A DNA stretch of 61,430 bases, from assembly GCA_964619725.1 (NCBI GenBank), contig CAZUFC010000033.1, positions 5,276 to 66,705 of the forward strand, written 5' to 3'. Positions 1 through 61,430 of the stretch are shown here, one piece after another. The notes under the pieces were generated by a model. The model made no database searches. It had not been told where the DNA came from and was given only the letters and a program-made list of their open reading frames with translations. Position numbers and translations under genes: made by a program. How positions within the stretch are numbered: position 1 is the first letter of the stretch; each line of letters starts with the position of its first letter. Origin of the DNA: an uncultured bacterium. GTDB taxonomy: Bacteria > CSSED10-310 > CAZUFC01.

Positions 1-295
1 GCGATAGCGTCACCGTCGGAGTCAACGTCGGCGTATCGGTCGGTGAGAGCGTCACCGTCGGAGTCAACGTCGGCGTATCAGTGGGCGATAGCGTCACCGT
101 CGGAGTCAACGTCGGCGTATCGGTCGGTGAGAGCGTCACTGTCGGAGTCAACGTCGGCGTATCAGTGGGCGATAACGTCACTGTCGGAGTCAACGTCGGC
201 GTATCAGTGGGCGATAACGTCACCGTCGGAGTCAACGTCGGCGTATCAGTGGGCGATAGCGTCACCGTCGGAGTCAACGTCACTGTTGGAGATAA
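1..295 (-). repeat. Intragenic 42-bp tandem repeat (about 7 units) encoding [14 protein letters not shown]
   Basis: The unit gtcaccgtcggagtcaacgtcggcgtatc(a/g)gt(g/c)gg(c/t)ga(t/g)a(g/a)c repeats head to tail. Confidence 0.9.
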
Positions 296-1513
296 CGTCG
301 GCGTGTCGGTCGGAGACAATGTAACAGTCGGGGTCAGTGTGGGACTCTCGGTCGGCGTCAACGTGACGGTCGGAGTTAACGTTGGAGTTAAAGTTTCGGT
401 TGGCGACAATGTCGGACTGGCTGTAGGAGTATTCGTCGGCGGGTCTGCCGTCACCGTTAATTCAAACGTGTCGCTCGCCGTTCCTCCCCTTCCGTCGTCC
501 GCCGTTACTTTTATATTGATCGTTCCCGCGTCGCCGCCTCCCGGCGTTCCGCTGAAAGTCCTGGACCCCGACGTAAAAGACAACCACCCCGGAAGAGGAT
601 CATCATTTGATAAAGTCGCCGAATAATCCAGCGTATCCCCGTCGTCATCGTGGAATGTGTCTGCCGGAAAAGCGTAAGAGAATGCTGCCCCAACACCGGC
701 GTTCTGATCAGGAATAGTATTCTGAACAGTCGGCGACGAGTTGCTCTGAAATGTACCGCCGCTGATGAAACATACTGCATCAACAATATGATCCCCCATA
801 TCGGCAATTGCAAATTTCATATGATTCGTCTCCCCCACGTTTACCGTCGTCGTTGCATCCAGTTCAATGCTGAAACCGCTGAAAACATTGTTCAGATGAT
901 TGTCTTCATTACTTTCATAATATGGACCGGAAGAATCTATGGTAGTTACGCTTACACGGTCTCCGTTCGGCAGCAACGCCACGTTCGTCCCGTTGACGAA
1001 TAATCCGAAAGCGTCATCCCAGGACCCCCCAAACATCTCCTCGGAACCGAAACGATAAGTAAAAAATATCGTGTCGTTCTCCGGTACGAAATCGAATTCC
1101 AGGACAAAAGCATCAAACGTATCATCACCGACCAGGGTCGTCAAATCAGCATCGCCCGGTTGACCAACATCTGTATCTGCCCATTCGGACGAATCCTTGG
1201 TTATATCCGACACCTGACCGTTTGACATTACTACCCCCGTCTCGAATCCCAGGCCGCCTCCATTGTCGAATATGCCGGCGGCACGGTCATCTCCACTGGT
1301 CTCGATGTTCGATATCGTACAACTGCTCTCCGCTCCCAGTATCGAATCCACCAGCATCTCTTTCGTAACTCCCTCCGTCATATCCTGCACCGTTATCGTG
1401 CTCGCCTTTGTCGCTGATCCGCTGAATATTATTGCTGCTGTCATAAAACCCGTCAGAAGCCATATCCCCGAATTATCCAATGATAAATAATTGCACTCGC
1501 TTAACCTTCTCAA
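1..1513 (-). CDS. Secreted surface protein, 3' end beyond the window edge: choice-of-anchor-L-like domain, Ig/cadherin-like domain, Pro/Thr repeats; paralog of 1717..4272
   Basis: Absent from the ORF track because there is no stop in the window. Manual minus-strand translation gives [60 protein letters not shown], colinear with the next gene. AAAGGAG lies 8 nt upstream of TTG at 1513. Confidence 0.85.
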
Positions 1514-1596
1514 ACTTAATGCTCCTTTCAAAATAATATGCTTTGCCCCCTGCATAAACCCCACAAAACAGTCCTTAGCTAGAACCCTTTATCAGC

Positions 1597-1614
1597 TTGC
1601 AAAATACATTCCCG
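1597..1614 (-). promoter_or_regulatory. Putative sigma54 (-24/-12) promoter
   Basis: Minus strand reads cgGG-aatgtatttt-GCaa (GG-N10-GC with TTGCA). The motif sits at the same position upstream of the paralog. Confidence 0.6.
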
Positions 1615-1716
1615 GTATTGGTGTCCGCTTTTGAATTCCGAAGTTTCTATGCTCCTGTCAATCCAGAAAACAAAACGCCGGCGCTTTGTTGCTTATATTT
1701 ACTAAAGTCCGGATTC

Positions 1717-4272
1717 TCAGGGTCCATAGGAAAACTCTACGATGGAATACCGTCCGACGATAGAGTTGAAATCAGGGGACAGGAGCGCGCCCATCAGCCT
1801 GATTCCTGAATCCTGTTGATTGACATTCGGCCATACGAAATTCATCAGTTCGCCGTGAGTTACGCCTACACGGAGATTCAGCGGAATGTAGTCCATGACA
1901 GGAGTCCAGTACGGATACCACAGGAAAATGCCGTGAGCATCCAGCAGCAGTACGAACGGTATGTTTTCGTAAGTCTGCGGTCCGGGATTGGTTATGTATG
2001 TGTGCAGGATAAACTGCTCGCCGGGACTGAAATGATCGGAAGATAAAATCAACTCAACCCCCAGGGATTCCGGGATGGGAGTTGAAGTAGGTTCAGGCTC
2101 CTGGGTTCTTTCCGGGACTGAAGTTCGTGTCGGCGTATTGGTCGGCGTTCTTGTCCGGGTATTCGTAGGGGTCATTGTCGGCGACCAGCTCGGCGCAATC
2201 GTCGAAAAAGGCGTGGCAGTAAAAGTGGGAGTAGAAGTAAAAGTCGGCATCGGTTGATCGGTCGGAGTCGCTGTAGGAGTCCAGGTCGGAGGATTCGTGG
2301 GGAAGGGTTCTCCCGTAGGAGTTTTCGTGGGAGTGTTTGTCGGTTCGGGCGTCGGTCTGATTATTTCACCGCAACCCAGCCATTCCAGGACATTTATCAA
2401 AAGTAGTCTTCCCTTCAAGGGGTCAGTGTTCCTTACTGCCGACCAGGATGTACCGAAGAAAACCGTTTTCCATCTTGCATGCTCGATATCCTCATGACGA
2501 ATGTTGGTCGCAACTTTGTCCTCGTTGTTGAAACACGAATTCGCGGTTTCCGCCGGCTCAACCGCATCTGAGAAATCTGAAAAACCCATCACATAATTCA
2601 GCTCAAGATGCCCGAAACCATCGCCGATCGGATCGCCGCTTAAACCGGTCAGCGCTTCAGTTCCATGATCGTTTTCATAATCCTCGATGCCCAGGTAATT
2701 TTCAGCGAAATCCGTTAGCCCCGCGTCCATCAGATAATCCTGTGAAGACAGAAACAATCTTCCGCCGCAGTTTAAATAGGCCGAAAGGTTTTGAACATCA
2801 ATTTCATTCGGCCCGGCGCTGCCCTGGAATCCGTATTTGTCTCCGGAAAACCATATGATCAATCCGTAATGCAACATAAGCTCAAAACCGGGCCCGTCGG
2901 CATCCGCTCCGCCTACGTCGAAAACAGTGTAACGAACGTCCAGTTCATCCAAAGCGGAGGTGTAATGATCAACCAGGTCCGGAGAATTGTTGTCGTCGTC
3001 GACCAATAATATATTGCAGTCAAAAAGAAACGGCGTGGGAGAAGGAGTCAATGTGGGCGTGAGCGTAGACGTCAGCGTCGGTGAAAGAGTCGGCGTTGGA
3101 GAGATCGTCGGACTGTACGTCGGAGTCAATGTCGGACTTAATGTCGGTGTTTTCGTCGGCGTATACGTGGGCGACAAGGTGGCCGTCGGCGTGCTCGTCG
3201 GCGGCTTCGGCAATATGTTCAACTCAAAAATATCGCTGACGCTTCCGCCCCTCCCGTCGTCCGCCGTTACCTTGACTTCAAGCGTTCCTATATCCCCGAT
3301 TCCAGGAGTGCCGTCGAATTCCCCTGTCTGGGACGTAAAAGACAGCCATTCCGGCAACGGATCGTCATTCGACATTGCCGCCGCATATTCGAGCTCATCT
3401 CCGTCATCATCATGGAACGTATCTGCCGGAAAAGCATAGGTGAACGTCACATCCACGATTATATCCTGATCAGGTATCGGATTCTGCACCACAGGCGATG
3501 AATTGGTCTGAAATGTCCCGGCTCCGATGAAACATGCTGAATCAACCATGGTATCCCATATATCCGCGACAGCTATCTTCATGTGATTCGTCTCGCCCGC
3601 ATTTACCGCTGCAGTGGCCGTCAGTTCGATGCTGAAACCGCTGAAAACGTTATTTAAATGATTGTCATTGTTACTTTCATAATAAGAACCATGTCCTATG
3701 TTGGCGACGCTTACCCGAGCTCCGTTCGGCAATAACGCAACGTTTGTCCCATTAACGAATATCGCAAACGCATCATCGGAAAAACCGGAAAAATCATTCT
3801 CGGAACCGAAACGATAATTGAAAAATATACCGTCGCTCTCCGGAACGAAATTGAATTCCAATACGAAAGCATCATTCGTATCCTCACCCGTCAGCTCCGT
3901 TAAATCCGTATCTCCGGCCTGACCCAGTTGCGTGTCCGCATATTCAAATGAATCTTTCGTTATGTCTGATGCCATTCCGCTCGAAATGACCACACCTGTC
4001 TCGAATCCTAATCCGTCTCCTGAGCTGAATATGCCCGCTGCCCGGTCATCGCCCGTAATCTGTATGTCCGATACCGTACAGCCGCTCTCCTCACCCAATA
4101 TCGCCTCCGCAAGGTCCGCACCCGTTACTCCCTCCGTAATGTCTTCAACCGTTATTGAACTCGCCCCGGCTCCCGAACCGCTCAATATCAGCGCCATCGT
4201 CACAATTGCCGTCGAAAAAATGACCCCAATCCGATGAATAAAAAAATATTTGTAATTCCGTAACCTCACCAA
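1717..4272 (-). CDS. Secreted surface protein: choice-of-anchor-L-like domain, Ig/cadherin-like domain, P/T linkers, alpha/beta domain, conserved C-terminal domain
   Basis: Signal-peptide-like N-terminus; [72 protein letters not shown] repeats. Start moved from 4290 to the TTG at 4272 that follows AAAGGAG. Confidence 0.85.
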   Translation of the reverse strand: MVRLRNYKYFFIHRIGVIFSTAIVTMALILSGSGAGASSITVEDITEGVTGADLAEAILGEESGCTVSDIQITGDDRAAGIFSSGDGLGFETGVVISSGMASDITKDSFEYADTQLGQAGDTDLTELTGEDTNDAFVLEFNFVPESDGIFFNYRFGSENDFSGFSDDAFAIFVNGTNVALLPNGARVSVANIGHGSYYESNNDNHLNNVFSGFSIELTATAAVNAGETNHMKIAVADIWDTMVDSACFIGAGTFQTNSSPVVQNPIPDQDIIVDVTFTYAFPADTFHDDDGDELEYAAAMSNDDPLPEWLSFTSQTGEFDGTPGIGDIGTLEVKVTADDGRGGSVSDIFELNILPKPPTSTPTATLSPTYTPTKTPTLSPTLTPTYSPTISPTPTLSPTLTSTLTPTLTPSPTPFLFDCNILLVDDDNNSPDLVDHYTSALDELDVRYTVFDVGGADADGPGFELMLHYGLIIWFSGDKYGFQGSAGPNEIDVQNLSAYLNCGGRLFLSSQDYLMDAGLTDFAENYLGIEDYENDHGTEALTGLSGDPIGDGFGHLELNYVMGFSDFSDAVEPAETANSCFNNEDKVATNIRHEDIEHARWKTVFFGTSWSAVRNTDPLKGRLLLINVLEWLGCGEIIRPTPEPTNTPTKTPTGEPFPTNPPTWTPTATPTDQPMPTFTSTPTFTATPFSTIAPSWSPTMTPTNTRTRTPTNTPTRTSVPERTQEPEPTSTPIPESLGVELILSSDHFSPGEQFILHTYITNPGPQTYENIPFVLLLDAHGIFLWYPYWTPVMDYIPLNLRVGVTHGELMNFVWPNVNQQDSGIRLMGALLSPDFNSIVGRYSIVEFSYGP

Positions 4273-4354
4273 CTTCTCCGCTCCTTTCAAAGTTTATTGT
4301 GTTTTCCCTCTTTACTCCCTACAAAATAGTCCCTAAAAGAACCGGAACACTCTC

Positions 4355-4371
4355 TGCAATAAACGTTCCTG
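4355..4371 (-). promoter_or_regulatory. Putative sigma54 (-24/-12) promoter
   Basis: Minus strand reads caGG-aacgtttatt-GCa (GG-N10-GC). Confidence 0.6.
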
Positions 4372-4725
4372 ACCGTTAGCGTCCGTTTATGAACCACCGC
4401 TTCGCCGGCAACGACAACGATTCATCAGATAACATATTGATAAGTAATGAAGTAAGGCTTATCCTAATACGTATTCCCCGGAAGCGGGGGATTTTTTTCA
4501 CTTGAAATTTTATAAAACTATTGTGGAGTTTTGGTTAAAAAATCCACCATTTTTTGTCAATATCAGGAATTGTGCAATTACGGACAGGAGCGCACACCCT
4601 TATCGGCCGGCATTCCGTTCTTCCCCGCCGGACTCATTTTTTCCTATGATAAAAACCGACAACCCTCACGCTGTCTTTGCCTGACAGTCAAGCTTTAGAT
4701 CAAAGCATAAGTTTTAAGCGTAACC

Positions 4726-5319
4726 TTACAGATATAAATCAGCGAAAAAGTCTGCGATTTGCTTTATGGATTTCTCTACAGGCTCTGACAGTTTGAACGG
4801 TTCTTCAAATATCGCCGGCTGGATGCCCAATAACGCCACCTCACAGCGGACGGTCTCTTTTATGTATCTGATTAATACGGAAAGAGGCATTCGGTGAGTC
4901 GTCGGCTCTCCTTCCTGGATATTTTCAGGTTCAATCAGAAACACAGAGCCGGGTGGGAAATCCGCATGAGCGCCGTCGATGATGACGACATGCGTAGGAT
5001 TATATTTTCTTATTGTACCTGTATAATATTCCGGAAATTGACCGGCCGGAATCACGTATAATTTTTCTGATTCTTTATGCTTCAGCCTGCCTTTTATTTC
5101 TCTCGCGCACGCGTTTCCCGCTCCGTCATCCCCGCTCTCCTCAGCCCCTATTCCCAGTACAACCAGTCGTTCAACTTTCGCTAACCTGTCCTTAAGCTCT
5201 TTCCGCCATTCGATTTTACTTTTGTCTCTCATCATGGTCTTCAAAAAGTCTGTATCTGTAGAATGACGATCAATTGTCTTTTCCAGAATTTCCGGCAGAT
5301 GTGCAATATTCTCCGGCAC
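4726..5319 (-). CDS. hycI: Hydrogenase maturation endopeptidase (HycI-like)
   Basis: VVLGIG..GDDGAG, IIDGA and TTHRMPL motifs; last gene of the hydrogenase operon. The start is uncertain and may be near 5234. Confidence 0.88.
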   Translation of the reverse strand: MPENIAHLPEILEKTIDRHSTDTDFLKTMMRDKSKIEWRKELKDRLAKVERLVVLGIGAEESGDDGAGNACAREIKGRLKHKESEKLYVIPAGQFPEYYTGTIRKYNPTHVVIIDGAHADFPPGSVFLIEPENIQEGEPTTHRMPLSVLIRYIKETVRCEVALLGIQPAIFEEPFKLSEPVEKSIKQIADFFADLYL

Positions 5320-5373
5320 CCTGACATTCTGTTAGTTACCGAACGTTTTATCGTCAACTGTGCAGGACTGCGG

Positions 5374-5838
5374 CTATTTGCTTTTATTCTTTTTTTTCTT
5401 GTTATTTTTTTTGCTGGAATCGGCCGACTTATCATCTTCATCGCCGCTTTCTTCTTCATCCTCAGGCGGCCAATCTTCAGGCATGAATTCAATTTTCAAG
5501 GCATGGCGGTCAAAAGCAGCCAACTCGAATTCGGCGTCCATCGTATAAGTATCAGTAGGGCAGGTGTCGACGCATTGAGCGCAATGAATGCATCGATCAT
5601 TGTGCAGAATCATTTTGAATTTCTTTTTTTCTTTTGAAAGAGTGATGATTTCGATGGCTTCTGCAGGGCAATCTCTTTCGCACATATGACAACCGATGCA
5701 TTTTTCAGCGTGGAATACCGGGGACCCCCTGAAATCTTTGGGCACTTTCAACTTTTGAAAAGGATATTGAACGGTGACGGGTTTTTTAAAGAGATGCCGA
5801 AGCAGTTCCGGCAGATAGGAAGCGACTCTTTTTCTCAT
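5374..5838 (-). CDS. Hydrogenase 2x[4Fe-4S] subunit (NuoI/MbhN-like)
   Basis: TVQYP..FRG, CIGCHMCERDCP and CIHCAQCVDTCP. Confidence 0.92.
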   Translation of the reverse strand: MRKRVASYLPELLRHLFKKPVTVQYPFQKLKVPKDFRGSPVFHAEKCIGCHMCERDCPAEAIEIITLSKEKKKFKMILHNDRCIHCAQCVDTCPTDTYTMDAEFELAAFDRHALKIEFMPEDWPPEDEEESGDEDDKSADSSKKNNKKKKNKSK

Positions 5839-6806
5839 TATAGCATTCCCTTTACAAGAATAACGATGACGAGTTGAAGGACGGCGAGTGGCGCCAGGTA
5901 TTTCCAGGAAAACTTGACCATTTGATCGATGCGCAAGCGAGCGCAGGCAGCTCTCATAGCGGCTAAAATAAATATAATGAACAGCGTTTTAATGACGAAA
6001 TGAATAAAACCGATGAACACACCGCCGGGGAAACCACCCAGAAAAATAGCGGCGATAAGTCCGCTTCCGACTACCATTTCTATATCGGTCATAAGCCTGA
6101 AGAAGGCCAGTTTTCTACCGGAATATTCCGTGAAAGCGCCGCCCACGATTTCGGTTTCTGCATGCGGAATATCGAAAGGTACCCTTTCCAGTTTGGCCTG
6201 TAATGAAATAACCGCAACGGCAAACCCGATTATGTTGACGGGGATAAGCCAGGGTTGCGCCTGATAGAACCTGGCGATATCCAGTATCCGCCAGGAATCG
6301 GCCAGAATTGCCGGAGCCAGCGCCGCCAGGAGCATAGGTACCTCGTAACCGAAAAACATGGTCAGAACCCTGACTCCGCCGATGGCTGAAAAAATGCTGG
6401 TGGAATGCCATCCCGCCAGAAAGATAATGAGAGTCGGCAGACTCAGCAGGTAAACGACAACGATCAGGTCGCCGGGAAATGAATTGTAAGTGGCGATATC
6501 AGCGGTATAATGCCATACAGGCAAATAAAGCGCTGCCGTGCAGACGACAGCCAGGGCGAAAACAGGAAGCGCGGAAAAAACCTTCTTGTCCGCCATCTCC
6601 GGCACCAGGTCCTCTTTTCCCAACAGCTTAATGATGTCCGCAACGGGTTGCAGAATGCCCGACCGCCCCGTATGCATTGGCCCCAGACGGTTCTGCATCC
6701 TCGCATACAATTTCCGGTCAAACCATTCGCAAAATGTCGAATATACCAGTAAAAACAGTAATCCCGGATATACCAAAATGTACAAAACTGGTTTTAAAAC
6801 GGCCAT
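5838..6806 (-). CDS. Membrane subunit, NuoH/MbhM-like
   Basis: DRKLYARMQNRLGP, LQPVADIIKLLGKE, PFDIPHAETEIVGG..TEYSG. Start reassigned to the ATG of MAVLKP, which follows an AGAGG RBS. Confidence 0.92.
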   Translation of the reverse strand: MAVLKPVLYILVYPGLLFLLVYSTFCEWFDRKLYARMQNRLGPMHTGRSGILQPVADIIKLLGKEDLVPEMADKKVFSALPVFALAVVCTAALYLPVWHYTADIATYNSFPGDLIVVVYLLSLPTLIIFLAGWHSTSIFSAIGGVRVLTMFFGYEVPMLLAALAPAILADSWRILDIARFYQAQPWLIPVNIIGFAVAVISLQAKLERVPFDIPHAETEIVGGAFTEYSGRKLAFFRLMTDIEMVVGSGLIAAIFLGGFPGGVFIGFIHFVIKTLFIIFILAAMRAACARLRIDQMVKFSWKYLAPLAVLQLVIVILVKGML

Positions 6807-8020
6807 ACTGCATCCTCTTTCCTGATTTCGGCTGATTTGTATTTCTGGTTCGCTAATTGTCTCAATTCGCTGAAACTTTTTACCCTTCTTTCCCCGGTGC
6901 GCACGTCTCTCAGTTCGACCATTCGCTCCGCACAGCAAATGCAGGGGTCAATGGCAGCGAAAATAATCGGTATGTCCGCCACAAATCCTGACTTGAGCAT
7001 TTCGATAGTCGCCGGATAATTCCCCAAAGTCGGCGCACGGACTTTTATCCTTTCAGGATTCTTCTTACCTCCTGATTTAATATAATGTATGTTCTCACCT
7101 CGCGGCGCCTCATACCGGCTTACCACTTCCTTCTCTCCCTTAACCTTCTTCGGAACCTTTTTAACTTTAATATCTCCGTCCGGGAGATTCTTCAGCAAAA
7201 ACTCAATTATCTTGTAAGATTCCAGTATCTCTTTTATTCTTACCACCGTACGCCCCAAAACATCGCATGTATCAGCCGTCGCTACCTCAAACTCCACTTC
7301 ATCATACGCGGCATAAGGGTCATCCCGCCTGATGTCGCTCGGTACATCCGAAGCCCTCAAAACCGGTCCTACCGCACACAGCGCCTTCGCTTTCTCCTTC
7401 GGCAGCAAGCCCACTCCCGCTACACGCGCTAAAAATGTCGGTTCTATAGAGCCGATTTTCAAGTAAAATTCTGTTCTCTTCTGCAGATGCTTCAGAGATT
7501 CCAGAATATTTTTCTTCTGTTGAGAATCAATATCCCGTCTGACGCCTCCGATCGTATTCAGCGCATAATGTATGCGGTTACCCGACATAACTTCCAGCAT
7601 ATCCAGGACCGTCTCCCTGTCCCGCCAGGTATACATGAAAAGAGTATCGAATCCCACTTCATGGCCGGCCACGCCGAGCCACAGCAAATGACTGTGCACA
7701 CGCTCCAGTTCACAGCATATCATCCTGATGTAAAGTCCTCTCTTCGGAACTTCAAGCTCCATCAGTTCTTCCATACCCTGACAATAACAGGTGGTATGAG
7801 AGAAAGAACAAATGCCGCATATTCTCTCCAGCAGATATATGTTCTGGATATAGTTTCTCTGTTCCGCAACCTTTTCTATTCCCCGGTGATTGTAACCCAG
7901 CCGAAGATCAGCATCTTTTATCACTTCGCCCTCGATGGTCATCCTGATGCTCAAGGGTTCCTTCAAAGCCGGATGCTGAGGACCTATCGGAATTTTTACG
8001 TTTTCCATGATATTGTTCAC
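6794..8020 (-). CDS. Group 4 [NiFe]-hydrogenase large subunit
   Basis: GPQHP, HRGIEK, L1 motif ERICGICS, L2 motif DPCICCAER followed by a C-terminal extension of about 40 aa. Confidence 0.95.
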   Translation of the reverse strand: MNNIMENVKIPIGPQHPALKEPLSIRMTIEGEVIKDADLRLGYNHRGIEKVAEQRNYIQNIYLLERICGICSFSHTTCYCQGMEELMELEVPKRGLYIRMICCELERVHSHLLWLGVAGHEVGFDTLFMYTWRDRETVLDMLEVMSGNRIHYALNTIGGVRRDIDSQQKKNILESLKHLQKRTEFYLKIGSIEPTFLARVAGVGLLPKEKAKALCAVGPVLRASDVPSDIRRDDPYAAYDEVEFEVATADTCDVLGRTVVRIKEILESYKIIEFLLKNLPDGDIKVKKVPKKVKGEKEVVSRYEAPRGENIHYIKSGGKKNPERIKVRAPTLGNYPATIEMLKSGFVADIPIIFAAIDPCICCAERMVELRDVRTGERRVKSFSELRQLANQKYKSAEIRKEDAVWPF

Positions 8021-8490
8021 CTCCGGGGCTCAGGAATTATTTCTTCCGGACGTTCGAATGTCCAATCTTTTCGCAGCGGATATTCTCCTTCAGGCCAATC
8101 ATCGGCCAGCAACAACGGCCTGTTGTCGGGAATATTCTCCACTACGATTCCGAACATATCCTGAATTTCCCTCTCATATAATAAGGCGCCGGGAATAATT
8201 TCAGAAATGGTCGGAACGGTCGGGTTTTCCCTGGGAGCGGTGCAGCGGAGGTTGACCTGGGCTGTAAGACTCGCCATATGGTAAATAATTTCAAAATTTT
8301 CATCCAGGTCCACGCCTGAAATAGTGGAAACGTGATAAATGTCCAGTTTATCCTTAAGGAAAGCAACGGCCTCCGGCACATGCTCACGATCTACAGTAAG
8401 ATAAATTCTTCTTGGCGCAGGATTGGTCAGCTCCAATACTTTATCGCCCAGGTTCTTTTTTATTTCCTTTAATATTTCGTCGTCCTTCAT
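8017..8490 (-). CDS. NuoC/MbhK-like subunit
   Basis: TISGVD, YEREIQDMFGI, DWPEGEYPLRKD. Confidence 0.92.
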   Translation of the reverse strand: MKDDEILKEIKKNLGDKVLELTNPAPRRIYLTVDREHVPEAVAFLKDKLDIYHVSTISGVDLDENFEIIYHMASLTAQVNLRCTAPRENPTVPTISEIIPGALLYEREIQDMFGIVVENIPDNRPLLLADDWPEGEYPLRKDWTFERPEEIIPEPRR

Positions 8491-8918
8491 TTTTTCCCTT
8501 TCAGTTTGTCCAGCAACTTGGCCACGCCGTCAATCACAGCATCGGGACGGACAGGGCAGCCGGGGATATAGGCATCAACGGGAATGGCCTGGTCGATGCC
8601 GCCCAACACATTGTATGAACCCCGATAAACGCATCCGGACAGGGCGCAGGCGCCGACAGCGACTACGAATTTCGGTTCCGGAATTTGCTCATATATGCGT
8701 ATCACCCGGCTCTTGTTCTGCCTCGTTATCGGACCGGTGCAAATGAGGACGTCGGCATGACGGGGAGTAGCTTTCAAAAGCACTCCGAACCTCTCCAGGT
8801 CGAAACGGGGCATCAGAGCGGCCAGTATTTCTATATCGCAGGCGTTGCAGGCGCCTGTATTCAAATGAAGTATCCACGGCGATTTTACTCGCGACCAGTT
8901 GATTAGTTTCTTCAGCAT
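8487..8918 (-). CDS. Hydrogenase small subunit (NuoB/MbhJ-like)
   Basis: GACNACDIE, PRHADVL, GACALSG, YIPGCPVRP. Confidence 0.94.
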   Translation of the reverse strand: MLKKLINWSRVKSPWILHLNTGACNACDIEILAALMPRFDLERFGVLLKATPRHADVLICTGPITRQNKSRVIRIYEQIPEPKFVVAVGACALSGCVYRGSYNVLGGIDQAIPVDAYIPGCPVRPDAVIDGVAKLLDKLKGKK

Positions 8919-8919
8919 T

Positions 8920-9255
8920 TTATTCCCTTATTATTAAAGCTAAAATCGAAAGAAAAATCATACCCAGATAAATCAGTCCGAAATAAACCGTCGGTCCCTT
9001 GGGCAATGTAGCGACCACCAGCGCCGCAATGTGCATGATGGTATAGAACAGCGCAATAAAGAAAAAAAGTTTGTATCCGACCGGTATTTTGTATCCGGGA
9101 ATGTCTTCACCGCAGGCATAAGCCTTCAGTTTTCCTCCGATTTCCTTGACTTTGGGTGCAGCGCGTCCCGCAATAAAATAAAAGAGCGTAAAAACCGCCA
9201 GGAAAAAGATAAAGGCCACAGGCGGCGACAGCAGAATTTCAGCCCAAAAGTTCAT
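8920..9255 (-). CDS. NuoA-like membrane subunit
   Basis: Three hydrophobic segments with a YACGE loop. Confidence 0.8.
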   Translation of the reverse strand: MNFWAEILLSPPVAFIFFLAVFTLFYFIAGRAAPKVKEIGGKLKAYACGEDIPGYKIPVGYKLFFFIALFYTIMHIAALVVATLPKGPTVYFGLIYLGMIFLSILALIIRE

Positions 9256-9261
9256 TTTCCT

Positions 9262-9570
9262 CTATCCCTTCAATTTGGTTAACTTTCTTATATCCAAACT
9301 TTTTGTGTGACGATAAGCATTGATCACGATCGCCAGTGCAGTCGCCAGCAAACTCACATCAACGACAATCACCGTAATAGCGAGACTTTGAGCGACCATT
9401 ACGTTGTTTTTGACGAATCCGGTCGCGATAATGGCCAATGCTATTGCCTTAGCGATTATTTCAACTCCAATCAGCAATTTGATCAGGTTCTTCATCGTCA
9501 GAAGACAATAGATGCCTATAAAAATCAGCGTCAATGAAAAGCCCAGGTTTAAATACCAGAAATCATTCAT
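9262..9570 (-). CDS. NuoK/MrpC-like membrane subunit
   Basis: GIYCLLTMKNLIKLLIGVEI and a C-terminal KLKG. Start reassigned to MNDFW. Confidence 0.85.
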   Translation of the reverse strand: MNDFWYLNLGFSLTLIFIGIYCLLTMKNLIKLLIGVEIIAKAIALAIIATGFVKNNVMVAQSLAITVIVVDVSLLATALAIVINAYRHTKSLDIRKLTKLKG

Positions 9571-10045
9571 TCTCGTCGTTCCTTTTTCGGAATAAAGCCA
9601 GTACGGCGAATACCCCGGCAAATATTATACCAATATGGCCCACCAGATCAAAAGTGCGCCGTCCCCACAGGACTTCTCTGAAAGAACCTTCGGCAGCGTT
9701 GTGCAGAACAGGAATCTGACCGCCCAGGTTCATCATAATCAATAGATCAATCAGTATGAAAATAACGAAAAAGACAGGGAAAATATATATCGGGGCCTTG
9801 CTTTCCTTTACTTCGCTTTCGCCCCTGGTCAGGGTTATGACCGTGATGAACAGGACCGTGACGAGCCCGGCCACGACTGATATTTCAAAGACGCCGGCAT
9901 AAGGAGCATCCATGCGAAAGAAGAGTATAGCAAGAAAGATGCTGCCTGCAGCCAGACAGATTGCCGATTTGAGCAGGTCGCGCAACATGACGGCCATTAT
10001 GGAAAAAGCGAGTAAACATATTAGTAGAAAAAGCTGCAAGTGCAT
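9563..10045 (-). CDS. NuoJ/MbhD-E-like membrane subunit
   Basis: RDLLKSAICLA, APYAGVFEISVVAGL, LWGRRTFD. Confidence 0.8.
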   Translation of the reverse strand: MHLQLFLLICLLAFSIMAVMLRDLLKSAICLAAGSIFLAILFFRMDAPYAGVFEISVVAGLVTVLFITVITLTRGESEVKESKAPIYIFPVFFVIFILIDLLIMMNLGGQIPVLHNAAEGSFREVLWGRRTFDLVGHIGIIFAGVFAVLALFRKRNDENE

Positions 10046-10054
10046 GATTTTCTC

Positions 10055-11536
10055 CTACATTCCGAGAGAATTAAGCGCAAGATTGACCCCTTCGCTCAGG
10101 ACGTCCGCAGCGGGACGCAACCAAATTTCAATGACGAAGGGGAACGCCAGTCCGAAAAGGATACAGATAAAAGCCAGCAATAAAGTCGAAAAGGACATCC
10201 AGAAGGGGCATTCTTTCACGTCTTTCCATTTTTCATTAAGTTTTCCGAAAAAAGCGCCTCTTTGCAGAATAAGGTAGTACCAGAGAGTAATGACGCTGCC
10301 GATGACTGCGAGCAGAGCGAAGCTGTAAAATTTAGCCTGTACGAGAGCTATAATGATGATGAGTTTGCTCCAGAAGCCGTTCAACGGCGGGACGCCTGCG
10401 ATGGACAAAGCCCCTACGGCGCTGGTACCCGCCGTGATGGGCATCCTTTTGGCCAGACCGCCCATTTCGTCCAAGTCCCTGGTTCCCGTAGCGGTTTGAA
10501 CAGCGCCTGAATTCAAAAACAGCAATGACTTGAACAGGGCATGATTCAAAAGATGAAACAGCCCGCCGAGTATTCCCAGAGGCGTACCGGCGCCGATTCC
10601 GAGCAGGATATAGCCGATCTGACTGATGGATGAATAGGCCAGCATCCTTTTCATATCTTTCTGACCGAGAGCCAGGAGCGCCCCGACGAATAGGGATATG
10701 ACGCCCAGATACATCAGCACGCTTCCATAGGCGTGGTTCATCCCGAAGATGTTGATGAATATGCGAGCGATGACGTATATTCCGGATACCTTGATCAGCA
10801 GTCCCGAAAGCATGGCCGATATGGACGCCGGAGCAGAAGGGTGAGCGTCAGGCAACCAGGCGTGGAAAGGAACTATGGCGGCTTTCAAGCCGAATCCCAT
10901 CAAAAATAAAGCGCTGCAGAACGCCATCATGTATTTCAGATCAAGCGATTGAAGTCCGGCCGTAACCGCAGCGAAACTCAAATCGTCGACCATCCCGAAA
11001 ATAAGCGTAATGCTTAATAAGATAAAGCTGGAGGCGACTACGGAAAGCATCAGGTATTTGAAGGAAGCTTCGAGTTCTTCATGTTTCAGTCCAAACGCGA
11101 CCAGGGCGTATGATGCTACTGCAGCCGTTTCCAGGAAGACATAAAGTCCGAACAGATCGGTTGTCAACACCAGTCCGTTCATACCCGCCACCATGATCAG
11201 AAACAGCGAATAATAATTATCTTTTCCGCCGTAATGCTTCATGTAATCAATGGAATACAGTCCCACAGCCAGGCTGATCAATGAAATCGTGAAAAGCATC
11301 AGAAGACTGAAACCGTCAACCATAAGCGTAATGTTCAACGGCGCGCTGAAAGTCAATTTCTGCACGAAAACGCCTCCCTCGCTTTTTACGATAGGAATAA
11401 AAATCACAGAATAGGCCAGGAGGTAGAGTAATCCCATATTAGCGACGAAATCCGGCAGTTTATTTCGGGAAATTTTACCCAGCAGAGGCATTAAACCCGC
11501 CAGCGCCAGAGGAACAAGAATAAAAAGAAATGTCAT
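10055..11536 (-). CDS. MrpD/NuoN-like antiporter-type subunit
   Basis: YVFLE, EASFKY, KAAIVPFHAWLPDAHPSAP, KRMLAYSSISQIGY. Confidence 0.92.
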   Translation of the reverse strand: MTFLFILVPLALAGLMPLLGKISRNKLPDFVANMGLLYLLAYSVIFIPIVKSEGGVFVQKLTFSAPLNITLMVDGFSLLMLFTISLISLAVGLYSIDYMKHYGGKDNYYSLFLIMVAGMNGLVLTTDLFGLYVFLETAAVASYALVAFGLKHEELEASFKYLMLSVVASSFILLSITLIFGMVDDLSFAAVTAGLQSLDLKYMMAFCSALFLMGFGLKAAIVPFHAWLPDAHPSAPASISAMLSGLLIKVSGIYVIARIFINIFGMNHAYGSVLMYLGVISLFVGALLALGQKDMKRMLAYSSISQIGYILLGIGAGTPLGILGGLFHLLNHALFKSLLFLNSGAVQTATGTRDLDEMGGLAKRMPITAGTSAVGALSIAGVPPLNGFWSKLIIIIALVQAKFYSFALLAVIGSVITLWYYLILQRGAFFGKLNEKWKDVKECPFWMSFSTLLLAFICILFGLAFPFVIEIWLRPAADVLSEGVNLALNSLGM

Positions 11537-13414
11537 TTATACCGCCTCCATCAAAAGGGAGCTTATGACCCAGATAATGATGAAAAGCCCGGCGATGCAC
11601 CAGGCCAGGTAATTTGCATAATGGCCGTTGTGTAAACCCCGCAGGACGTTAATGATAAAAAGTCCCGGTACGGTAACGACCTTTTCGTAAATGAAGTCGA
11701 TCGGCCGGTCGACAAATCGAAACAGAAAACGTGATAACCCCTTGATTACTTTGATTCCCTGGACGTATATATCAAATATCCCGGCCTCTGCCCAGTCGTA
11801 AACGGTTTTGAACAACGGAAGCGAATGGACAGGTTCGGAAGCCATATAAGGTTTTTTATTCTCTTTGTTGAAACCATAAATGTGCAGCGAAAAAGCCAGG
11901 GCCAGCGCCAGCAGCGAAAGCAGCGCCAGGGGGGCGAACAGGTCCAGAGCATGAGCGCTGAAATCGAGATGTTCGCCCGGTGCAATGTGACCGAACAGAA
12001 TGGGTTCGATGAAATATTTCAATGGCGCCTGGTTATAGACGCCGAAAAAGATGCAAAGCCCCGCCAGAATTAAAATGGGAATGTAAATTGCGCTTTTATT
12101 CTCTTTTACCTTCGCCAGTTCGGGATTCTTCGATCCGAAAAAGACGGAATGCCCCGCCTTGAGAAATGACGCGAATGTGAAAATGGCCCCTATCCAGGCG
12201 GCCAAGTAAAAAATAATATGACCGGTTTCGTAAGCGCCGTGAAAAACCATTTCCTTGGAGACGAACCCGTTAAGAGGCCAGACTCCGGAAATGGCCAGGG
12301 CGCAGACGACGAATCCAAAAGTCGTAATGGGCATCTGGCGGTACAGCCCGCCGAGTTTTCTCAAATCCGTAGTGCCGGTTTGATGCTCGACCGAGCCTGC
12401 GCTCAAAAATAATCCGCATTTATACATAGCGTGGTTGATCATGTGAAAAATGCCGCCGGCTATTCCTATGGGGATGGCTGTGCCTATACCCAGGATCATG
12501 TACCCGACCTGGCTGATGGCGTGGAAAGAGAGGAGTCTTTTGAAATCTTTCTGAATGAGGGCCATAAAGACGGCGAAGACGATTGTTGCGCCTCCTATGG
12601 TCATCAGAACGATGCATAACCCGCTGTTTACTTCCAGAACGAAAAAGTCCAGTGCGATCCTTGCGAGAAGATAAATCCCCAGAAGTTTTTCCAGCGAAGC
12701 CGGGATAAACGCCATGACCGTTACGGGGGCATCTGTGGCCGCATCCGGTATCCAGGTGTGAAAAGGCATTGCCCCGGCTTTGCCTATGGCCCCGATCATC
12801 ATCATAATGAATGCCAGTATGGCTAATCCGCTTTCCGGCGCCAACGATAGCTTCGACATGGTCAAACTGTCCGTCAAATGCCAGATGAGGACTATTCCCA
12901 TCATAAGGCAGAAATCACAGAAACCGTTGATAAGAAAAGTCTTGACCGCTGTTTTGTGAGCGTTTCGTCCTCCCAGCGTGATCAATCCGTAAAGAGTCAG
13001 CATAGAGCCTTCCCAGAAGAAAATAAGAAGGACGAGGTTGTCGGCCAGCACGGCCCCGGAAGCGAATGTTGCGGTTAAAAACAGGTATCCGAAATATTCC
13101 TTTATGCGGGGATGCCCGGCCATCTTTACGGTCGAATAAAGCGTTATCAAAAAAACGAATCCGGAAATACCCAGTAGAATGAAACTGCTGAAGTGATAAA
13201 GTCTCAGGTCGAAATCCATCCCCATCCCCAGCCATGAAGCGTTGAAAAACGTTTCCTGTCTTCCGAACAGGTAAAAAGCGATGTAAACGAGAAAAGCGGC
13301 CCCCAACAGGGAAACGGCATTCCTCGCAAGCTTCATTTTCCTGGGAAGAACGAAAGAAAAGACGGCTGGAATAATGGGGGTCAGAACAGGCAACAAAAGA
13401 TATTCAGGATTCAT
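11537..13414 (-). CDS. MrpA/NuoL-like antiporter-type subunit with C-terminal extension
   Basis: FFWE, KAGAMPFHTWIPDA, KRLLSFHAISQVGY, and a C-terminal helix region ending LHNGHYANY. Confidence 0.9.
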   Translation of the reverse strand: MNPEYLLLPVLTPIIPAVFSFVLPRKMKLARNAVSLLGAAFLVYIAFYLFGRQETFFNASWLGMGMDFDLRLYHFSSFILLGISGFVFLITLYSTVKMAGHPRIKEYFGYLFLTATFASGAVLADNLVLLIFFWEGSMLTLYGLITLGGRNAHKTAVKTFLINGFCDFCLMMGIVLIWHLTDSLTMSKLSLAPESGLAILAFIMMMIGAIGKAGAMPFHTWIPDAATDAPVTVMAFIPASLEKLLGIYLLARIALDFFVLEVNSGLCIVLMTIGGATIVFAVFMALIQKDFKRLLSFHAISQVGYMILGIGTAIPIGIAGGIFHMINHAMYKCGLFLSAGSVEHQTGTTDLRKLGGLYRQMPITTFGFVVCALAISGVWPLNGFVSKEMVFHGAYETGHIIFYLAAWIGAIFTFASFLKAGHSVFFGSKNPELAKVKENKSAIYIPILILAGLCIFFGVYNQAPLKYFIEPILFGHIAPGEHLDFSAHALDLFAPLALLSLLALALAFSLHIYGFNKENKKPYMASEPVHSLPLFKTVYDWAEAGIFDIYVQGIKVIKGLSRFLFRFVDRPIDFIYEKVVTVPGLFIINVLRGLHNGHYANYLAWCIAGLFIIIWVISSLLMEAV

Positions 13415-13419
13415 TTATT

Positions 13420-14847
13420 CTACCTCATGATTTGCATCGTTGCAATTTCAGCCAGTTTTGCGGGATAAACGACAAAAAAACCCATAATCAACGAAAGAAC
13501 GGCTAATGCGACCACGACGAAAAGCATGGAAGGCGTCTTCTCCGTTCCTTCCGTTTTCTTTTCGCCCAGAAAAACGGCCCGGAAAACCCGTAATAAATAA
13601 TAAATCGTCAACAAAGCGGTAAAAAGGGCCAATCCGGCCTCCCAAATGCGCCCCGCCTTGACGGTTCCCGCAATAACCATGAATTTGGAGAAGAAACCTC
13701 CCAGAGGCGGAAGACCTATTACTGAAAAAGCGCAAAGGATAAAAGCGATCGCAGTGAGCGGCATGTTTTTGATCAAACCGCCCAGTTCTCTTATGTCTTT
13801 TTTGTGAGTATTATGAATAACTATTCCGGCGCACAAAAAGAGACCGGCTTTACCCAATCCGTGCATCAGAATGAAAAGGATCGATCCGGCAATTCCCACA
13901 GGGTCCAAAACAGCGAAACCCAGGAATATGTAACCGATCTGACTGACTGTCGAATAAGCCAGTATTCGCTTGAAATCGTGTTCGACCGCAGCAGCGCCTG
14001 CAGCAATCAGACTGGATAATACCGCTAATATCGGAATAGCCGTATTCCATCCGTCGGGAAGCTCAAATGTGTAACAGAACAAACGAGCGTAAGCGTAAAC
14101 GCCGATTTTGACGAGAACTGCAGCGTGAAGCAGCGCGGTAACCGTAGTGGGTGCGACGCCGGCGTCAGGCAGCCACGTATGCAGAGGAACCGTCGCCGAT
14201 TTGGAAAACATTCCCAGAAGTATAAACAGAACCGCCGTCCCGGGTATCATTACGCCGCGCATCATGGTTATGTCGAATGTGCCGGTTTGGGCATAAATCT
14301 GGATGAAGCCGAAAAGCATTGCTACGGCGCCGAAAAAAGTGACAAGAAAAGCCTTGTCCGCCGCTATGACGAATTCCCGTTTTCGATAGAATCCGATCAA
14401 CCTCCAGCAGGCTATCGCCGCAATCTCCCAGAATAAATATATGAAAATAAGATTGGCCGAAAATACCAGACCCATCATCGAACCGATAAACAGCAGAACG
14501 ATCAGATAATACTCGTTCTGGTTCTCTTCATGCTGAATGTAACCCAGAGAATAAAACACGATTAATGCTCCCACTGCAGACGAAACCAGCGCTATGAAGA
14601 TCGAAAGAGCATCAATCGCCAATACGAAATCAAATCCCATAGCCAGCGGAATACGTATGATATCTTCGCCCTTCCCCCAGGCATAGGGCAACAGCAATGA
14701 AGAGAATAGAACCGGAGCGACTCCGATCAATACGGAAAAAACGGACCTTGCTTTCCGGGAAATAAGTCCGAAAAGCGGAATGATAAGTGAGCCGACAATC
14801 GGCACAAAAATCGTCAAATAGACCAGAATATCATTTGATTTCGTCAT
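13420..14847 (-). CDS. Mrp/NuoL-M-like antiporter-type subunit, first gene of the operon
   Basis: LFWE, KSATVPLHTWLPDA, KRILAYSTVSQIGY, PPLGGFFSK. Confidence 0.92.
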   Translation of the reverse strand: MTKSNDILVYLTIFVPIVGSLIIPLFGLISRKARSVFSVLIGVAPVLFSSLLLPYAWGKGEDIIRIPLAMGFDFVLAIDALSIFIALVSSAVGALIVFYSLGYIQHEENQNEYYLIVLLFIGSMMGLVFSANLIFIYLFWEIAAIACWRLIGFYRKREFVIAADKAFLVTFFGAVAMLFGFIQIYAQTGTFDITMMRGVMIPGTAVLFILLGMFSKSATVPLHTWLPDAGVAPTTVTALLHAAVLVKIGVYAYARLFCYTFELPDGWNTAIPILAVLSSLIAAGAAAVEHDFKRILAYSTVSQIGYIFLGFAVLDPVGIAGSILFILMHGLGKAGLFLCAGIVIHNTHKKDIRELGGLIKNMPLTAIAFILCAFSVIGLPPLGGFFSKFMVIAGTVKAGRIWEAGLALFTALLTIYYLLRVFRAVFLGEKKTEGTEKTPSMLFVVVALAVLSLIMGFFVVYPAKLAEIATMQIMR

Positions 14848-15328
14848 TTTTTTCTCTATCTAAGGCATTTTCGTTAAAAAATTTCATTTCCGGACTTCTT
14901 GAGAAAAATCCACAGGATTCGCTGTTCTGAATGCTGAGTCATTCAAAACGACGGCAGTATAATGAACGGCATGAGGAAAGTCAACAGGCATATTGTTATT
15001 TCCAGCAAATAATTTGAGAAAGCTGTAACGCTCAACTTATAACTGAAAGTTGATAATCAATCGTCAAAATATGAGAAACTCAAATCATTGGAAAAAGTTT
15101 TACATAATCACGCCCGTCCATGCAGCGAACGTCAGTTATCAGCAATCAGGGCCGGTAAACATATCGCTATCGAGCGTCAAACAAAGAGCCCGTGATAACC
15201 GGCTGCCTGTCTCAAAGAGAGTCCGAAACTGGGCATTGATCAAAAAAGCGTCAGCGCATCAACAGATTGTTAGACGTCCTGCAATGGCGTACAGGCGTAG
15301 CGAGTCTTTGACTTTTCTTGAGAGCGGT

Positions 15329-16570
15329 TTACAATTTCGAAGGTTGCGGAATATACGTCTCCTTTCCTTCCTCGTATTCAAAGCTAATGACGGGCGGATC
15401 GTCGACGGGGCAGACGAAAGAGCATATCATGCAACTGAAGCACTTATCGTCGTCCGGGATGGGTTTTCTTTTTTCTGCATCCCATCCAAGGCCGTGTGAT
15501 CCGGCATCCCGGCACACGATATAGCATTGACCGCATCCGATACATCTTTCAAGATCATATACGGCTTTACCCTGTCTGGAGAGGTCGAATTCTCCTGTTT
15601 CTTTGATTTTCGGAAGAGCCTTTCCGACCAGTTGCTCGACTCTGTCGATTCCTTTTTCTTCCATGAAATCCGATAGTCCTTCGCACATATCCTCGACCAC
15701 TCGATGACCGTATCGAATGACGCTGGTAGTCATCTGAACGACAGAAGCGCCGCAAACGATATATTCCAGGGCATCCAGCCAGGTCTCTACACCTCCGCAA
15801 CCGGCTATGGGCAGGCCCAGTTCCTTCTTCTGAGCCAGCTCGATCACGCTTTTCAATCCGATGGGTTTAATGGCGGGTCCCGAATAGCCGCTTATGGCGC
15901 CTGTGCCGTAGACGTTCAATTTAGGCGTAAAATTATCCACGTCAATGCCGGTAATGCCTCGAACCGTGTTAATAGCCGTTATGCCGTCCGCGCCGCCTTT
16001 TTTAGCGTAAATCGCCGGTTCGGTTATGTCTGTGACGTTGGAGGTCATCTTGGCTAAAATCGGTATCTCCACGGCATCGCTGACGATCTGAGTGAACTCC
16101 TCAAGCAATTGAAAAGCCTGTCCTACTTTCATGCCCGAACCTTCCACGGTCATGTGAGGACAGGAAAAATTGAGTTCCAGCATGTCGGAACCGGCATCTT
16201 CTGCGGCCACGCCGAGGTCGCGCCATTCCTGCTTGTTGAATCCCATGATACTGGCTATTACCGGGTGATCCGGGTAATGTTTCTTCAACCACTTAATGTC
16301 GATCAGATTGTCCTTCAAAGGTCTGTCGGTTATCTGTTCCACGTTTTGCAATCCGACTAGCTTCTTCGATCCGTAATCCAGTCCGCCCATCCGCGGAGAA
16401 GGATGGATTATTTTTATGTTATCCGCTCCGAGCGTCTTGAAAGCGACTCCGCCGAATCCCGCATCAAAAGCCCTGGCGATCATCTCCGCAGTATTGCTTA
16501 CGGGTGAGGACGAAAGAAGAAACGGAGTCGGGAATGTCTTGCCGCAAAATTGTATGCTTAAATCTTTCAT
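15329..16570 (-). CDS. preA: NAD-dependent dihydropyrimidine dehydrogenase subunit PreA
   Basis: GLQNVEQITDRP, ELNFSCPH, AINT, GYSGPAIKPI, and a C-terminal ferredoxin (CIGCGQCYIVC). Confidence 0.93.
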   Translation of the reverse strand: MKDLSIQFCGKTFPTPFLLSSSPVSNTAEMIARAFDAGFGGVAFKTLGADNIKIIHPSPRMGGLDYGSKKLVGLQNVEQITDRPLKDNLIDIKWLKKHYPDHPVIASIMGFNKQEWRDLGVAAEDAGSDMLELNFSCPHMTVEGSGMKVGQAFQLLEEFTQIVSDAVEIPILAKMTSNVTDITEPAIYAKKGGADGITAINTVRGITGIDVDNFTPKLNVYGTGAISGYSGPAIKPIGLKSVIELAQKKELGLPIAGCGGVETWLDALEYIVCGASVVQMTTSVIRYGHRVVEDMCEGLSDFMEEKGIDRVEQLVGKALPKIKETGEFDLSRQGKAVYDLERCIGCGQCYIVCRDAGSHGLGWDAEKRKPIPDDDKCFSCMICSFVCPVDDPPVISFEYEEGKETYIPQPSKL

Positions 16571-16594
16571 TTCAGGTGCCTTCCTTCCCCGTGA

Positions 16595-17941
16595 TTATTG
16601 CTTCCTTAAATAATTAACAATCGCTGCGGCTGCGGCTTTTCCGTCAGCCACCGCTTCAACCGCCAATGCCGGTCCCCTCACTACGTCTCCGCCGGCGTAT
16701 ATGCCTTCCACGGAAGTCGCCATGGTTTCCGGATTCACTTTTATAAGCCCGCTCTCGTCAAACCGGACTTCCGGCATCATCTCGGACAATATTCCTTCCG
16801 GCCCAGCGCCTATGGCCATGATAACGACGTCTGTCTTCAGCGAAAATTCAGTTCCTTCAACTTCCCGGGCATTAGAGGGCGACAAGTCGCCCGGCGTTTT
16901 CCATTCGGTCTCAACACCTTTCAAACCAGTCACCACGCCGTTCTTGCCCGTAATTTCTTTCACCATGGAATGAGGTTTTATCACTACAAAGTTGTCAATA
17001 GCCATCTGAAGATCATGTTTGTCCGCAGGCAACTCCTCCAGCCTCTCCAAAGCTATGCAATATACTCTGTCGGCCTGGAGCGCTTTGCAGGTGTTCGCAG
17101 TATCCATCGCAGTCGAACCGCCCCCGATTACCGCTACATTTTTACCGCTCACCAGTTCTCTCATTGAAGCATCGCCTTCCTTAACCCTTTTTAAAAATTC
17201 CATGGCCGTCATGACGTTGTTCAAATCCGAACCGGGAATGTTTAATCCAAACGGCTTCCATAAACCCGCGCCGATAAAAACTGCATCATAGTCTTCCCTC
17301 AACTCGTCAATCGCTCCCGGACCTTCTATTCGTTTTCCGCATTCTATCTTTACGCCTAAAGACAAAACGTCCGCCAATTCCCTGTCCAGTATCTCCTGAT
17401 TCAAGCGAAACGAAGGCACTCCATATCGCAATACGCCTCCTGGTTTCTCCGAAGCTTCAAAAATCGTAACCTCCATCCCCTCTTTCGCTAACTCCGCCGC
17501 AACGCTCAATCCCGCCGGTCCCGATCCCATGACGGCTATACGCTCTCCCTGACCGGTCTTCCTCCCCAGAGGATTAAAATTGATCTGACGGCCATATTCC
17601 ACCAGAAATCTCTGCAACCTGCCGATGTTTATCGGACGATCTATCTCCGTTGCAGCGCAAGCCTCCTCACACAAACGGTCCGTCGGACATATTATCCCGC
17701 ACACGCAACCCAGGATGTTGCTCTGCTTTATCGTCCTTACCGCTCCCTTGATGTTCTTCAACCTAAGTTTCCTGATGAAAGTTCCTGGATCGGTATCTGC
17801 AGGACAGGCCTCGCTGCAGGGCGCATCATAACAAAGCAGACAACGGTCCGCTTCCATGACCGCCTGACCCAATGAATAACCCGCCTCCATGTCGTCGACG
17901 CTCCGGATAAAATTCGTTCGCCTCTTCTTTTCCTGTTCCAT
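16595..17941 (-). CDS. preT: Dihydropyrimidine dehydrogenase subunit PreT (GltD-like flavoprotein)
   Basis: EADRCLLCYDAPCSEACP, GSGPAG, GGGSTAMD, GGDVVRG. Start reassigned to MEQEKK after AGGAGG. Confidence 0.9.
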   Translation of the reverse strand: MEQEKKRRTNFIRSVDDMEAGYSLGQAVMEADRCLLCYDAPCSEACPADTDPGTFIRKLRLKNIKGAVRTIKQSNILGCVCGIICPTDRLCEEACAATEIDRPINIGRLQRFLVEYGRQINFNPLGRKTGQGERIAVMGSGPAGLSVAAELAKEGMEVTIFEASEKPGGVLRYGVPSFRLNQEILDRELADVLSLGVKIECGKRIEGPGAIDELREDYDAVFIGAGLWKPFGLNIPGSDLNNVMTAMEFLKRVKEGDASMRELVSGKNVAVIGGGSTAMDTANTCKALQADRVYCIALERLEELPADKHDLQMAIDNFVVIKPHSMVKEITGKNGVVTGLKGVETEWKTPGDLSPSNAREVEGTEFSLKTDVVIMAIGAGPEGILSEMMPEVRFDESGLIKVNPETMATSVEGIYAGGDVVRGPALAVEAVADGKAAAAAIVNYLRKQ

Positions 17942-18383
17942 ACGTCCTCCTAGTTGCCTCTGTAAGTTTTTTTTCCTCATAAAAATATAATTGACAAGAG
18001 AAAGTATGTCAAAGTACCGGAAAAATCGGCGATGATCAATATACCCGGCTTTTGGGAAACGATTATAAAATTTCCGCGACCGCGGTTTCGCAAAAATCGA
18101 AACCCCTATTTGATTCTGTCGAAGGCTCTGATCCCGTCCGGTTCCATTCTTCCGTTTTCCCCCCTTCAACCCTACCCTCTTCCGAAGCCCGTCGCGTCTG
18201 TTGACAAGGAATGATTAGCTTTTTATCGTATGGGTGAAAGGGGCAAAAGATGGGTCATCAATGCTGGTTTTCCTTTCTCGACCTCATTGCTAAAGGATTA
18301 TATTCACTCTTCATAAACCCGTTAATTCTCCGACCTGGCTTCCTCAACCGTCTATCTGTCTTATCTGTGAATGATCACGGCAA

Positions 18384-19850
18384 ATGAACGACAATGTTAA
18401 AAATTACTCCCGTTTAATCGCCTGGTCGATTTCATTCGTTCTGCTTTTTGCATTCATCCTTCTGGAATGGGTGACTCTGGATACCCGCCATTACGATCCC
18501 GATGAATTTCAGCACATCCACATTATCTGGAAGATAACCAACGGCAAGGTCATGTACCGTGACTTCTTCGAGCATCACGGACCGCTTTTCCATCTCGCCG
18601 GCGCCGCCGTATGGCGTTTCGCTGCCCTCCCGAACGAAATGAGCTCCATCCTCTTCTTCAGAAAAATCAATTTCATCGGAACCCTCTTACTGCTGCTTCT
18701 GACCTTCCTCCTCGGCAAAAAACTTTGTTCCGCCTCTGCAGGACTCTATGCTTCGGTTTTACTCATAACCTATCGGATATTCTTCGACAAATCGATCGAA
18801 ATACGTCCTGATGTTTTCCAAAGCGTCTTCTGGCTGGCCGGAGTTTATTTTTTTCTGACAAAAGTCATTTCCAAAGGGAAAAACGGTTTCATTACCGGCC
18901 TGCTTATGGGCGCGGCTTTAGCCATGAACATAAAAGCGGGAATTCATATCGTTATGGCTCTGTCAGCCTACGCTTACGTTTACAAGGGTCAAATAAACCG
19001 TAAATCACTGACGCATGCCGCAGCGGGCATATTCACAGTCTTCATTGCCGTTGCGTTCTATTTCCTGTTGAAAAACAGTTTGGGAGACTTTTTATACTAT
19101 TACGCCGCATACAATTTTTATCTTTACTTCATTAAAGCAAGCATCGATGAAAGAGTTTTTGTGATACTTCTGCCGCTGGTGTTTTCAACCTATTCCTTCT
19201 GGATACTTAGCGTCATAGGGCTTTCTCAGTTCTACCGCAAAAATGAAAAAAGACTCACCTTTTTCGTCTATCTATCGATCCTGACGTCCATGACAGCATT
19301 GATGCGCATCTGGAGTCAGTGGTATCTGATGTTTCTGCCTCTTCTCGCTGTTGCGGCGGGGCATGCCTTCTCCAGGCTGCTGATCGACGTAAAGAAGAAC
19401 GCCGCACTTCTTGCAGCCCTGCTTTTCGTTTTCATCATTCAAACCTGCTCATCTTACTCATCATTTCTCGATGGAACTTATCCGACGAACAAAAGGCAGA
19501 CGGCGCTGACTGAATATGTAATGAAAATAACACAGCCCGACGAGAAAATTTTCTTTACCTGGAATGCGCTGGGCGGATACATGTTCCGTCCGCAACTCTC
19601 CTACTACTGGTACAGGACTAATATCTTCAAATCATCTAAAATCGCCCGGCGGTACGGTTACGGAGATGAAATCCTAAACGGCGGCGCTTCCGTCATCGTA
19701 TCCCGAAAAAACGAAATGGATGTATTGTCGGATGAAACCAGGAGATATATTCATAAACATTACATCGAACACGGCTCCTTTCCCGGATTATGGATATACA
19801 GCGATAAATGGAGGAAATTGAAGGGGACGGCCGCACGCAGGCGACTATGA
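18384..19850 (+). CDS. GT39/ArnT-like polytopic glycosyltransferase
   Basis: DPDEFQH, YRDFFEHHGPL, EIRPD and many transmembrane segments. Confidence 0.75.
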   Translation: MNDNVKNYSRLIAWSISFVLLFAFILLEWVTLDTRHYDPDEFQHIHIIWKITNGKVMYRDFFEHHGPLFHLAGAAVWRFAALPNEMSSILFFRKINFIGTLLLLLLTFLLGKKLCSASAGLYASVLLITYRIFFDKSIEIRPDVFQSVFWLAGVYFFLTKVISKGKNGFITGLLMGAALAMNIKAGIHIVMALSAYAYVYKGQINRKSLTHAAAGIFTVFIAVAFYFLLKNSLGDFLYYYAAYNFYLYFIKASIDERVFVILLPLVFSTYSFWILSVIGLSQFYRKNEKRLTFFVYLSILTSMTALMRIWSQWYLMFLPLLAVAAGHAFSRLLIDVKKNAALLAALLFVFIIQTCSSYSSFLDGTYPTNKRQTALTEYVMKITQPDEKIFFTWNALGGYMFRPQLSYYWYRTNIFKSSKIARRYGYGDEILNGGASVIVSRKNEMDVLSDETRRYIHKHYIEHGSFPGLWIYSDKWRKLKGTAARRRL

Positions 19851-20473
19851 TGCCGAAAAGCATTTCCGAAATCTCAGCCCTCTGTTCTGAAACAGGCGTC
19901 GGGCTCGTCTTGAAAAACGAGAACGGGAAATTCATTTTCGGAATAGCTGGAACGCGAGAGCGGTGTTCGCCGGGAGAATTGTTCTATGGAGGCATAGGAG
20001 GACGCAAAAAAGAGGAGGAAACCTGGGTCGAATGTGCTCACCGGGAAGCCAGTGAAGAAGCAGGGACAGCAATAGAACTGATTTCCGCTTCAGAATTCTT
20101 GATCGTTGACCGCTGTTTGCGAATAGCCCCGGCAAAAATCAACGATACTCCTAAACCCCTGGCCTTTTACGAAATGGCGTTTCCCGCTTCCCATCCCAGG
20201 TACGGAATCACTTATGGAATAATAATTTATCAAGCTATTATGAAGGAAAAACCCAGGATTACATCAGAGTGCGAATACAGGGCGTTTATTGCTCTTACCC
20301 CACAACAGGTCATAAAGGGAATAAAACTCAAACGTTCAGTGGAACGACTTCTTTCCGAAGGCGCTGAACTGCCTGCGGCTGCGCCTTCCCTGGACCTTAA
20401 AACAAAAATATACCCCACAGGCACAGCCGCAGCATTGGCCGCTATTTTGTCACGAAAAAGAACCTGTTTTTGA
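19847..20473 (+). CDS. NUDIX hydrolase
   Basis: GGRKKEEETWVECAHREASEEAG Nudix box. The ATG overlaps the upstream stop. Confidence 0.85.
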   Translation: MMPKSISEISALCSETGVGLVLKNENGKFIFGIAGTRERCSPGELFYGGIGGRKKEEETWVECAHREASEEAGTAIELISASEFLIVDRCLRIAPAKINDTPKPLAFYEMAFPASHPRYGITYGIIIYQAIMKEKPRITSECEYRAFIALTPQQVIKGIKLKRSVERLLSEGAELPAAAPSLDLKTKIYPTGTAAALAAILSRKRTCF

Positions 20474-20503
20474 TGCTTCTTTAAAGAAAGGCATAGATGA
20501 ATT

Positions 20504-22879
20504 TCAATTGGACTTTCTTTTTATCAATGCGAAAAAGATAAGAAGCATCAAGGAAAGCCCTATTTTTGAAACGGTTGGAATTTTGACGGGATGAGTCGGC
20601 GTAGGCGTGCTGAGCGGAGTTACCACGCTGGTCGGCGTTTTGGACGGGGTATATTCAGGCGTGATAGTCGGTCGAGGCTCATGCGTATAAAACGGCGTTT
20701 CCGTAGCCGTAAAGGGCGTATCGGTGATTGTGGGAGAAGGCGTTACGGTCGGAGAAAGCGTCGGCGTCATTGTAGCGGTGGGGTGAACTATAACGACGGT
20801 CAGCTCGTCCTGCCGTTCTGTCTGACAGGCTGATACCCTGGCTCGCACCTTGAACTGCTCATCTCTCAAATGCGTTACCGTAAAAGTCGATCCTGTCCAG
20901 GGTTCATTCTGTATTGTGGAATTGAGTCCTGACTGGCTGTAATTTTGTGCGTTCCATTCCTGCTGTCCGGTAACGACGAACCAGTCGATGCTGCCCGCCA
21001 ATCCCTGCCATAGGGCATTTCCCGTAATCTGTGCGGTAAAAACGACCTGTTCGTTGTAATTGAAGCCTTCACCTTCATCCGGATCGGTAATCTCCACCCC
21101 GATGTCGTCCGCTGGAACGAAATTGCCCGAACGCGTCCAGTTATTGCAATTGTCTTTTATCCGCAACCTGACGCTCTCATATTCCAGGAATTCACATCCC
21201 GCCAGGAGTATCCAGCAGGAAAATTCTCCGTGGGGCGAACCGTCAATGGGCAAAGCCGGGTCCGGCGGCCAGTGCAATCCTCCGATCTCGCTGGGCCAGG
21301 GTTCGCCGTATTCATATTGAGCTACAGGCGATTTATCCACGTAATAAAAATGCATCAGTTCATCATCCAGGCAGACACGAGCGCCCGGTTCCGTTTCCAT
21401 ATCAATTGAAAGCATGTGATGCAAAAAACGCCCCTGGTCGGTCGAGGGGTCTTCCGCCTTAACGATTATGACTATGCCGCCGGGATTCTCCTGAAGCCAA
21501 TCCTCCATATGCTGACCTCGCCGAGTCCAGTAATAATCCCAGTGATTCGAAACGGAACCGTCGCCGTTATAAACCTGGCCGCCCATTGCCGCCAGCGAAG
21601 GCAACAACTCATCCTGCACGTAATCGTTCAGCTCTTCACCCGGCATAACCGCAAAATTGTTCGTAGGAATTCCGTTTGAATCGACAAAAACCGGACAGGT
21701 GTGGTCCACGAGCAGCGATTCATCCATGTTCCATCCCTTGGATTCATATCCGTAAGGATCATTCGGATCGCATTCATAACAGTCGATCCTGACTTCCCAA
21801 AGATAATTCAATCCCGCGTCCGTACAAAGACTCGGCGGATAATAACCGTACGCCCTGGGATAATGCTCCAGGTGATAACTCGGATATCCCACTCCCTTAT
21901 AGCCCGTGTTATCGTCGTTATACCACAGAGTATCCGCTTGCGCACTCCAGTTCGTCAACGGATCGAGATGACCCTCGCCGATCCAGTTGAAATGAACGCA
22001 TACGTAAGTAAAACACTCCCACCAGGGCGTATACCAGGGAAAATCGTCGTCTCCATCAAAATTGCTTTCAGCATCCAATACCTTGCGCTCTTCCCCTTCA
22101 ACCGAAGCGTAATGATGCATCTTTACCGTCCAATCACCCGAAAAACAGGTGTCGATCTCGCCTACGTCACCCTTGTCACAACCATAGTCTTTAGAAACTC
22201 CCGATGCCTCTTTGAACAATTTCCCCCTCAGCTCCCCTAAACTCGAATGAAATATAACCTCCGGCGATACTCCGCTTTTCCGTAAGCCGGACAAGTCCTC
22301 CAGGAGAATTCCGTCACCTGTTTCAAGCCTGATTAGACTGCCGTCATACAACACCGCTACACTCTCGATTATCCTATCCATATTGCGCAGATTCCACCTC
22401 TCCTCATCTCCCAGTTCCTCTGCCGCTAAAGAACGCTCCAGATCAGCATAAAGATATCCGTCTTGAAGCCCTATCCCGATATCCATCCGCGGCAATCGAT
22501 CCAATACCTCAAATTCAAACCGGCAAATCGATTCATAAGCCGCGCTTACCGCCGTCAGGCAAATAGTATGAACCCCGGCTTCCAACTCCTTTACCTCAGC
22601 TTTCAAAAGAATCCCGTCAAATGAAAATGCCTTCCGTATCCCGTCAACCGTCAAAAAAACCTCAACAGGATCATCATTGGGTTGAAGTTTTCTCAGTTCA
22701 GCCGTAAAATTGAAGGAACCGGATAAAATCGCAGGAATGCCTGTCCGGCCATTGTCCGCCAGCCCAGACGGTTCTTTCAGTTCCCATTGGAAATGACGAT
22801 CCATTCCCCGGGACGAATGAACAGTAAATATAACTGAAAAAAACAAAGCCAGAAAAACGATCCGTGACCTTCCCTTCAT
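20504..22879 (-). CDS. Secreted protein with P/T linker and IPTL-CTERM-type sorting signal
   Basis: Signal peptide; C-terminus IPTVSKIGLSLMLLIFFALIKRKSN (IPT motif, transmembrane helix, basic tail). Confidence 0.75.
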   Translation of the reverse strand: MKGRSRIVFLALFFSVIFTVHSSRGMDRHFQWELKEPSGLADNGRTGIPAILSGSFNFTAELRKLQPNDDPVEVFLTVDGIRKAFSFDGILLKAEVKELEAGVHTICLTAVSAAYESICRFEFEVLDRLPRMDIGIGLQDGYLYADLERSLAAEELGDEERWNLRNMDRIIESVAVLYDGSLIRLETGDGILLEDLSGLRKSGVSPEVIFHSSLGELRGKLFKEASGVSKDYGCDKGDVGEIDTCFSGDWTVKMHHYASVEGEERKVLDAESNFDGDDDFPWYTPWWECFTYVCVHFNWIGEGHLDPLTNWSAQADTLWYNDDNTGYKGVGYPSYHLEHYPRAYGYYPPSLCTDAGLNYLWEVRIDCYECDPNDPYGYESKGWNMDESLLVDHTCPVFVDSNGIPTNNFAVMPGEELNDYVQDELLPSLAAMGGQVYNGDGSVSNHWDYYWTRRGQHMEDWLQENPGGIVIIVKAEDPSTDQGRFLHHMLSIDMETEPGARVCLDDELMHFYYVDKSPVAQYEYGEPWPSEIGGLHWPPDPALPIDGSPHGEFSCWILLAGCEFLEYESVRLRIKDNCNNWTRSGNFVPADDIGVEITDPDEGEGFNYNEQVVFTAQITGNALWQGLAGSIDWFVVTGQQEWNAQNYSQSGLNSTIQNEPWTGSTFTVTHLRDEQFKVRARVSACQTERQDELTVVIVHPTATMTPTLSPTVTPSPTITDTPFTATETPFYTHEPRPTITPEYTPSKTPTSVVTPLSTPTPTHPVKIPTVSKIGLSLMLLIFFALIKRKSN

Positions 22880-23078
22880 TATTGGTCCTCCCCTCTGTTA
22901 AACAACCCATTCATTAAAAAGCGTCAGTTTTCCGCACAGCGAGAAGTCTTCGCATCAGCCATAGCTTTTGTTTTAATTATAAGTAATTTTCCGGCGTTTA
23001 TCAAAATTAAGAGCAGATTCAAATAAAAAATAAAGACAAAAGAATCCGCAGCAAAAACCGATAAATCTAATGCTCAAG

Positions 23079-23158
23079 GTCCCTGGCGTCCCTTTGGTCC
23101 TTTCGGTCCTGTACGTCCCTTTGGTCCCTTTGGTCCTTTACGTCCCTTTGTCCCTTAA
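23079..23158. repeat. Intergenic 9-bp tandem repeat GTCCYTNNN, about 9 units
   Basis: gtccctggc gtccctttg gtcctttcg gtcctgtac gtccctttg gtccctttg gtcctttac gtcccttt gtcccttaa. Confidence 0.9.
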
Positions 23159-23238
23159 TTTCCCTTATTCCATACCGCACTGCAACGAAAAAAATTTAAA
23201 ACTTTATTACCTTATTTCCCTGCAGTGCGGCTTCCTTT

Positions 23239-23451
23239 TTATTCCTTCTCTGATTCCGGGAGAGGCTCGTGGGCTTTTCTTCCGTAAACCTTCTCGTATG
23301 CTTTGCAGTAAGGACAGAAACCTCTTTCAATAAACTTCACAAACCAGAAGGCCAGACCTTTCTGTTTTTCACGCGCCTTGCTGCAAACCGGACATTCCAG
23401 ACATTTTTGGGCGTTGGCCCTGTCTTGCTCCGTAATTTCCATGGCATTCAT
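23239..23451 (-). CDS. Small Cys-rich hypothetical protein
   Basis: CLECPVC..CPYCKAYE; GAAAGGA RBS upstream; follows the Nqr-like operon. Confidence 0.7.
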   Translation of the reverse strand: MNAMEITEQDRANAQKCLECPVCSKAREKQKGLAFWFVKFIERGFCPYCKAYEKVYGRKAHEPLPESEKE

Positions 23452-23519
23452 GAAAACTTCATCCTTTCACTTCTGATAATAAAAACAAAGAACTCGACTG
23501 AAATAAGCTCATTAATCAT

Positions 23520-23996
23520 TCAATCTTTGTCGCGCTGCTCTTCCTCATCAAAGATAATATCGATCAGATCACCGGGTTCGAGACGAAATTTAGAACCTTT
23601 TCCTTCAAAGAACCCGTGTTCCTCAATGAGATGAATATTCAGGTCAGACCATCTTATGGAACGATTCAATTCAGTATTTTCGACGGTGGTTATTCTTTTA
23701 GCGAAACGGCCGGGATGCGGCCAGGGACAGACCAGTATCCCGGGAAAATCTTCCACGGTAATTTTCAAGGCTCCGCGTTCAGCCGGAATGCCCATGTAAG
23801 GGGTAGCCAGCACGGTAAGTTCACGCATTCGTTCAGCGATCTGTTCAAGCGTATAACCTCTTATGCTGAGAATTTCCAGGTCAGCGGCTATGATTTCCTG
23901 GAAAGTCCTGACGTCGTTTCCCATGAAGCCGCCTGAAACCAGCTTGGACGACTTCAACATTTCATTCAGGATTGAATCTTTACGTGATTGTTCCAT
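23520..23996 (-). CDS. Conserved hypothetical protein cotranscribed with the Nqr-like operon
   Basis: GFMGND, CPWPHPG, HLIEEHGFFEGKGSKFRLEP. Start reassigned to MEQSRK. Confidence 0.75.
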   Translation of the reverse strand: MEQSRKDSILNEMLKSSKLVSGGFMGNDVRTFQEIIAADLEILSIRGYTLEQIAERMRELTVLATPYMGIPAERGALKITVEDFPGILVCPWPHPGRFAKRITTVENTELNRSIRWSDLNIHLIEEHGFFEGKGSKFRLEPGDLIDIIFDEEEQRDKD

Positions 23997-24015
23997 AATC
24001 GACGCCTTTGCATGA

Positions 24016-25116
24016 TTATTCGAATTTATCGTAATAAATTTTTTCATCCGTAATGCCGAGTTTTTTCAGTATTTCGATTGAGGCGTTCAGCATACCAGGA
24101 CTGCCGCACAAATAGCCTTCGTGACCCTCGGCATTATCAAAATGCCTCTCCAGCGCTTCTGTGACCAGTCCTCTTTCGCCCTCCCATCCGTCGTCTTCTT
24201 CCTGGCTGCCTACCACGGGGACGAACTTAAAATCATGTAGGTTCTCTTCGAAACGTTTCATTTCATCGAGAAGGAACAGATCATTGACGGTCCTGGCGCC
24301 GAAGAAATAAACGGCTTTTCTTTTATTTTGCGTATTTTGCATATGGTGCAGGATGCATTTGATGGGAGCCATGCCCGATCCGCCGGCGATAAAGATCATA
24401 GGGGCATCGGTATCGGTCAGTTGAAATTCGCCGTAGGGCCCGTTGAAGCGCACCTTTTTTCCCTCTTCGAAATGCTCAAAATAATAAGTGGTGCATTTGC
24501 CTCCGGGAACCAACCGCATGATGATTTCCACAGCATCTTTTTCAGCGGGATCGGAAGAAATAGAATAAGCCCGGAATACTTCATCCTTACTCTCTTTATA
24601 AGGGGGCGTAAGAAGCTGTATAAACTGTCCCGGAACATATTCTATGGTGGGAGGGTCGATCAATTCGAAACGGAACTGTTTTATGTCATGAGTCAGGTCC
24701 AGGATTTTCGTGCACCGGCATGTGAATTCTTTCACGAAAAGAAGTTCAGGCGGAATTTCGATAGCGATGTCATTTCTCACTTTAACCATGCAGGAAAGAC
24801 GAATGCCCTCCTCTTTTTGTTGAGCGTCCAGGAAGGGTTCTTCGGTAGGCATAAGGGGACCGGCGCCTTCCAAAACTTTTACTTTACACAGTCCGCAGGT
24901 GCCTTTTCCGCCGCAGGCGCTGGGAATGAATATCTTTTCTCCGACCAGCGTTTCCAAAAGAGTGGCTCCGCCATTAACGGTAAATTTCTTTTCTTTGTTG
25001 ACGGTAATGTCGCACTCGCCGTAATCGGCTATGTATCTCTCAGAAACCGTTAAAACCGCAGCCAAACCCGAACCGATAAGGCTGATCACGAAAACAGCAA
25101 AAACAGTGGAAAACAT
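24016..25116 (-). CDS. nqrF: NqrF-like [2Fe-2S]/FAD/NAD(H) oxidoreductase with N-terminal membrane anchor
   Basis: IPSACGGKGTCGLC..RLSC, RAYSISS, GGSGMAP, YLCGSPGM. Confidence 0.85.
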   Translation of the reverse strand: MFSTVFAVFVISLIGSGLAAVLTVSERYIADYGECDITVNKEKKFTVNGGATLLETLVGEKIFIPSACGGKGTCGLCKVKVLEGAGPLMPTEEPFLDAQQKEEGIRLSCMVKVRNDIAIEIPPELLFVKEFTCRCTKILDLTHDIKQFRFELIDPPTIEYVPGQFIQLLTPPYKESKDEVFRAYSISSDPAEKDAVEIIMRLVPGGKCTTYYFEHFEEGKKVRFNGPYGEFQLTDTDAPMIFIAGGSGMAPIKCILHHMQNTQNKRKAVYFFGARTVNDLFLLDEMKRFEENLHDFKFVPVVGSQEEDDGWEGERGLVTEALERHFDNAEGHEGYLCGSPGMLNASIEILKKLGITDEKIYYDKFE

Positions 25117-25137
25117 CCCTCGACTCCAATAAAAAAA

Positions 25138-25740
25138 TTATCCGCCCTGCAGTACGCCCGTGAATCCAATAAAAGCCAGCGCCATCATGCCGGCGATGAT
25201 AAGCGATATGCCCGGTCCCTGTAATCCCTGGGGAATGCGGTTATTGACCAATCTCTGTCTTATTCCGGCCAGGGCCGTAATGGCCAGCAGCCAGCCCACA
25301 CCGCTGCCGAACCCGTATCCTATCGTCGTTATAAAGGAATATTCTCGGATCACCATAAACAGCGAAGCCCCCAGAATAGCACAATTGACCGTAATCAACG
25401 GCAGAAAGATGCCGAGATTCTGATAAAGCACGGGTGAAAATCTTTCCAGCGTCATTTCCACGAATTGAACGAATGTGGCTATAATAATAATGAAAAGTAT
25501 AAAACGGAAAAATTCAAGCTCCAGCGGCTCCAGAACATAATAATAAGCTACCCAGTTCAGAGCGCATGTAAAAGTTATAACGAAAACCACCGCCAACCCC
25601 AGCCCGAAAGCGGTTTTTATTTCGCGGGAAACGGAAAGGAAAGGGCATAAACCCAGAAAATAACTGAGCACCATATTGCCGGTGAAAATCGCAGAAAAAC
25701 TGACCACGGCGGCATGGAGAAATTCGGCTCCCAGGTTCAT
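25138..25740 (-). CDS. nqrE: NqrE/RnfA-like membrane subunit
   Basis: FLGLCPFLSVS, LGIFLPLITVNCAILG. Confidence 0.85.
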   Translation of the reverse strand: MNLGAEFLHAAVVSFSAIFTGNMVLSYFLGLCPFLSVSREIKTAFGLGLAVVFVITFTCALNWVAYYYVLEPLELEFFRFILFIIIIATFVQFVEMTLERFSPVLYQNLGIFLPLITVNCAILGASLFMVIREYSFITTIGYGFGSGVGWLLAITALAGIRQRLVNNRIPQGLQGPGISLIIAGMMALAFIGFTGVLQGG

Positions 25741-26360
25741 TTCGATTTTTCCTCCCGTTTGATCTGAAGCGTTCTGAAAAACCAGACGTTAAGCGCCAGC
25801 ATGAAGAAAGCTCCCGGCGGCATCACCATAATGACCCATTTGTCCCAGGTCGTTGCAAAGAAGGGAATAGGAACGCCGAGTATAGTGCCCATACCGAGCA
25901 GCTCGCGGAAGATCGAGATGTTCAGCAGCACGAAGGAGTAACCCAGGCCGCTGAAAAGACCGTCCAGAAGCGACGGAACCGGCGGATTGGAATTGGCGAA
26001 AGCTTCGCATCTGCCCATTATGATGCAGTTGGTTATGATAAGACCCACATAAGGCCCCAGGTTACGGCTCATTTCCGGCCAGAACGCCTTTAAAAACAGG
26101 TCCACGATAATAACGTAGAAAGCTATTATGAGCGTTTCCACCATCATGCGTATTCGGCGGGGAGTCCAGTTCCTTAATAACGATACCGTCAGGCAGCTCA
26201 AGGTAGTAGTCAGCGTCAGGGCAATCGACATAACCAGCGTATTCAACACAAGATTGGTGACGGCCAGGGCGCTGCATATTCCCAACACTTGCCGGAAAAT
26301 CGGGTTGTTGCGCCACAAACTTTCGCCGGCGAGGTCCTTAAGCTTTTTTCCCGGCGCCAT
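25737..26360 (-). CDS. nqrD: NqrD/RnfE-like membrane subunit
   Basis: NPIFRQVLGICSALAVT, YVGLIITNCIIMGRCEAFA. Confidence 0.87.
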   Translation of the reverse strand: MAPGKKLKDLAGESLWRNNPIFRQVLGICSALAVTNLVLNTLVMSIALTLTTTLSCLTVSLLRNWTPRRIRMMVETLIIAFYVIIVDLFLKAFWPEMSRNLGPYVGLIITNCIIMGRCEAFANSNPPVPSLLDGLFSGLGYSFVLLNISIFRELLGMGTILGVPIPFFATTWDKWVIMVMPPGAFFMLALNVWFFRTLQIKREEKSK

Positions 26361-26974
26361 TAATCGCCTCCTTGCATCTTTTTCAGCCAGTTTTGTATGT
26401 CGTTGTTGACGAATTTTTCAAGCCTGGAGCATGTCTGAGTCGCTCCGGTAATGGCGTGCACTTCATTTTCAGCGGTTTCTCCTGCGCCGCGACTGATGAT
26501 AAGCGGCTTACCCGTAAGGTCTATTATTAATCCTTCAAATCGATTTCTGAAATCAGGCTTCACGATTTCTCCGCCCAATCCGGGCGTTTCGTTCTGCTCA
26601 TAAAAATCGATCCCTCTGATGGTCTTTTTGTCGGAACGAAAACCGACCACTCCCTTAATAGGCGCCCAGAATCCCTGCCCCTCAACCGGCAGAGCGTAAC
26701 CTGTAATATTTCCGTTTTTCTCCGAAGTGTAAGCGCCGCCCGTTTCCTCCGTAGGTTCATTCACCCGGTCGACGAAAGCACGGTGTAATTCCAGGTTAGT
26801 GGGGTCTTCCGGCAAATCGACCGGCAGAACGTTCAGGACGGCTTTCTCAAATTGCAATTGCTGATTGGCCTCAACCTGCTCCCTGGTCATCCGCGAAAAA
26901 CCGATCAGGATGGAGCTGAAAAAAGCCGTAACAACGAACATATAAACGACGGCAAACCAGGGCTTGTTTCTCAT
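26360..26974 (-). CDS. nqrC: NqrC/RnfG-like FMN-binding subunit
   Basis: GQGFWAPIKG, ETPGLGGEI, and the ITGAT flavinylation motif. Confidence 0.87.
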   Translation of the reverse strand: MRNKPWFAVVYMFVVTAFFSSILIGFSRMTREQVEANQQLQFEKAVLNVLPVDLPEDPTNLELHRAFVDRVNEPTEETGGAYTSEKNGNITGYALPVEGQGFWAPIKGVVGFRSDKKTIRGIDFYEQNETPGLGGEIVKPDFRNRFEGLIIDLTGKPLIISRGAGETAENEVHAITGATQTCSRLEKFVNNDIQNWLKKMQGGD

Positions 26975-27981
26975 GCCGATGCCCCTTTCGCTTCAGCGCC
27001 GCTCGATGCCGCCGCAGATGCAGCCGCTTTCTTTTTCGCCGCTCTCTGACGTACCAGATGATCTATGATGGGCGCTGACATGTTCCCCAGCAGGATAGAA
27101 AACATCAGCCCCCCGTTGAATATCGAATAATTCCGTATGACGGTGGTTCCGACAGCGATGATCATGCCGTAATACACCTGCGCCGGCTTGGTGCGAGGCG
27201 AACTGATCGGATCGGTGGCGATGTAAAAAGCGCCGAAAAGAAATCCTCCTCCCAGCACAGAATATTGAGCGCCGTAGAAACCCTCCACTCCCAAAAGAAA
27301 CAGCAGTTCATTCAGTACGGCATACGTTATGACGGTCGAAAGGATCGTATGACGGCTGGCCGTTTTGGTGTAAAAAAGATATATCCCGCCGATCAGAAGC
27401 AGCAGAGCGCTGGTGGCGCCCATCGTTCCGCTTATGCGGCCGAAAAATAAATCCTTGACCTCCGGCAGACGTCCTTCCAGCTTCATCTCTGCCATCGGCG
27501 TAGCCGACGTGACGGCATCAGGCGTCGCTACCGTATCCCACTGGTCGAATCCTCCCAGGGGTCCCTGAGCTGCAGGCGACCACACAGCCGTCAAAGCTAT
27601 GGGAAAACAAATATAAACGAAACAACGTCCTGCCATGGCCGGATTGAATATGTTCCTTCCGAATCCTCCGAATATTTCCTTGGTTATTATTACCGAAAAT
27701 AAAACTCCGATGATCAGCACATGCCAGGGTACCGTCGGCGGCATCAGCAACGCATAAATTATCGCTGTCACGAAAACCGCTTCGCTGACCGGTTCGTTTC
27801 GCTTCCGGCAGAAGAGATATTCAGCGATAAAAGCGGTCAGACAGGAAACGGCCAGCAATCCTAAAGCACGCCATCCGAAAAAATAAATCGACCCCGCCAT
27901 AAGGGGAATCATAGCCTTGATCATTCTTCGCATCATGACCTGTTTCAATAATAACTTTCTCTTTTTGCCTTTCGCAGCCAT
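26971..27981 (-). CDS. nqrB: NqrB/RnfD-like membrane FMN subunit (short form)
   Basis: KEIFGGFGRNIFNPAMAGR, DAVTSATP flavinylation motif, ATDPISSP. Confidence 0.87.
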   Translation of the reverse strand: MAAKGKKRKLLLKQVMMRRMIKAMIPLMAGSIYFFGWRALGLLAVSCLTAFIAEYLFCRKRNEPVSEAVFVTAIIYALLMPPTVPWHVLIIGVLFSVIITKEIFGGFGRNIFNPAMAGRCFVYICFPIALTAVWSPAAQGPLGGFDQWDTVATPDAVTSATPMAEMKLEGRLPEVKDLFFGRISGTMGATSALLLLIGGIYLFYTKTASRHTILSTVITYAVLNELLFLLGVEGFYGAQYSVLGGGFLFGAFYIATDPISSPRTKPAQVYYGMIIAVGTTVIRNYSIFNGGLMFSILLGNMSAPIIDHLVRQRAAKKKAAASAAASSGAEAKGASA

Positions 27982-28173
27982 GATCTCCCATCGGATGAAA
28001 AATTTTGTCGTATCCGTCCACTGACCTATTATGCCCTATTTTTTTTTATTGTCAAATGACTCCATGATTAATAGTATTGGTTTTCGTGCGGCGCCGGGGC
28101 TAAAACCGCTGCCGACAGGCCCGAAAAACGGGTCGGCGGCCTATATTCCCGGCGAAAACCCAAAGGAGGCGCG

Positions 28174-29544
28174 ATGAACCAAAGAACCGATTTTTCTTTT
28201 ATACTTATCACCGTTGTCATATTATTCGCAGCACAACCGGTAATGGGCGGGATCGACCTTCCTGTCGAAGAGCATTTCTTAAGCAACGGCATGAAGGTAA
28301 TAACCGTGGAAAGATCTGAAACTCCGGTTGTAAGCATGGCCCTGTATTACCGCGTGGGTTCCATCGACGAAAAAGAAGGAAAAACAGGGATAGCTCATTA
28401 TTGCGAGCACATGATGTTCAAGTCGACTAGACATTTGAGCGGCGAACAGTACAGCCGTCTGATGGGCGCATCAGGCGGAGGTCACAGCAACGCCAACACA
28501 TCGAGCGACAGGACATGCTATCATGCTACGATACCGCCGGACCGTCTGGAATTGCTGATACGTCTGGAAGCGGAGCGGATGGGTTATCTCGAACCGACAC
28601 GCGAGGAAGCGGCCAGGGAACTTGAAGTAGTGCTGGAAGAGCTGCGTTTGAACTACATCGACGATCCCGGCGGCAAGCTGAGGTGGGAATTATATAATCA
28701 CGCCTTTGAAAAGCATCCTTATAAAACCGTCACCATAGGCCGGCTGGAAGATGTGGAAAGTATAACTTATGAAGATTTAATGGAATTCCAGCGGAAATAT
28801 TACGCACCGGCCAATGCTTTCGCTGTCGTCGTCGGCAATTTTGAAATCGAGCGCCTTCTCGAACTCATGGAAACCTTTTTCGGATCGCTTCCATCCGGAC
28901 AAACCTCTAAAAGAAATTATCCCCTCGAACCTGAACAGACAAAAGAAAAAAGATTTAAAATAATAATGCCCGTTCGTTCCCCCTACTACCTGTCCGGATA
29001 CAAAGCCCCGCCGGCTTCCCACCCCGACAATCTCGCGCTGCAAGCTCTCTGTTCCATTCTCTCCCGGGGCGGCTCTTCGCCCTTCGGCCGACTCTCCCAG
29101 GGCGAAGGCCCGGTCGCCATGTATGCATATGCCTGGTGCCGGGCTTCCCTGGACCCCGATCTGCTCCTCGTCGGCGGAAGACCCTTGCCGGGAGTCTCCG
29201 TCGAAGAACTGGAAGCTCGCATGCAAAAAGAAATCGAAAGAATCATCCGGGAAGGCGTCACGGAAAAAGAACTGGAAAGAGCCAGAACTCAGATACTGGC
29301 CGAAGACGTCTACGCTATGCAATCTACCATGGGCATCGCGTTTAATCTGGGCGAAGCTGAAATCGTGAATACCTGGAAAGATGCGCTTACTCTTGAAGAA
29401 CGACTGAATTCATTAACGATCCGGGATATTCAAGAAGTCGCCGACCGCTATCTGCAGACGGAAAAACGCACTGTCGGAGTCGTAGTTCCCGGTCAATCGG
29501 AAAACGATGCAACCCCCGGCAGAAATCTGAACATCAATGAATAA
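28174..29544 (+). CDS. M16 zinc peptidase, catalytic subunit, secreted
   Basis: GIAHYCEHMMFK (HxxEH), NANTSSDRTCY, signal peptide, AAAGGAGG RBS. Confidence 0.92.
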   Translation: MNQRTDFSFILITVVILFAAQPVMGGIDLPVEEHFLSNGMKVITVERSETPVVSMALYYRVGSIDEKEGKTGIAHYCEHMMFKSTRHLSGEQYSRLMGASGGGHSNANTSSDRTCYHATIPPDRLELLIRLEAERMGYLEPTREEAARELEVVLEELRLNYIDDPGGKLRWELYNHAFEKHPYKTVTIGRLEDVESITYEDLMEFQRKYYAPANAFAVVVGNFEIERLLELMETFFGSLPSGQTSKRNYPLEPEQTKEKRFKIIMPVRSPYYLSGYKAPPASHPDNLALQALCSILSRGGSSPFGRLSQGEGPVAMYAYAWCRASLDPDLLLVGGRPLPGVSVEELEARMQKEIERIIREGVTEKELERARTQILAEDVYAMQSTMGIAFNLGEAEIVNTWKDALTLEERLNSLTIRDIQEVADRYLQTEKRTVGVVVPGQSENDATPGRNLNINE

Positions 29545-29610
29545 ACCGCCGCCTGAAAAACGGGCTTATCACTTTTCCTTTCGCCCGAATCGTTACACGG
29601 AGGAATAGCA

Positions 29611-31113
29611 ATGAATCGGAAAATCTTTACTTCTTTGATGCCGGCGATCGCTTTCGGCCTTATTACACTCTTCGCCTGTTCCACATCCCTTAAAAAATCG
29701 CCGGAGAGCGAATCATCCGGCGCCGGATATTCAGAAAACAATACTGCCCAATCTCAGGTAATGGATTTAAAAACGTATCTGGAAAAGGCTGAATGGGACC
29801 AGGGTGCGGTCTTTGAATTCCCTGAACCGAAAAAATTCACCATGAGCAACGGATTGCAGGTTTTCACGGTCGAACGGAGGGATATCCCCATGGTCTATGC
29901 CAGAGCCCAGATACGGGGCGGCTCCATCTATGATCCTCCCGAAAAGAACGGTTTGGCTTACTTGACCGGATGGGTCCTTACCGAAGGGACTGAGTCCTAC
30001 CCGGATGAAGTTATAGACGCTGCAATGGACAATCACGGCGCTTACGTTTCTTCCGTCGCCTACAATGAATCCTGCATCTCTGACCTGACCTGTCTTTCAG
30101 AAGATATTGAAGAACTTTTTCCTTATTTCGCAGAAATATTGTCGAAGGCTCAATTTGATCAATCAGCCCTCCAGGAGGGCAAAAATTACATCATAGGCGA
30201 CTTGATGCGCATGATGGACGATCCCGGAGAAATCTGCTACAGACGCTTCCGCAAAGAGGTATTCCAGGATCATCCTTACGCCAAACAGTGGAAGGGAACA
30301 ATCGAAGGGATAAAAAACTGCACCAGACAAGACGTGCTTGACTTCTATCGCCGGTTTTATACGCCTGATCACGCCGTGCTGGTCCTTGTCGGAGACATCT
30401 CTTTCGATAAAGTTCATGAACTCTGTAAAAAACATCTGGTTACGTGGGCTCCCTCGAAAGAACCCCTTCCTCCCGTGCCTGCGCCCGAAGCAATCCGGGG
30501 AAGACATATTCGCCTGATCGACAAAGATACAGTGCAGGCACAGATCGTTCTCGGACATATCGGAATAGACCGCGTCAATGAAGACCGCTTCAAAATACAG
30601 GTCATGAACCGTATTCTGGGCGGCGGCGGTCTTTACACTCGATTATCCACGGAAGTCAGAGTCAAAAGAGGACTCACTTACGGAATATACAGCTATTTCG
30701 CCAGGAGAGAATTCACGGGAGAATTCGTCGTTGCCACCTTCACAAAAGCAGACTCCTGCGGGGAAACCGTCCGCGTGATTTTCGACGAACTGAACAAAAT
30801 CAGAAGTGAACCCGTATCCGATGAAGAATTGGAAGATGCCGGGCAGGGACTGATCGGCAGCTTTCCCCTTCAGTACGAAAAATATGAGGATATAGCGGAA
30901 GCGCTGGTGCATATGAATTTCTACGGATTGCCCATGAAAGACATCACTCACTACCCGACTTACGTCAACGATGTGACGGCACAGGACGTCATGGACGCAG
31001 CCAGGAAACATATTCATCCGGACGGTATGGTCATTACCGTCGTCGGTCCGGCAGAACAGATAAAGCCCCAGCTTCAATCCCTGGGCGACGTCAAAATAGC
31101 CCCGGCTATTTAA
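29611..31113 (+). CDS. M16 peptidase non-catalytic partner subunit, probable lipoprotein
   Basis: Lipobox LFAC; HxxEH replaced by YLTGW; RLSTEVRVKRGLTYGIYS. Confidence 0.88.
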   Translation: MNRKIFTSLMPAIAFGLITLFACSTSLKKSPESESSGAGYSENNTAQSQVMDLKTYLEKAEWDQGAVFEFPEPKKFTMSNGLQVFTVERRDIPMVYARAQIRGGSIYDPPEKNGLAYLTGWVLTEGTESYPDEVIDAAMDNHGAYVSSVAYNESCISDLTCLSEDIEELFPYFAEILSKAQFDQSALQEGKNYIIGDLMRMMDDPGEICYRRFRKEVFQDHPYAKQWKGTIEGIKNCTRQDVLDFYRRFYTPDHAVLVLVGDISFDKVHELCKKHLVTWAPSKEPLPPVPAPEAIRGRHIRLIDKDTVQAQIVLGHIGIDRVNEDRFKIQVMNRILGGGGLYTRLSTEVRVKRGLTYGIYSYFARREFTGEFVVATFTKADSCGETVRVIFDELNKIRSEPVSDEELEDAGQGLIGSFPLQYEKYEDIAEALVHMNFYGLPMKDITHYPTYVNDVTAQDVMDAARKHIHPDGMVITVVGPAEQIKPQLQSLGDVKIAPAI

Positions 31114-31286
31114 ATGCTCCCCTCTGAGAAAAGGGTGTCCTCTGGAATAACTTCCTGTTATCCGGCTGAAAAAATGGAATCGATAAAACTTATGCTCGTT
31201 GCTCAAAAATGAAACTCAGCGGGCTGAATTTAACAAAAAAACTTTTTCTCACATTGTGAACTCCCATCATTGAAAGGAATTTCCAT

Positions 31287-32804
31287 ATGAACGAGCAACC
31301 TGAAATTGCAAATGAATCAGAAATCAAGGACTTTCTGGATAAGTTGGACGATAAACTCGAAAAACTTTCCGTCAAAACAGGTGAAGCACAGTTTAAAAGA
31401 CTGATCGGTGAGGAACATGAGGACATGGAAGTCCTGAACAAACAATACGCCGATATTATGCTGGATGAAAAAAACAGGGAAACCATAGCCCATTGGCAAG
31501 ATAAAGCGGAAAATGAACGGCTCCGACGCAGACTGAAAATTTTTTCTCGAGCCTTTCTGTCGGCTCAGGTCGAAAACGACCCGAACCTCTTCAAAATTGC
31601 TGACAGAATCGAAAAACGTATCGTTGAGTTCAAACCCAAAGTGAACGGAGAAGAAATTTCACGCAGCGAAATGAGCCGCATTATGGAATCGGAATCTGAC
31701 CGGGATAAGCGAAAAAAAGCCTTCTACGGAGGTAAAGAACTGGATAATCAGATCGAAAACGACGTCATCCGACTATTCCAGGAACGCAATAAACTCGCAC
31801 GAAAACTGGGATATAAGGATTATGTCGAACTGGGGCTCGAACTTCAGGATATTAAAGAGACGGAACTCAAGGACCTTTTTACCCAGGTCAAGGAATCGAC
31901 TGAAGCGAAATGGAGGGAAACGCTTGAAAAATGCAGGAAAGACATGGACTTGAATAAAATAGAATCCTGGGACCTCTCCTACTATCTTCAAACCGTCATG
32001 CCCTCGCCCGCTCCCGAAAGATTCCCGAAATCGGATATTATTCCTGTATTCAGAAATTCCTTGAGAGATGCCGGGGGAGACCTGGACATCCTTCCGATAA
32101 GGGTTTATCAACGGGATATCCCTTACGGAGGTCTCTGCATGGGCATTAAACACGGCGAAGACGTCCGCATACTGGCCAATCCCAAAGACGGACTGATCTG
32201 GTACGATGCCCTTTTCCACGAATTCGGCCACGGCATTCACAGCAGTCTCCTGGACACTTCTTCATACATAGTCGCCGGAGGAGACCCTGCTTTTTTCTGG
32301 GAAGGCGTCGCCGGCGTATTCGAGCGAATCGTCATGGAACCCGCCTTTCTGAAAAAGCGGTTCTCCCTCTCCGATCAGGAAACGGAAAATGTTTTAAGAA
32401 TAGCCAGGCTGCAAAGAATCCGGTGGTACAGAAGCATAGCCGTTTCCTGCCTGCTTGAATGGTCCGTGTACCGGGGAGAATCCGATCCCCGTCGGAAACT
32501 CAGGGAATTGTCCGCAGAATACCTGGGAATCATGCCGCCGGAAAGAACAGGCTGGGCCGGAAACACCCTCTATACGACTCACCCTCTCTACAGCCAGAAT
32601 TACCTCCTCATGGACGTCATGGCCCTTCAAACCATTGAAGCCTTTCGCTACAAATTCAAAAAATTCCCAGGCCCCAAACTGTTCTCTTTCATAGTCAAAC
32701 ATTACATTAAACCTGCCGCCTGGACCCCCTGGAGACAAAAAATCATCAACGCTACAGGAAATTCCCTCACAGCAGATGCCCTTAATCGTTACCTGATTTC
32801 CTGA
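31287..32804 (+). CDS. M3/M2-like gluzincin metallopeptidase
   Basis: RNKLARKLGYKDY, HEFGHGIH, WEGVA, HPLYSQNY. Confidence 0.85.
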   Translation: MNEQPEIANESEIKDFLDKLDDKLEKLSVKTGEAQFKRLIGEEHEDMEVLNKQYADIMLDEKNRETIAHWQDKAENERLRRRLKIFSRAFLSAQVENDPNLFKIADRIEKRIVEFKPKVNGEEISRSEMSRIMESESDRDKRKKAFYGGKELDNQIENDVIRLFQERNKLARKLGYKDYVELGLELQDIKETELKDLFTQVKESTEAKWRETLEKCRKDMDLNKIESWDLSYYLQTVMPSPAPERFPKSDIIPVFRNSLRDAGGDLDILPIRVYQRDIPYGGLCMGIKHGEDVRILANPKDGLIWYDALFHEFGHGIHSSLLDTSSYIVAGGDPAFFWEGVAGVFERIVMEPAFLKKRFSLSDQETENVLRIARLQRIRWYRSIAVSCLLEWSVYRGESDPRRKLRELSAEYLGIMPPERTGWAGNTLYTTHPLYSQNYLLMDVMALQTIEAFRYKFKKFPGPKLFSFIVKHYIKPAAWTPWRQKIINATGNSLTADALNRYLIS

Positions 32805-32810
32805 ACACGA

Positions 32811-34283
32811 TTATTCCTCGTAAGTCCAATACTCAATATCGAAAACCGCTTCGCCGGTCACGTCCAGGATAAGCGCCCCGGCAAAAAACAAATCGAGTCC
32901 TTCGGGAAGAGTTCCCGCGCCTTCCGGCCATTCGAATTGAAAGATATTCATGCTGTAGGCGTTCTCCGCACCGAGTATCCGCTCCTCCAGGTAAACCTCT
33001 TTGCCCCATTGATCCCAAAACCAGTAATCTCCGCCCAATCCCAGGCAGATGCCCTCCTGCGCTTCCACAATTTCACGGGTCGGATTCCCGCAATGGCGGT
33101 AAACATGCAGCATTTCACCCGGCCGCAGCTCCCTGTCCTCCATCTGCACGTCATACCATATCTTATTTCTTTTGTAAGTATACTTCAGAGCAACCTCCGA
33201 TTTATCGTAATAACTGATATGGGGACGTCCCTGACCGTCCAGGGCGATACTCGGCTCCACACCGACATTGCCTTCATAATCCGCATACTCTATCCGCCAC
33301 CTTCCTTCCTCATAACGGGCGAACTTCAGCTTGCAGTTTACTCCTTCATAGTAGGCGATGTTCGGGCGGGTCAAATCGTCAAGCGTTATCGAAGTCGCGC
33401 CTCCATACCATTCAAGTCCTGCAATTTCTTCAACGATTTCCGTCTGCCATTCCCATCCGTCACTCCAGGTGTATTTAAGACAATTAATGTCCTCCTCCGT
33501 GTAATCAAAATAGGATATGTGAGGAACATCCGCTTCATCAAGCGTCATGGATGCATGCCAGCCGATGTCTTTGCCGCTCTCTATCTGCTCGATATCCCAT
33601 TCTCCCCCTGACCTGTAAGCGAAAAACAGGCCGCCGCTGGGGCAGGTCGTATCCCAGAAACATACGCAGGCATTATCATTACTGTCCATCTCAATGTTGG
33701 TGTATTTGACCTGCTGAGCGCACGTGTATACCGTTTCGGTATGCCAGCGCGCCTCCGCCGGCAGCCAATACGCATATCTTACTTCTCCGTCAGAGGTTTC
33801 ACACCCGCAATAGGCGATATGAGGTATCCCGGCGCTGTCCAGAGCCAGCGAAGAATAACATCCAACGGCTCCGTCATGGTCCACCGTGCCCGTCTGCCAT
33901 ACGTTATCCTCAAGATAAGCGTATCGCAGAAATTCCCGGCCGCCGTCCAGATAACTGACATGCGGCTCACCCTCCGAATCCAGCTCAATCGAGGTATATT
34001 GCCCCATATTCAATCCGTTGTCCACGCTCATTACATGCCATTCGTCCCCGATCACCCTCGCATACATCAATCCGCCCGTTACCGTGAAGGAATTATGATA
34101 GCTGATGTGAGGACAACCGGAAGCGTCTATTACGATCGATGAATATCGTCCTACGTCATATCCTTCCTGAATGTACTTCTTATGCCAGTTAGACGGGTCC
34201 GCACCTCCATGGACCAACGAATCTCCCGTAAATATGCAGAAAATAAGAAAAACAATAATATACGCCGGTCTTCCCGTTCTCAT
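32811..34283 (-). CDS. Secreted beta-propeller-type repeat protein with conserved C-terminal domain
   Basis: Seven repeats of VGxYxSIxLDxxGxPHISY..LKYA..W; signal peptide; C-terminal YWFWDQW..FEWPEGAG. Confidence 0.85.
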   Translation of the reverse strand: MRTGRPAYIIVFLIFCIFTGDSLVHGGADPSNWHKKYIQEGYDVGRYSSIVIDASGCPHISYHNSFTVTGGLMYARVIGDEWHVMSVDNGLNMGQYTSIELDSEGEPHVSYLDGGREFLRYAYLEDNVWQTGTVDHDGAVGCYSSLALDSAGIPHIAYCGCETSDGEVRYAYWLPAEARWHTETVYTCAQQVKYTNIEMDSNDNACVCFWDTTCPSGGLFFAYRSGGEWDIEQIESGKDIGWHASMTLDEADVPHISYFDYTEEDINCLKYTWSDGWEWQTEIVEEIAGLEWYGGATSITLDDLTRPNIAYYEGVNCKLKFARYEEGRWRIEYADYEGNVGVEPSIALDGQGRPHISYYDKSEVALKYTYKRNKIWYDVQMEDRELRPGEMLHVYRHCGNPTREIVEAQEGICLGLGGDYWFWDQWGKEVYLEERILGAENAYSMNIFQFEWPEGAGTLPEGLDLFFAGALILDVTGEAVFDIEYWTYEE

Positions 34284-34627
34284 TTTAATTCTCCTTCAGT
34301 TTTTAAATGATTGAAAATACAGGCCCGCCTTCGCAGCAAACCTTGCAAGACTCTTCCTGTCAGAGCGTGATAATAGCTCCGTCAACCCACATGCCTTATT
34401 TTAATGATTTAAACTGAAGAATCAAATCCATCCGGCGACAAGATTATTCAGCCTATTAAGGTCTTAACCCGCATTTCTCATACAAAATCGTAGTGAGAGC
34501 GTTCAGATTCCCGCAAATTCAAGCGTAGCTGACTGGAGGACTGCGGGGATACCGTGACTCAGGACTGAATGTTCGTGGAGATGGACTCGCTCCATTGACT
34601 GGACTGGTATAAGAAAATACCTGCGAC

Positions 34628-35222
34628 CTATTCAATGGTATAAGACTGCAGATTTGTGGCCGTTCCTCTGCCGCCTGATCCGTCCACAGGCAAAAGTTGT
34701 TCATTGATGCGAAGAGGCATGGAGACCCAGGGCGCCTGGAGCGTCAAAGGCGTGCCGACCGGCGGAAAAGCGTATTTCTGGGGAAAGCCCGGCAGTAAGG
34801 TTGAAAGATCAACCGTAAAGATGCCGTAAGGATTTATCAGCGTCGGTCTGGTTGTTCCGACGGGTCGAAGACCCGGTACGATTGCAGGGAAGAAAAGCTG
34901 ATAACTGAAGGCCGGAGCCCCCCATATGCCGCCGGGAATGATGAAAGCGCTCAAAGGTCCGCTCATCGGCGGCTTGGGATCGAGATAATGAAAAACTGTC
35001 ATTCCCCCATAGAATTTCGTGGTCAGCGGATAATACCCGGCCACGATGAACTACCCCTCTTCATCAGCCCCCATATCAATGATCCTGTTCTCAGTCCTTT
35101 TGTTCCCGTATCCCTCACAGTCAACATCAAAAATGTCCTCGCCGCAACGGAAAATAATCCCCGTTGCTGCTGGGCGAATATTTACCCGGAAAAAGAACTA
35201 TCGTTCCAGGCTCCGTCGACAA
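34628..35222 (-). pseudogene. Probable decayed gene: DUF1565-like fragment, frameshift, DMGADE motif, in-frame TAG, then a 138-aa C-terminal ORF
   Basis: One frame reads EPGTIVLFPGKYSPSSNGDYFPL. A second frame reads DIFDVDCEGYGNKRTENRIIDMGADEEG*FIVAGYYPL (TAG at 35051-35053) and continues into ORF 34628..35044. Confidence 0.5.
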
Positions 35223-35530
35223 TTGAACTCTTGTGTCACGTGTGTGTAATAGTCATCTCCATTCATGGAGAGGGGCCAGGGGGGTCAGGTCAACTCGCCG
35301 ACAACCCTCAAAACCGTAAACCGGTAAGCGGGCAAATATTTTTTATTCCTGGAAAAAATGAAAGCGCTGAAGATAATCATCCCAAATGCGTCTTTTGAGG
35401 TTACGATTCCTCCGAGTATCCCATCATTTTATTTCGATCCCGACTCCGATTGCAGAAACAAAATGTCAAGTGATTTTTCAGGTCCGTCGCTGTGATTCAA
35501 AAGTCCATCCTGCAAATGAAAAAAAGGCGG

Positions 35531-36115
35531 CTACAATAAGCCTGCAGTTTTAAATGCTTTTTCCATCAACTCCGACAAATCCAATTCAGATGCCCAGTAA
35601 ACCAGGTAATCAATATCAAGGTTGTCCCTCTGGACTTTCAGAACGCCGAGAACATCATTCCATTGCCGTTCAGATATCATATCCCCTTTCCGGTACCACT
35701 CTAATTTTTTCAAAATAATGTCCTCAGGAGATGAAATATAAAATAAATGATTCGGTCTTTCCTCATCAAGCACATCTCGCCGCCGCCGCGTGAAAGCCTT
35801 CTTTTCGTATGGGTTGTCCTTGATCAGAAAAACATCGATTTTCATCATGGTCTCCAAATGAATAAGATTGAACGACGCACGGCGTCTTATAGCCGTTTTA
35901 ATCATCTGTTCATCAATATAATAATCAGCTTCAAGTGTTCTGACTAATTCTGGAACATGCTGAAGTTTTACATCCGCAACCAGATCGACATCAAGCGTAG
36001 CGCGAGCGGTTCCATATAATGAGCTGGCAATTGATCCGCCCACCGCATATTTGATCAGCATATCTTCAAACACCGCGACGACAGGCTCCAAAGCCTTTAA
36101 AATATCAGGTTTCAT
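35531..36115 (-). CDS. Nucleotidyltransferase-fold putative toxin (MenT1-like)
   Basis: YAVGGSIASSLYGTARATLDVDLV (GG/S plus DxD), SPEDIILKKL, RQWNDV. Confidence 0.75.
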   Translation of the reverse strand: MKPDILKALEPVVAVFEDMLIKYAVGGSIASSLYGTARATLDVDLVADVKLQHVPELVRTLEADYYIDEQMIKTAIRRRASFNLIHLETMMKIDVFLIKDNPYEKKAFTRRRRDVLDEERPNHLFYISSPEDIILKKLEWYRKGDMISERQWNDVLGVLKVQRDNLDIDYLVYWASELDLSELMEKAFKTAGLL

Positions 36116-36368
36116 CGTCCCTGTTTCTCAAATATTCAAGTAATTTGCCTGCCAGTTCTTCACCGTAATGAAGCTCGACGAAAGCATTATTAACCTCCTG
36201 GTCGCTGAAATCAGGATTTGCCCGCCGTATCGCACGTCGGGAAAGCAGAATTATACTCTCGGACAGCGAACGAATCCGTGACATTTTTTCCGCTGCTCCT
36301 GCATTTCGCATGAGCGAATACAGAAATTCCTCTGCTTTGCTGTTCGTATCCGATATACCTGTTTGCAT
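36105..36368 (-). CDS. Small helical putative antitoxin (MenA1-like)
   Basis: 87 aa; overlaps the NTase start by 11 nt; AAEKMSRIRSLSE..RRAIRRANPDFSDQEV. Confidence 0.65.
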   Translation of the reverse strand: MQTGISDTNSKAEEFLYSLMRNAGAAEKMSRIRSLSESIILLSRRAIRRANPDFSDQEVNNAFVELHYGEELAGKLLEYLRNRDDET

Positions 36369-36778
36369 TTTCTCGACTCCTCACGGAACAAAAGCAACTT
36401 TAAAGAAATAGTTGCTGTCGGAAACAGTTCGAAGTCCGATCAACTCCTGGCGCTTCCTCCTTACGGAATAGTAAACGTACCGTAACAAAAATTCAATGGA
36501 GATAAATTTTTGACTATAATAAAGAAGTAAAGAAACCGTCTAACGCCTTAATGTCTCGTACATGCCGATGAGTGAGAAGTTACAAGGCGAATCAGGAAGA
36601 ACTTCCCTATCCATTTGAGCAAGCCGGGAAGCATGAGTCTGATGGCAAATCCGACGAAATGTCTTGCTGCAAATAAAACTGAGTATGAAGCAGCGGGATG
36701 TATCTTCGGGTCCGGAAGCATTTTGAGTTCAGGACCATAGGACGACAGGGCTAATTTATATAAGCGCTGCTTGGTTTT

Positions 36779-36975
36779 TTGTCCAATAAACGGCAAATTT
36801 CCCCCAATACTGCGTCAGGCTGCAGATTTGCTCAGTCAACGTATTAGTAATAGCCTCACTTTGCAAATCCTTGCCTTCCTCGCCAAAAGATAAATTCACC
36901 CGTTTATGGATCAAAACTGCAATAATTGTTCGGCAGTAAATTTTAAATCGAGATTCCCTTTTGTGGACAGGCGCT
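36779..36975 (+). mobile_element. MITE-like dispersed repeat, copy 1 (about 200 bp)
   Basis: Imperfect terminal inverted repeats tgtccaataaa / tttgtggaca. The core ctgcgtcaggct..gatttgctcagtcaacgtat..gcaaatcctt.ccttcct..gtttatggatca matches the reverse complement of 59706-59891. Confidence 0.75.
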
Positions 36976-37513
36976 ACTTAATTATTTTAATAATACGCTT
37001 GAACTTCTCCCCTTCAGCCCTCTCAAGCATCTCAAAAAACACGGTTTCCGTGCATGTAATTCCCGCTCCTGCGTCCCGCATTTTCTGAAGGCCTATTTCC
37101 TTGTTTTCCCTGGTTCTGGATGAAACAGCATCGACGATAATTTCAACCTCGTACCCCATATCCAGTAAATCCAGAGCGGTTTGATATACGCAGACATGAG
37201 TTTCAATCCCTGTCAGCAGAATCTGTTTTCGTCCCGATTGTTTCAGCGCCTTGGCGAAACCTTCGTCACGGAGGCAACTGAAAGTCATCTTGCTGATCGG
37301 TTTTATATCAGGCAGAAGTTCGGAGATTTCCGGAACAGTCGGCCCCAAACCTTTGGGATTCTGTTCGACCCACAAGATAGGCACGCCAAGCGCACGCATT
37401 CCCTTTATCGCCCGTTGAAGACCGTCGAAGAGTTTTTCACTTTCGTGCATTAACCGGGCGAGTTTTCCCTGCACGTCAATAATAACCATTAAAGCTTCTT
37501 TTGACTTCAGCAT
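36974..37513 (-). CDS. Isochorismatase-family cysteine hydrolase
   Basis: IIDVQGKL, EQNPKGLGPT, KMTFSC, GIETHVCVYQT. Confidence 0.92.
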   Translation of the reverse strand: MLKSKEALMVIIDVQGKLARLMHESEKLFDGLQRAIKGMRALGVPILWVEQNPKGLGPTVPEISELLPDIKPISKMTFSCLRDEGFAKALKQSGRKQILLTGIETHVCVYQTALDLLDMGYEVEIIVDAVSSRTRENKEIGLQKMRDAGAGITCTETVFFEMLERAEGEKFKRIIKIIK

Positions 37514-37540
37514 AATGTTCCTCCCGGATTTTTCGGTTCA

Positions 37541-39325
37541 TCAATCCTGCTGAGCGCTAGTCGTTCTGTTTTTGGCCCATCTTCTCAGGTAATTGATGTC
37601 TTCAGCTCTTGTTACGGCCAGCGGTTTGGTTTGCCTTATTTCCTCCAGGATGAATTCTGTGCTGAGTTCCTGATCGAGTGAGAAAGCGCCGTAAAGAGCT
37701 GATACGATGACCTGTTCGAGTTCTGCGCCGCTGAATCCTTCCGTTTTTTGAGCAAGCAGTGAGATGTCGAAATCATCAGGGTTTCGCTTCCTTCGGCTCA
37801 GGTGAATGCAGATAATTTCTCTTCTGGCTTCCGCATTCGGAAGGTCCACAAAAAATATTTCATCGAATCGCCCTTTGCGCAGCAGTTCAGGAGGAAGCTT
37901 CTGCACGTCGTTGCAGGTAGCTACCACGAATACGTCGCCGGTCCTTTCCTGCATCCAGGAGAGGAATCCGCCCAAAATTCGCTGCGATACGCCGCTGTCC
38001 TCGCTACCGCCTGAGGCAAATGCTTTCTCAATCTCATCAATCCATAACACGACCGGACACATTTTTTCCGCAGTTTTAACCGCCCGTTTGAAATTTTTCT
38101 CGCTCTCCCCTATGTATTTGTTATAAAGGCTCGAAGGGTCCATCCGCAATAAAGGGAGCTTCCATTCCATGGCTACGGCTTTGGCGCATAAACTCTTGCC
38201 CGACCCGGGAGGACCCAGCAAAAGAATGCCTTTGGGAAACGCCAGACCATAGGCCCGCGCCTTTTCCGGATTCATGATGATGGATTTTCGCTTCGACAGC
38301 CAGCCTTTAAGACACGCCAAATCCGCAACATCCGACATACTCTGCTCCACTGGAAAATACTCCAGCAAACCTTCTCTCTCAATAATCCGCTTCTTTGCCC
38401 GCATCACCTGCTCTATGTCATCCGCGGTCAGCTTGCCGTCCTCTATGATCGCCTTGGTCAGTATCTTCTCCGCTTCCATAAGCGTCAAACCGCACAGATT
38501 GTTGATCAGCCGGTTTGAATCCGCAGCGCTGATGTCTCGTATGACTGGCATCTTACTGGATAAATCCCTGAATATATTTTCCAGCAGTTCGGCATAATCA
38601 TCCCTGTCCGGAGGCGGAGGGTCCACCACTGTGCAATACGGCTTCATTTCGTCCGTGAGTTCAATATTCGAACCTGAAAGAATCATTGCTCCGTCGCGCT
38701 GGGAAAGATTCTTGGCCGCGAAAACCAGCTTCGCCCGTATAACCAGGTCCTCCAGAAAAGGTTTGAATCCATGCAAATGATAAATACAGGGTTTGGCTGA
38801 TTTTACTATATGATCAATCGCTATTTTGGGATCATTCGTGCCGTATATTCCGTCCTTCAAGTCAGAACGCCTTAAACCCCGGGCAAAAGTCCAGATGAAC
38901 AGCGGCAGTCGCATCTGATCCGAAAGATGACGCAACAAGGATTTTATCCTGTTCTCGTCAATCGTCTGAAGCACTATCGCTCCGTATCGAGCCTTAATCA
39001 GCAACGCCAGTTCCCGGACAACCTGATCATGCTTCAGTTCAAGAACATGATCAGGAGCTCCCGTTTTTTTCTCGGATACTTCCATCGCTCCGCCCTCTCC
39101 CGATTTATCCGAATTTGACGTCCCTTCACTCTTCGTTTCATCCGCAAAACTCGAAACGCTGCCGCCTCTTTTAAACATTGATTTCAGCCTCTCCTGCTTG
39201 ATTTCTTTATAGGTTTTTTCACGCGCGCTCTCAGAATAGAGAACGCCGCAACGGGGACATGCGTTTTCGGGTCCCGAATCATAGGGCTTTCGAATATATC
39301 CGCATTTTGAACACTTTTTTCTCAT
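37541..39325 (-). CDS. Ycf46-like AAA+ ATPase with N-terminal Zn ribbon
   Basis: CSKC..CPRC; GPPGSGKS; LWIDEIEKAF; LPPELLRKGRFDEIFFVDLP. Confidence 0.88.
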   Translation of the reverse strand: MRKKCSKCGYIRKPYDSGPENACPRCGVLYSESAREKTYKEIKQERLKSMFKRGGSVSSFADETKSEGTSNSDKSGEGGAMEVSEKKTGAPDHVLELKHDQVVRELALLIKARYGAIVLQTIDENRIKSLLRHLSDQMRLPLFIWTFARGLRRSDLKDGIYGTNDPKIAIDHIVKSAKPCIYHLHGFKPFLEDLVIRAKLVFAAKNLSQRDGAMILSGSNIELTDEMKPYCTVVDPPPPDRDDYAELLENIFRDLSSKMPVIRDISAADSNRLINNLCGLTLMEAEKILTKAIIEDGKLTADDIEQVMRAKKRIIEREGLLEYFPVEQSMSDVADLACLKGWLSKRKSIIMNPEKARAYGLAFPKGILLLGPPGSGKSLCAKAVAMEWKLPLLRMDPSSLYNKYIGESEKNFKRAVKTAEKMCPVVLWIDEIEKAFASGGSEDSGVSQRILGGFLSWMQERTGDVFVVATCNDVQKLPPELLRKGRFDEIFFVDLPNAEARREIICIHLSRRKRNPDDFDISLLAQKTEGFSGAELEQVIVSALYGAFSLDQELSTEFILEEIRQTKPLAVTRAEDINYLRRWAKNRTTSAQQD

Positions 39326-39833
39326 CAAAAAAACTCCCGAATTTCTGTCGGAAAACAATCACATCTTAATTCGCATTTCAAAACATCATCCGTTTCCTTT
39401 CATCGTCTCTTTATTCACTCAGTTGCATGCTCTCAATTGCGACGATCGAAAACGGCAACGGAAAGTATTTATTTTTCTCGCTCTCTGTGTTTTCCATCGA
39501 AAAAAATTTATATTATTTACAGCAAATAAAAGTAACAGGAAATTCAAGTGACTTCCTAAAACCCTTTTGCTCTTTTGTTTTGAGAGGGATAAAAATAAAA
39601 CTTTTCCCTCGCCGTCGTCCATACGCAAGGCTGCCCGCCTTAATTATGAACGGGTAAGGAGAATAACAAAAAATAAAAAATCAGTCAATTGACGGTAAAG
39701 CTCGGACCGGCTTCCAGAACATATGCCAATGCGTTCGTTTCGCCTGTAAACGTTGTCGAAACAGCGTCTGATGCCGAACCAGGGCATTCTTTGACCAACG
39801 CCTGAATCCTGTCAACAATCCGCTTAAACAGGC

Positions 39834-41270
39834 TCACAAAAGGATATTAATATATTTCGTCACAGTATAAGACTCTATTCCTTCCGTTCCTCCTTCACGA
39901 CCGAATCCGGACTGCTTGATGCCTCCAAAAGGTATTTCTGCAGTTGCTATCACGAGATTATTCACTCCGACCATCCCCACATCCAGCATTTCCGACGCCA
40001 AAAAAGCTGTTCTGGCGTCGTTCGTAAAAATATACCCGGCAAGTCCGTATTTCGTGGCGTTGGCTTTCTCCAGGGCATCGTTCATGTCAGTAAACGAAGC
40101 AATCGGAGCCACGGGACAGAAGGGTTCCTCTTTCATTATGCGCATTGAGTCGTTCACGTTCGTAAGAACAGTGGGCTCGAAGAAGAAACCACGGGTGAAC
40201 AGGTCAGAGCGTTTTCCGCCGCAAACGATTACGGCTCCTTTTTCTACTGCATCGGCCACCAGGGCTTCGGTGGCTTCCAGTCTCCGCAGATTGGAAAGCG
40301 GGCCGACGTCCGTTTCCGGGTCTCGTCCGTTTCCCAGCCGAAGAGCCTTCGTCACTTCCACGAAACGTTCGGTAAAGCGGTCCAGGACCGATTCCTGAAC
40401 AAAGAAACGGCTGGCTGATATACAAACCTGCCCCATATTCCTGAATTTGCCTTTTGCTGAAATTTCCGCAGCCCTCTCCACATCCGCATCCTCGAAAACC
40501 AATACGGGCGAATGACCTCCAAGCTCCATCGAAACCGGTTTTATCCCCTGGGAACTCAAAGCAATTATCTCACGACCAATGGGAACAGACCCGGTGAAAC
40601 TGACCTTCCGTATAATGTCGGAAGTTATCAGATGCTCGCTGATCTGAGCAGGATTACCCGTCACGACATTCATCACTCCGGGCGGAACACCGGCATCATG
40701 ACAGACTTCCGCCAGGCAAAAACATGTGCGAGGCGCTTCCTCTGCAGGCTTGACGATGATCGAACAACCCGCAGCTATGGCCGGAGCAATCTTCCGGGCC
40801 GGCAAAAGCGCAGGAAAATTCCACGGACTGAAAGCGGCAGCCGGACCGATCGGTTGACGCATAACCAACAACCGATGCTCACGCGAATGACCCTCTATGA
40901 CTCTTCCGTATATACGCCTGGCCTCATCGGCATACCAGTCGAACTGATCAGCCGTCGCCGACAACTCACCCTTCGACTCCTCTATCGTTTTGCCCTGCTC
41001 CTCCGTCAAAATCTCGGCAACACTCTCCGTCCGCTCACGCAGCAATCGCGCCGCATCACGCAATATCGCACTTCGAGTCCAAGCATCCTTCTCGCGCCAC
41101 AAACGCCAGCCACGGTCCGCCGCACCCAATGCCCTGTCCAAATCCTCCACACCAGACACAGGAACAGTATCCACTATCTCTTCCGTCGCCGGATTGATTA
41201 CATCCATTCTTTCGCCGCTCGATGCCGGCGTCCATTCGCCGTCAATATACATCTCATTCCTTATCGCCAT
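39834..41270 (-). CDS. gabD: NAD(P)-dependent succinate-semialdehyde dehydrogenase
   Basis: PWNFP, FTGS, MELGG, GQVCIS, EEPF, PFGGIKQSGFGREG. Start set at MAIRNE after AGGGAGG. Confidence 0.88.
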   Translation of the reverse strand: MAIRNEMYIDGEWTPASSGERMDVINPATEEIVDTVPVSGVEDLDRALGAADRGWRLWREKDAWTRSAILRDAARLLRERTESVAEILTEEQGKTIEESKGELSATADQFDWYADEARRIYGRVIEGHSREHRLLVMRQPIGPAAAFSPWNFPALLPARKIAPAIAAGCSIIVKPAEEAPRTCFCLAEVCHDAGVPPGVMNVVTGNPAQISEHLITSDIIRKVSFTGSVPIGREIIALSSQGIKPVSMELGGHSPVLVFEDADVERAAEISAKGKFRNMGQVCISASRFFVQESVLDRFTERFVEVTKALRLGNGRDPETDVGPLSNLRRLEATEALVADAVEKGAVIVCGGKRSDLFTRGFFFEPTVLTNVNDSMRIMKEEPFCPVAPIASFTDMNDALEKANATKYGLAGYIFTNDARTAFLASEMLDVGMVGVNNLVIATAEIPFGGIKQSGFGREGGTEGIESYTVTKYINILL

Positions 41271-41858
41271 CTTCGCCTCCCTTTGATCCAAAATATCCTG
41301 CTTAATATCATCATTTGAGGACATCCTTTCCGCTCTTATCTCATATCCTCCATGACTGAGTTTTTTTCCTTCTCATCAGGCAAAACATAACTGTCGGCAT
41401 CCAACCATCCGTGATAACTCTTCAATGTTTTCTCCCGATTTCCGCCGTATCTTTCCGGCGTGCTTTAAAAACTGGAACTTTAATTCAGTCTCCCGGTCAT
41501 TCGTTGACATGATACAGAAATTTCAGATTTCAATCAACTTCACATACTCCGGTTATGGCAACCATCCGGTTTTTGCGACTGATCAAACCGTGGTTACGCT
41601 TTTTTTTAAAAGGTTTGACAGTTAGTTTCGGTAATCCGGGGCAGATGTCGGTATCGAAATAAACGGCCATTAATGAAAAGACAGCGGTGAAGTAGTCGAA
41701 CAGATAAATTCTGAACCAAGGATCAGTTTTATAATGGGGATTTCAATCAATCAAAGGTTTTATAAAAAAGTGCACCCCCGGCACGATCAGTCCAAAAATT
41801 CCGTTTCTTTCCCAAGACGGTAAATTTTCAGATAACGGTTTTTGCTGATATTCCACAA

Positions 41859-41928
41859 GTCCCTCCTGTCCCTTCTGTCCCTTAGGTCCCTTAGGTCCCT
41901 TAGGTCCCTTTGTCCCTTTGTCCCTAAT
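41859..41928. repeat. Intergenic 9-bp tandem repeat GTCCCTNNN, about 8 units
   Basis: gtccctcct gtcccttct (gtcccttag)x3 gtcccttt gtcccttt gtccctaat. Confidence 0.9.
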
Positions 41929-42140
41929 CATTAAGCCCCCAATAAATCACCCCGCAAGCCGGGGGACTTTGTTTTCCTTGATTTTTTTGCGATAGGCTGT
42001 TGTTTTTCGTCTTACATTTCACAATTTTTTATCAGTCAATGTCAGGAGATGTAAAATTTAATGCTGGACAGGAACAGGACAACCGTTAGACTTGACTGAA
42101 TAGGAGCAGCCAGCTTTTCCTGTTCCTCCCGGATTCTCCT

Positions 42141-43352
42141 TTATAACCCGCTCATAAACCTGGAAGCCCAGACTCGAAGGGTCGTTGCAGCATAACCGGG
42201 CGCTGTTTTCAGGAGCAATTTAAGCCACCCGGCTTCAGGCGGCCGGGCATCGGGAGCGGGTTCCAATTGAATAGCTCCTGAGCCGCAAGCTAGTGCGCAA
42301 AGTCCGCAGCCTATGCATCTGACTGGGGCGTAATGCAGAATATTGTCGTGCATAGTCCAAGCATTCATGGGACATATTTCTACACACCGGCGGCATAAAG
42401 TGCATTTTTCGCCGTTCAATACGGGAATGAAATGAGGTCTGCTTATTATGTTGGGCGTATTGAACTGGGTGACCGCCCGCAAAGCGTGACAGCAGCATCC
42501 GCAACATGAGCAACTCGCGGTGCCCCGCCTGTCGCCGATCTCATTCATCATCCACGTGACGCAATCCTGCTGCTCCGCTTCCCTCTTTATTTCTATTATC
42601 TCCTCCTTGCCGGCCTTCCTCATCATCCCCCGTTCTATAACGGATTTCGCCGAAGGACCTATGGCGACGCAGTTTTCCATTGGTTTTCCGCAACCCCGTC
42701 CTGTCAGCTCCATAGCCAGACGGCACTGACAATTCCCCACCGCAAAAAGGTCATACGGTTCAAGTATCTCCTCAAGCCTGTCCGACGGCCACGCCATGTT
42801 CAATGTATTGACGACTCCGCCCACCGGAATATAGCGTATCAATGGGTGGCCCCGCCGCAGATATTCCGCCAAAAAACCTTCATCCCACAACCTCTCGAAT
42901 AATTCTGCAAATTTTTTATGCCAGGCGTTCCTTGTCGAAAGGTCAGGCGTCATCAGCGACATCTCGAAAGTTCCCGGAACAATCGGCAGTATCGTGTATT
43001 TTCTGGGCTCTCCAAAAGCCAGAATAACGAACTTATTCAAAGCCAGATTGTCCATTACTCGTTTCACGTTAACAAGCGAACGACCCGATCGCCGGGCGAT
43101 GCTTTCCGCTGTCCGGGGCCAAAGCGGCGGTAAATATTGAACTAAGTCCGCTTCGTCCTCCGTGAACATATGCATGATCATCTCCAAAAGAAGCTCGGAA
43201 CGCGGAGGTCCCAGAAGGAGAGGCGAAGAATAATGCTTGACGATCCTGTGATGAGCCGGCGTGGGCTTCTGTGCCGTCCCGAAGCCAGTTATGACCGCAC
43301 CCAGGTCTATGTTCAGCTCTATGATTCGTTTTTTGTTTTCCTTTTCTTTCAT
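42141..43352 (-). CDS. 4Fe-4S binding protein with Cys-rich central domain
   Basis: CQCR..C..C, CSCCGCCC, CTLCRRCVEICP, CIGCGLCALAC. Confidence 0.85.
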   Translation of the reverse strand: MKEKENKKRIIELNIDLGAVITGFGTAQKPTPAHHRIVKHYSSPLLLGPPRSELLLEMIMHMFTEDEADLVQYLPPLWPRTAESIARRSGRSLVNVKRVMDNLALNKFVILAFGEPRKYTILPIVPGTFEMSLMTPDLSTRNAWHKKFAELFERLWDEGFLAEYLRRGHPLIRYIPVGGVVNTLNMAWPSDRLEEILEPYDLFAVGNCQCRLAMELTGRGCGKPMENCVAIGPSAKSVIERGMMRKAGKEEIIEIKREAEQQDCVTWMMNEIGDRRGTASCSCCGCCCHALRAVTQFNTPNIISRPHFIPVLNGEKCTLCRRCVEICPMNAWTMHDNILHYAPVRCIGCGLCALACGSGAIQLEPAPDARPPEAGWLKLLLKTAPGYAATTLRVWASRFMSGL

Positions 43353-43455
43353 TCAGCGCCCTCCTGCAAAAACAGTTTTATGATTCATTTCGATCAAGCG
43401 TATTTGCGGAAAAAATATTTGAAAACGATGCATCATGTTTACAGTTCTTCTGCTG

Positions 43456-44868
43456 TCAATAACCTGTTGCCTGAGCGCTAACAACATCATAATCATTAAC
43501 CGCTCCGGTCGCTGGATCGAGACACGCTCCCCAGAATCTGAATTCCGGAATGCTTCCGCAATCGTCCGGCCATACGAATTCCAGTATAACCTCTTCATAG
43601 TCCGCATTCCCTGCCGGCATCCACGTTTTCTTATCTACGTCCGTCCCCCAGGACTCCCAGAACCAGTATTCTCCCGAAACATCGAGAATTATATATTCAT
43701 CCACCGTCAAGGACTGTGATGAACGGTTCTTTAACATTCTTTCGAGCGAAAACGTGTCGCCGGTTTCCAGGTCCGTATCCTCCATTATGAGACTATATTT
43801 TATATTGTCGGTTCTCACGGCATACTTCAGATTCCCGTCTTCGAAATTATAGTAACACACATGCGGTTTCCCGGCATTGTCCAGGGCAAGCGATACGTGC
43901 GATCCGACGTCTTCTTCGCCATTGACGATTTGTTTGAACCAGCCGTATTTTTTCTGGTACGCGTATTTAATGTCATGGTTGTTTAAATCGCTGTAGGCGA
44001 TATGTATTCCGCCTTCGTCGTCCAGCTTCATCGACATAGAGAGCCCGAAAGCATAGTCGGATTCGATGTTTTCATTCCGCCATTCCGTCCCGTCGAAATA
44101 AAAATGTTTGACTCCCGCTACCCTGGAATCGTAACAGGCTATATGAGGATATCCATTCCGGTCCAGGGCGATGGAATTACTCCAACCTATCCCTATCGTC
44201 GTATCGACGTCGAACGTGGTCCAGGAATCGCCGTCCGAAAAAGCATAATTCAGAAAAGAAAAATTGCTGTGATGCGACGTATAATATTGACAATAGCTGA
44301 TATGAGGATGTCCATCATCATCCAGAACGATTGAAGTTCCCGCTCCGTAACCGCTGTAAGACTCTATCATCTGGGTTATCCATTCCTGGCCGTCCCAATG
44401 CGCATACATCGATGAGCCGTAATAATAAAAAGCTATATGCGGCAATCCATCATCATCTATCGCTAACGACGTATCGTATCCCCAGTCATATGCCTGCTCT
44501 TTTTGCCACGTCCCGCCTGACCGGGATGCATACCAGATGCCCCCTTCCATTCCCACGTAACTGATATGAGGAATACCAGCCGCGTCGAGAGCAATACATG
44601 TATCTCCCTCCACATCTCCGCTGTCGTCCACCGTCTCAACCGTCCACGACCCTCCCGACCGGAAGGCATACTTCAGGTTCCGGTCCGTATAATCATAATA
44701 ACTGATATGAGGATATCCCGCCTCATCCACCGCTATGGAATTATACTGCCCTACGTCGCCTGCCCAATCAACCGTCTCTGTTTCCCAGCCTCCCAGAACC
44801 GCCGGACTCAATAAAAAAAACGCTCCAAAAAGACAACTCAAATAAACCGCATTCTTCAATCCGACCAT
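43456..44868 (-). CDS. Secreted beta-propeller-type repeat protein with conserved C-terminal domain; paralog of 32811..34283
   Basis: Repeats of SIAxDxxGxPHISYY..LKYA; AAGGAGG RBS before MVGLKN; C-terminal ILDVSGEYWFWESW..EFVWP. Confidence 0.85.
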   Translation of the reverse strand: MVGLKNAVYLSCLFGAFFLLSPAVLGGWETETVDWAGDVGQYNSIAVDEAGYPHISYYDYTDRNLKYAFRSGGSWTVETVDDSGDVEGDTCIALDAAGIPHISYVGMEGGIWYASRSGGTWQKEQAYDWGYDTSLAIDDDGLPHIAFYYYGSSMYAHWDGQEWITQMIESYSGYGAGTSIVLDDDGHPHISYCQYYTSHHSNFSFLNYAFSDGDSWTTFDVDTTIGIGWSNSIALDRNGYPHIACYDSRVAGVKHFYFDGTEWRNENIESDYAFGLSMSMKLDDEGGIHIAYSDLNNHDIKYAYQKKYGWFKQIVNGEEDVGSHVSLALDNAGKPHVCYYNFEDGNLKYAVRTDNIKYSLIMEDTDLETGDTFSLERMLKNRSSQSLTVDEYIILDVSGEYWFWESWGTDVDKKTWMPAGNADYEEVILEFVWPDDCGSIPEFRFWGACLDPATGAVNDYDVVSAQATGY

Positions 44869-44957
44869 GTTTTCCTCCTTGTTGAAAATTCCCCCTCTAC
44901 ACACTCTACTATAACACATTTTGAAATAATCAAATACCAGCCGTTATTTTTCGCAAT

Positions 44958-44987
44958 ACAAATTCGCTTGTTTATGGATCAAAAACT
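44958..44987 (+). repeat. Partial remnant of the MITE-like repeat
   Basis: acaaattcgcttgtttatggatcaaaaact, compared with acaattcgctcgtttatggatcagaaacc (copy 2) and taaattcacccgtttatggatcaaaact (copy 1). Confidence 0.55.
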
Positions 44988-45205
44988 CGGATATCTGATC
45001 CGGGATGTGCATTTGTTGAAAAAAAGGAATTTTTATGTGAACATCTTCCCTGTCGATCAATGCAGCTAAAAGCATGATCGATGCCGTACGGTTCAATTCA
45101 CCTTTTACTTTCAACGGTTTCAGAAGAAATCGGAGCCAGGCCGAAAACTTTATTTTTTCTTCATCGTTTCATCCGTTCCTCCCTGGATACCCGAAAGGTT
45201 GCGGA

Positions 45206-46987
45206 ATGAAAATAAAATTCAACGGCAAACCAACCGAGCTTTTTCGCGGACGATCAAAGGTATCCCGCAACACGGTTTTATTACTGAGCATTCTTGTTTT
45301 CGCCGGAACCGTGCGGTTCATTCATCTTACGCACCAGCTTTCCTCTCCACTGGCTCACGGAGAAGAAATCATGACTTCCAGCGATTTTTACTGTTTTTCT
45401 CAATGGGCGAAAAGAATCGCTGCCGGAGACGTGCTGTGTCGGGACACCTATCATCCCTATATGGACTGGATGAATCCGGTAGCGGACATATCCGTTTTCG
45501 AGCAATGGTGGGGCGGCAAGGAAATATACCATCAGGCGCCTCTTTACGCTTATCTTCTGGCTCTGAGTTACTACATTTCGGGAACGACCGTTCCCATCCT
45601 GGTTCTACAGATATTTTTCAGTCTCTTTTTCATTTACATGGTTTATTATCTGGGCAGGCGCATCCTGGACCGGCAAGCGGGAATCATCGCCTCACTGACG
45701 GCAGCCATGTTCGCTCCCGCCATAGTCCTGGACACGATACCCTTGAGGGCTTCTCTGGTTACCATGCTGACGCTCCTGACGGTGATCGTTTTTCTGAGAA
45801 TATCCGACAAACCTTCGGCAGGTAGAGGCTTCATCACGGGAGCAGTTCTGGCGGCAGGCTATTTGCTCAAACCCACCTGGCTGATTCTCACTGCCGCAGG
45901 ACCTGTAATCGTTATGATATCACTCTACCGGAATCCGAACTCAAAAAAATGGATATGGCTGCCCTCGCTTTTCGCCGGATTCATTCTCTGCCTTACGCCG
46001 TTATTCATTCGGAACCTCATCGTTGGAGCGCCGGTTGCAGCATTAAGCACAAGAGGACCTGAAACGGTCTACCAGGCTAATAATCGATACGCAGACCCCG
46101 CCATGTTTACTATGCCGCCTGCTCATGTTTATGCCGAGGATATGGAAAAAGCTCATGGGTCCGTGATCAAGGCCCTGATCGTCTCCATTTCATCATGGTC
46201 TGATGAAGGCGGGTTCGTTCTCTGGCTGAAACATGAATGGCGTAAATTCATCTGCATTATCCAGGACTTTGAACATCCCAACAACATTAATTTTTACTAT
46301 TATCGAAAACTCACGCCCTTCCTCAAATACTTTCCGACTTTCGGACACATCTTCGGCGTATCCCTTATCGGCCTCGTTTTTATGTTCTTCACAAGCCGAA
46401 ACCGTACAGCCGTCCTCCTGTTTCTCCTGGCTATCCTCAGCATTATAATGGGATTGCTGCTTACCTTCGTTCTCGGTCGATACAGGCTCCCTCTCGCCAT
46501 GCTCCTTACTGTGCCCGCCGGCATTGGCTTTTCTCTCGTCTTAAAGTGGACCCGTCAAAAAAAATTCCTTAAAAGCGCAACGACGGTATTACTCGCTATA
46601 CTCCTCTCATGGCTCTCCTTCACGACCGCTCCGTCCCGAGCCACGTTCGCCGGGGATGCCATGTTCATTCTTTCACCAAAAGAATCAAAAATCGTGCAGG
46701 AACTCATGGCCCTCAGGTTCCTGGAATATAAAACCGCAGCAAAAGTCCTCCTTTCCAGAAACGACCGGGATGCCGCAGAAAGCGTTATTGAAGAATACCT
46801 AAGCGAATTGAACGACCTGGAACGAAAAATTAGACCGAAGGCGAGCATAAGAGGCGCTCGTATTTTCATCCAGGGAAAAATACATATCATTTCTTCCGTC
46901 ATAAGCTTCTGCGAACAAATGGGATTGGAAAACATTGCAGAACGTTTAAAACCGGGAAATTCCGGTGTAAAGCGTAATTTGAATTGA
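45206..46987 (+). CDS. GT39/ArnT-like polytopic glycosyltransferase
   Basis: HQAPLYAYLLAL, many transmembrane segments, PLFIRNLIVG, RYRLPL. Start uncertain (45074 or 45206). Confidence 0.75.
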   Translation: MKIKFNGKPTELFRGRSKVSRNTVLLLSILVFAGTVRFIHLTHQLSSPLAHGEEIMTSSDFYCFSQWAKRIAAGDVLCRDTYHPYMDWMNPVADISVFEQWWGGKEIYHQAPLYAYLLALSYYISGTTVPILVLQIFFSLFFIYMVYYLGRRILDRQAGIIASLTAAMFAPAIVLDTIPLRASLVTMLTLLTVIVFLRISDKPSAGRGFITGAVLAAGYLLKPTWLILTAAGPVIVMISLYRNPNSKKWIWLPSLFAGFILCLTPLFIRNLIVGAPVAALSTRGPETVYQANNRYADPAMFTMPPAHVYAEDMEKAHGSVIKALIVSISSWSDEGGFVLWLKHEWRKFICIIQDFEHPNNINFYYYRKLTPFLKYFPTFGHIFGVSLIGLVFMFFTSRNRTAVLLFLLAILSIIMGLLLTFVLGRYRLPLAMLLTVPAGIGFSLVLKWTRQKKFLKSATTVLLAILLSWLSFTTAPSRATFAGDAMFILSPKESKIVQELMALRFLEYKTAAKVLLSRNDRDAAESVIEEYLSELNDLERKIRPKASIRGARIFIQGKIHIISSVISFCEQMGLENIAERLKPGNSGVKRNLN

Positions 46988-47122
46988 TCCCGGATTTTGA
47001 CAAAGCGATTTCTGTTCATTATATAACAGGTGGAGGTTGTTGAGATTCTAATAGGGACTCGTTCTAATGTCGAAGAATTTTCATTTATTATTAAAGCATA
47101 ATAGTAAAGAAAGGAGCGAAAA

Positions 47123-48727
47123 GTGAAAAAATCATTCATGACTGACTTATTAATTGCAGTGTTTTGCATTTTTACCTGTTTTTCCATGCTTCATGCCGCT
47201 CCCGGCATGATCAATTACCAGGGCAAAATAGAAGCGGACGGCGAACCTTACGGCTACCCGGTTCCTGCGGAAGGTTATTTCATGTTCGCCATATTGTCGG
47301 CCGGGAACGAAATATTATGGACCAATGACGGAGCGCAACCGAACCCGCCGGCGATTCCCGTCGCAACGACCATAAGCGCCGGTCTTTACAATGTTATTCT
47401 GGGTTATACCGACGGCATGTCGCCCATACCCCCGGACGTTTTCGAGACAGATGAAGTTTACCTGAGAATATGGTTCTCTGAAGACGGATCAAATTTTCAA
47501 CAACTGTCGCCCGATCAGATTATGACCAGCACAGGATATGCCCTGCAGGCCGAAGACGTTTACGATAAAGAGATCAGTCCGCGCAGCGTGAGCATTGCGG
47601 GCTACGACGGAAAAAATGAACTGGTCATCAACGAAGTGGGCCAATGGGTTGGAGACCCCACAGGTTTACAGGGTCCGGCAGGCGATACGGGACCGCAAGG
47701 ACCGCAGGGCTATACAGGCGCTGTGGGGCCGACAGGACATACCGGGCCGCAAGGACCGAAAGGAGACACCGGCGCTATGGGTCCGATGGGATATACCGGG
47801 CCGGAAGGACCGCAGGGCTATACCGGCGCTATGGGTCCGACGGGACATACCGGGCCTGAAGGACCGCAGGGCGATACCGGCGCTGTGGGGCCGACGGGAC
47901 ATACCGGGCCTGAAGGGCCGAAAGGAGACACCGGCCTCATGGGTCCGACGGGGCATACCGGGCCGGAAGGACCGCAGGGCGATACCGGAGCCATGGGTCC
48001 GATGGGACATACCGGGCCGGAAGGACCGAAAGGAGACACCGGCGCTATGGGCCTTACTGGTCACACGGGTCCTGCAGGTCCGACTGGAGCCACAGGATTA
48101 ATGGGTCCGGAAGGGCCCCAGGGCGATACCGGCGTTATGGGTCCATCAGGCGAAATGGGACCAGCAGGGCCGACCGGTCCGCAAGGCGACACCGGTCCCA
48201 TAGGTCCGATGGGTTACACCGGACCGGAAGGTCCCGCCGGCGATACCGGCCCCGAAGGTCCGACAGGTCCCAAAGGCGATACCGGAGTCATCGGGACTGG
48301 GGCATTCCAATGGTATTATCAACCCTCTGACAACATCATCTGCCAGGAAACCGATGACCATGGAGCAAGCTCCACCAGTTTCGTTAAAGTATTTAATCTC
48401 GAATTGGTCCGCTTTCACCGCGAATCCAATATACGCGTTCAAACAAAATGCGGCCGTAACAGCGATAATGGAGAAAGAGTCTACTGGCGAATCACAGACC
48501 AAAACGGCAACGTCCTGGAAGAAGGAAACAAATATCCACCTTATCCCATGGCGACCATTTCCTTCGACATCTACCTGAACGATTACGACAGAATCACCAA
48601 CCTCTATTTCTATATCCGGTCGTCAGGCGGATGCAACATGTGGTACAATTACATCAGACTATGCGGCGACATGGTCGACCAGTATGTCGATATGGACTTC
48701 CCTGAAATCGTTGAGGGCGATTTGTAA
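47123..48727 (+). CDS. Secreted collagen-like protein
   Basis: Signal peptide; PGMINYQG N-domain; long (Gly-X-Y)n tract; globular C-terminal domain; AAGGAG RBS before GTG. Confidence 0.9.
47651..48302 (+). repeat. Collagen Gly-X-Y coding repeats with a 54-bp higher-order unit ([18 protein letters not shown])
   Basis: Repeated ccggaaggaccg(c/a)a(g/a)gg..ac(c/a)ggcgct(a/g)tggg.ccga.ggga.ataccggg. Confidence 0.9.
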
Positions 48728-49213
48728 AACATAGAAGGGCTGGTCATACGTTACCCCCCTTCCATGAAGGCATACCGCTCCCTCTGGATGAAAATTGGGA
48801 AGGGATGGATGCATGTAAGATATGATAGTTGGAAAAATGGTGACTGATCCAACCGGGGTTACACTTTTTTCAAAGTTTTTGACAGTTTGTTTCTGTAATC
48901 GGGATCGGGGTCGGGGTCGGGGTTGGGATCGCAATCGGACATTCAATAAAGAGAACTACGCCAACTGAATGATTGTTTCAAGTATGCATAAAATTGAATT
49001 TTTCAAAGTGGATTTCAAGTTCAATACGAGATTTGACCGTTAACTTAAAAGTCAGTTCTCTTATACTAATGACTAAGCTGCTCGCTGTGGATAAATGACA
49101 CATTCTCACCCAAAGTTTAGTTTCGCTTCCCTTTCATAGCATTTTATCGTATACTCTCTCCAGATACTGTGCCGTTGCATAGATTTCCTATCACCTTAAG
49201 TCAGGAAAAAATT

Positions 49214-51040
49214 ATGACACTCTGCAGATGGCAAAAAGACTTTGATGATTCTCTGAAGTACAAGAAATGTATCATCTTATGCGGCAATATCCGTGACAAA
49301 TACCTTTTCCAGGAACCTCATGCGGAAGACAATTATAAATTGTTGAGTTTAAAAGAATTCATGATCGCAAAGTTGTCCAGGATTGCCGGAAAGCTGCAGT
49401 TCTACGATCCCATCTCTAAAATTACCGATCATTCCCCTGATGCCAGGAACTCTAAAACGGCTCCCGAACAGGCAACCCGAGTGCCGGACGACATATCCGG
49501 AACCGGTCCTCAGCGGTCGATCGCCGGAGAAGGAAAAACAGTCAGAGATTTAATTAGAATACGTAGAGATTTGAGTGCGGATCAGGGCACTTATATGATC
49601 ATGCAATATGCGGACAAAACCATGCCGGAAAAAGCACAAGATGAAGAGAACATGCGTCTGGTTCTTTATATCGAAAAGATAATTGAAAATATTTCTCCCG
49701 GGAACCGTTTGATATTGATCTATCTTATGAATGAACAGGTGCCCCAGGAGTTATACGTGAATCATCCGAAGGTGAAGCTGATCGAGATTCCGTCGCCTGA
49801 TCGGTCCGAACTGCGATTATTATTTGAACGTTTTTATCGATGGGGGAGTGAGGACATAGAAAGCCTGGTGAATGTTGCGGACGGATTGAAATTTTCGGAG
49901 ATCGAACAGATCGTGCAGTCGTTGAACAAAACTTTTGATTTGGAGGAATTTAAAACTCGCTTAAGGCTTTATAAATTCGGCGAATCGAAAAATTACTGGG
50001 AAGAAGTGAGTTTAAAAAAATTGAATGCGGCTCATGATTTTTTCACGAAACAGGAAGGGATAAAAGGCCAGGATGAAGCGATCAATCGGGTGATCAGGGT
50101 GGTGGTGAGGGCAAGAGCGGACATTCAGCGAAAAACTGGCGGCAATCCGAAGACGCCGCGGGGTAAGTTGTTTTTCTCGGGTCCCACAGGCGTGGGAAAG
50201 ACCCTGACGGCCAAAAAGCTGGCTAGGTTTTTATTCGGCTCGGAGGATGCGTTCATCAGGTTCGACATGAGCGAATACAGTCAGGAATTTCAAGTTACCA
50301 GGCTTTACGGAGCGCCTCCGGGTTATATCGGATACGAGAGCGGCGGAACATTGACCAATGCCGTCAAAAAACGTCCTTTTTCCGTAATACTTTTCGACGA
50401 AATCGAAAAAGCGAATGCGAGAGTCTTCGATATTTTTCTTCAGATACTGGAAGACGGCAGGATCACCGATTCCAAAGGCGATACTGTCTTTCTGTCTGAA
50501 GCCATCATTATTTTCACCTCTAATCTCGGGACTCGAACCACGGATATCAAAGGAAAAAAAAGCAGCGAACGGGGTAATCTCGATGCTTTACGGAGCCGTA
50601 CCGATGTCGAGGGAATTCGCAACCATTTCTTGAACAGCGTCGAAAATTTTTTCCAGTACGAAATTTCCAGACCTGAACTTTTAAACAGAATAGGACGGGA
50701 CAACATTATCGTATTTAATTTCATCCTTCAAGAAGACACCATCAAGGGCATGATCAGACATCATCTGAATCAGGTCCGAACCTCATTCAACGATTTTTAT
50801 CAGAAAATAATGCCCAGAATGACGCTGAGCATGGAGACAGACAATCTTACGGATTATTTCTATAAGCAGTATTTCAATGAAATACAACTTTTCGGCGGGC
50901 GTCAGGTGGAAAATATTATTAATGAACATATTCGCGATAAACTGGCCGTCGCGGTATTGAAAGCCGAATACAGAAAAAAACAGGAAGCTGCAGTCATTGC
51001 GGAAGTAGCGGATGAAGGAATAAAAATATCACTTCAATAG
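49214..51040 (+). CDS. AAA+ ATPase with a ClpB/ClpA second-module (D2)-like C-terminal domain and an N-terminal half lacking a Walker A motif
   Basis: GPTGVGKT, RFDMSEY, RLYGAPPGYIGY, LFDEIEKA, LQILEDGRITD, RPELLNRI. No Clp-N repeats and no IGF loop seen. Confidence 0.9.
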   Translation: MTLCRWQKDFDDSLKYKKCIILCGNIRDKYLFQEPHAEDNYKLLSLKEFMIAKLSRIAGKLQFYDPISKITDHSPDARNSKTAPEQATRVPDDISGTGPQRSIAGEGKTVRDLIRIRRDLSADQGTYMIMQYADKTMPEKAQDEENMRLVLYIEKIIENISPGNRLILIYLMNEQVPQELYVNHPKVKLIEIPSPDRSELRLLFERFYRWGSEDIESLVNVADGLKFSEIEQIVQSLNKTFDLEEFKTRLRLYKFGESKNYWEEVSLKKLNAAHDFFTKQEGIKGQDEAINRVIRVVVRARADIQRKTGGNPKTPRGKLFFSGPTGVGKTLTAKKLARFLFGSEDAFIRFDMSEYSQEFQVTRLYGAPPGYIGYESGGTLTNAVKKRPFSVILFDEIEKANARVFDIFLQILEDGRITDSKGDTVFLSEAIIIFTSNLGTRTTDIKGKKSSERGNLDALRSRTDVEGIRNHFLNSVENFFQYEISRPELLNRIGRDNIIVFNFILQEDTIKGMIRHHLNQVRTSFNDFYQKIMPRMTLSMETDNLTDYFYKQYFNEIQLFGGRQVENIINEHIRDKLAVAVLKAEYRKKQEAAVIAEVADEGIKISLQ

Positions 51041-51044
51041 CACG

Positions 51045-51662
51045 ATGAATCTCCTAAACACAGGAAGAATACACCGGCACAGTCGAGTTAACGGACCGGG
51101 ACAAAGATTCGCTGTCTGGGTGCAGGGCTGTTCAAGGAAATGCGAGGGCTGCATGAATACTGAATTCTGGTCCGATGAGCCTAAACGTCTGCTTCACGTG
51201 GACGAACTTCACGAGATGATTATGCAGACCGAAGACATTGACGGCGTTACTTTTACGGGAGGAGAACCTTTTGAACAAGCATATCCACTATTCCTCCTGG
51301 CCAAAAAACTGAAAAAATCGGACATAAGCATCGTCTCCTATACAGGCTGCACAATTGAAGAATTGAGAAATCAGAACGATGCCTGCATACAGGGACTGCT
51401 AAGCACGCTCGATATTCTCATTGACGGACCCTACGTAAAAAAACTTAAATCGTCCCTATTATGGAGAGGAAGCTCTAATCAACGAATTCATATCCTTACC
51501 GACCGTTATCGCGAATACCCTCGTCACGCCGACGAAAATATCATGGATTTGGAACTCGCTTTAGACGGAGATACATTGTCCATGTCGGGCAACTTCGATG
51601 AAAAAATGATCTCGAAAATAAAACGACTGCTCAGTACAAAATACGGAATCAATATAAAATGA
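51045..51662 (+). CDS. Radical SAM protein, NrdG/activase-like
   Basis: NGPGQRFAVWVQGCSRKCEGC (CxxxCxxC), TFTGGEPFEQ, DILIDGPY, RGSSNQRI. Confidence 0.9.
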   Translation: MNLLNTGRIHRHSRVNGPGQRFAVWVQGCSRKCEGCMNTEFWSDEPKRLLHVDELHEMIMQTEDIDGVTFTGGEPFEQAYPLFLLAKKLKKSDISIVSYTGCTIEELRNQNDACIQGLLSTLDILIDGPYVKKLKSSLLWRGSSNQRIHILTDRYREYPRHADENIMDLELALDGDTLSMSGNFDEKMISKIKRLLSTKYGINIK

Positions 51663-52834
51663 TGAAAACACTCTCACAGAACGATGAATATTCACGCTAT
51701 ACTGCCGCCGTTGAAGATCGAACGCTCAAAATAAGACAAAAAGGGTTCCTGCTGTGCTTGGATACCAGGCCGAGTTATCTTTACAGGCATATTGCGAATC
51801 TGTTTTCAGTAAAATGCGAACAATACGACATACCCCTGAAATTTTCCATGCTGAGTCGTACCGAAGAGCTGCACGAAACGCCGGACGATGAATTTTTTCA
51901 TCAGAACGCGATGAGACATCGAGGCCGGTTCATTACTCCGCTTGCAGAAAATATATTTCCTCAAATACAGGACGAGGCATTACATCTTATTCTAATATCG
52001 GATGAAGTTCCCTATGACTGGAAGGACCAGGCGGAGTTCATCAGCAATAAATTCGTCAGTTCAAACGTGCTGATCATCCAGGATATGGAAAACCGAACCC
52101 TGTCGGATATCGAAAACGGGCTCATCGATGCCCTTTTTCAACCCCGGGCCATAACGGTGTCCATGCGATTCGAGGAAGGATTGCCCCATCAGCTTCCCGA
52201 TGGTTTTTCCGTATGTTTGCAGGACAATCAATTCGTGATGGAAAAAAATGAAAAGACATTCAAAATCGATATTCCGCTGAAAACTTTCGGCGCCTCCGGG
52301 GAGTCCCGCATTCATTTACTCCTGAATCAGACTCCTGCAGCGGAAATAAAAATCAAAAATAAAGACCCGGAAAGCTTTCGTTTTGAACGTGAATTATCTT
52401 CGAATGACGCCGGTATCTTTTTCCAGGCTGTCGAAAGCTATTGCTCCGGGAATAGAAACCATTTCTGTCCCTTATGCGGTTGCGAACATGAATTTGTTAA
52501 AGCGTTACACTGTCGAAATCAGTCATGCGGATTCAGGCTGTTTTCTGATGAAAGCTTAGTTTTCAAGGAAATTGAAGAATCAACAGACGAAAACACGAAA
52601 TTCATCCTGTTCAAAGTAGGCAAAAAACGGGTATACTGGCGAAGGTCGAACAGCGGCCTGATTTTTCTGAACAGAAAGCAGGCCCTGTATGCCGTTAATA
52701 ATTCCTTTTTCATGCTTGAAATTGCAAAATCATTGAAAATGACGGAATTCGATATCCTGCATGAGAGTCTGTATTGTTTCAGACCGAAGAATTTGCTGGC
52801 ATTGAAGTTGTCGGAAGCAGAAAATGAAATTTGA
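51659..52834 (+). CDS. Hypothetical protein, possibly a degenerate vWA-like N-terminal part plus a Cys cluster
   Basis: LCLDTRPS (MIDAS-like), LILISDEVPYDW, CPLCGCEH..HC..SC; ATGA overlap with the upstream gene. Confidence 0.6.
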   Translation: MMKTLSQNDEYSRYTAAVEDRTLKIRQKGFLLCLDTRPSYLYRHIANLFSVKCEQYDIPLKFSMLSRTEELHETPDDEFFHQNAMRHRGRFITPLAENIFPQIQDEALHLILISDEVPYDWKDQAEFISNKFVSSNVLIIQDMENRTLSDIENGLIDALFQPRAITVSMRFEEGLPHQLPDGFSVCLQDNQFVMEKNEKTFKIDIPLKTFGASGESRIHLLLNQTPAAEIKIKNKDPESFRFERELSSNDAGIFFQAVESYCSGNRNHFCPLCGCEHEFVKALHCRNQSCGFRLFSDESLVFKEIEESTDENTKFILFKVGKKRVYWRRSNSGLIFLNRKQALYAVNNSFFMLEIAKSLKMTEFDILHESLYCFRPKNLLALKLSEAENEI

Positions 52835-53426
52835 CTTTCACATCGACGAAACCGGAACGCCTTTGGCGGCGTATGCCAGGGGCAAATACATCGCAGTTTT
52901 GCCGGTCACGAAATATCAATTCGAACGGTATATCTGGGAAACTGCTCCTAACTGGATAAACTACGACCTGCTGCTGGAGCAGACAGGAAGAGTTTCCCCG
53001 AAAGAGATCAACAGAAATAATATCGGCCAGGCTTTCATCTCCAATATCAACTTCAGGGAAGCGGAACTTTTCTGCAGATGGGCGAAAGCGCGACCGCCTT
53101 CCTCCACCGAATGGAACGAATCGCATAAGATACGTTTCCACAACAGGATAATAGAAAGATGCGTCAAATATCTGCATAGCAATGAAGCCGCAAAAAAAGT
53201 CGATCCCAGGCTGTTGACTCTTTTCACAAAAATGCATGAATACGGCATTACCCCGAACGATACGACAGACATCGGCGAACTTGTAAGCGAATTTTCCGCT
53301 CATCCTTACGGCAGGATATACCTGAAGTATGATCTGGATGACGAGGCTTTTATAACGGGAAGCAAGCCTGCGGAGATAAAATGTCCAGAATTCGGCTTTA
53401 CCTATATCAGGGCGCAGGTGCGATGA
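52824..53426 (+). CDS. Degenerate FGE-sulfatase (SUMF1-like) fold protein
   Basis: PVTKYQFERYI, NINFREAELFCRWAKARPPSSTEW, DIGELVSEF and FGF parallel the FGE consensus VTNxQY, VSWxDAxAYCxWxGxRLPTEAEW, DMxGNVWEW and GFR. Confidence 0.65.
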   Translation: MKFDFHIDETGTPLAAYARGKYIAVLPVTKYQFERYIWETAPNWINYDLLLEQTGRVSPKEINRNNIGQAFISNINFREAELFCRWAKARPPSSTEWNESHKIRFHNRIIERCVKYLHSNEAAKKVDPRLLTLFTKMHEYGITPNDTTDIGELVSEFSAHPYGRIYLKYDLDDEAFITGSKPAEIKCPEFGFTYIRAQVR

Positions 53427-55498
53427 TGAATGACCGGATTGCGAAGGCTGAGAAAAAATTGCGTTCGTCTTTCGTATTTTCGAGGAAGGCGGCAGTTAGA
53501 ATGCTTGAACAGTCCGAACGATCCGGGGCAATCAGGATGCTGAAAGAAGCATTGAAAGACGCTCATCCCGGCGTAAGGAATCTTGCAGTAATCGTTTTGG
53601 GCAATTTAGATGCTCAGGATGCTGTCCCGCAAATAGGCCCTCTTATTTCCGATCCTGCTCGGAGAGTAAAAAGAAGTGCGGTCCAGTCATTACGTCGAAT
53701 TGGAATATCAACATGCACCGATTATTTGATTTCCGGACTGGAGGACGATGCGCCGAACATCCGGAAATTATGCGTGGAAGGACTAGCGGAGATAGGCGAT
53801 CCGAAAGCCGTAATGGCTTTATTGAAAAAACAAATAAAATCTGATCGGATGCTATCGCAGACCATAGCGAAAGCATTACATAGAATCGGGTGTAGGGCTG
53901 TCCCGCAATTAATAGCATCGGTAAACGGAAACGATGTCGCGCTGCGGATAGCCGCCGTCCAACTTTTAGGCGATTTAAAGCCTCGATCAGCCGTCGAACC
54001 GTTGATAGAAGCATTGGATACGGATGAATATAATGTTAGAAAAAGCGTTGAAAAAGCGCTCTGCGAATTCGGAAACGATGTCTTTGAACCTCTGGTTCAA
54101 AAACTCGGTCATCCAAACTCGGCAGTAAGGCAGAGCACTGTACGGGTACTGGATCGTTTGAAATGGAATCCGGTTTCAGATACCGAAAAGGCTTATTATT
54201 TAATCGCTGTCGGAAAATGGAACAGAGCGCTCCATTTAAGGCGATATGCTTCTTCGCCATTGTTGAACGCCCTGAATTTCGATTCCCTGGTTGACCTCAA
54301 AAATGCCGTTAAAAGCATCAGCAAAGCAGGATTAAAAGAGGCTGAGGAGCCGATGCGCCGGTTGTTGGCGGGCAAAAACGACAGAGAGCTTCGATTGACG
54401 ATACTTGTGGCGCTTGGAGAACTGCAGGCGACAGCAAGCGCTGAAACGATAATCGAATATCTCAAACCGGATGATCCGCCAATGAACAGAATCGCTCTGT
54501 CCAGTCTGGTGAAAATAGGGATGCCTGCTGTCGATTGCTATGTGAATGCGTTGCTGAGTCCCGACCAAAAAGTCAGAAAATCCGTTCTGAAGCTCTTGAA
54601 GAAATTGAAATGGACGCCTTTATCCGATGAGCAACTGGCGACAAAACATGTGGCCGCACTAAACTGGTCCAAAGCATTGTCCATCGGTGATCCTGCATTG
54701 CTGCCCCTGATCAGTGCGATGAAGTTTAACAATCATCATTCAGTCGCAGCGGCCGTCGATTCACTGGGCGAGTTGGGCAATCAGGAAGCGGCAGTCCCCC
54801 TGATCGATACCCTTCGATCAAATGTTACTTTCGTAAAATGCAAATGCCTGAATGCATTGGGACGAATCGGAGGTTCCCGGGCCCTCCTGGCCCTGATAGA
54901 CGCTCTGAACGACCAGAACGAGTCAATCAAAACCGCTGCCGCAGAAGCCGCAGAACAAATCCTTCAATCTTCTCTTCAGCCGCTGATCGAACTGATCACA
55001 ACACAGGATCCCCAAATAAAAAGGAAAAGCATTCATGCCGCAGGCAGAATGAAAGAACCAGGCGTTATGAAATTCATTCTCGCTGCACTGGATGACCCCG
55101 ACTCGAATGTCAGAAAAACCGCACTCCAGGCCCATAAGCAAATTAATCCTCTGGTTAAAGGAATCATCTTCGGCAATATCAAACTGAACGGATGCAGAAA
55201 AGCCGTCAGCAATGTTCAATTTGAAAACATGAAAGTACCCTTCGAAAACCTCGAACTCATACTGATAGATGCATACTCATACGAAATGATCAAAGTCGAA
55301 CAGTTCATTACTTACGCCCTGGACTATATCGGTGAAAAATATCTTAAAAGAAAAGTTACCGCTTACATTCGCGGAAACGAGAAGGATTTACAGCAAAACC
55401 TGCTCAACAACTTAAAAAATAATTTTAAAAAAGTCGTCGAAGTCCAAAACCTGGCGAAAAACAAAATAATTAAAACTCTTGGAGGAAAAGGTGCATGA
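53423..55498 (+). CDS. HEAT (PBS-lyase-type) repeat protein with a non-repeat C-terminal domain
   Basis: Many repeats of the type VRxxAxxxLG..AVxPLIxAL; two LKWxPxSD..W inserts; ATGA overlap. Confidence 0.88.
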   Translation: MMNDRIAKAEKKLRSSFVFSRKAAVRMLEQSERSGAIRMLKEALKDAHPGVRNLAVIVLGNLDAQDAVPQIGPLISDPARRVKRSAVQSLRRIGISTCTDYLISGLEDDAPNIRKLCVEGLAEIGDPKAVMALLKKQIKSDRMLSQTIAKALHRIGCRAVPQLIASVNGNDVALRIAAVQLLGDLKPRSAVEPLIEALDTDEYNVRKSVEKALCEFGNDVFEPLVQKLGHPNSAVRQSTVRVLDRLKWNPVSDTEKAYYLIAVGKWNRALHLRRYASSPLLNALNFDSLVDLKNAVKSISKAGLKEAEEPMRRLLAGKNDRELRLTILVALGELQATASAETIIEYLKPDDPPMNRIALSSLVKIGMPAVDCYVNALLSPDQKVRKSVLKLLKKLKWTPLSDEQLATKHVAALNWSKALSIGDPALLPLISAMKFNNHHSVAAAVDSLGELGNQEAAVPLIDTLRSNVTFVKCKCLNALGRIGGSRALLALIDALNDQNESIKTAAAEAAEQILQSSLQPLIELITTQDPQIKRKSIHAAGRMKEPGVMKFILAALDDPDSNVRKTALQAHKQINPLVKGIIFGNIKLNGCRKAVSNVQFENMKVPFENLELILIDAYSYEMIKVEQFITYALDYIGEKYLKRKVTAYIRGNEKDLQQNLLNNLKNNFKKVVEVQNLAKNKIIKTLGGKGA

Positions 55499-56454
55499 TC
55501 TGTCCGTTTTGTATGAACGAGCATAATCAAACCGAAGAAGAATGCCCTGAAAAAGGACTCCGAATTCCGAAATCCTACCTGACGTCAAATAATCCGGTCA
55601 ATTTCGTTTTCACCATTGGCTACAGCGGACACGGTAAAACCTGTTATCTCAGCAGCCTGTTTCATACTTTTTACCACGGTTCATATTCGCAAAAATGGCC
55701 CGGATTCTCTTTCCTCGGACTCACACAGGACACCCTGAACAAAATACATAACGAATACGTGCACCCTCTGTCCCAGGGCAATCTTCCACCTAAAACGCCA
55801 ATAATGTTTCCTACTCCCCTGATTCTAAAACTGCAGAATGCCCCTTTAAAAAAAGGTCCCCTTTCTTTAAGAGTAAAACAGAAAGAAATTATTATCATTT
55901 TCTATGACATAGGCGGCGGCACCTTCGAAGTCGCTGAAAAGATTGAAGAGAATCTGCCCCTGCTTTCCAAAATAAGAACGCTCGTTTTTCTGATCGACCT
56001 GCCCGGACTCATTGAAGACGAAACGGAAGGAAAACCCGATGTTGTTAAAAGACTTCATAACCTCATGAACACGATTTATCTCGCCCTGGAAAACATCAAT
56101 CAGAAAAATAAAAAAGATCTTATTATCTGCTTCTCTAAAGCTGATATTATGTGGAAAAGAAAGGACCTGTACGGCGCACTGGCCATGAAACGCAAGAACA
56201 GCTTACCCTCGATCAGAGAAATCCCTAAATACATGATCGAAATGAAAAATTTCTCGGAAAACATTCACCGGTACATAAGCGAGCGATATAATCCGTTTTA
56301 CGCCGTCCTGAAAAATAATTTCCGGAAAATATACTTTACAACCTTTTCAGCTCTGGGGAAAGCTCCAACCGATGATAACCAGATAAAAGCCCTGACGCCG
56401 CGCAATGTGCTTGACCCGATTTTCTGGACTATGCGTCTTAATAAATGCCTGTGA
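55495..56454 (+). CDS. TRAFAC-clade GTPase (double-GTPase-2-like) with N-terminal Zn ribbon
   Basis: MICPFC..ECP; G1 GYSGHGKT; PPKT (G2); G3 YDIGG; G4 SKAD; G5 SALG; PRNVLDPIFW. Confidence 0.8.
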   Translation: MICPFCMNEHNQTEEECPEKGLRIPKSYLTSNNPVNFVFTIGYSGHGKTCYLSSLFHTFYHGSYSQKWPGFSFLGLTQDTLNKIHNEYVHPLSQGNLPPKTPIMFPTPLILKLQNAPLKKGPLSLRVKQKEIIIIFYDIGGGTFEVAEKIEENLPLLSKIRTLVFLIDLPGLIEDETEGKPDVVKRLHNLMNTIYLALENINQKNKKDLIICFSKADIMWKRKDLYGALAMKRKNSLPSIREIPKYMIEMKNFSENIHRYISERYNPFYAVLKNNFRKIYFTTFSALGKAPTDDNQIKALTPRNVLDPIFWTMRLNKCL

Positions 56455-56525
56455 CAACGTTAGGCCGAATGTGTGACAGGCCGAAGCCTTTCCGGATATG
56501 AATTTATAGCTTGAAGGAGATTCCA

Positions 56526-58328
56526 ATGCCTCGATTTGATTTGTTACAACATGTTTACACCAGCGGCAAACGGGAATTCGAAACGGTCGCCGCATGCGAG
56601 GATATCTCAAAAGAAGAACAATTGAGGCTTGAAAGCAAATCACTGTATGTTCTGCCCGCCTCGCTGATGTACGCAGAAAATCCCGCTGCACCCCATAAAT
56701 ACATTTTTTATCAGCTCAATGAAAAACGGTGCGTGGTCGGACGTGCCGTCTATATCGGAAAGGACGGACTCGGACGCCCAGGAAACTACCTGTTTCATAA
56801 TCTTATTATTAATTCATCCGACTTTGAAAAGCTTTACAATAATCCACTGGCACTGATAAAGCATATTAAAAAAGAGGCAGGTTTTATCGACTCAATCCCT
56901 CAAGACCCGGCGCTCCCACCGCTTTCCGTCGATATGACGATACCGGATACAAACAGTTATCAGAATTTTTCGAACGATAACCGGCTTATTCACGCTCTTT
57001 GGGAAGTCGTTCAACATTCCGAAAATATTAAAAAACCGGTTCTTATCCTGGGAAATGAAAACGATATACTGGAAGTCGCAGAATGGATAATTGCTGCTTT
57101 GGCGCCCGTTGAACTACGGACTAAAATTAGTTTTGACTCATACTCGTACAACGTGAATACGAATTCTACCATAGTCGCCCTGCCTTCGCTGAATGAATAC
57201 CGACAAAGCATCGCCTTTTCGATTAAAATTAAACCTCAAAACAGAGAATTCTCAATAAACATCGAACCCGCGCAACCCGCGCCCATGACCTTGCTGGTCC
57301 TTAAAAAACTCAGCAGCGACAAAATCAACGACGTGATAAAGCTGCACAGAATAAGACACGATGCCTGCAGACAGGGGTTCCACGCCGCAAAAAACATGTT
57401 TCTTAACTCCCCTGAAGATATCCGTTCTTTTTTTTATTCCGAATATCGAAAAAGCATACTCAATCACATAATCCAAAAAATTGATATGGATGTTCTCTCA
57501 GGCGTTAAAAAGTTCATAGACCGAAAAGATTTCGAATTTTTAAGCCGCGACTTGCAAATTGTAAAACAATGCATGCAGTTCGATCTGAAAAAACTTAATG
57601 CGATGATAGCCTCATGGTTCCTGAAATTGCAAAACAAAAACCAAATTCTGCCCCTCTTTGTAAATGCGCCGTCTGTGCTGGAGATTCTTCTCGATCGAAT
57701 CGATTTTTCTTCCGAAAACACAGAATGGATATACAGGATGTTCGCTCTCCTGCCTGATCGTTACGATCCCGAAATAGAGCGCCTGTTCCTGAAAGTAGTC
57801 CTTCCACAAGTGGGAAACCTCCAAAGCGATAAAAAACTGAATTCAATTATGATCGACATATTCAATAAATTACCCGAAACGAACGATAAAGAAATTATCT
57901 TCATGAGGAATTATATTCTAGGCAACATTTCGGTCGATTCTTCATTTTTGGACGCATTTAAGGCGGACTATCGCTCAACGCTAGGATACGACGTTAAAAA
58001 AGGAATTCTAAGCGGCAACATATCAATGTTGGTCCACAGCGAAATGGGAAAAGAAACCATACCTTTTCTTATCGAGCTGTTCTCAAATACAGAAACAAAA
58101 AAAGAGCGGCTTGACGATATCCTGAAATATTTAAAAGATTCAAAAACAAAAAACAGGAATCCGAAAGAAGTGAAAAAACACCTGTTGAAAAATGTGTTTT
58201 TATTCAAAGAAAACGAAATACCCCGGCCGAAAACAAAAAAAGACCGGTCCTCCGGACGAAAACCGAAACCGGTCGTAAAACAGACAAAAAAAAGAAACTT
58301 TTTCAGCCGGTTATTTGGAAACAAATAG
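56526..58328 (+). CDS. GAP1-N2-domain protein (GTPase-associated protein 1)
   Basis: QHVYTS..FETVA..YVLP..GRAVYIGKDGLGRPGNYLFHNL matches the GAP1-N2 pattern as I recall it; helical C-terminus ending FFSRLFG; AAGGAG RBS. Confidence 0.75.
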   Translation: MPRFDLLQHVYTSGKREFETVAACEDISKEEQLRLESKSLYVLPASLMYAENPAAPHKYIFYQLNEKRCVVGRAVYIGKDGLGRPGNYLFHNLIINSSDFEKLYNNPLALIKHIKKEAGFIDSIPQDPALPPLSVDMTIPDTNSYQNFSNDNRLIHALWEVVQHSENIKKPVLILGNENDILEVAEWIIAALAPVELRTKISFDSYSYNVNTNSTIVALPSLNEYRQSIAFSIKIKPQNREFSINIEPAQPAPMTLLVLKKLSSDKINDVIKLHRIRHDACRQGFHAAKNMFLNSPEDIRSFFYSEYRKSILNHIIQKIDMDVLSGVKKFIDRKDFEFLSRDLQIVKQCMQFDLKKLNAMIASWFLKLQNKNQILPLFVNAPSVLEILLDRIDFSSENTEWIYRMFALLPDRYDPEIERLFLKVVLPQVGNLQSDKKLNSIMIDIFNKLPETNDKEIIFMRNYILGNISVDSSFLDAFKADYRSTLGYDVKKGILSGNISMLVHSEMGKETIPFLIELFSNTETKKERLDDILKYLKDSKTKNRNPKEVKKHLLKNVFLFKENEIPRPKTKKDRSSGRKPKPVVKQTKKRNFFSRLFGNK

Positions 58329-58351
58329 ATTTTTAAAAGCGAGGCGTAAAA

Positions 58352-59395
58352 ATGAGCGGTTTAAAAGAAAGCGATATAGTTTTACAAAGGCAGACGGCTC
58401 AGTTGCTGAAAGCGCAACAGGACCGAAAAAAAGCCGGCGAACAATGCCGCATTTGCATCAATGAAGCACAAAAGTTGATGGACAGACTGGGAAACCTGTC
58501 CGCCGAAAATGAGGAAATTTCGACAAAATTCATAGAGTATACTTCAGTGCTGTCGCAACAGTCGAAGGGATTGAAAGTAGCTGAAACCAGAGTTGAGTCT
58601 ATAGAGTTGCCTCAGTATCCGGGGGATGTTGTTTTTGAGGACCTGGCCGGCGATCAGCAGATTCTAAACGAAGTAAAGGCGAAAATTAAAAATGTGAAGG
58701 CCCTGGTCCGAAATGTGAACAAAGAAATAATTCAATTAAAAGAAGCAGATGAGAATATCGGCGCAGTTGAATTCGAAATGGAGCAATTCCAGAGTGATTT
58801 GAACGCAGGAAGGGATATCCTTACAAAATGGATGCCGCATGAATGCGCATCCCTGGATCAAGGCTTCAACAGATTGAAAGATGAGTTTAACGAACTGAGA
58901 AGTAAAAAGGCGGAATCTATCGAAGCGACTGAACTGGCAGCCGAACTGAGAAACAGGATCGAAGAAATTAGACAGTTGCATGCACGCCTGAAAAACAATC
59001 TCAACGAATCCGAAAAAAGGGAAGAGATGCACGACAAAAGACTGTACATTTTAAAGTCGCTGCGTGAGGTTTGCGCATCATTGGGATTCGAGGAAATTGC
59101 GGACCCCAGATACGAACGAAACAAAGATTTCAATAGCCCCATAGTCCATGAAATAGATACCCTTGACGAAGGCAAAATCAGCTTTAGAATTCATCTGGAA
59201 AACAAAATAGATTCCCGTTCGGCACTGGATACCTCAATATGCGGCACAGAATTCGCCCAATTATCAGAACTGCTCTCAAAAGAATTCGGCATAAATACGC
59301 ATTTCAAATTAGAGGACGGAAGCGATCTGCCCAAACTTAAAACTAAAACAGGCAAACCCTTGCCGGAATCCGCAACAAAAAAAAGAACAAACTGA
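58352..59395 (+). CDS. Coiled-coil protein with a small C-terminal alpha/beta domain
   Basis: Heptad-rich E/K/Q/L sequence, then ILKSLREVCASLGFE..ISFRIHLE..C..LSELLSKEFG; GAGG RBS. Confidence 0.8.
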   Translation: MSGLKESDIVLQRQTAQLLKAQQDRKKAGEQCRICINEAQKLMDRLGNLSAENEEISTKFIEYTSVLSQQSKGLKVAETRVESIELPQYPGDVVFEDLAGDQQILNEVKAKIKNVKALVRNVNKEIIQLKEADENIGAVEFEMEQFQSDLNAGRDILTKWMPHECASLDQGFNRLKDEFNELRSKKAESIEATELAAELRNRIEEIRQLHARLKNNLNESEKREEMHDKRLYILKSLREVCASLGFEEIADPRYERNKDFNSPIVHEIDTLDEGKISFRIHLENKIDSRSALDTSICGTEFAQLSELLSKEFGINTHFKLEDGSDLPKLKTKTGKPLPESATKKRTN

Positions 59396-59705
59396 TCAAA
59401 TGGGGGTTATACTTAAAACAAAATTCATCTACTGAAATCCCGGGACTGATCAAATATCGATTACATTTTTATCAACAAAAAAAGCGTATTGAAATCCCCC
59501 TTAACAAGGGCTGTTGATTTAAGTTCTTCAGAATACCGCTGAAGCCGGAAATTCCGGTGAAATTGGAATCCACGAAGCCGAACGTCGCCCTGATTCATTT
59601 GCATTTAACCAAACAAGATCGACCGGCTTTACATATCTTTAAAGATTCAATACGGCGCCTGACGACCTGCAGGTTGAGGTCAGACTGAATCAACACTTCC
59701 TAACA

Positions 59706-59891
59706 AGTGCCTGTCCATAAACTCGATTCATAATTCAAATTTTGATGCTGGACAAGCACTGCGGTTTCTGATCCATAAACGAGCGAATTGTTCTTAAGGC
59801 AAGGAAGGTAAGGATTTGCGAAAGTGGCGTATTGCTTATACGTTGACTGAGCAAATCCGAAGCCTGACGCAGCATTAGGGAAAATTCGCCG
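59706..59891 (-). mobile_element. MITE-like dispersed repeat, copy 2, left end missing, fused to the NACHT gene
   Basis: The reverse complement aligns over about 185 bp with 36791-36975. Confidence 0.75.
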
Positions 59892-61430
59892 GCGCTGTAA
59901 GTCTGCCATCGCTCCAGCATCAAATCGGTCATGTCGTCGTACAGTCTGGCGCGGTCATCCGGGAGTTTCCCGTGGGAAAAATGAAGCGAAGCCATCATGG
60001 TAAGCCGCATGGGATTCCTGGCCAGTTCATACAGGTCTTCTCTTTTGACCGCCTGCCGCAGTTTGCCGATTAATTTGTTCACGTCTTCTTTAAGTTTCCA
60101 TTGCAGACGGCAGGCTTCCCTGTACCAGCAATCTATGAACAGGTCGATTTTGTCCGGATCGAATTCCGCCAGCTCATAATGCTCGAAGTCCTGCAGATCA
60201 TCCTCGAATCGATTATAGGCGTAATTACGGCAGGTGATTATCCACCGGTTGTCCGGATGGTTGTTTTCCTTGACGAATTCAAGGATGGACGACACGGCTG
60301 CCTGTAATTTTTCCTTTTCAGACACCTCGTCCAGACCATCGAAAAAGAATATCGCTTTTCCCTCATCAAGCAACGTTCTTACATGCTGATCGAAATCTTC
60401 GACGCCCTTGCCATACATCCATTCGCCCAGGTAATCCCACAGGCCGGAAGCTTTTCCATTGCAGTGATCTCGTGCAGCAAAATTGCTCACCACAATCTTG
60501 ACCGGCATCAGCGGACCCGCTTTCCAGGCCGGCTTCAGAAGCTTCATCCAGTCCTTGCGATCGACCGCAGATGGGGCCCCGGTTGATTCCAGGCGTGCTC
60601 CGGCCAGACAGAGACCCAGGTAATCGACGAAAGTTGATTTGCCGCCGCCGGGAGCCCCCGTCAATACCATTCTGTTTTCCCGGGAGGTCGCTTCCAATGC
60701 CGACAATGGTCTGAATTCTTTCACGGCTCTGCCCAGTATTGATTCTTTTTTACCTGGTTTGTTTTCGTCCTGCTCCTGGATGGTCGCCATCGTATCAAGA
60801 TTCACATAGACCGGCAGAAGGGACATCTTCTTGCTGCCTGTTCCACCATGAGCCTTCGGATCGATGATCTGCAACGGCAGCTCATTGAACATCGACTGGA
60901 TGCAGCGGAGATACTTTGGCTCCATGGTATCGTAATCCTGCTTTCGTGGTTTTGGTTTTTGCATGACCGGTCGAGTCTTTTTTCCATTTTGATGAAAACC
61001 GGTTTCGGCGAATCGGAATTGGTATATGCCGTCTTCTATATTTTCATAGGACTCATTATCGCAAGTCCAGAATTCACGGCCTTCAAAGCTGTATTTCCTA
61101 AGGTATATTTTTCCTTCTCCGGCACCAAAATCCAAATCCACAAAGTTGTATTTGTTGGGATATTCCCTTGAAGCGTATGCAGCTCCTCCAGATATAATCA
61201 TCGGACAAGAATCAGGGTCAATTTGTCTTTGAATCCTGGTTTTATGTAGATGCCCTCGCAAAATGAATTTACAGATATTTTTTATCTCGTCTTCCGTTTT
61301 CTCACAATCGATTTCATTAAGATATTCGAACGGATGATGCATGAGAGCTATCCTGATGTCGTTTTTTTTTTTTTTTTTAAGACCTTTTTTAAGCATTTTT
61401 TTCTTTTTAACAGTTTTTTTTCTTCTTTTT
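59735..61430 (-). pseudogene. Metallophosphoesterase-NACHT NTPase; 5' end beyond the window, 3' end truncated by the MITE-like repeat
   Basis: IALMHHP..ILRGHLH (calcineurin-like); GAPGGGKST; FFFDGLDEV; ITCR; LARNPMRLTMM; LPDDRARLY. The last ~50 codons are repeat-derived. Confidence 0.75.

Follow-up and report, generated by a model that had tools for sequence, protein, structure and literature searches.

A rare GAP1-N2-type GTPase operon with ClpB-D2-like AAA+ and radical-SAM genes: a predicted conflict system in an uncultured bacterium

GTPase-centric systems built around a GAP1-N2 protein have been predicted to be "NTP-dependent conflict systems" (Kaur, Burroughs, Iyer, Aravind, eLife 2020; PMC7159879). 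As presented in the main text of that study, the GAP1-N2 gene lies directly 3' of the gene for a zinc-ribbon TRAFAC GTPase, and variable accessory genes surround the pair in mobile, patchily distributed neighbourhoods. The accessory themes given there are tubulin (52%), HSP70/GrpE (14%), and kinase/PP2C/vWA (10%), with vWA proteins as frequent partners. TM components are reported in 67% of systems, the GAP1-N2 systems contain an FNIII-repeat protein, and planctomycete versions with FGS domains are noted (PMC7159879). Two paralogous GTPases occur in 38% of systems (Kaur et al. 2020, PMC7159879), so a single GTPase is ordinary. The same main text describes FtsH ternary systems (vWA-MoxR subsystem 3), which combine a tandem AAA+ protein, inactive in its N-terminal and active in its C-terminal ATPase domain, with a divergent vWA protein whose metal-binding residues are weakened; the simpler type has a stand-alone radical-SAM gene (PMC7159879). 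The searchable literature yielded no experiment on any GAP1 system.

The locus described here lies in a 61,430-nt stretch of DNA from an uncultured bacterium, called the window. Eight tightly packed, co-oriented ORFs on the + strand form a cassette at 49214-59395:

g1, 49214-51040, + strand: tandem AAA+ ATPase, 608 aa
g2, 51045-51662, + strand: small radical-SAM enzyme of the glycyl-radical-enzyme activase (NrdG / PFL-AE) type, 205 aa
g3, 51659-52834, + strand: vWA, Ig/cadherin-like beta-sandwich, C2HC zinc knuckle, and C-terminal beta-rich domain
g4, 52824-53426, + strand: short FGS (formylglycine-generating-enzyme/sulfatase-modifying-factor-like, C-type-lectin fold) protein, 200 aa
g5, 53423-55498, + strand: HEAT-repeat protein with C-terminal HCT domain, 691 aa
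g6, 55495-56454, + strand: TRAFAC-type GTPase, DO-GTPase2-like, with N-terminal C2HC zinc knuckle, 319 aa
g7, 56526-58328, + strand: GAP1 protein of the N2 type, 600 aa
g8, 58352-59395, + strand: coiled-coil protein with C-terminal globular domain, 347 aa

ATGA overlaps link g2/g3, g4/g5, and g5/g6, and g3 and g4 overlap by 11 nt; gaps of 4, 71, and 23 nt separate g1/g2, g6/g7, and g7/g8. The start of g1 has AGGA 10 nt 5' of the ATG, and the same Met is the start in orthologues; g5 has alternative ATGs at 53381 and 53420. The gene order, coordinates, and junctions given by the first-pass annotation, which was made from sequence alone, were reproduced, as were all eight of its domain calls (by profiles, orthologue matches, and a model of g3). 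The AT-richness that it had noted is modest: GC is 43.7% in the cassette versus 48.3% upstream, 45.6% downstream, and 47.1% in the genome, and the cassette falls in the lowest 3.8% of 1377 genome windows of 10.18 kb each. The NACHT gene on which the cassette was said to converge is present (59735-61429, - strand; Pfam 2e-10) and is truncated by the contig end. In the window, most of the flanking genes are ordinary ones, encoding glycosyltransferases, a collagen-like protein, and a carbamoyltransferase.

The locus is probably one horizontally spread operon whose products form a multi-protein, NTP-gated system in the cytoplasm, of the GAP1-N2 GTPase-centric class. Its core consists of g3, g4, one or more HEAT proteins with HCT (g5), g6, and g7, and an accessory trio of g1, g2, and g8 accompanies the core in some lineages. 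The cassette shares with described GAP1-N2 systems the adjacency of GTPase and GAP1 genes, the variable accessory genes, a vWA partner, mobile and patchy neighbourhoods, and the FGS domain of planctomycete versions. It belongs to a kind already noted (PMC7159879), contrary to the earlier proposal of an unrecognised combination that departs from a usual state of paired GTPases. However, the three main-text themes include no ClpB-type AAA+, radical-SAM, HEAT-HCT, or comparable coiled-coil protein, and no AAA+/radical-SAM/coiled-coil theme was found in that main text, where "radical SAM" appears once, under FtsH ternary systems, and "ClpB" once, in the reference list (PMC7159879). The cassette also differs in lacking an FNIII-repeat protein, a detected GAP1-C, and TM components: the maximum KD19 over its eight proteins is 1.39, and no TM segment was seen in them. 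The rare operon combines a predicted GTPase switch with a protein-unfolding-type ATPase and a radical-SAM enzyme. It adds as new details the vWA, Ig-like, and zinc-knuckle architecture of g3, the dead first domain of g1, and a C-terminal domain private to the HEAT proteins.

The GTPase and GAP1 assignments differ in strength. The g7 protein matches GAP1-N2 above the cut-off (2.9e-11, 44 bits versus 24), whereas the window copy of g6 falls under that of DO-GTPase2 (6.6e-5, 23.1 bits versus 27) and its assignment draws on orthologues, three of five of which match at E <= 0.01 (best 4.1e-8). Invariant in 5/5 g6 sequences are C3, C6, H10, C17, the P-loop K48/T49, the Walker-B D138, and D217 of [ST]KxD. 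GAP1-N2 is found in all 13 members of the g7 family, as is the motif GNYLFHN. GAP1-M is detected in 8/13 (best 7.2e-5), the window g7 not being among them, and GAP1-C in 0/13. Beyond GAP1-N2, the rest of g7 is helical and ends in a C-terminal tail that is basic/amphipathic. Neither g6 nor g7 has a solved relative by sequence. Modelling of the g6-g7 pair scored 0.40 versus 0.01 for the best control, with partner pLDDT of at least 76 and runs that share at least 74% of their contacts. The mark was reached by 58/80 solved complexes and 2/110 mismatched pairs, and among those that reached it, scores of 0.60 or lower were seen in only 7 of the 80 solved complexes and in both mismatches; these counts are approximate for g6-g7, for which own alignments were used. 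The model tentatively suggests that the g6 GTPase may contact the g7 GAP1 protein.

No Pfam, NCBIfam, or PADLOC family matched g3. Its AF2 model, built from 46 sequences (pLDDT 93.2, pTM 0.86), has a vWA domain (residues ~13-165), an Ig/cadherin-like domain (~163-235), a zinc knuckle (C270, C273, H277, C285), and a beta-rich domain (~315-385). In VIA, the vWA domain 9doc_A ranks first (Z 11.3, rmsd 2.5, 128 aligned) and vWA domains make up most of the 50 rows; Foldseek returned the vWA domain 4fx5 (1.4e-6). The middle domain matches 15 repeats of P0046, a 3989-aa protein bearing cadherin/Big_9 domains. Across the 46 sequences, D120 and D123 are invariant, and D35, G89, P94, C270, C273, and C285 are kept in at least 90%. 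The window copy of g4 matches FGE-sulfatase under the cut-off (1.5e-3, 18.7 bits versus 23.3), and 4/5 orthologues match at E <= 0.01 (best 9e-7). No Cys is invariant across the five g4 orthologues, and from its sequence g4 is probably a non-catalytic FGS protein. The g5 protein matches HEAT_2 in 12 stretches (4.8e-67). Its HCT domain of ~97 residues (579-675; nt 55157-55447) is alignable in 9/9 HEAT ORFs of the window, L003, L004, and L005. An HCT HMM run against 54,121 ORFs gave 10 matches, all of them cassette HEAT ORFs; G000 holds one of these and L008 has none. By sequence comparison, HCT is a private C-terminal domain common to the cassette HEAT proteins.

The accessory proteins g1 and g2 resemble known families in part. 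Residues ~276-608 of g1 form a ClpB-D2-type AAA+ domain that is predicted to be active. Walker A (residue 323), a GYxG-type pore loop (366), and Walker B (392) are invariant in 15/15 family members. ClpB_D2-small scores 20.9 bits, slightly below its 21.9 cut-off, and residues 281-601 are the only part matching NCBIfam ClpB (positions 565-848 of 853; 253.6 bits versus a cut-off of 1232). Residues 1 to ~275 lack a GK[ST] P-loop and may represent a degenerate, D1-like first AAA+ domain. The D1-like reading comes from structure: residues 1 to ~436 of an AF2 model (pLDDT 74.2, pTM 0.57) superpose on p97/Cdc48 D1-D2 (Z 12.3-13.2, 300-330 residues), and hhalign of the N-terminal part with D2 gives a probability of 0.07. 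Like FtsH ternary systems, the cassette pairs such a tandem AAA+ protein with a divergent vWA protein of weakened metal-binding residues and, as in their simpler type, a stand-alone radical-SAM gene. Unlike them, g1 is of ClpB-D2 type (AAA_2 5.8e-48 versus PF00004 6.3e-8), the regulator is a GTPase-GAP1 pair, no MoxR gene is present in the cassette, and g2 is of the NrdG/PFL-AE activase type. The ClpB-D2-like core of g1 also matches PDC-M37B of the PADLOC candidate PDC-M37 (2.5e-32) and DolB of Dodola (1.3e-18). However, only the ATPase core is matched (residues 319-464 and 257-441, respectively), and the other seven cassette proteins match no partner protein of either system.

The g2 protein matches Fer4_12 (2e-34) and Radical_SAM (31.8 bits versus a cut-off of 29.5), and its nearest solved structure is the PFL-activating enzyme 3c8f (1.9e-5). 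Its N-terminal CxxxCxxC cluster motif (residues 29-36) and the GGEPF SAM motif (residue 72) are invariant in 3/3 orthologues, and an xGPGxR loop aligns to PFL-AE. PFL-AE has an open partial barrel, and the similarly small size of g2 suggests a protein substrate. Unlike glycyl-radical-enzyme activases, g2 misses the NrdG equivalog cut-off (115.2 versus 126.1 bits) and carries a conserved C-terminal extension of ~55 residues. By Pfam, no glycyl-radical enzyme is encoded in the cassette; the NrdD gene of the host genome (contig C35) is adjoined by its own activase-like ORF.

The g8 protein comprises a coiled coil (residues ~1-225) and a conserved C-terminal globular domain (~226-320). Its profile matches are weak and of coiled-coil type only (SMC 9.4e-6, LmuB, JetC, tropomyosin). 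Orthologues with 33% identity in L004 and 24-26% in L008 lie directly 3' of the GAP1 gene.

Related loci retain much of this arrangement. In Ca. Scalindua rubra (Planctomycetota; L004 with L010) the order is g1, g2, HEAT, g3, g4, HEAT, g6, g7, g8; in metagenome contig L008 it is g1, g2, g3, g4, g6, g7, g8; in a Nitrospira MAG (L003) it is HEAT, g3, g4, HEAT, g6, g7; and in L005 it is g3, g4, HEAT, g6, g7. That other phyla carry these genes in a matching order indicates that the arrangement is more than chance. All four loci long enough to reach g3 and g4 have both, and g6 lies immediately 5' of g7 in 5/7 related loci. No GTPase gene lies between HEAT and GAP1 in L009, and in L006 the match is limited to 42 residues of zinc knuckle. 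The first-pass annotation had put forward the AAA+/radical-SAM and GTPase/GAP1 modules as one candidate system, to be judged by whether they occur together elsewhere. They do co-occur in two of the three related loci long enough to judge, with joint synteny in Scalindua and L008; however, g1, g2, and g8 were not found in the Nitrospira MAG (genome G041), whereas they occur together in the window, G042, and L008. This pattern of presence in Scalindua and L008 and absence from Nitrospira points to a core with a co-varying accessory trio. In each of the seven shared genes, the window copy resembles that of Scalindua more closely than that of L008, which fits inheritance as a unit.

The system is rare. 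A GNYLFHN motif scan of 185,579 species genomes, which may exclude the window's own genome, found two related loci besides the window's own, and five metagenome loci were found. The system occurs in 1/401 Planctomycetota and 0/40 relatives; its hosts span at least three phyla (Planctomycetota, Nitrospirota, and a small third one). No copies were found among 72,556 plasmids or on viral contigs. A rare, patchy distribution is as expected of a mobile accessory system. As the first-pass annotation had supposed, the cassette matches no named system in PADLOC-DB 2.0.0; matches to validated defence proteins are limited to generic AAA+, HEAT, and coiled-coil similarity, and g3, g6, and g7 match no families.

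In the proposed mechanism, the FGS, HEAT, and vWA proteins would be ligand-binding or scaffold parts. The GTPase-GAP1 pair would act as a switch, perhaps located at the membrane via the amphipathic GAP1 tail, and the output would be a coiled-coil-organised assembly within which the AAA+ protein could thread a protein substrate and the radical-SAM enzyme could perform radical chemistry on protein. The analysis itself establishes gene content, domain folds, motif conservation, synteny, and rarity; binding, the order of events, the substrate, and any defence role are what we infer in this scheme, and the earlier sensor, switch, and remodeller and anti-phage readings are likewise conjectural.

A non-conflict cellular machine, an accessory system for protein maturation, cofactor insertion, or the cytoskeleton or envelope, is an unlikely alternative. 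The GTPase, AAA+-vWA pair, and radical-SAM enzyme would then act on a particular client, assembling or remodelling it as in maturation of the hydrogenase, nitric-oxide-reductase, or Rubisco-activase type. Such a combination is reminiscent of metallocentre maturation sets. No toxic effector (nuclease, TIR, pore-former, protease) is recognisable in the eight proteins by Pfam or PADLOC, and this, the absence from the plasmids and viral contigs searched, and the glycosyltransferase neighbours in the window (with a collagen-like surface protein) and Scalindua all favour this reading. However, the genes flanking the cassette in the window, L003, L004, and L008 include no conserved candidate client enzyme. 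Membership of the GAP1-N2 family, extreme patchiness over three phyla, and atypical GC argue against this reading as well, as do the fast divergence of g3, g7, and g8 (24-33% identity among orthologues versus 52-61% for g1) and the variable gene 3' of GAP1 (coiled-coil protein, TM-rich ORF, or PP2C).

Somewhat less probable still are two functionally uncoupled systems, AAA+/radical-SAM with coiled coil and vWA-FGS-HEAT-GTPase-GAP1, made neighbours by island clustering. The Nitrospira unit without the trio, the far better conservation of g1 and g2, and the HEAT gene separating g2 from g3 in Scalindua speak for this reading. Yet the order is identical in three organisms, the trio brackets the core with g8 at its far end, g2 and g3 overlap in the window, and the identity ranking is consistent for 7/7 genes. 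Additionally, the g1-N family (14 homologues) and g7 family (12) are similarly small, and one homologue of each has identical contig statistics (3 contigs, longest 14,971 nt).

A chance neighbourhood of unrelated genes or a chimeric assembly, a concern in a fragmented metagenome-assembled genome (344 contigs, 6.5% contamination), is rejected as very improbable by the overlapping start and stop codons, by synteny in independent genomes and metagenomes, and by a single 8658-nt contig covering 50899-59556, which takes in the end of g1 and extends beyond g8, in a separate assembly of run X1, which may be the source sample. Among the related loci, L008 adjoins a TrwB/TraG coupling protein gene and L003 lies near a MoxR-like AAA_5 gene.

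The eight open reading frames (ORFs) at 49214-59395, all on the + strand, encode AAA+ (g1), radical SAM (g2), vWA (g3), FGS (g4), HEAT (g5), GTPase (g6), GAP1-N2 (g7), and coiled-coil (g8) proteins. This cassette is real and conserved, and it adds a new accessory theme to a class that is known but experimentally untouched. As described by Kaur et al. (2020; PMC7159879), the class consists of GTPase-centric systems combining a DO-GTPase with GAP1. These GAP1/DO-GTPase systems form a large class predicted by comparative genomics only, and no experimental work on them was found in the searchable literature. The gene junctions are those reported in the first-pass annotation: g1 and g2 are separated by 4 nt, g3 overlaps g4 by 11 nt, and the pairs g2/g3, g4/g5, and g5/g6 each overlap through an ATGA, while 71 nt lie between g6 and g7 and 23 nt between g7 and g8. 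The AT-richness it remarked on also holds, with a GC content of 43.7% for the cassette and 47.1% for the 9.17-Mb genome, placing the cassette in the lowest 3.8% of 1377 equal-size windows. The ATG at 49214 is favored as the g1 start over an upstream GTG (49169) because an AGGA lies 10 nt upstream and the orthologues begin at the same Met.

The assignment of g7 to GAP1-N2, made on first reading, was borne out by a match to PF20013 of 44 bits (cut-off 24; E 2.9e-11), which is the sole match in the genome. The domain is present in all 13 members of the g7 family. In the published scheme, GAP1 has N, M, and C domains, and the DO-GTPase lies directly upstream (Kaur et al., 2020). GAP1-M is matched in 8 of the 13 members (E <= 0.1, best 7.2e-5), the window copy not among them, and GAP1-C in none of the 13. 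The g7 sequence downstream of residue 110 is conserved across the family, and the C-terminal tail is both conserved and amphipathic. The window g6 scores 23.1 bits against DO-GTPase2, below the cut-off of 27, and three of five orthologues match (best 4.1e-8). In all five orthologues, the P-loop, the Asp of Walker B, and the Asp of [ST]KxD are unchanged. DO-GTPases are described as having a conserved glutamate in Walker B (Kaur et al., 2020); the placement of this glutamate in the g6 alignment is ambiguous. The GTPase adjoins GAP1 in the window and in five of seven loci. A g6-g7 contact is weakly supported by structure prediction, with a score of 0.40 against 0.01 for the best control, at least 74% of contacts agreeing between runs, and a partner pLDDT of at least 76. 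The prediction used our own alignments as input, and the calibration counts are rough: of 80 solved complexes, 58 attained such a contact mark, as did 2 of 110 mismatched pairs, and only 7 of the 80 but both of the passing mismatches did so with a score of 0.60 or less. Profile searches of PDB sequences with g6 and g7 returned no significant relative of either chain.

The cassette is rare and widely scattered. Twelve homologues of g7, at 26-35% identity, were found among 5.8 billion proteins, and the seven-residue motif GNYLFHN is invariant across the family. Two short peptide patterns, derived from the alignment of the g7 family and one of them containing GNYLFHN, were used to scan 185,579 species genomes; two loci were confirmed, in Ca. 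Scalindua rubra (Planctomycetota) and in a Nitrospira metagenome-assembled genome (MAG; Nitrospirota). The window genome represents a third phylum, and a metagenome scan confirmed at least five further loci. No g7 was found in 40 relatives of the window genome, just 13 of which belong to the same phylum, and of the 401 Planctomycetota sampled, one carried g6.

Synteny was compared by tblastn of the eight proteins on these loci and by follow-up searches. Across the window and three related loci, all nine HEAT ORFs have in common a C-terminal domain (HCT), formed in g5 by the last ~97 residues; an HCT profile found nothing in the window genome besides the cassette HEAT ORF. All eight gene kinds occur in Scalindua in the same order, including two HEAT genes, and the metagenome locus L008 has seven of the eight, the HEAT gene being missing. 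The idea that the AAA+/radical SAM part co-occurs elsewhere with the GTPase/GAP1 part was therefore upheld by both loci. The Nitrospira MAG has the order HEAT, g3, g4, HEAT, g6, g7, and searches across the assembled sequence of this MAG, which may be incomplete, found no g1 orthologue, g2, or g8. Among the other metagenome loci, L005, whose contig begins inside g3, carries g3, g4, HEAT, g6, and g7 followed by an ORF rich in transmembrane (TM) segments; L007 has g6 and g7; L009 has a HEAT-HCT gene and then g7 without an intervening GTPase; and L006 has just a zinc-knuckle match upstream of g7. From this comparison, the core consists of vWA, FGS, usually HEAT-HCT, GTPase, and GAP1. The trio of g1, g2, and g8 is jointly present in three instances and jointly absent in one. 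The window sequence is more similar to Scalindua than to L008 for every one of the seven shared genes. Identities are 52-61% for g1, 39-56% for g6, 43-46% for g2, 34-45% for g4, and only 24-33% for g3, g7, and g8.

Several loci carry additional genes. In Scalindua (L004), a 204-aa ORF with no Pfam family lies between g3 and g4 (5727-6341). In the Nitrospira locus (L003), a PP2C phosphatase gene (12454-13185) follows GAP1, and about 5 kb beyond it are a MoxR-like AAA_5 gene (17644-18633) and a 698-aa ORF without a family (18801-20897). This MoxR-like region may represent another NTPase system or a substitute for the absent ClpB-type AAA+. Past the coiled-coil gene of L008, the interval 8721-13137 holds a 690-aa ORF without a family and a TrwB/TraG-type coupling protein (type IV, 1.5e-40), which suggests that this copy of the cassette is on a conjugative element.

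The AAA+ protein g1 matches AAA_2 (5.8e-48), with secondary matches to AAA_5 (2.3e-9) and AAA_3 (0.023) on the same core. Its similarity to ClpB is confined to the D2 half, residues 281-601 corresponding to positions 565-848 of 853 (253.6 bits, cut-off 1232). Walker A, Walker B, and a GYxG-type pore loop are present in all 15 members of the family, including the window copy. The N-terminal 275 residues appear to be a degenerate AAA+ domain that lacks a P-loop, because in the AlphaFold2 (AF2) model, which is of moderate confidence (pLDDT 74.2), residues 1 to ~436 superpose on p97/Cdc48 D1-D2 (Z 12.3-13.2). A profile comparison of this half with D2 (hhalign) found nothing (probability 0.07), so it is the fold alone that points to a degenerate AAA+ domain. 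A full two-ring Hsp100 (ClpB, ClpA, or ClpV) with an active D1 was rejected for g1, given that only D2 matches and the N-terminal domain lacks a P-loop.

By its sequence, g2 is a radical-SAM enzyme of the glycyl-radical-activase type. Its 205 residues match Fer4_12 (2e-34), and its cluster and SAM motifs do not vary among orthologues. The nearest solved protein is PFL-AE, whose xGPGxR loop has a role in substrate binding; the corresponding loop of g2 aligns to it. NrdG, the activase of class III ribonucleotide reductase, was rejected, as g2 scores 115.2 bits, under the equivalog cut-off of 126.1, and NrdD is encoded elsewhere (contig C35), beside an activase-like Fer4_12 ORF of its own; hence g2 is distinct from the housekeeping activase. 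A viperin-like identity was also discarded (pVip 15.7 bits vs NrdG 115 bits). No convincing glycyl-radical-type motif was seen when the alignments of the cassette proteins were scanned by eye. In the NrdD gene on C35 (27885-30089), the match ends at profile position 529, and the glycyl-radical end (positions 532-562) is encoded immediately downstream in a distinct frame of 100 aa. This end is also matched by a second ORF, of 91 aa and standing alone, on contig C68 of the same genome (11478-11579). The arrangement may reflect gene splitting, a frameshift, or the presence of spare radical-domain proteins.

Pfam, NCBIfam, and PADLOC contain no family for the vWA protein g3. A word-based search recovered g3 alone; an exhaustive profile search gave 52 representatives at E <= 0.001, 25 of them at E <= 1e-30. 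The AF2 model built from 46 representatives has a pLDDT of 93.2 and an N-terminal vWA fold (9doc_A, Z 11.3, in a structural comparison where vWA domains make up most of the 50 matches listed; Foldseek 4fx5, 1.4e-6). This domain, which retains the MIDAS motif only partially, is followed by an Ig/cadherin-like sandwich, a C2HC zinc knuckle, and a beta-rich C-terminal domain. Foldseek (E <= 0.001) also returned Sec23/24 chains, the archaeal ArnB/ArnAB complex, integrin beta, and ITIH1, all of which are vWA-plus-sandwich architectures. Sec23 is the GAP of the Sar1 GTPase, and by analogy a likeness of g3 to a Sec23-type, GTPase-linked vWA protein may be taken as a lead only. A catalytic FGE has a full domain of ~255 residues with catalytic cysteines. 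Such an activity was rejected for g4, a short FGS-domain protein of 200 aa whose FGE match covers profile positions 38-119 of 255 and in which no Cys is invariant across five orthologues. The coiled coil of g8 is joined to a conserved C-terminal globular domain. For this domain an ESM Atlas search gave unnamed clusters only (best score 0.90, within the range of chance), and a profile search of PDB sequences with g8 found no significant relative.

Like GAP1-N2 GTPase-centric systems, which Table 1 of Kaur et al. (2020) records in 904 organisms, the cassette has a GAP1-N2 protein and a zinc-knuckle GTPase. In that account, 60% of the GTPases carry zinc ribbons, two being usual in N2 systems; g6 has a single N-terminal C2HC knuckle (C3, C6, H10, C17; invariant in 5/5). 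Paralogous GTPase pairs are reported in 38% of systems (Kaur et al., 2020). N2 systems are also said there to include a protein with rapidly evolving FNIII repeats. No FNIII family was matched by the eight cassette proteins at E <= 0.1, and the single Ig/cadherin-like sandwich of g3 may be a stand-in. The accessory themes listed are tubulin, HSP70/GrpE, and kinase/PP2C/vWA, and planctomycete N2 systems carrying FGS domains are mentioned; in the main text, "radical SAM" appears once, for FtsH ternary systems, and "ClpB" once, in the reference list (Kaur et al., 2020). As far as they are described there, FtsH ternary systems resemble the cassette in its dead-plus-live tandem AAA+, divergent vWA protein, and stand-alone radical SAM gene but differ in ATPase clade and regulator. 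A MoxR-vWA/FtsH ternary system was rejected because g1 is of the AAA_2 type and there is no second AAA+, the vWA fold (g3) being present. PADLOC matched the core ATPase of g1 only (PDC-M37B, DolB) and found nothing for g3, g6, or g7; Dodola/PDC-M37 was excluded since the DolA/PDC-M37A partner is absent and the other seven proteins have no such match. Literature searches found no paper joining radical SAM, vWA, GTPase, HEAT repeat, and anti-phage, and nothing relevant linking NrdG, ClpB, and defence; the accessible text of a 2026 preprint mentions DO-GTPases merely in passing.

On genomic grounds, a conflict or defence role is favored, given the family membership, patchy cross-phylum spread, low GC, variable terminal genes, and some of the neighbors (NACHT, TraG-like coupling protein, MoxR). 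A non-conflict machine for maturation or remodelling is a less likely alternative. In the favored conflict role, the lectin-fold FGS, HEAT-HCT, and vWA proteins would bind a trigger or scaffold a complex, and GTPase-GAP1 would be the switch, the amphipathic tail of GAP1 offering a possible route to the membrane. The AAA+, with its intact pore loop, would thread protein, and the activase-like radical SAM enzyme would have a protein as its target. Its co-variation with g1 and g2 makes g8 the best candidate for an organiser or substrate. With an enzyme resembling glycyl-radical activases and a ClpB-type unfoldase encoded where there is no glycyl-radical enzyme, the question arises of which radical substrate is involved. 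One long shot is that the trio is the protein-radical effector arm of an immune-like system, in which GTPase/GAP1 switching and a coiled-coil-organised assembly would let the unfoldase feed a target or self protein to the activase-like enzyme, and the backbone radical would lead to oxygen- or chemistry-dependent inactivation or cleavage. If so, this would be the first glycyl-radical-type chemistry outside metabolism, in a system with two different NTPase regulators. The cassette is compact (seven genes in L008, eight in the window) and fully cytoplasmic by prediction, a Kyte-Doolittle scan detecting no TM segments in the eight proteins; its intact catalytic motifs make it a tractable test case for the GAP1/DO-GTPase class. 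The high-confidence g3 model and HCT are handles to find further members.

Upstream of the cassette are a PMT_2 glycosyltransferase gene and, directly adjacent, a collagen triple-helix repeat gene (47123-48727, + strand; Pfam Collagen, 3.6e-33), whose repeats at 47617-48294 have a 27/54-nt tandem periodicity and 60% GC. Downstream, a NACHT gene converges on the cassette, as first described, and is truncated by the contig end. Promoter-like and terminator-like sites occur at chance level (19 found vs 18.7 expected and 15 vs 13.5, respectively). Within 47000-61430 there is no Rfam match at E <= 0.1 and no DGR-type template repeat of g4. A dispersed element of ~100 nt, in which a conserved 24-mer is followed by a TTGACA-containing stretch and then by GGxxTC-type short repeats, flanks the cassette on both sides, and the g8 TGA stop lies inside one copy. 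Copies in the window include:

41578-41601, + strand, dispersed element
41768-41791, - strand, dispersed element
48843-48945, + strand, dispersed element
59391-59414, + strand, dispersed element

The element has ~500 copies in the 9.17-Mb genome (24-mer, <=4 substitutions) and is a candidate REP/MITE-like sequence or promoter/terminator module. The 31-nt direct repeats around the cassette were rejected as att sites, being copies of this element. Read joints such as 48865->59471 were likewise rejected as signs of excision and are read as repeat artefacts, because their shorter side is just 24-30 letters, inside copies of the ~500-fold repeat. Finally, read depth in sequencing run X1 reaches 362 at 59714-60295, against ~8 on each side, with many variant letters at 59743-59860; a second high-copy repeat appears to be present here, either in the 3'-terminal part of the NACHT gene or in intergenic sequence.
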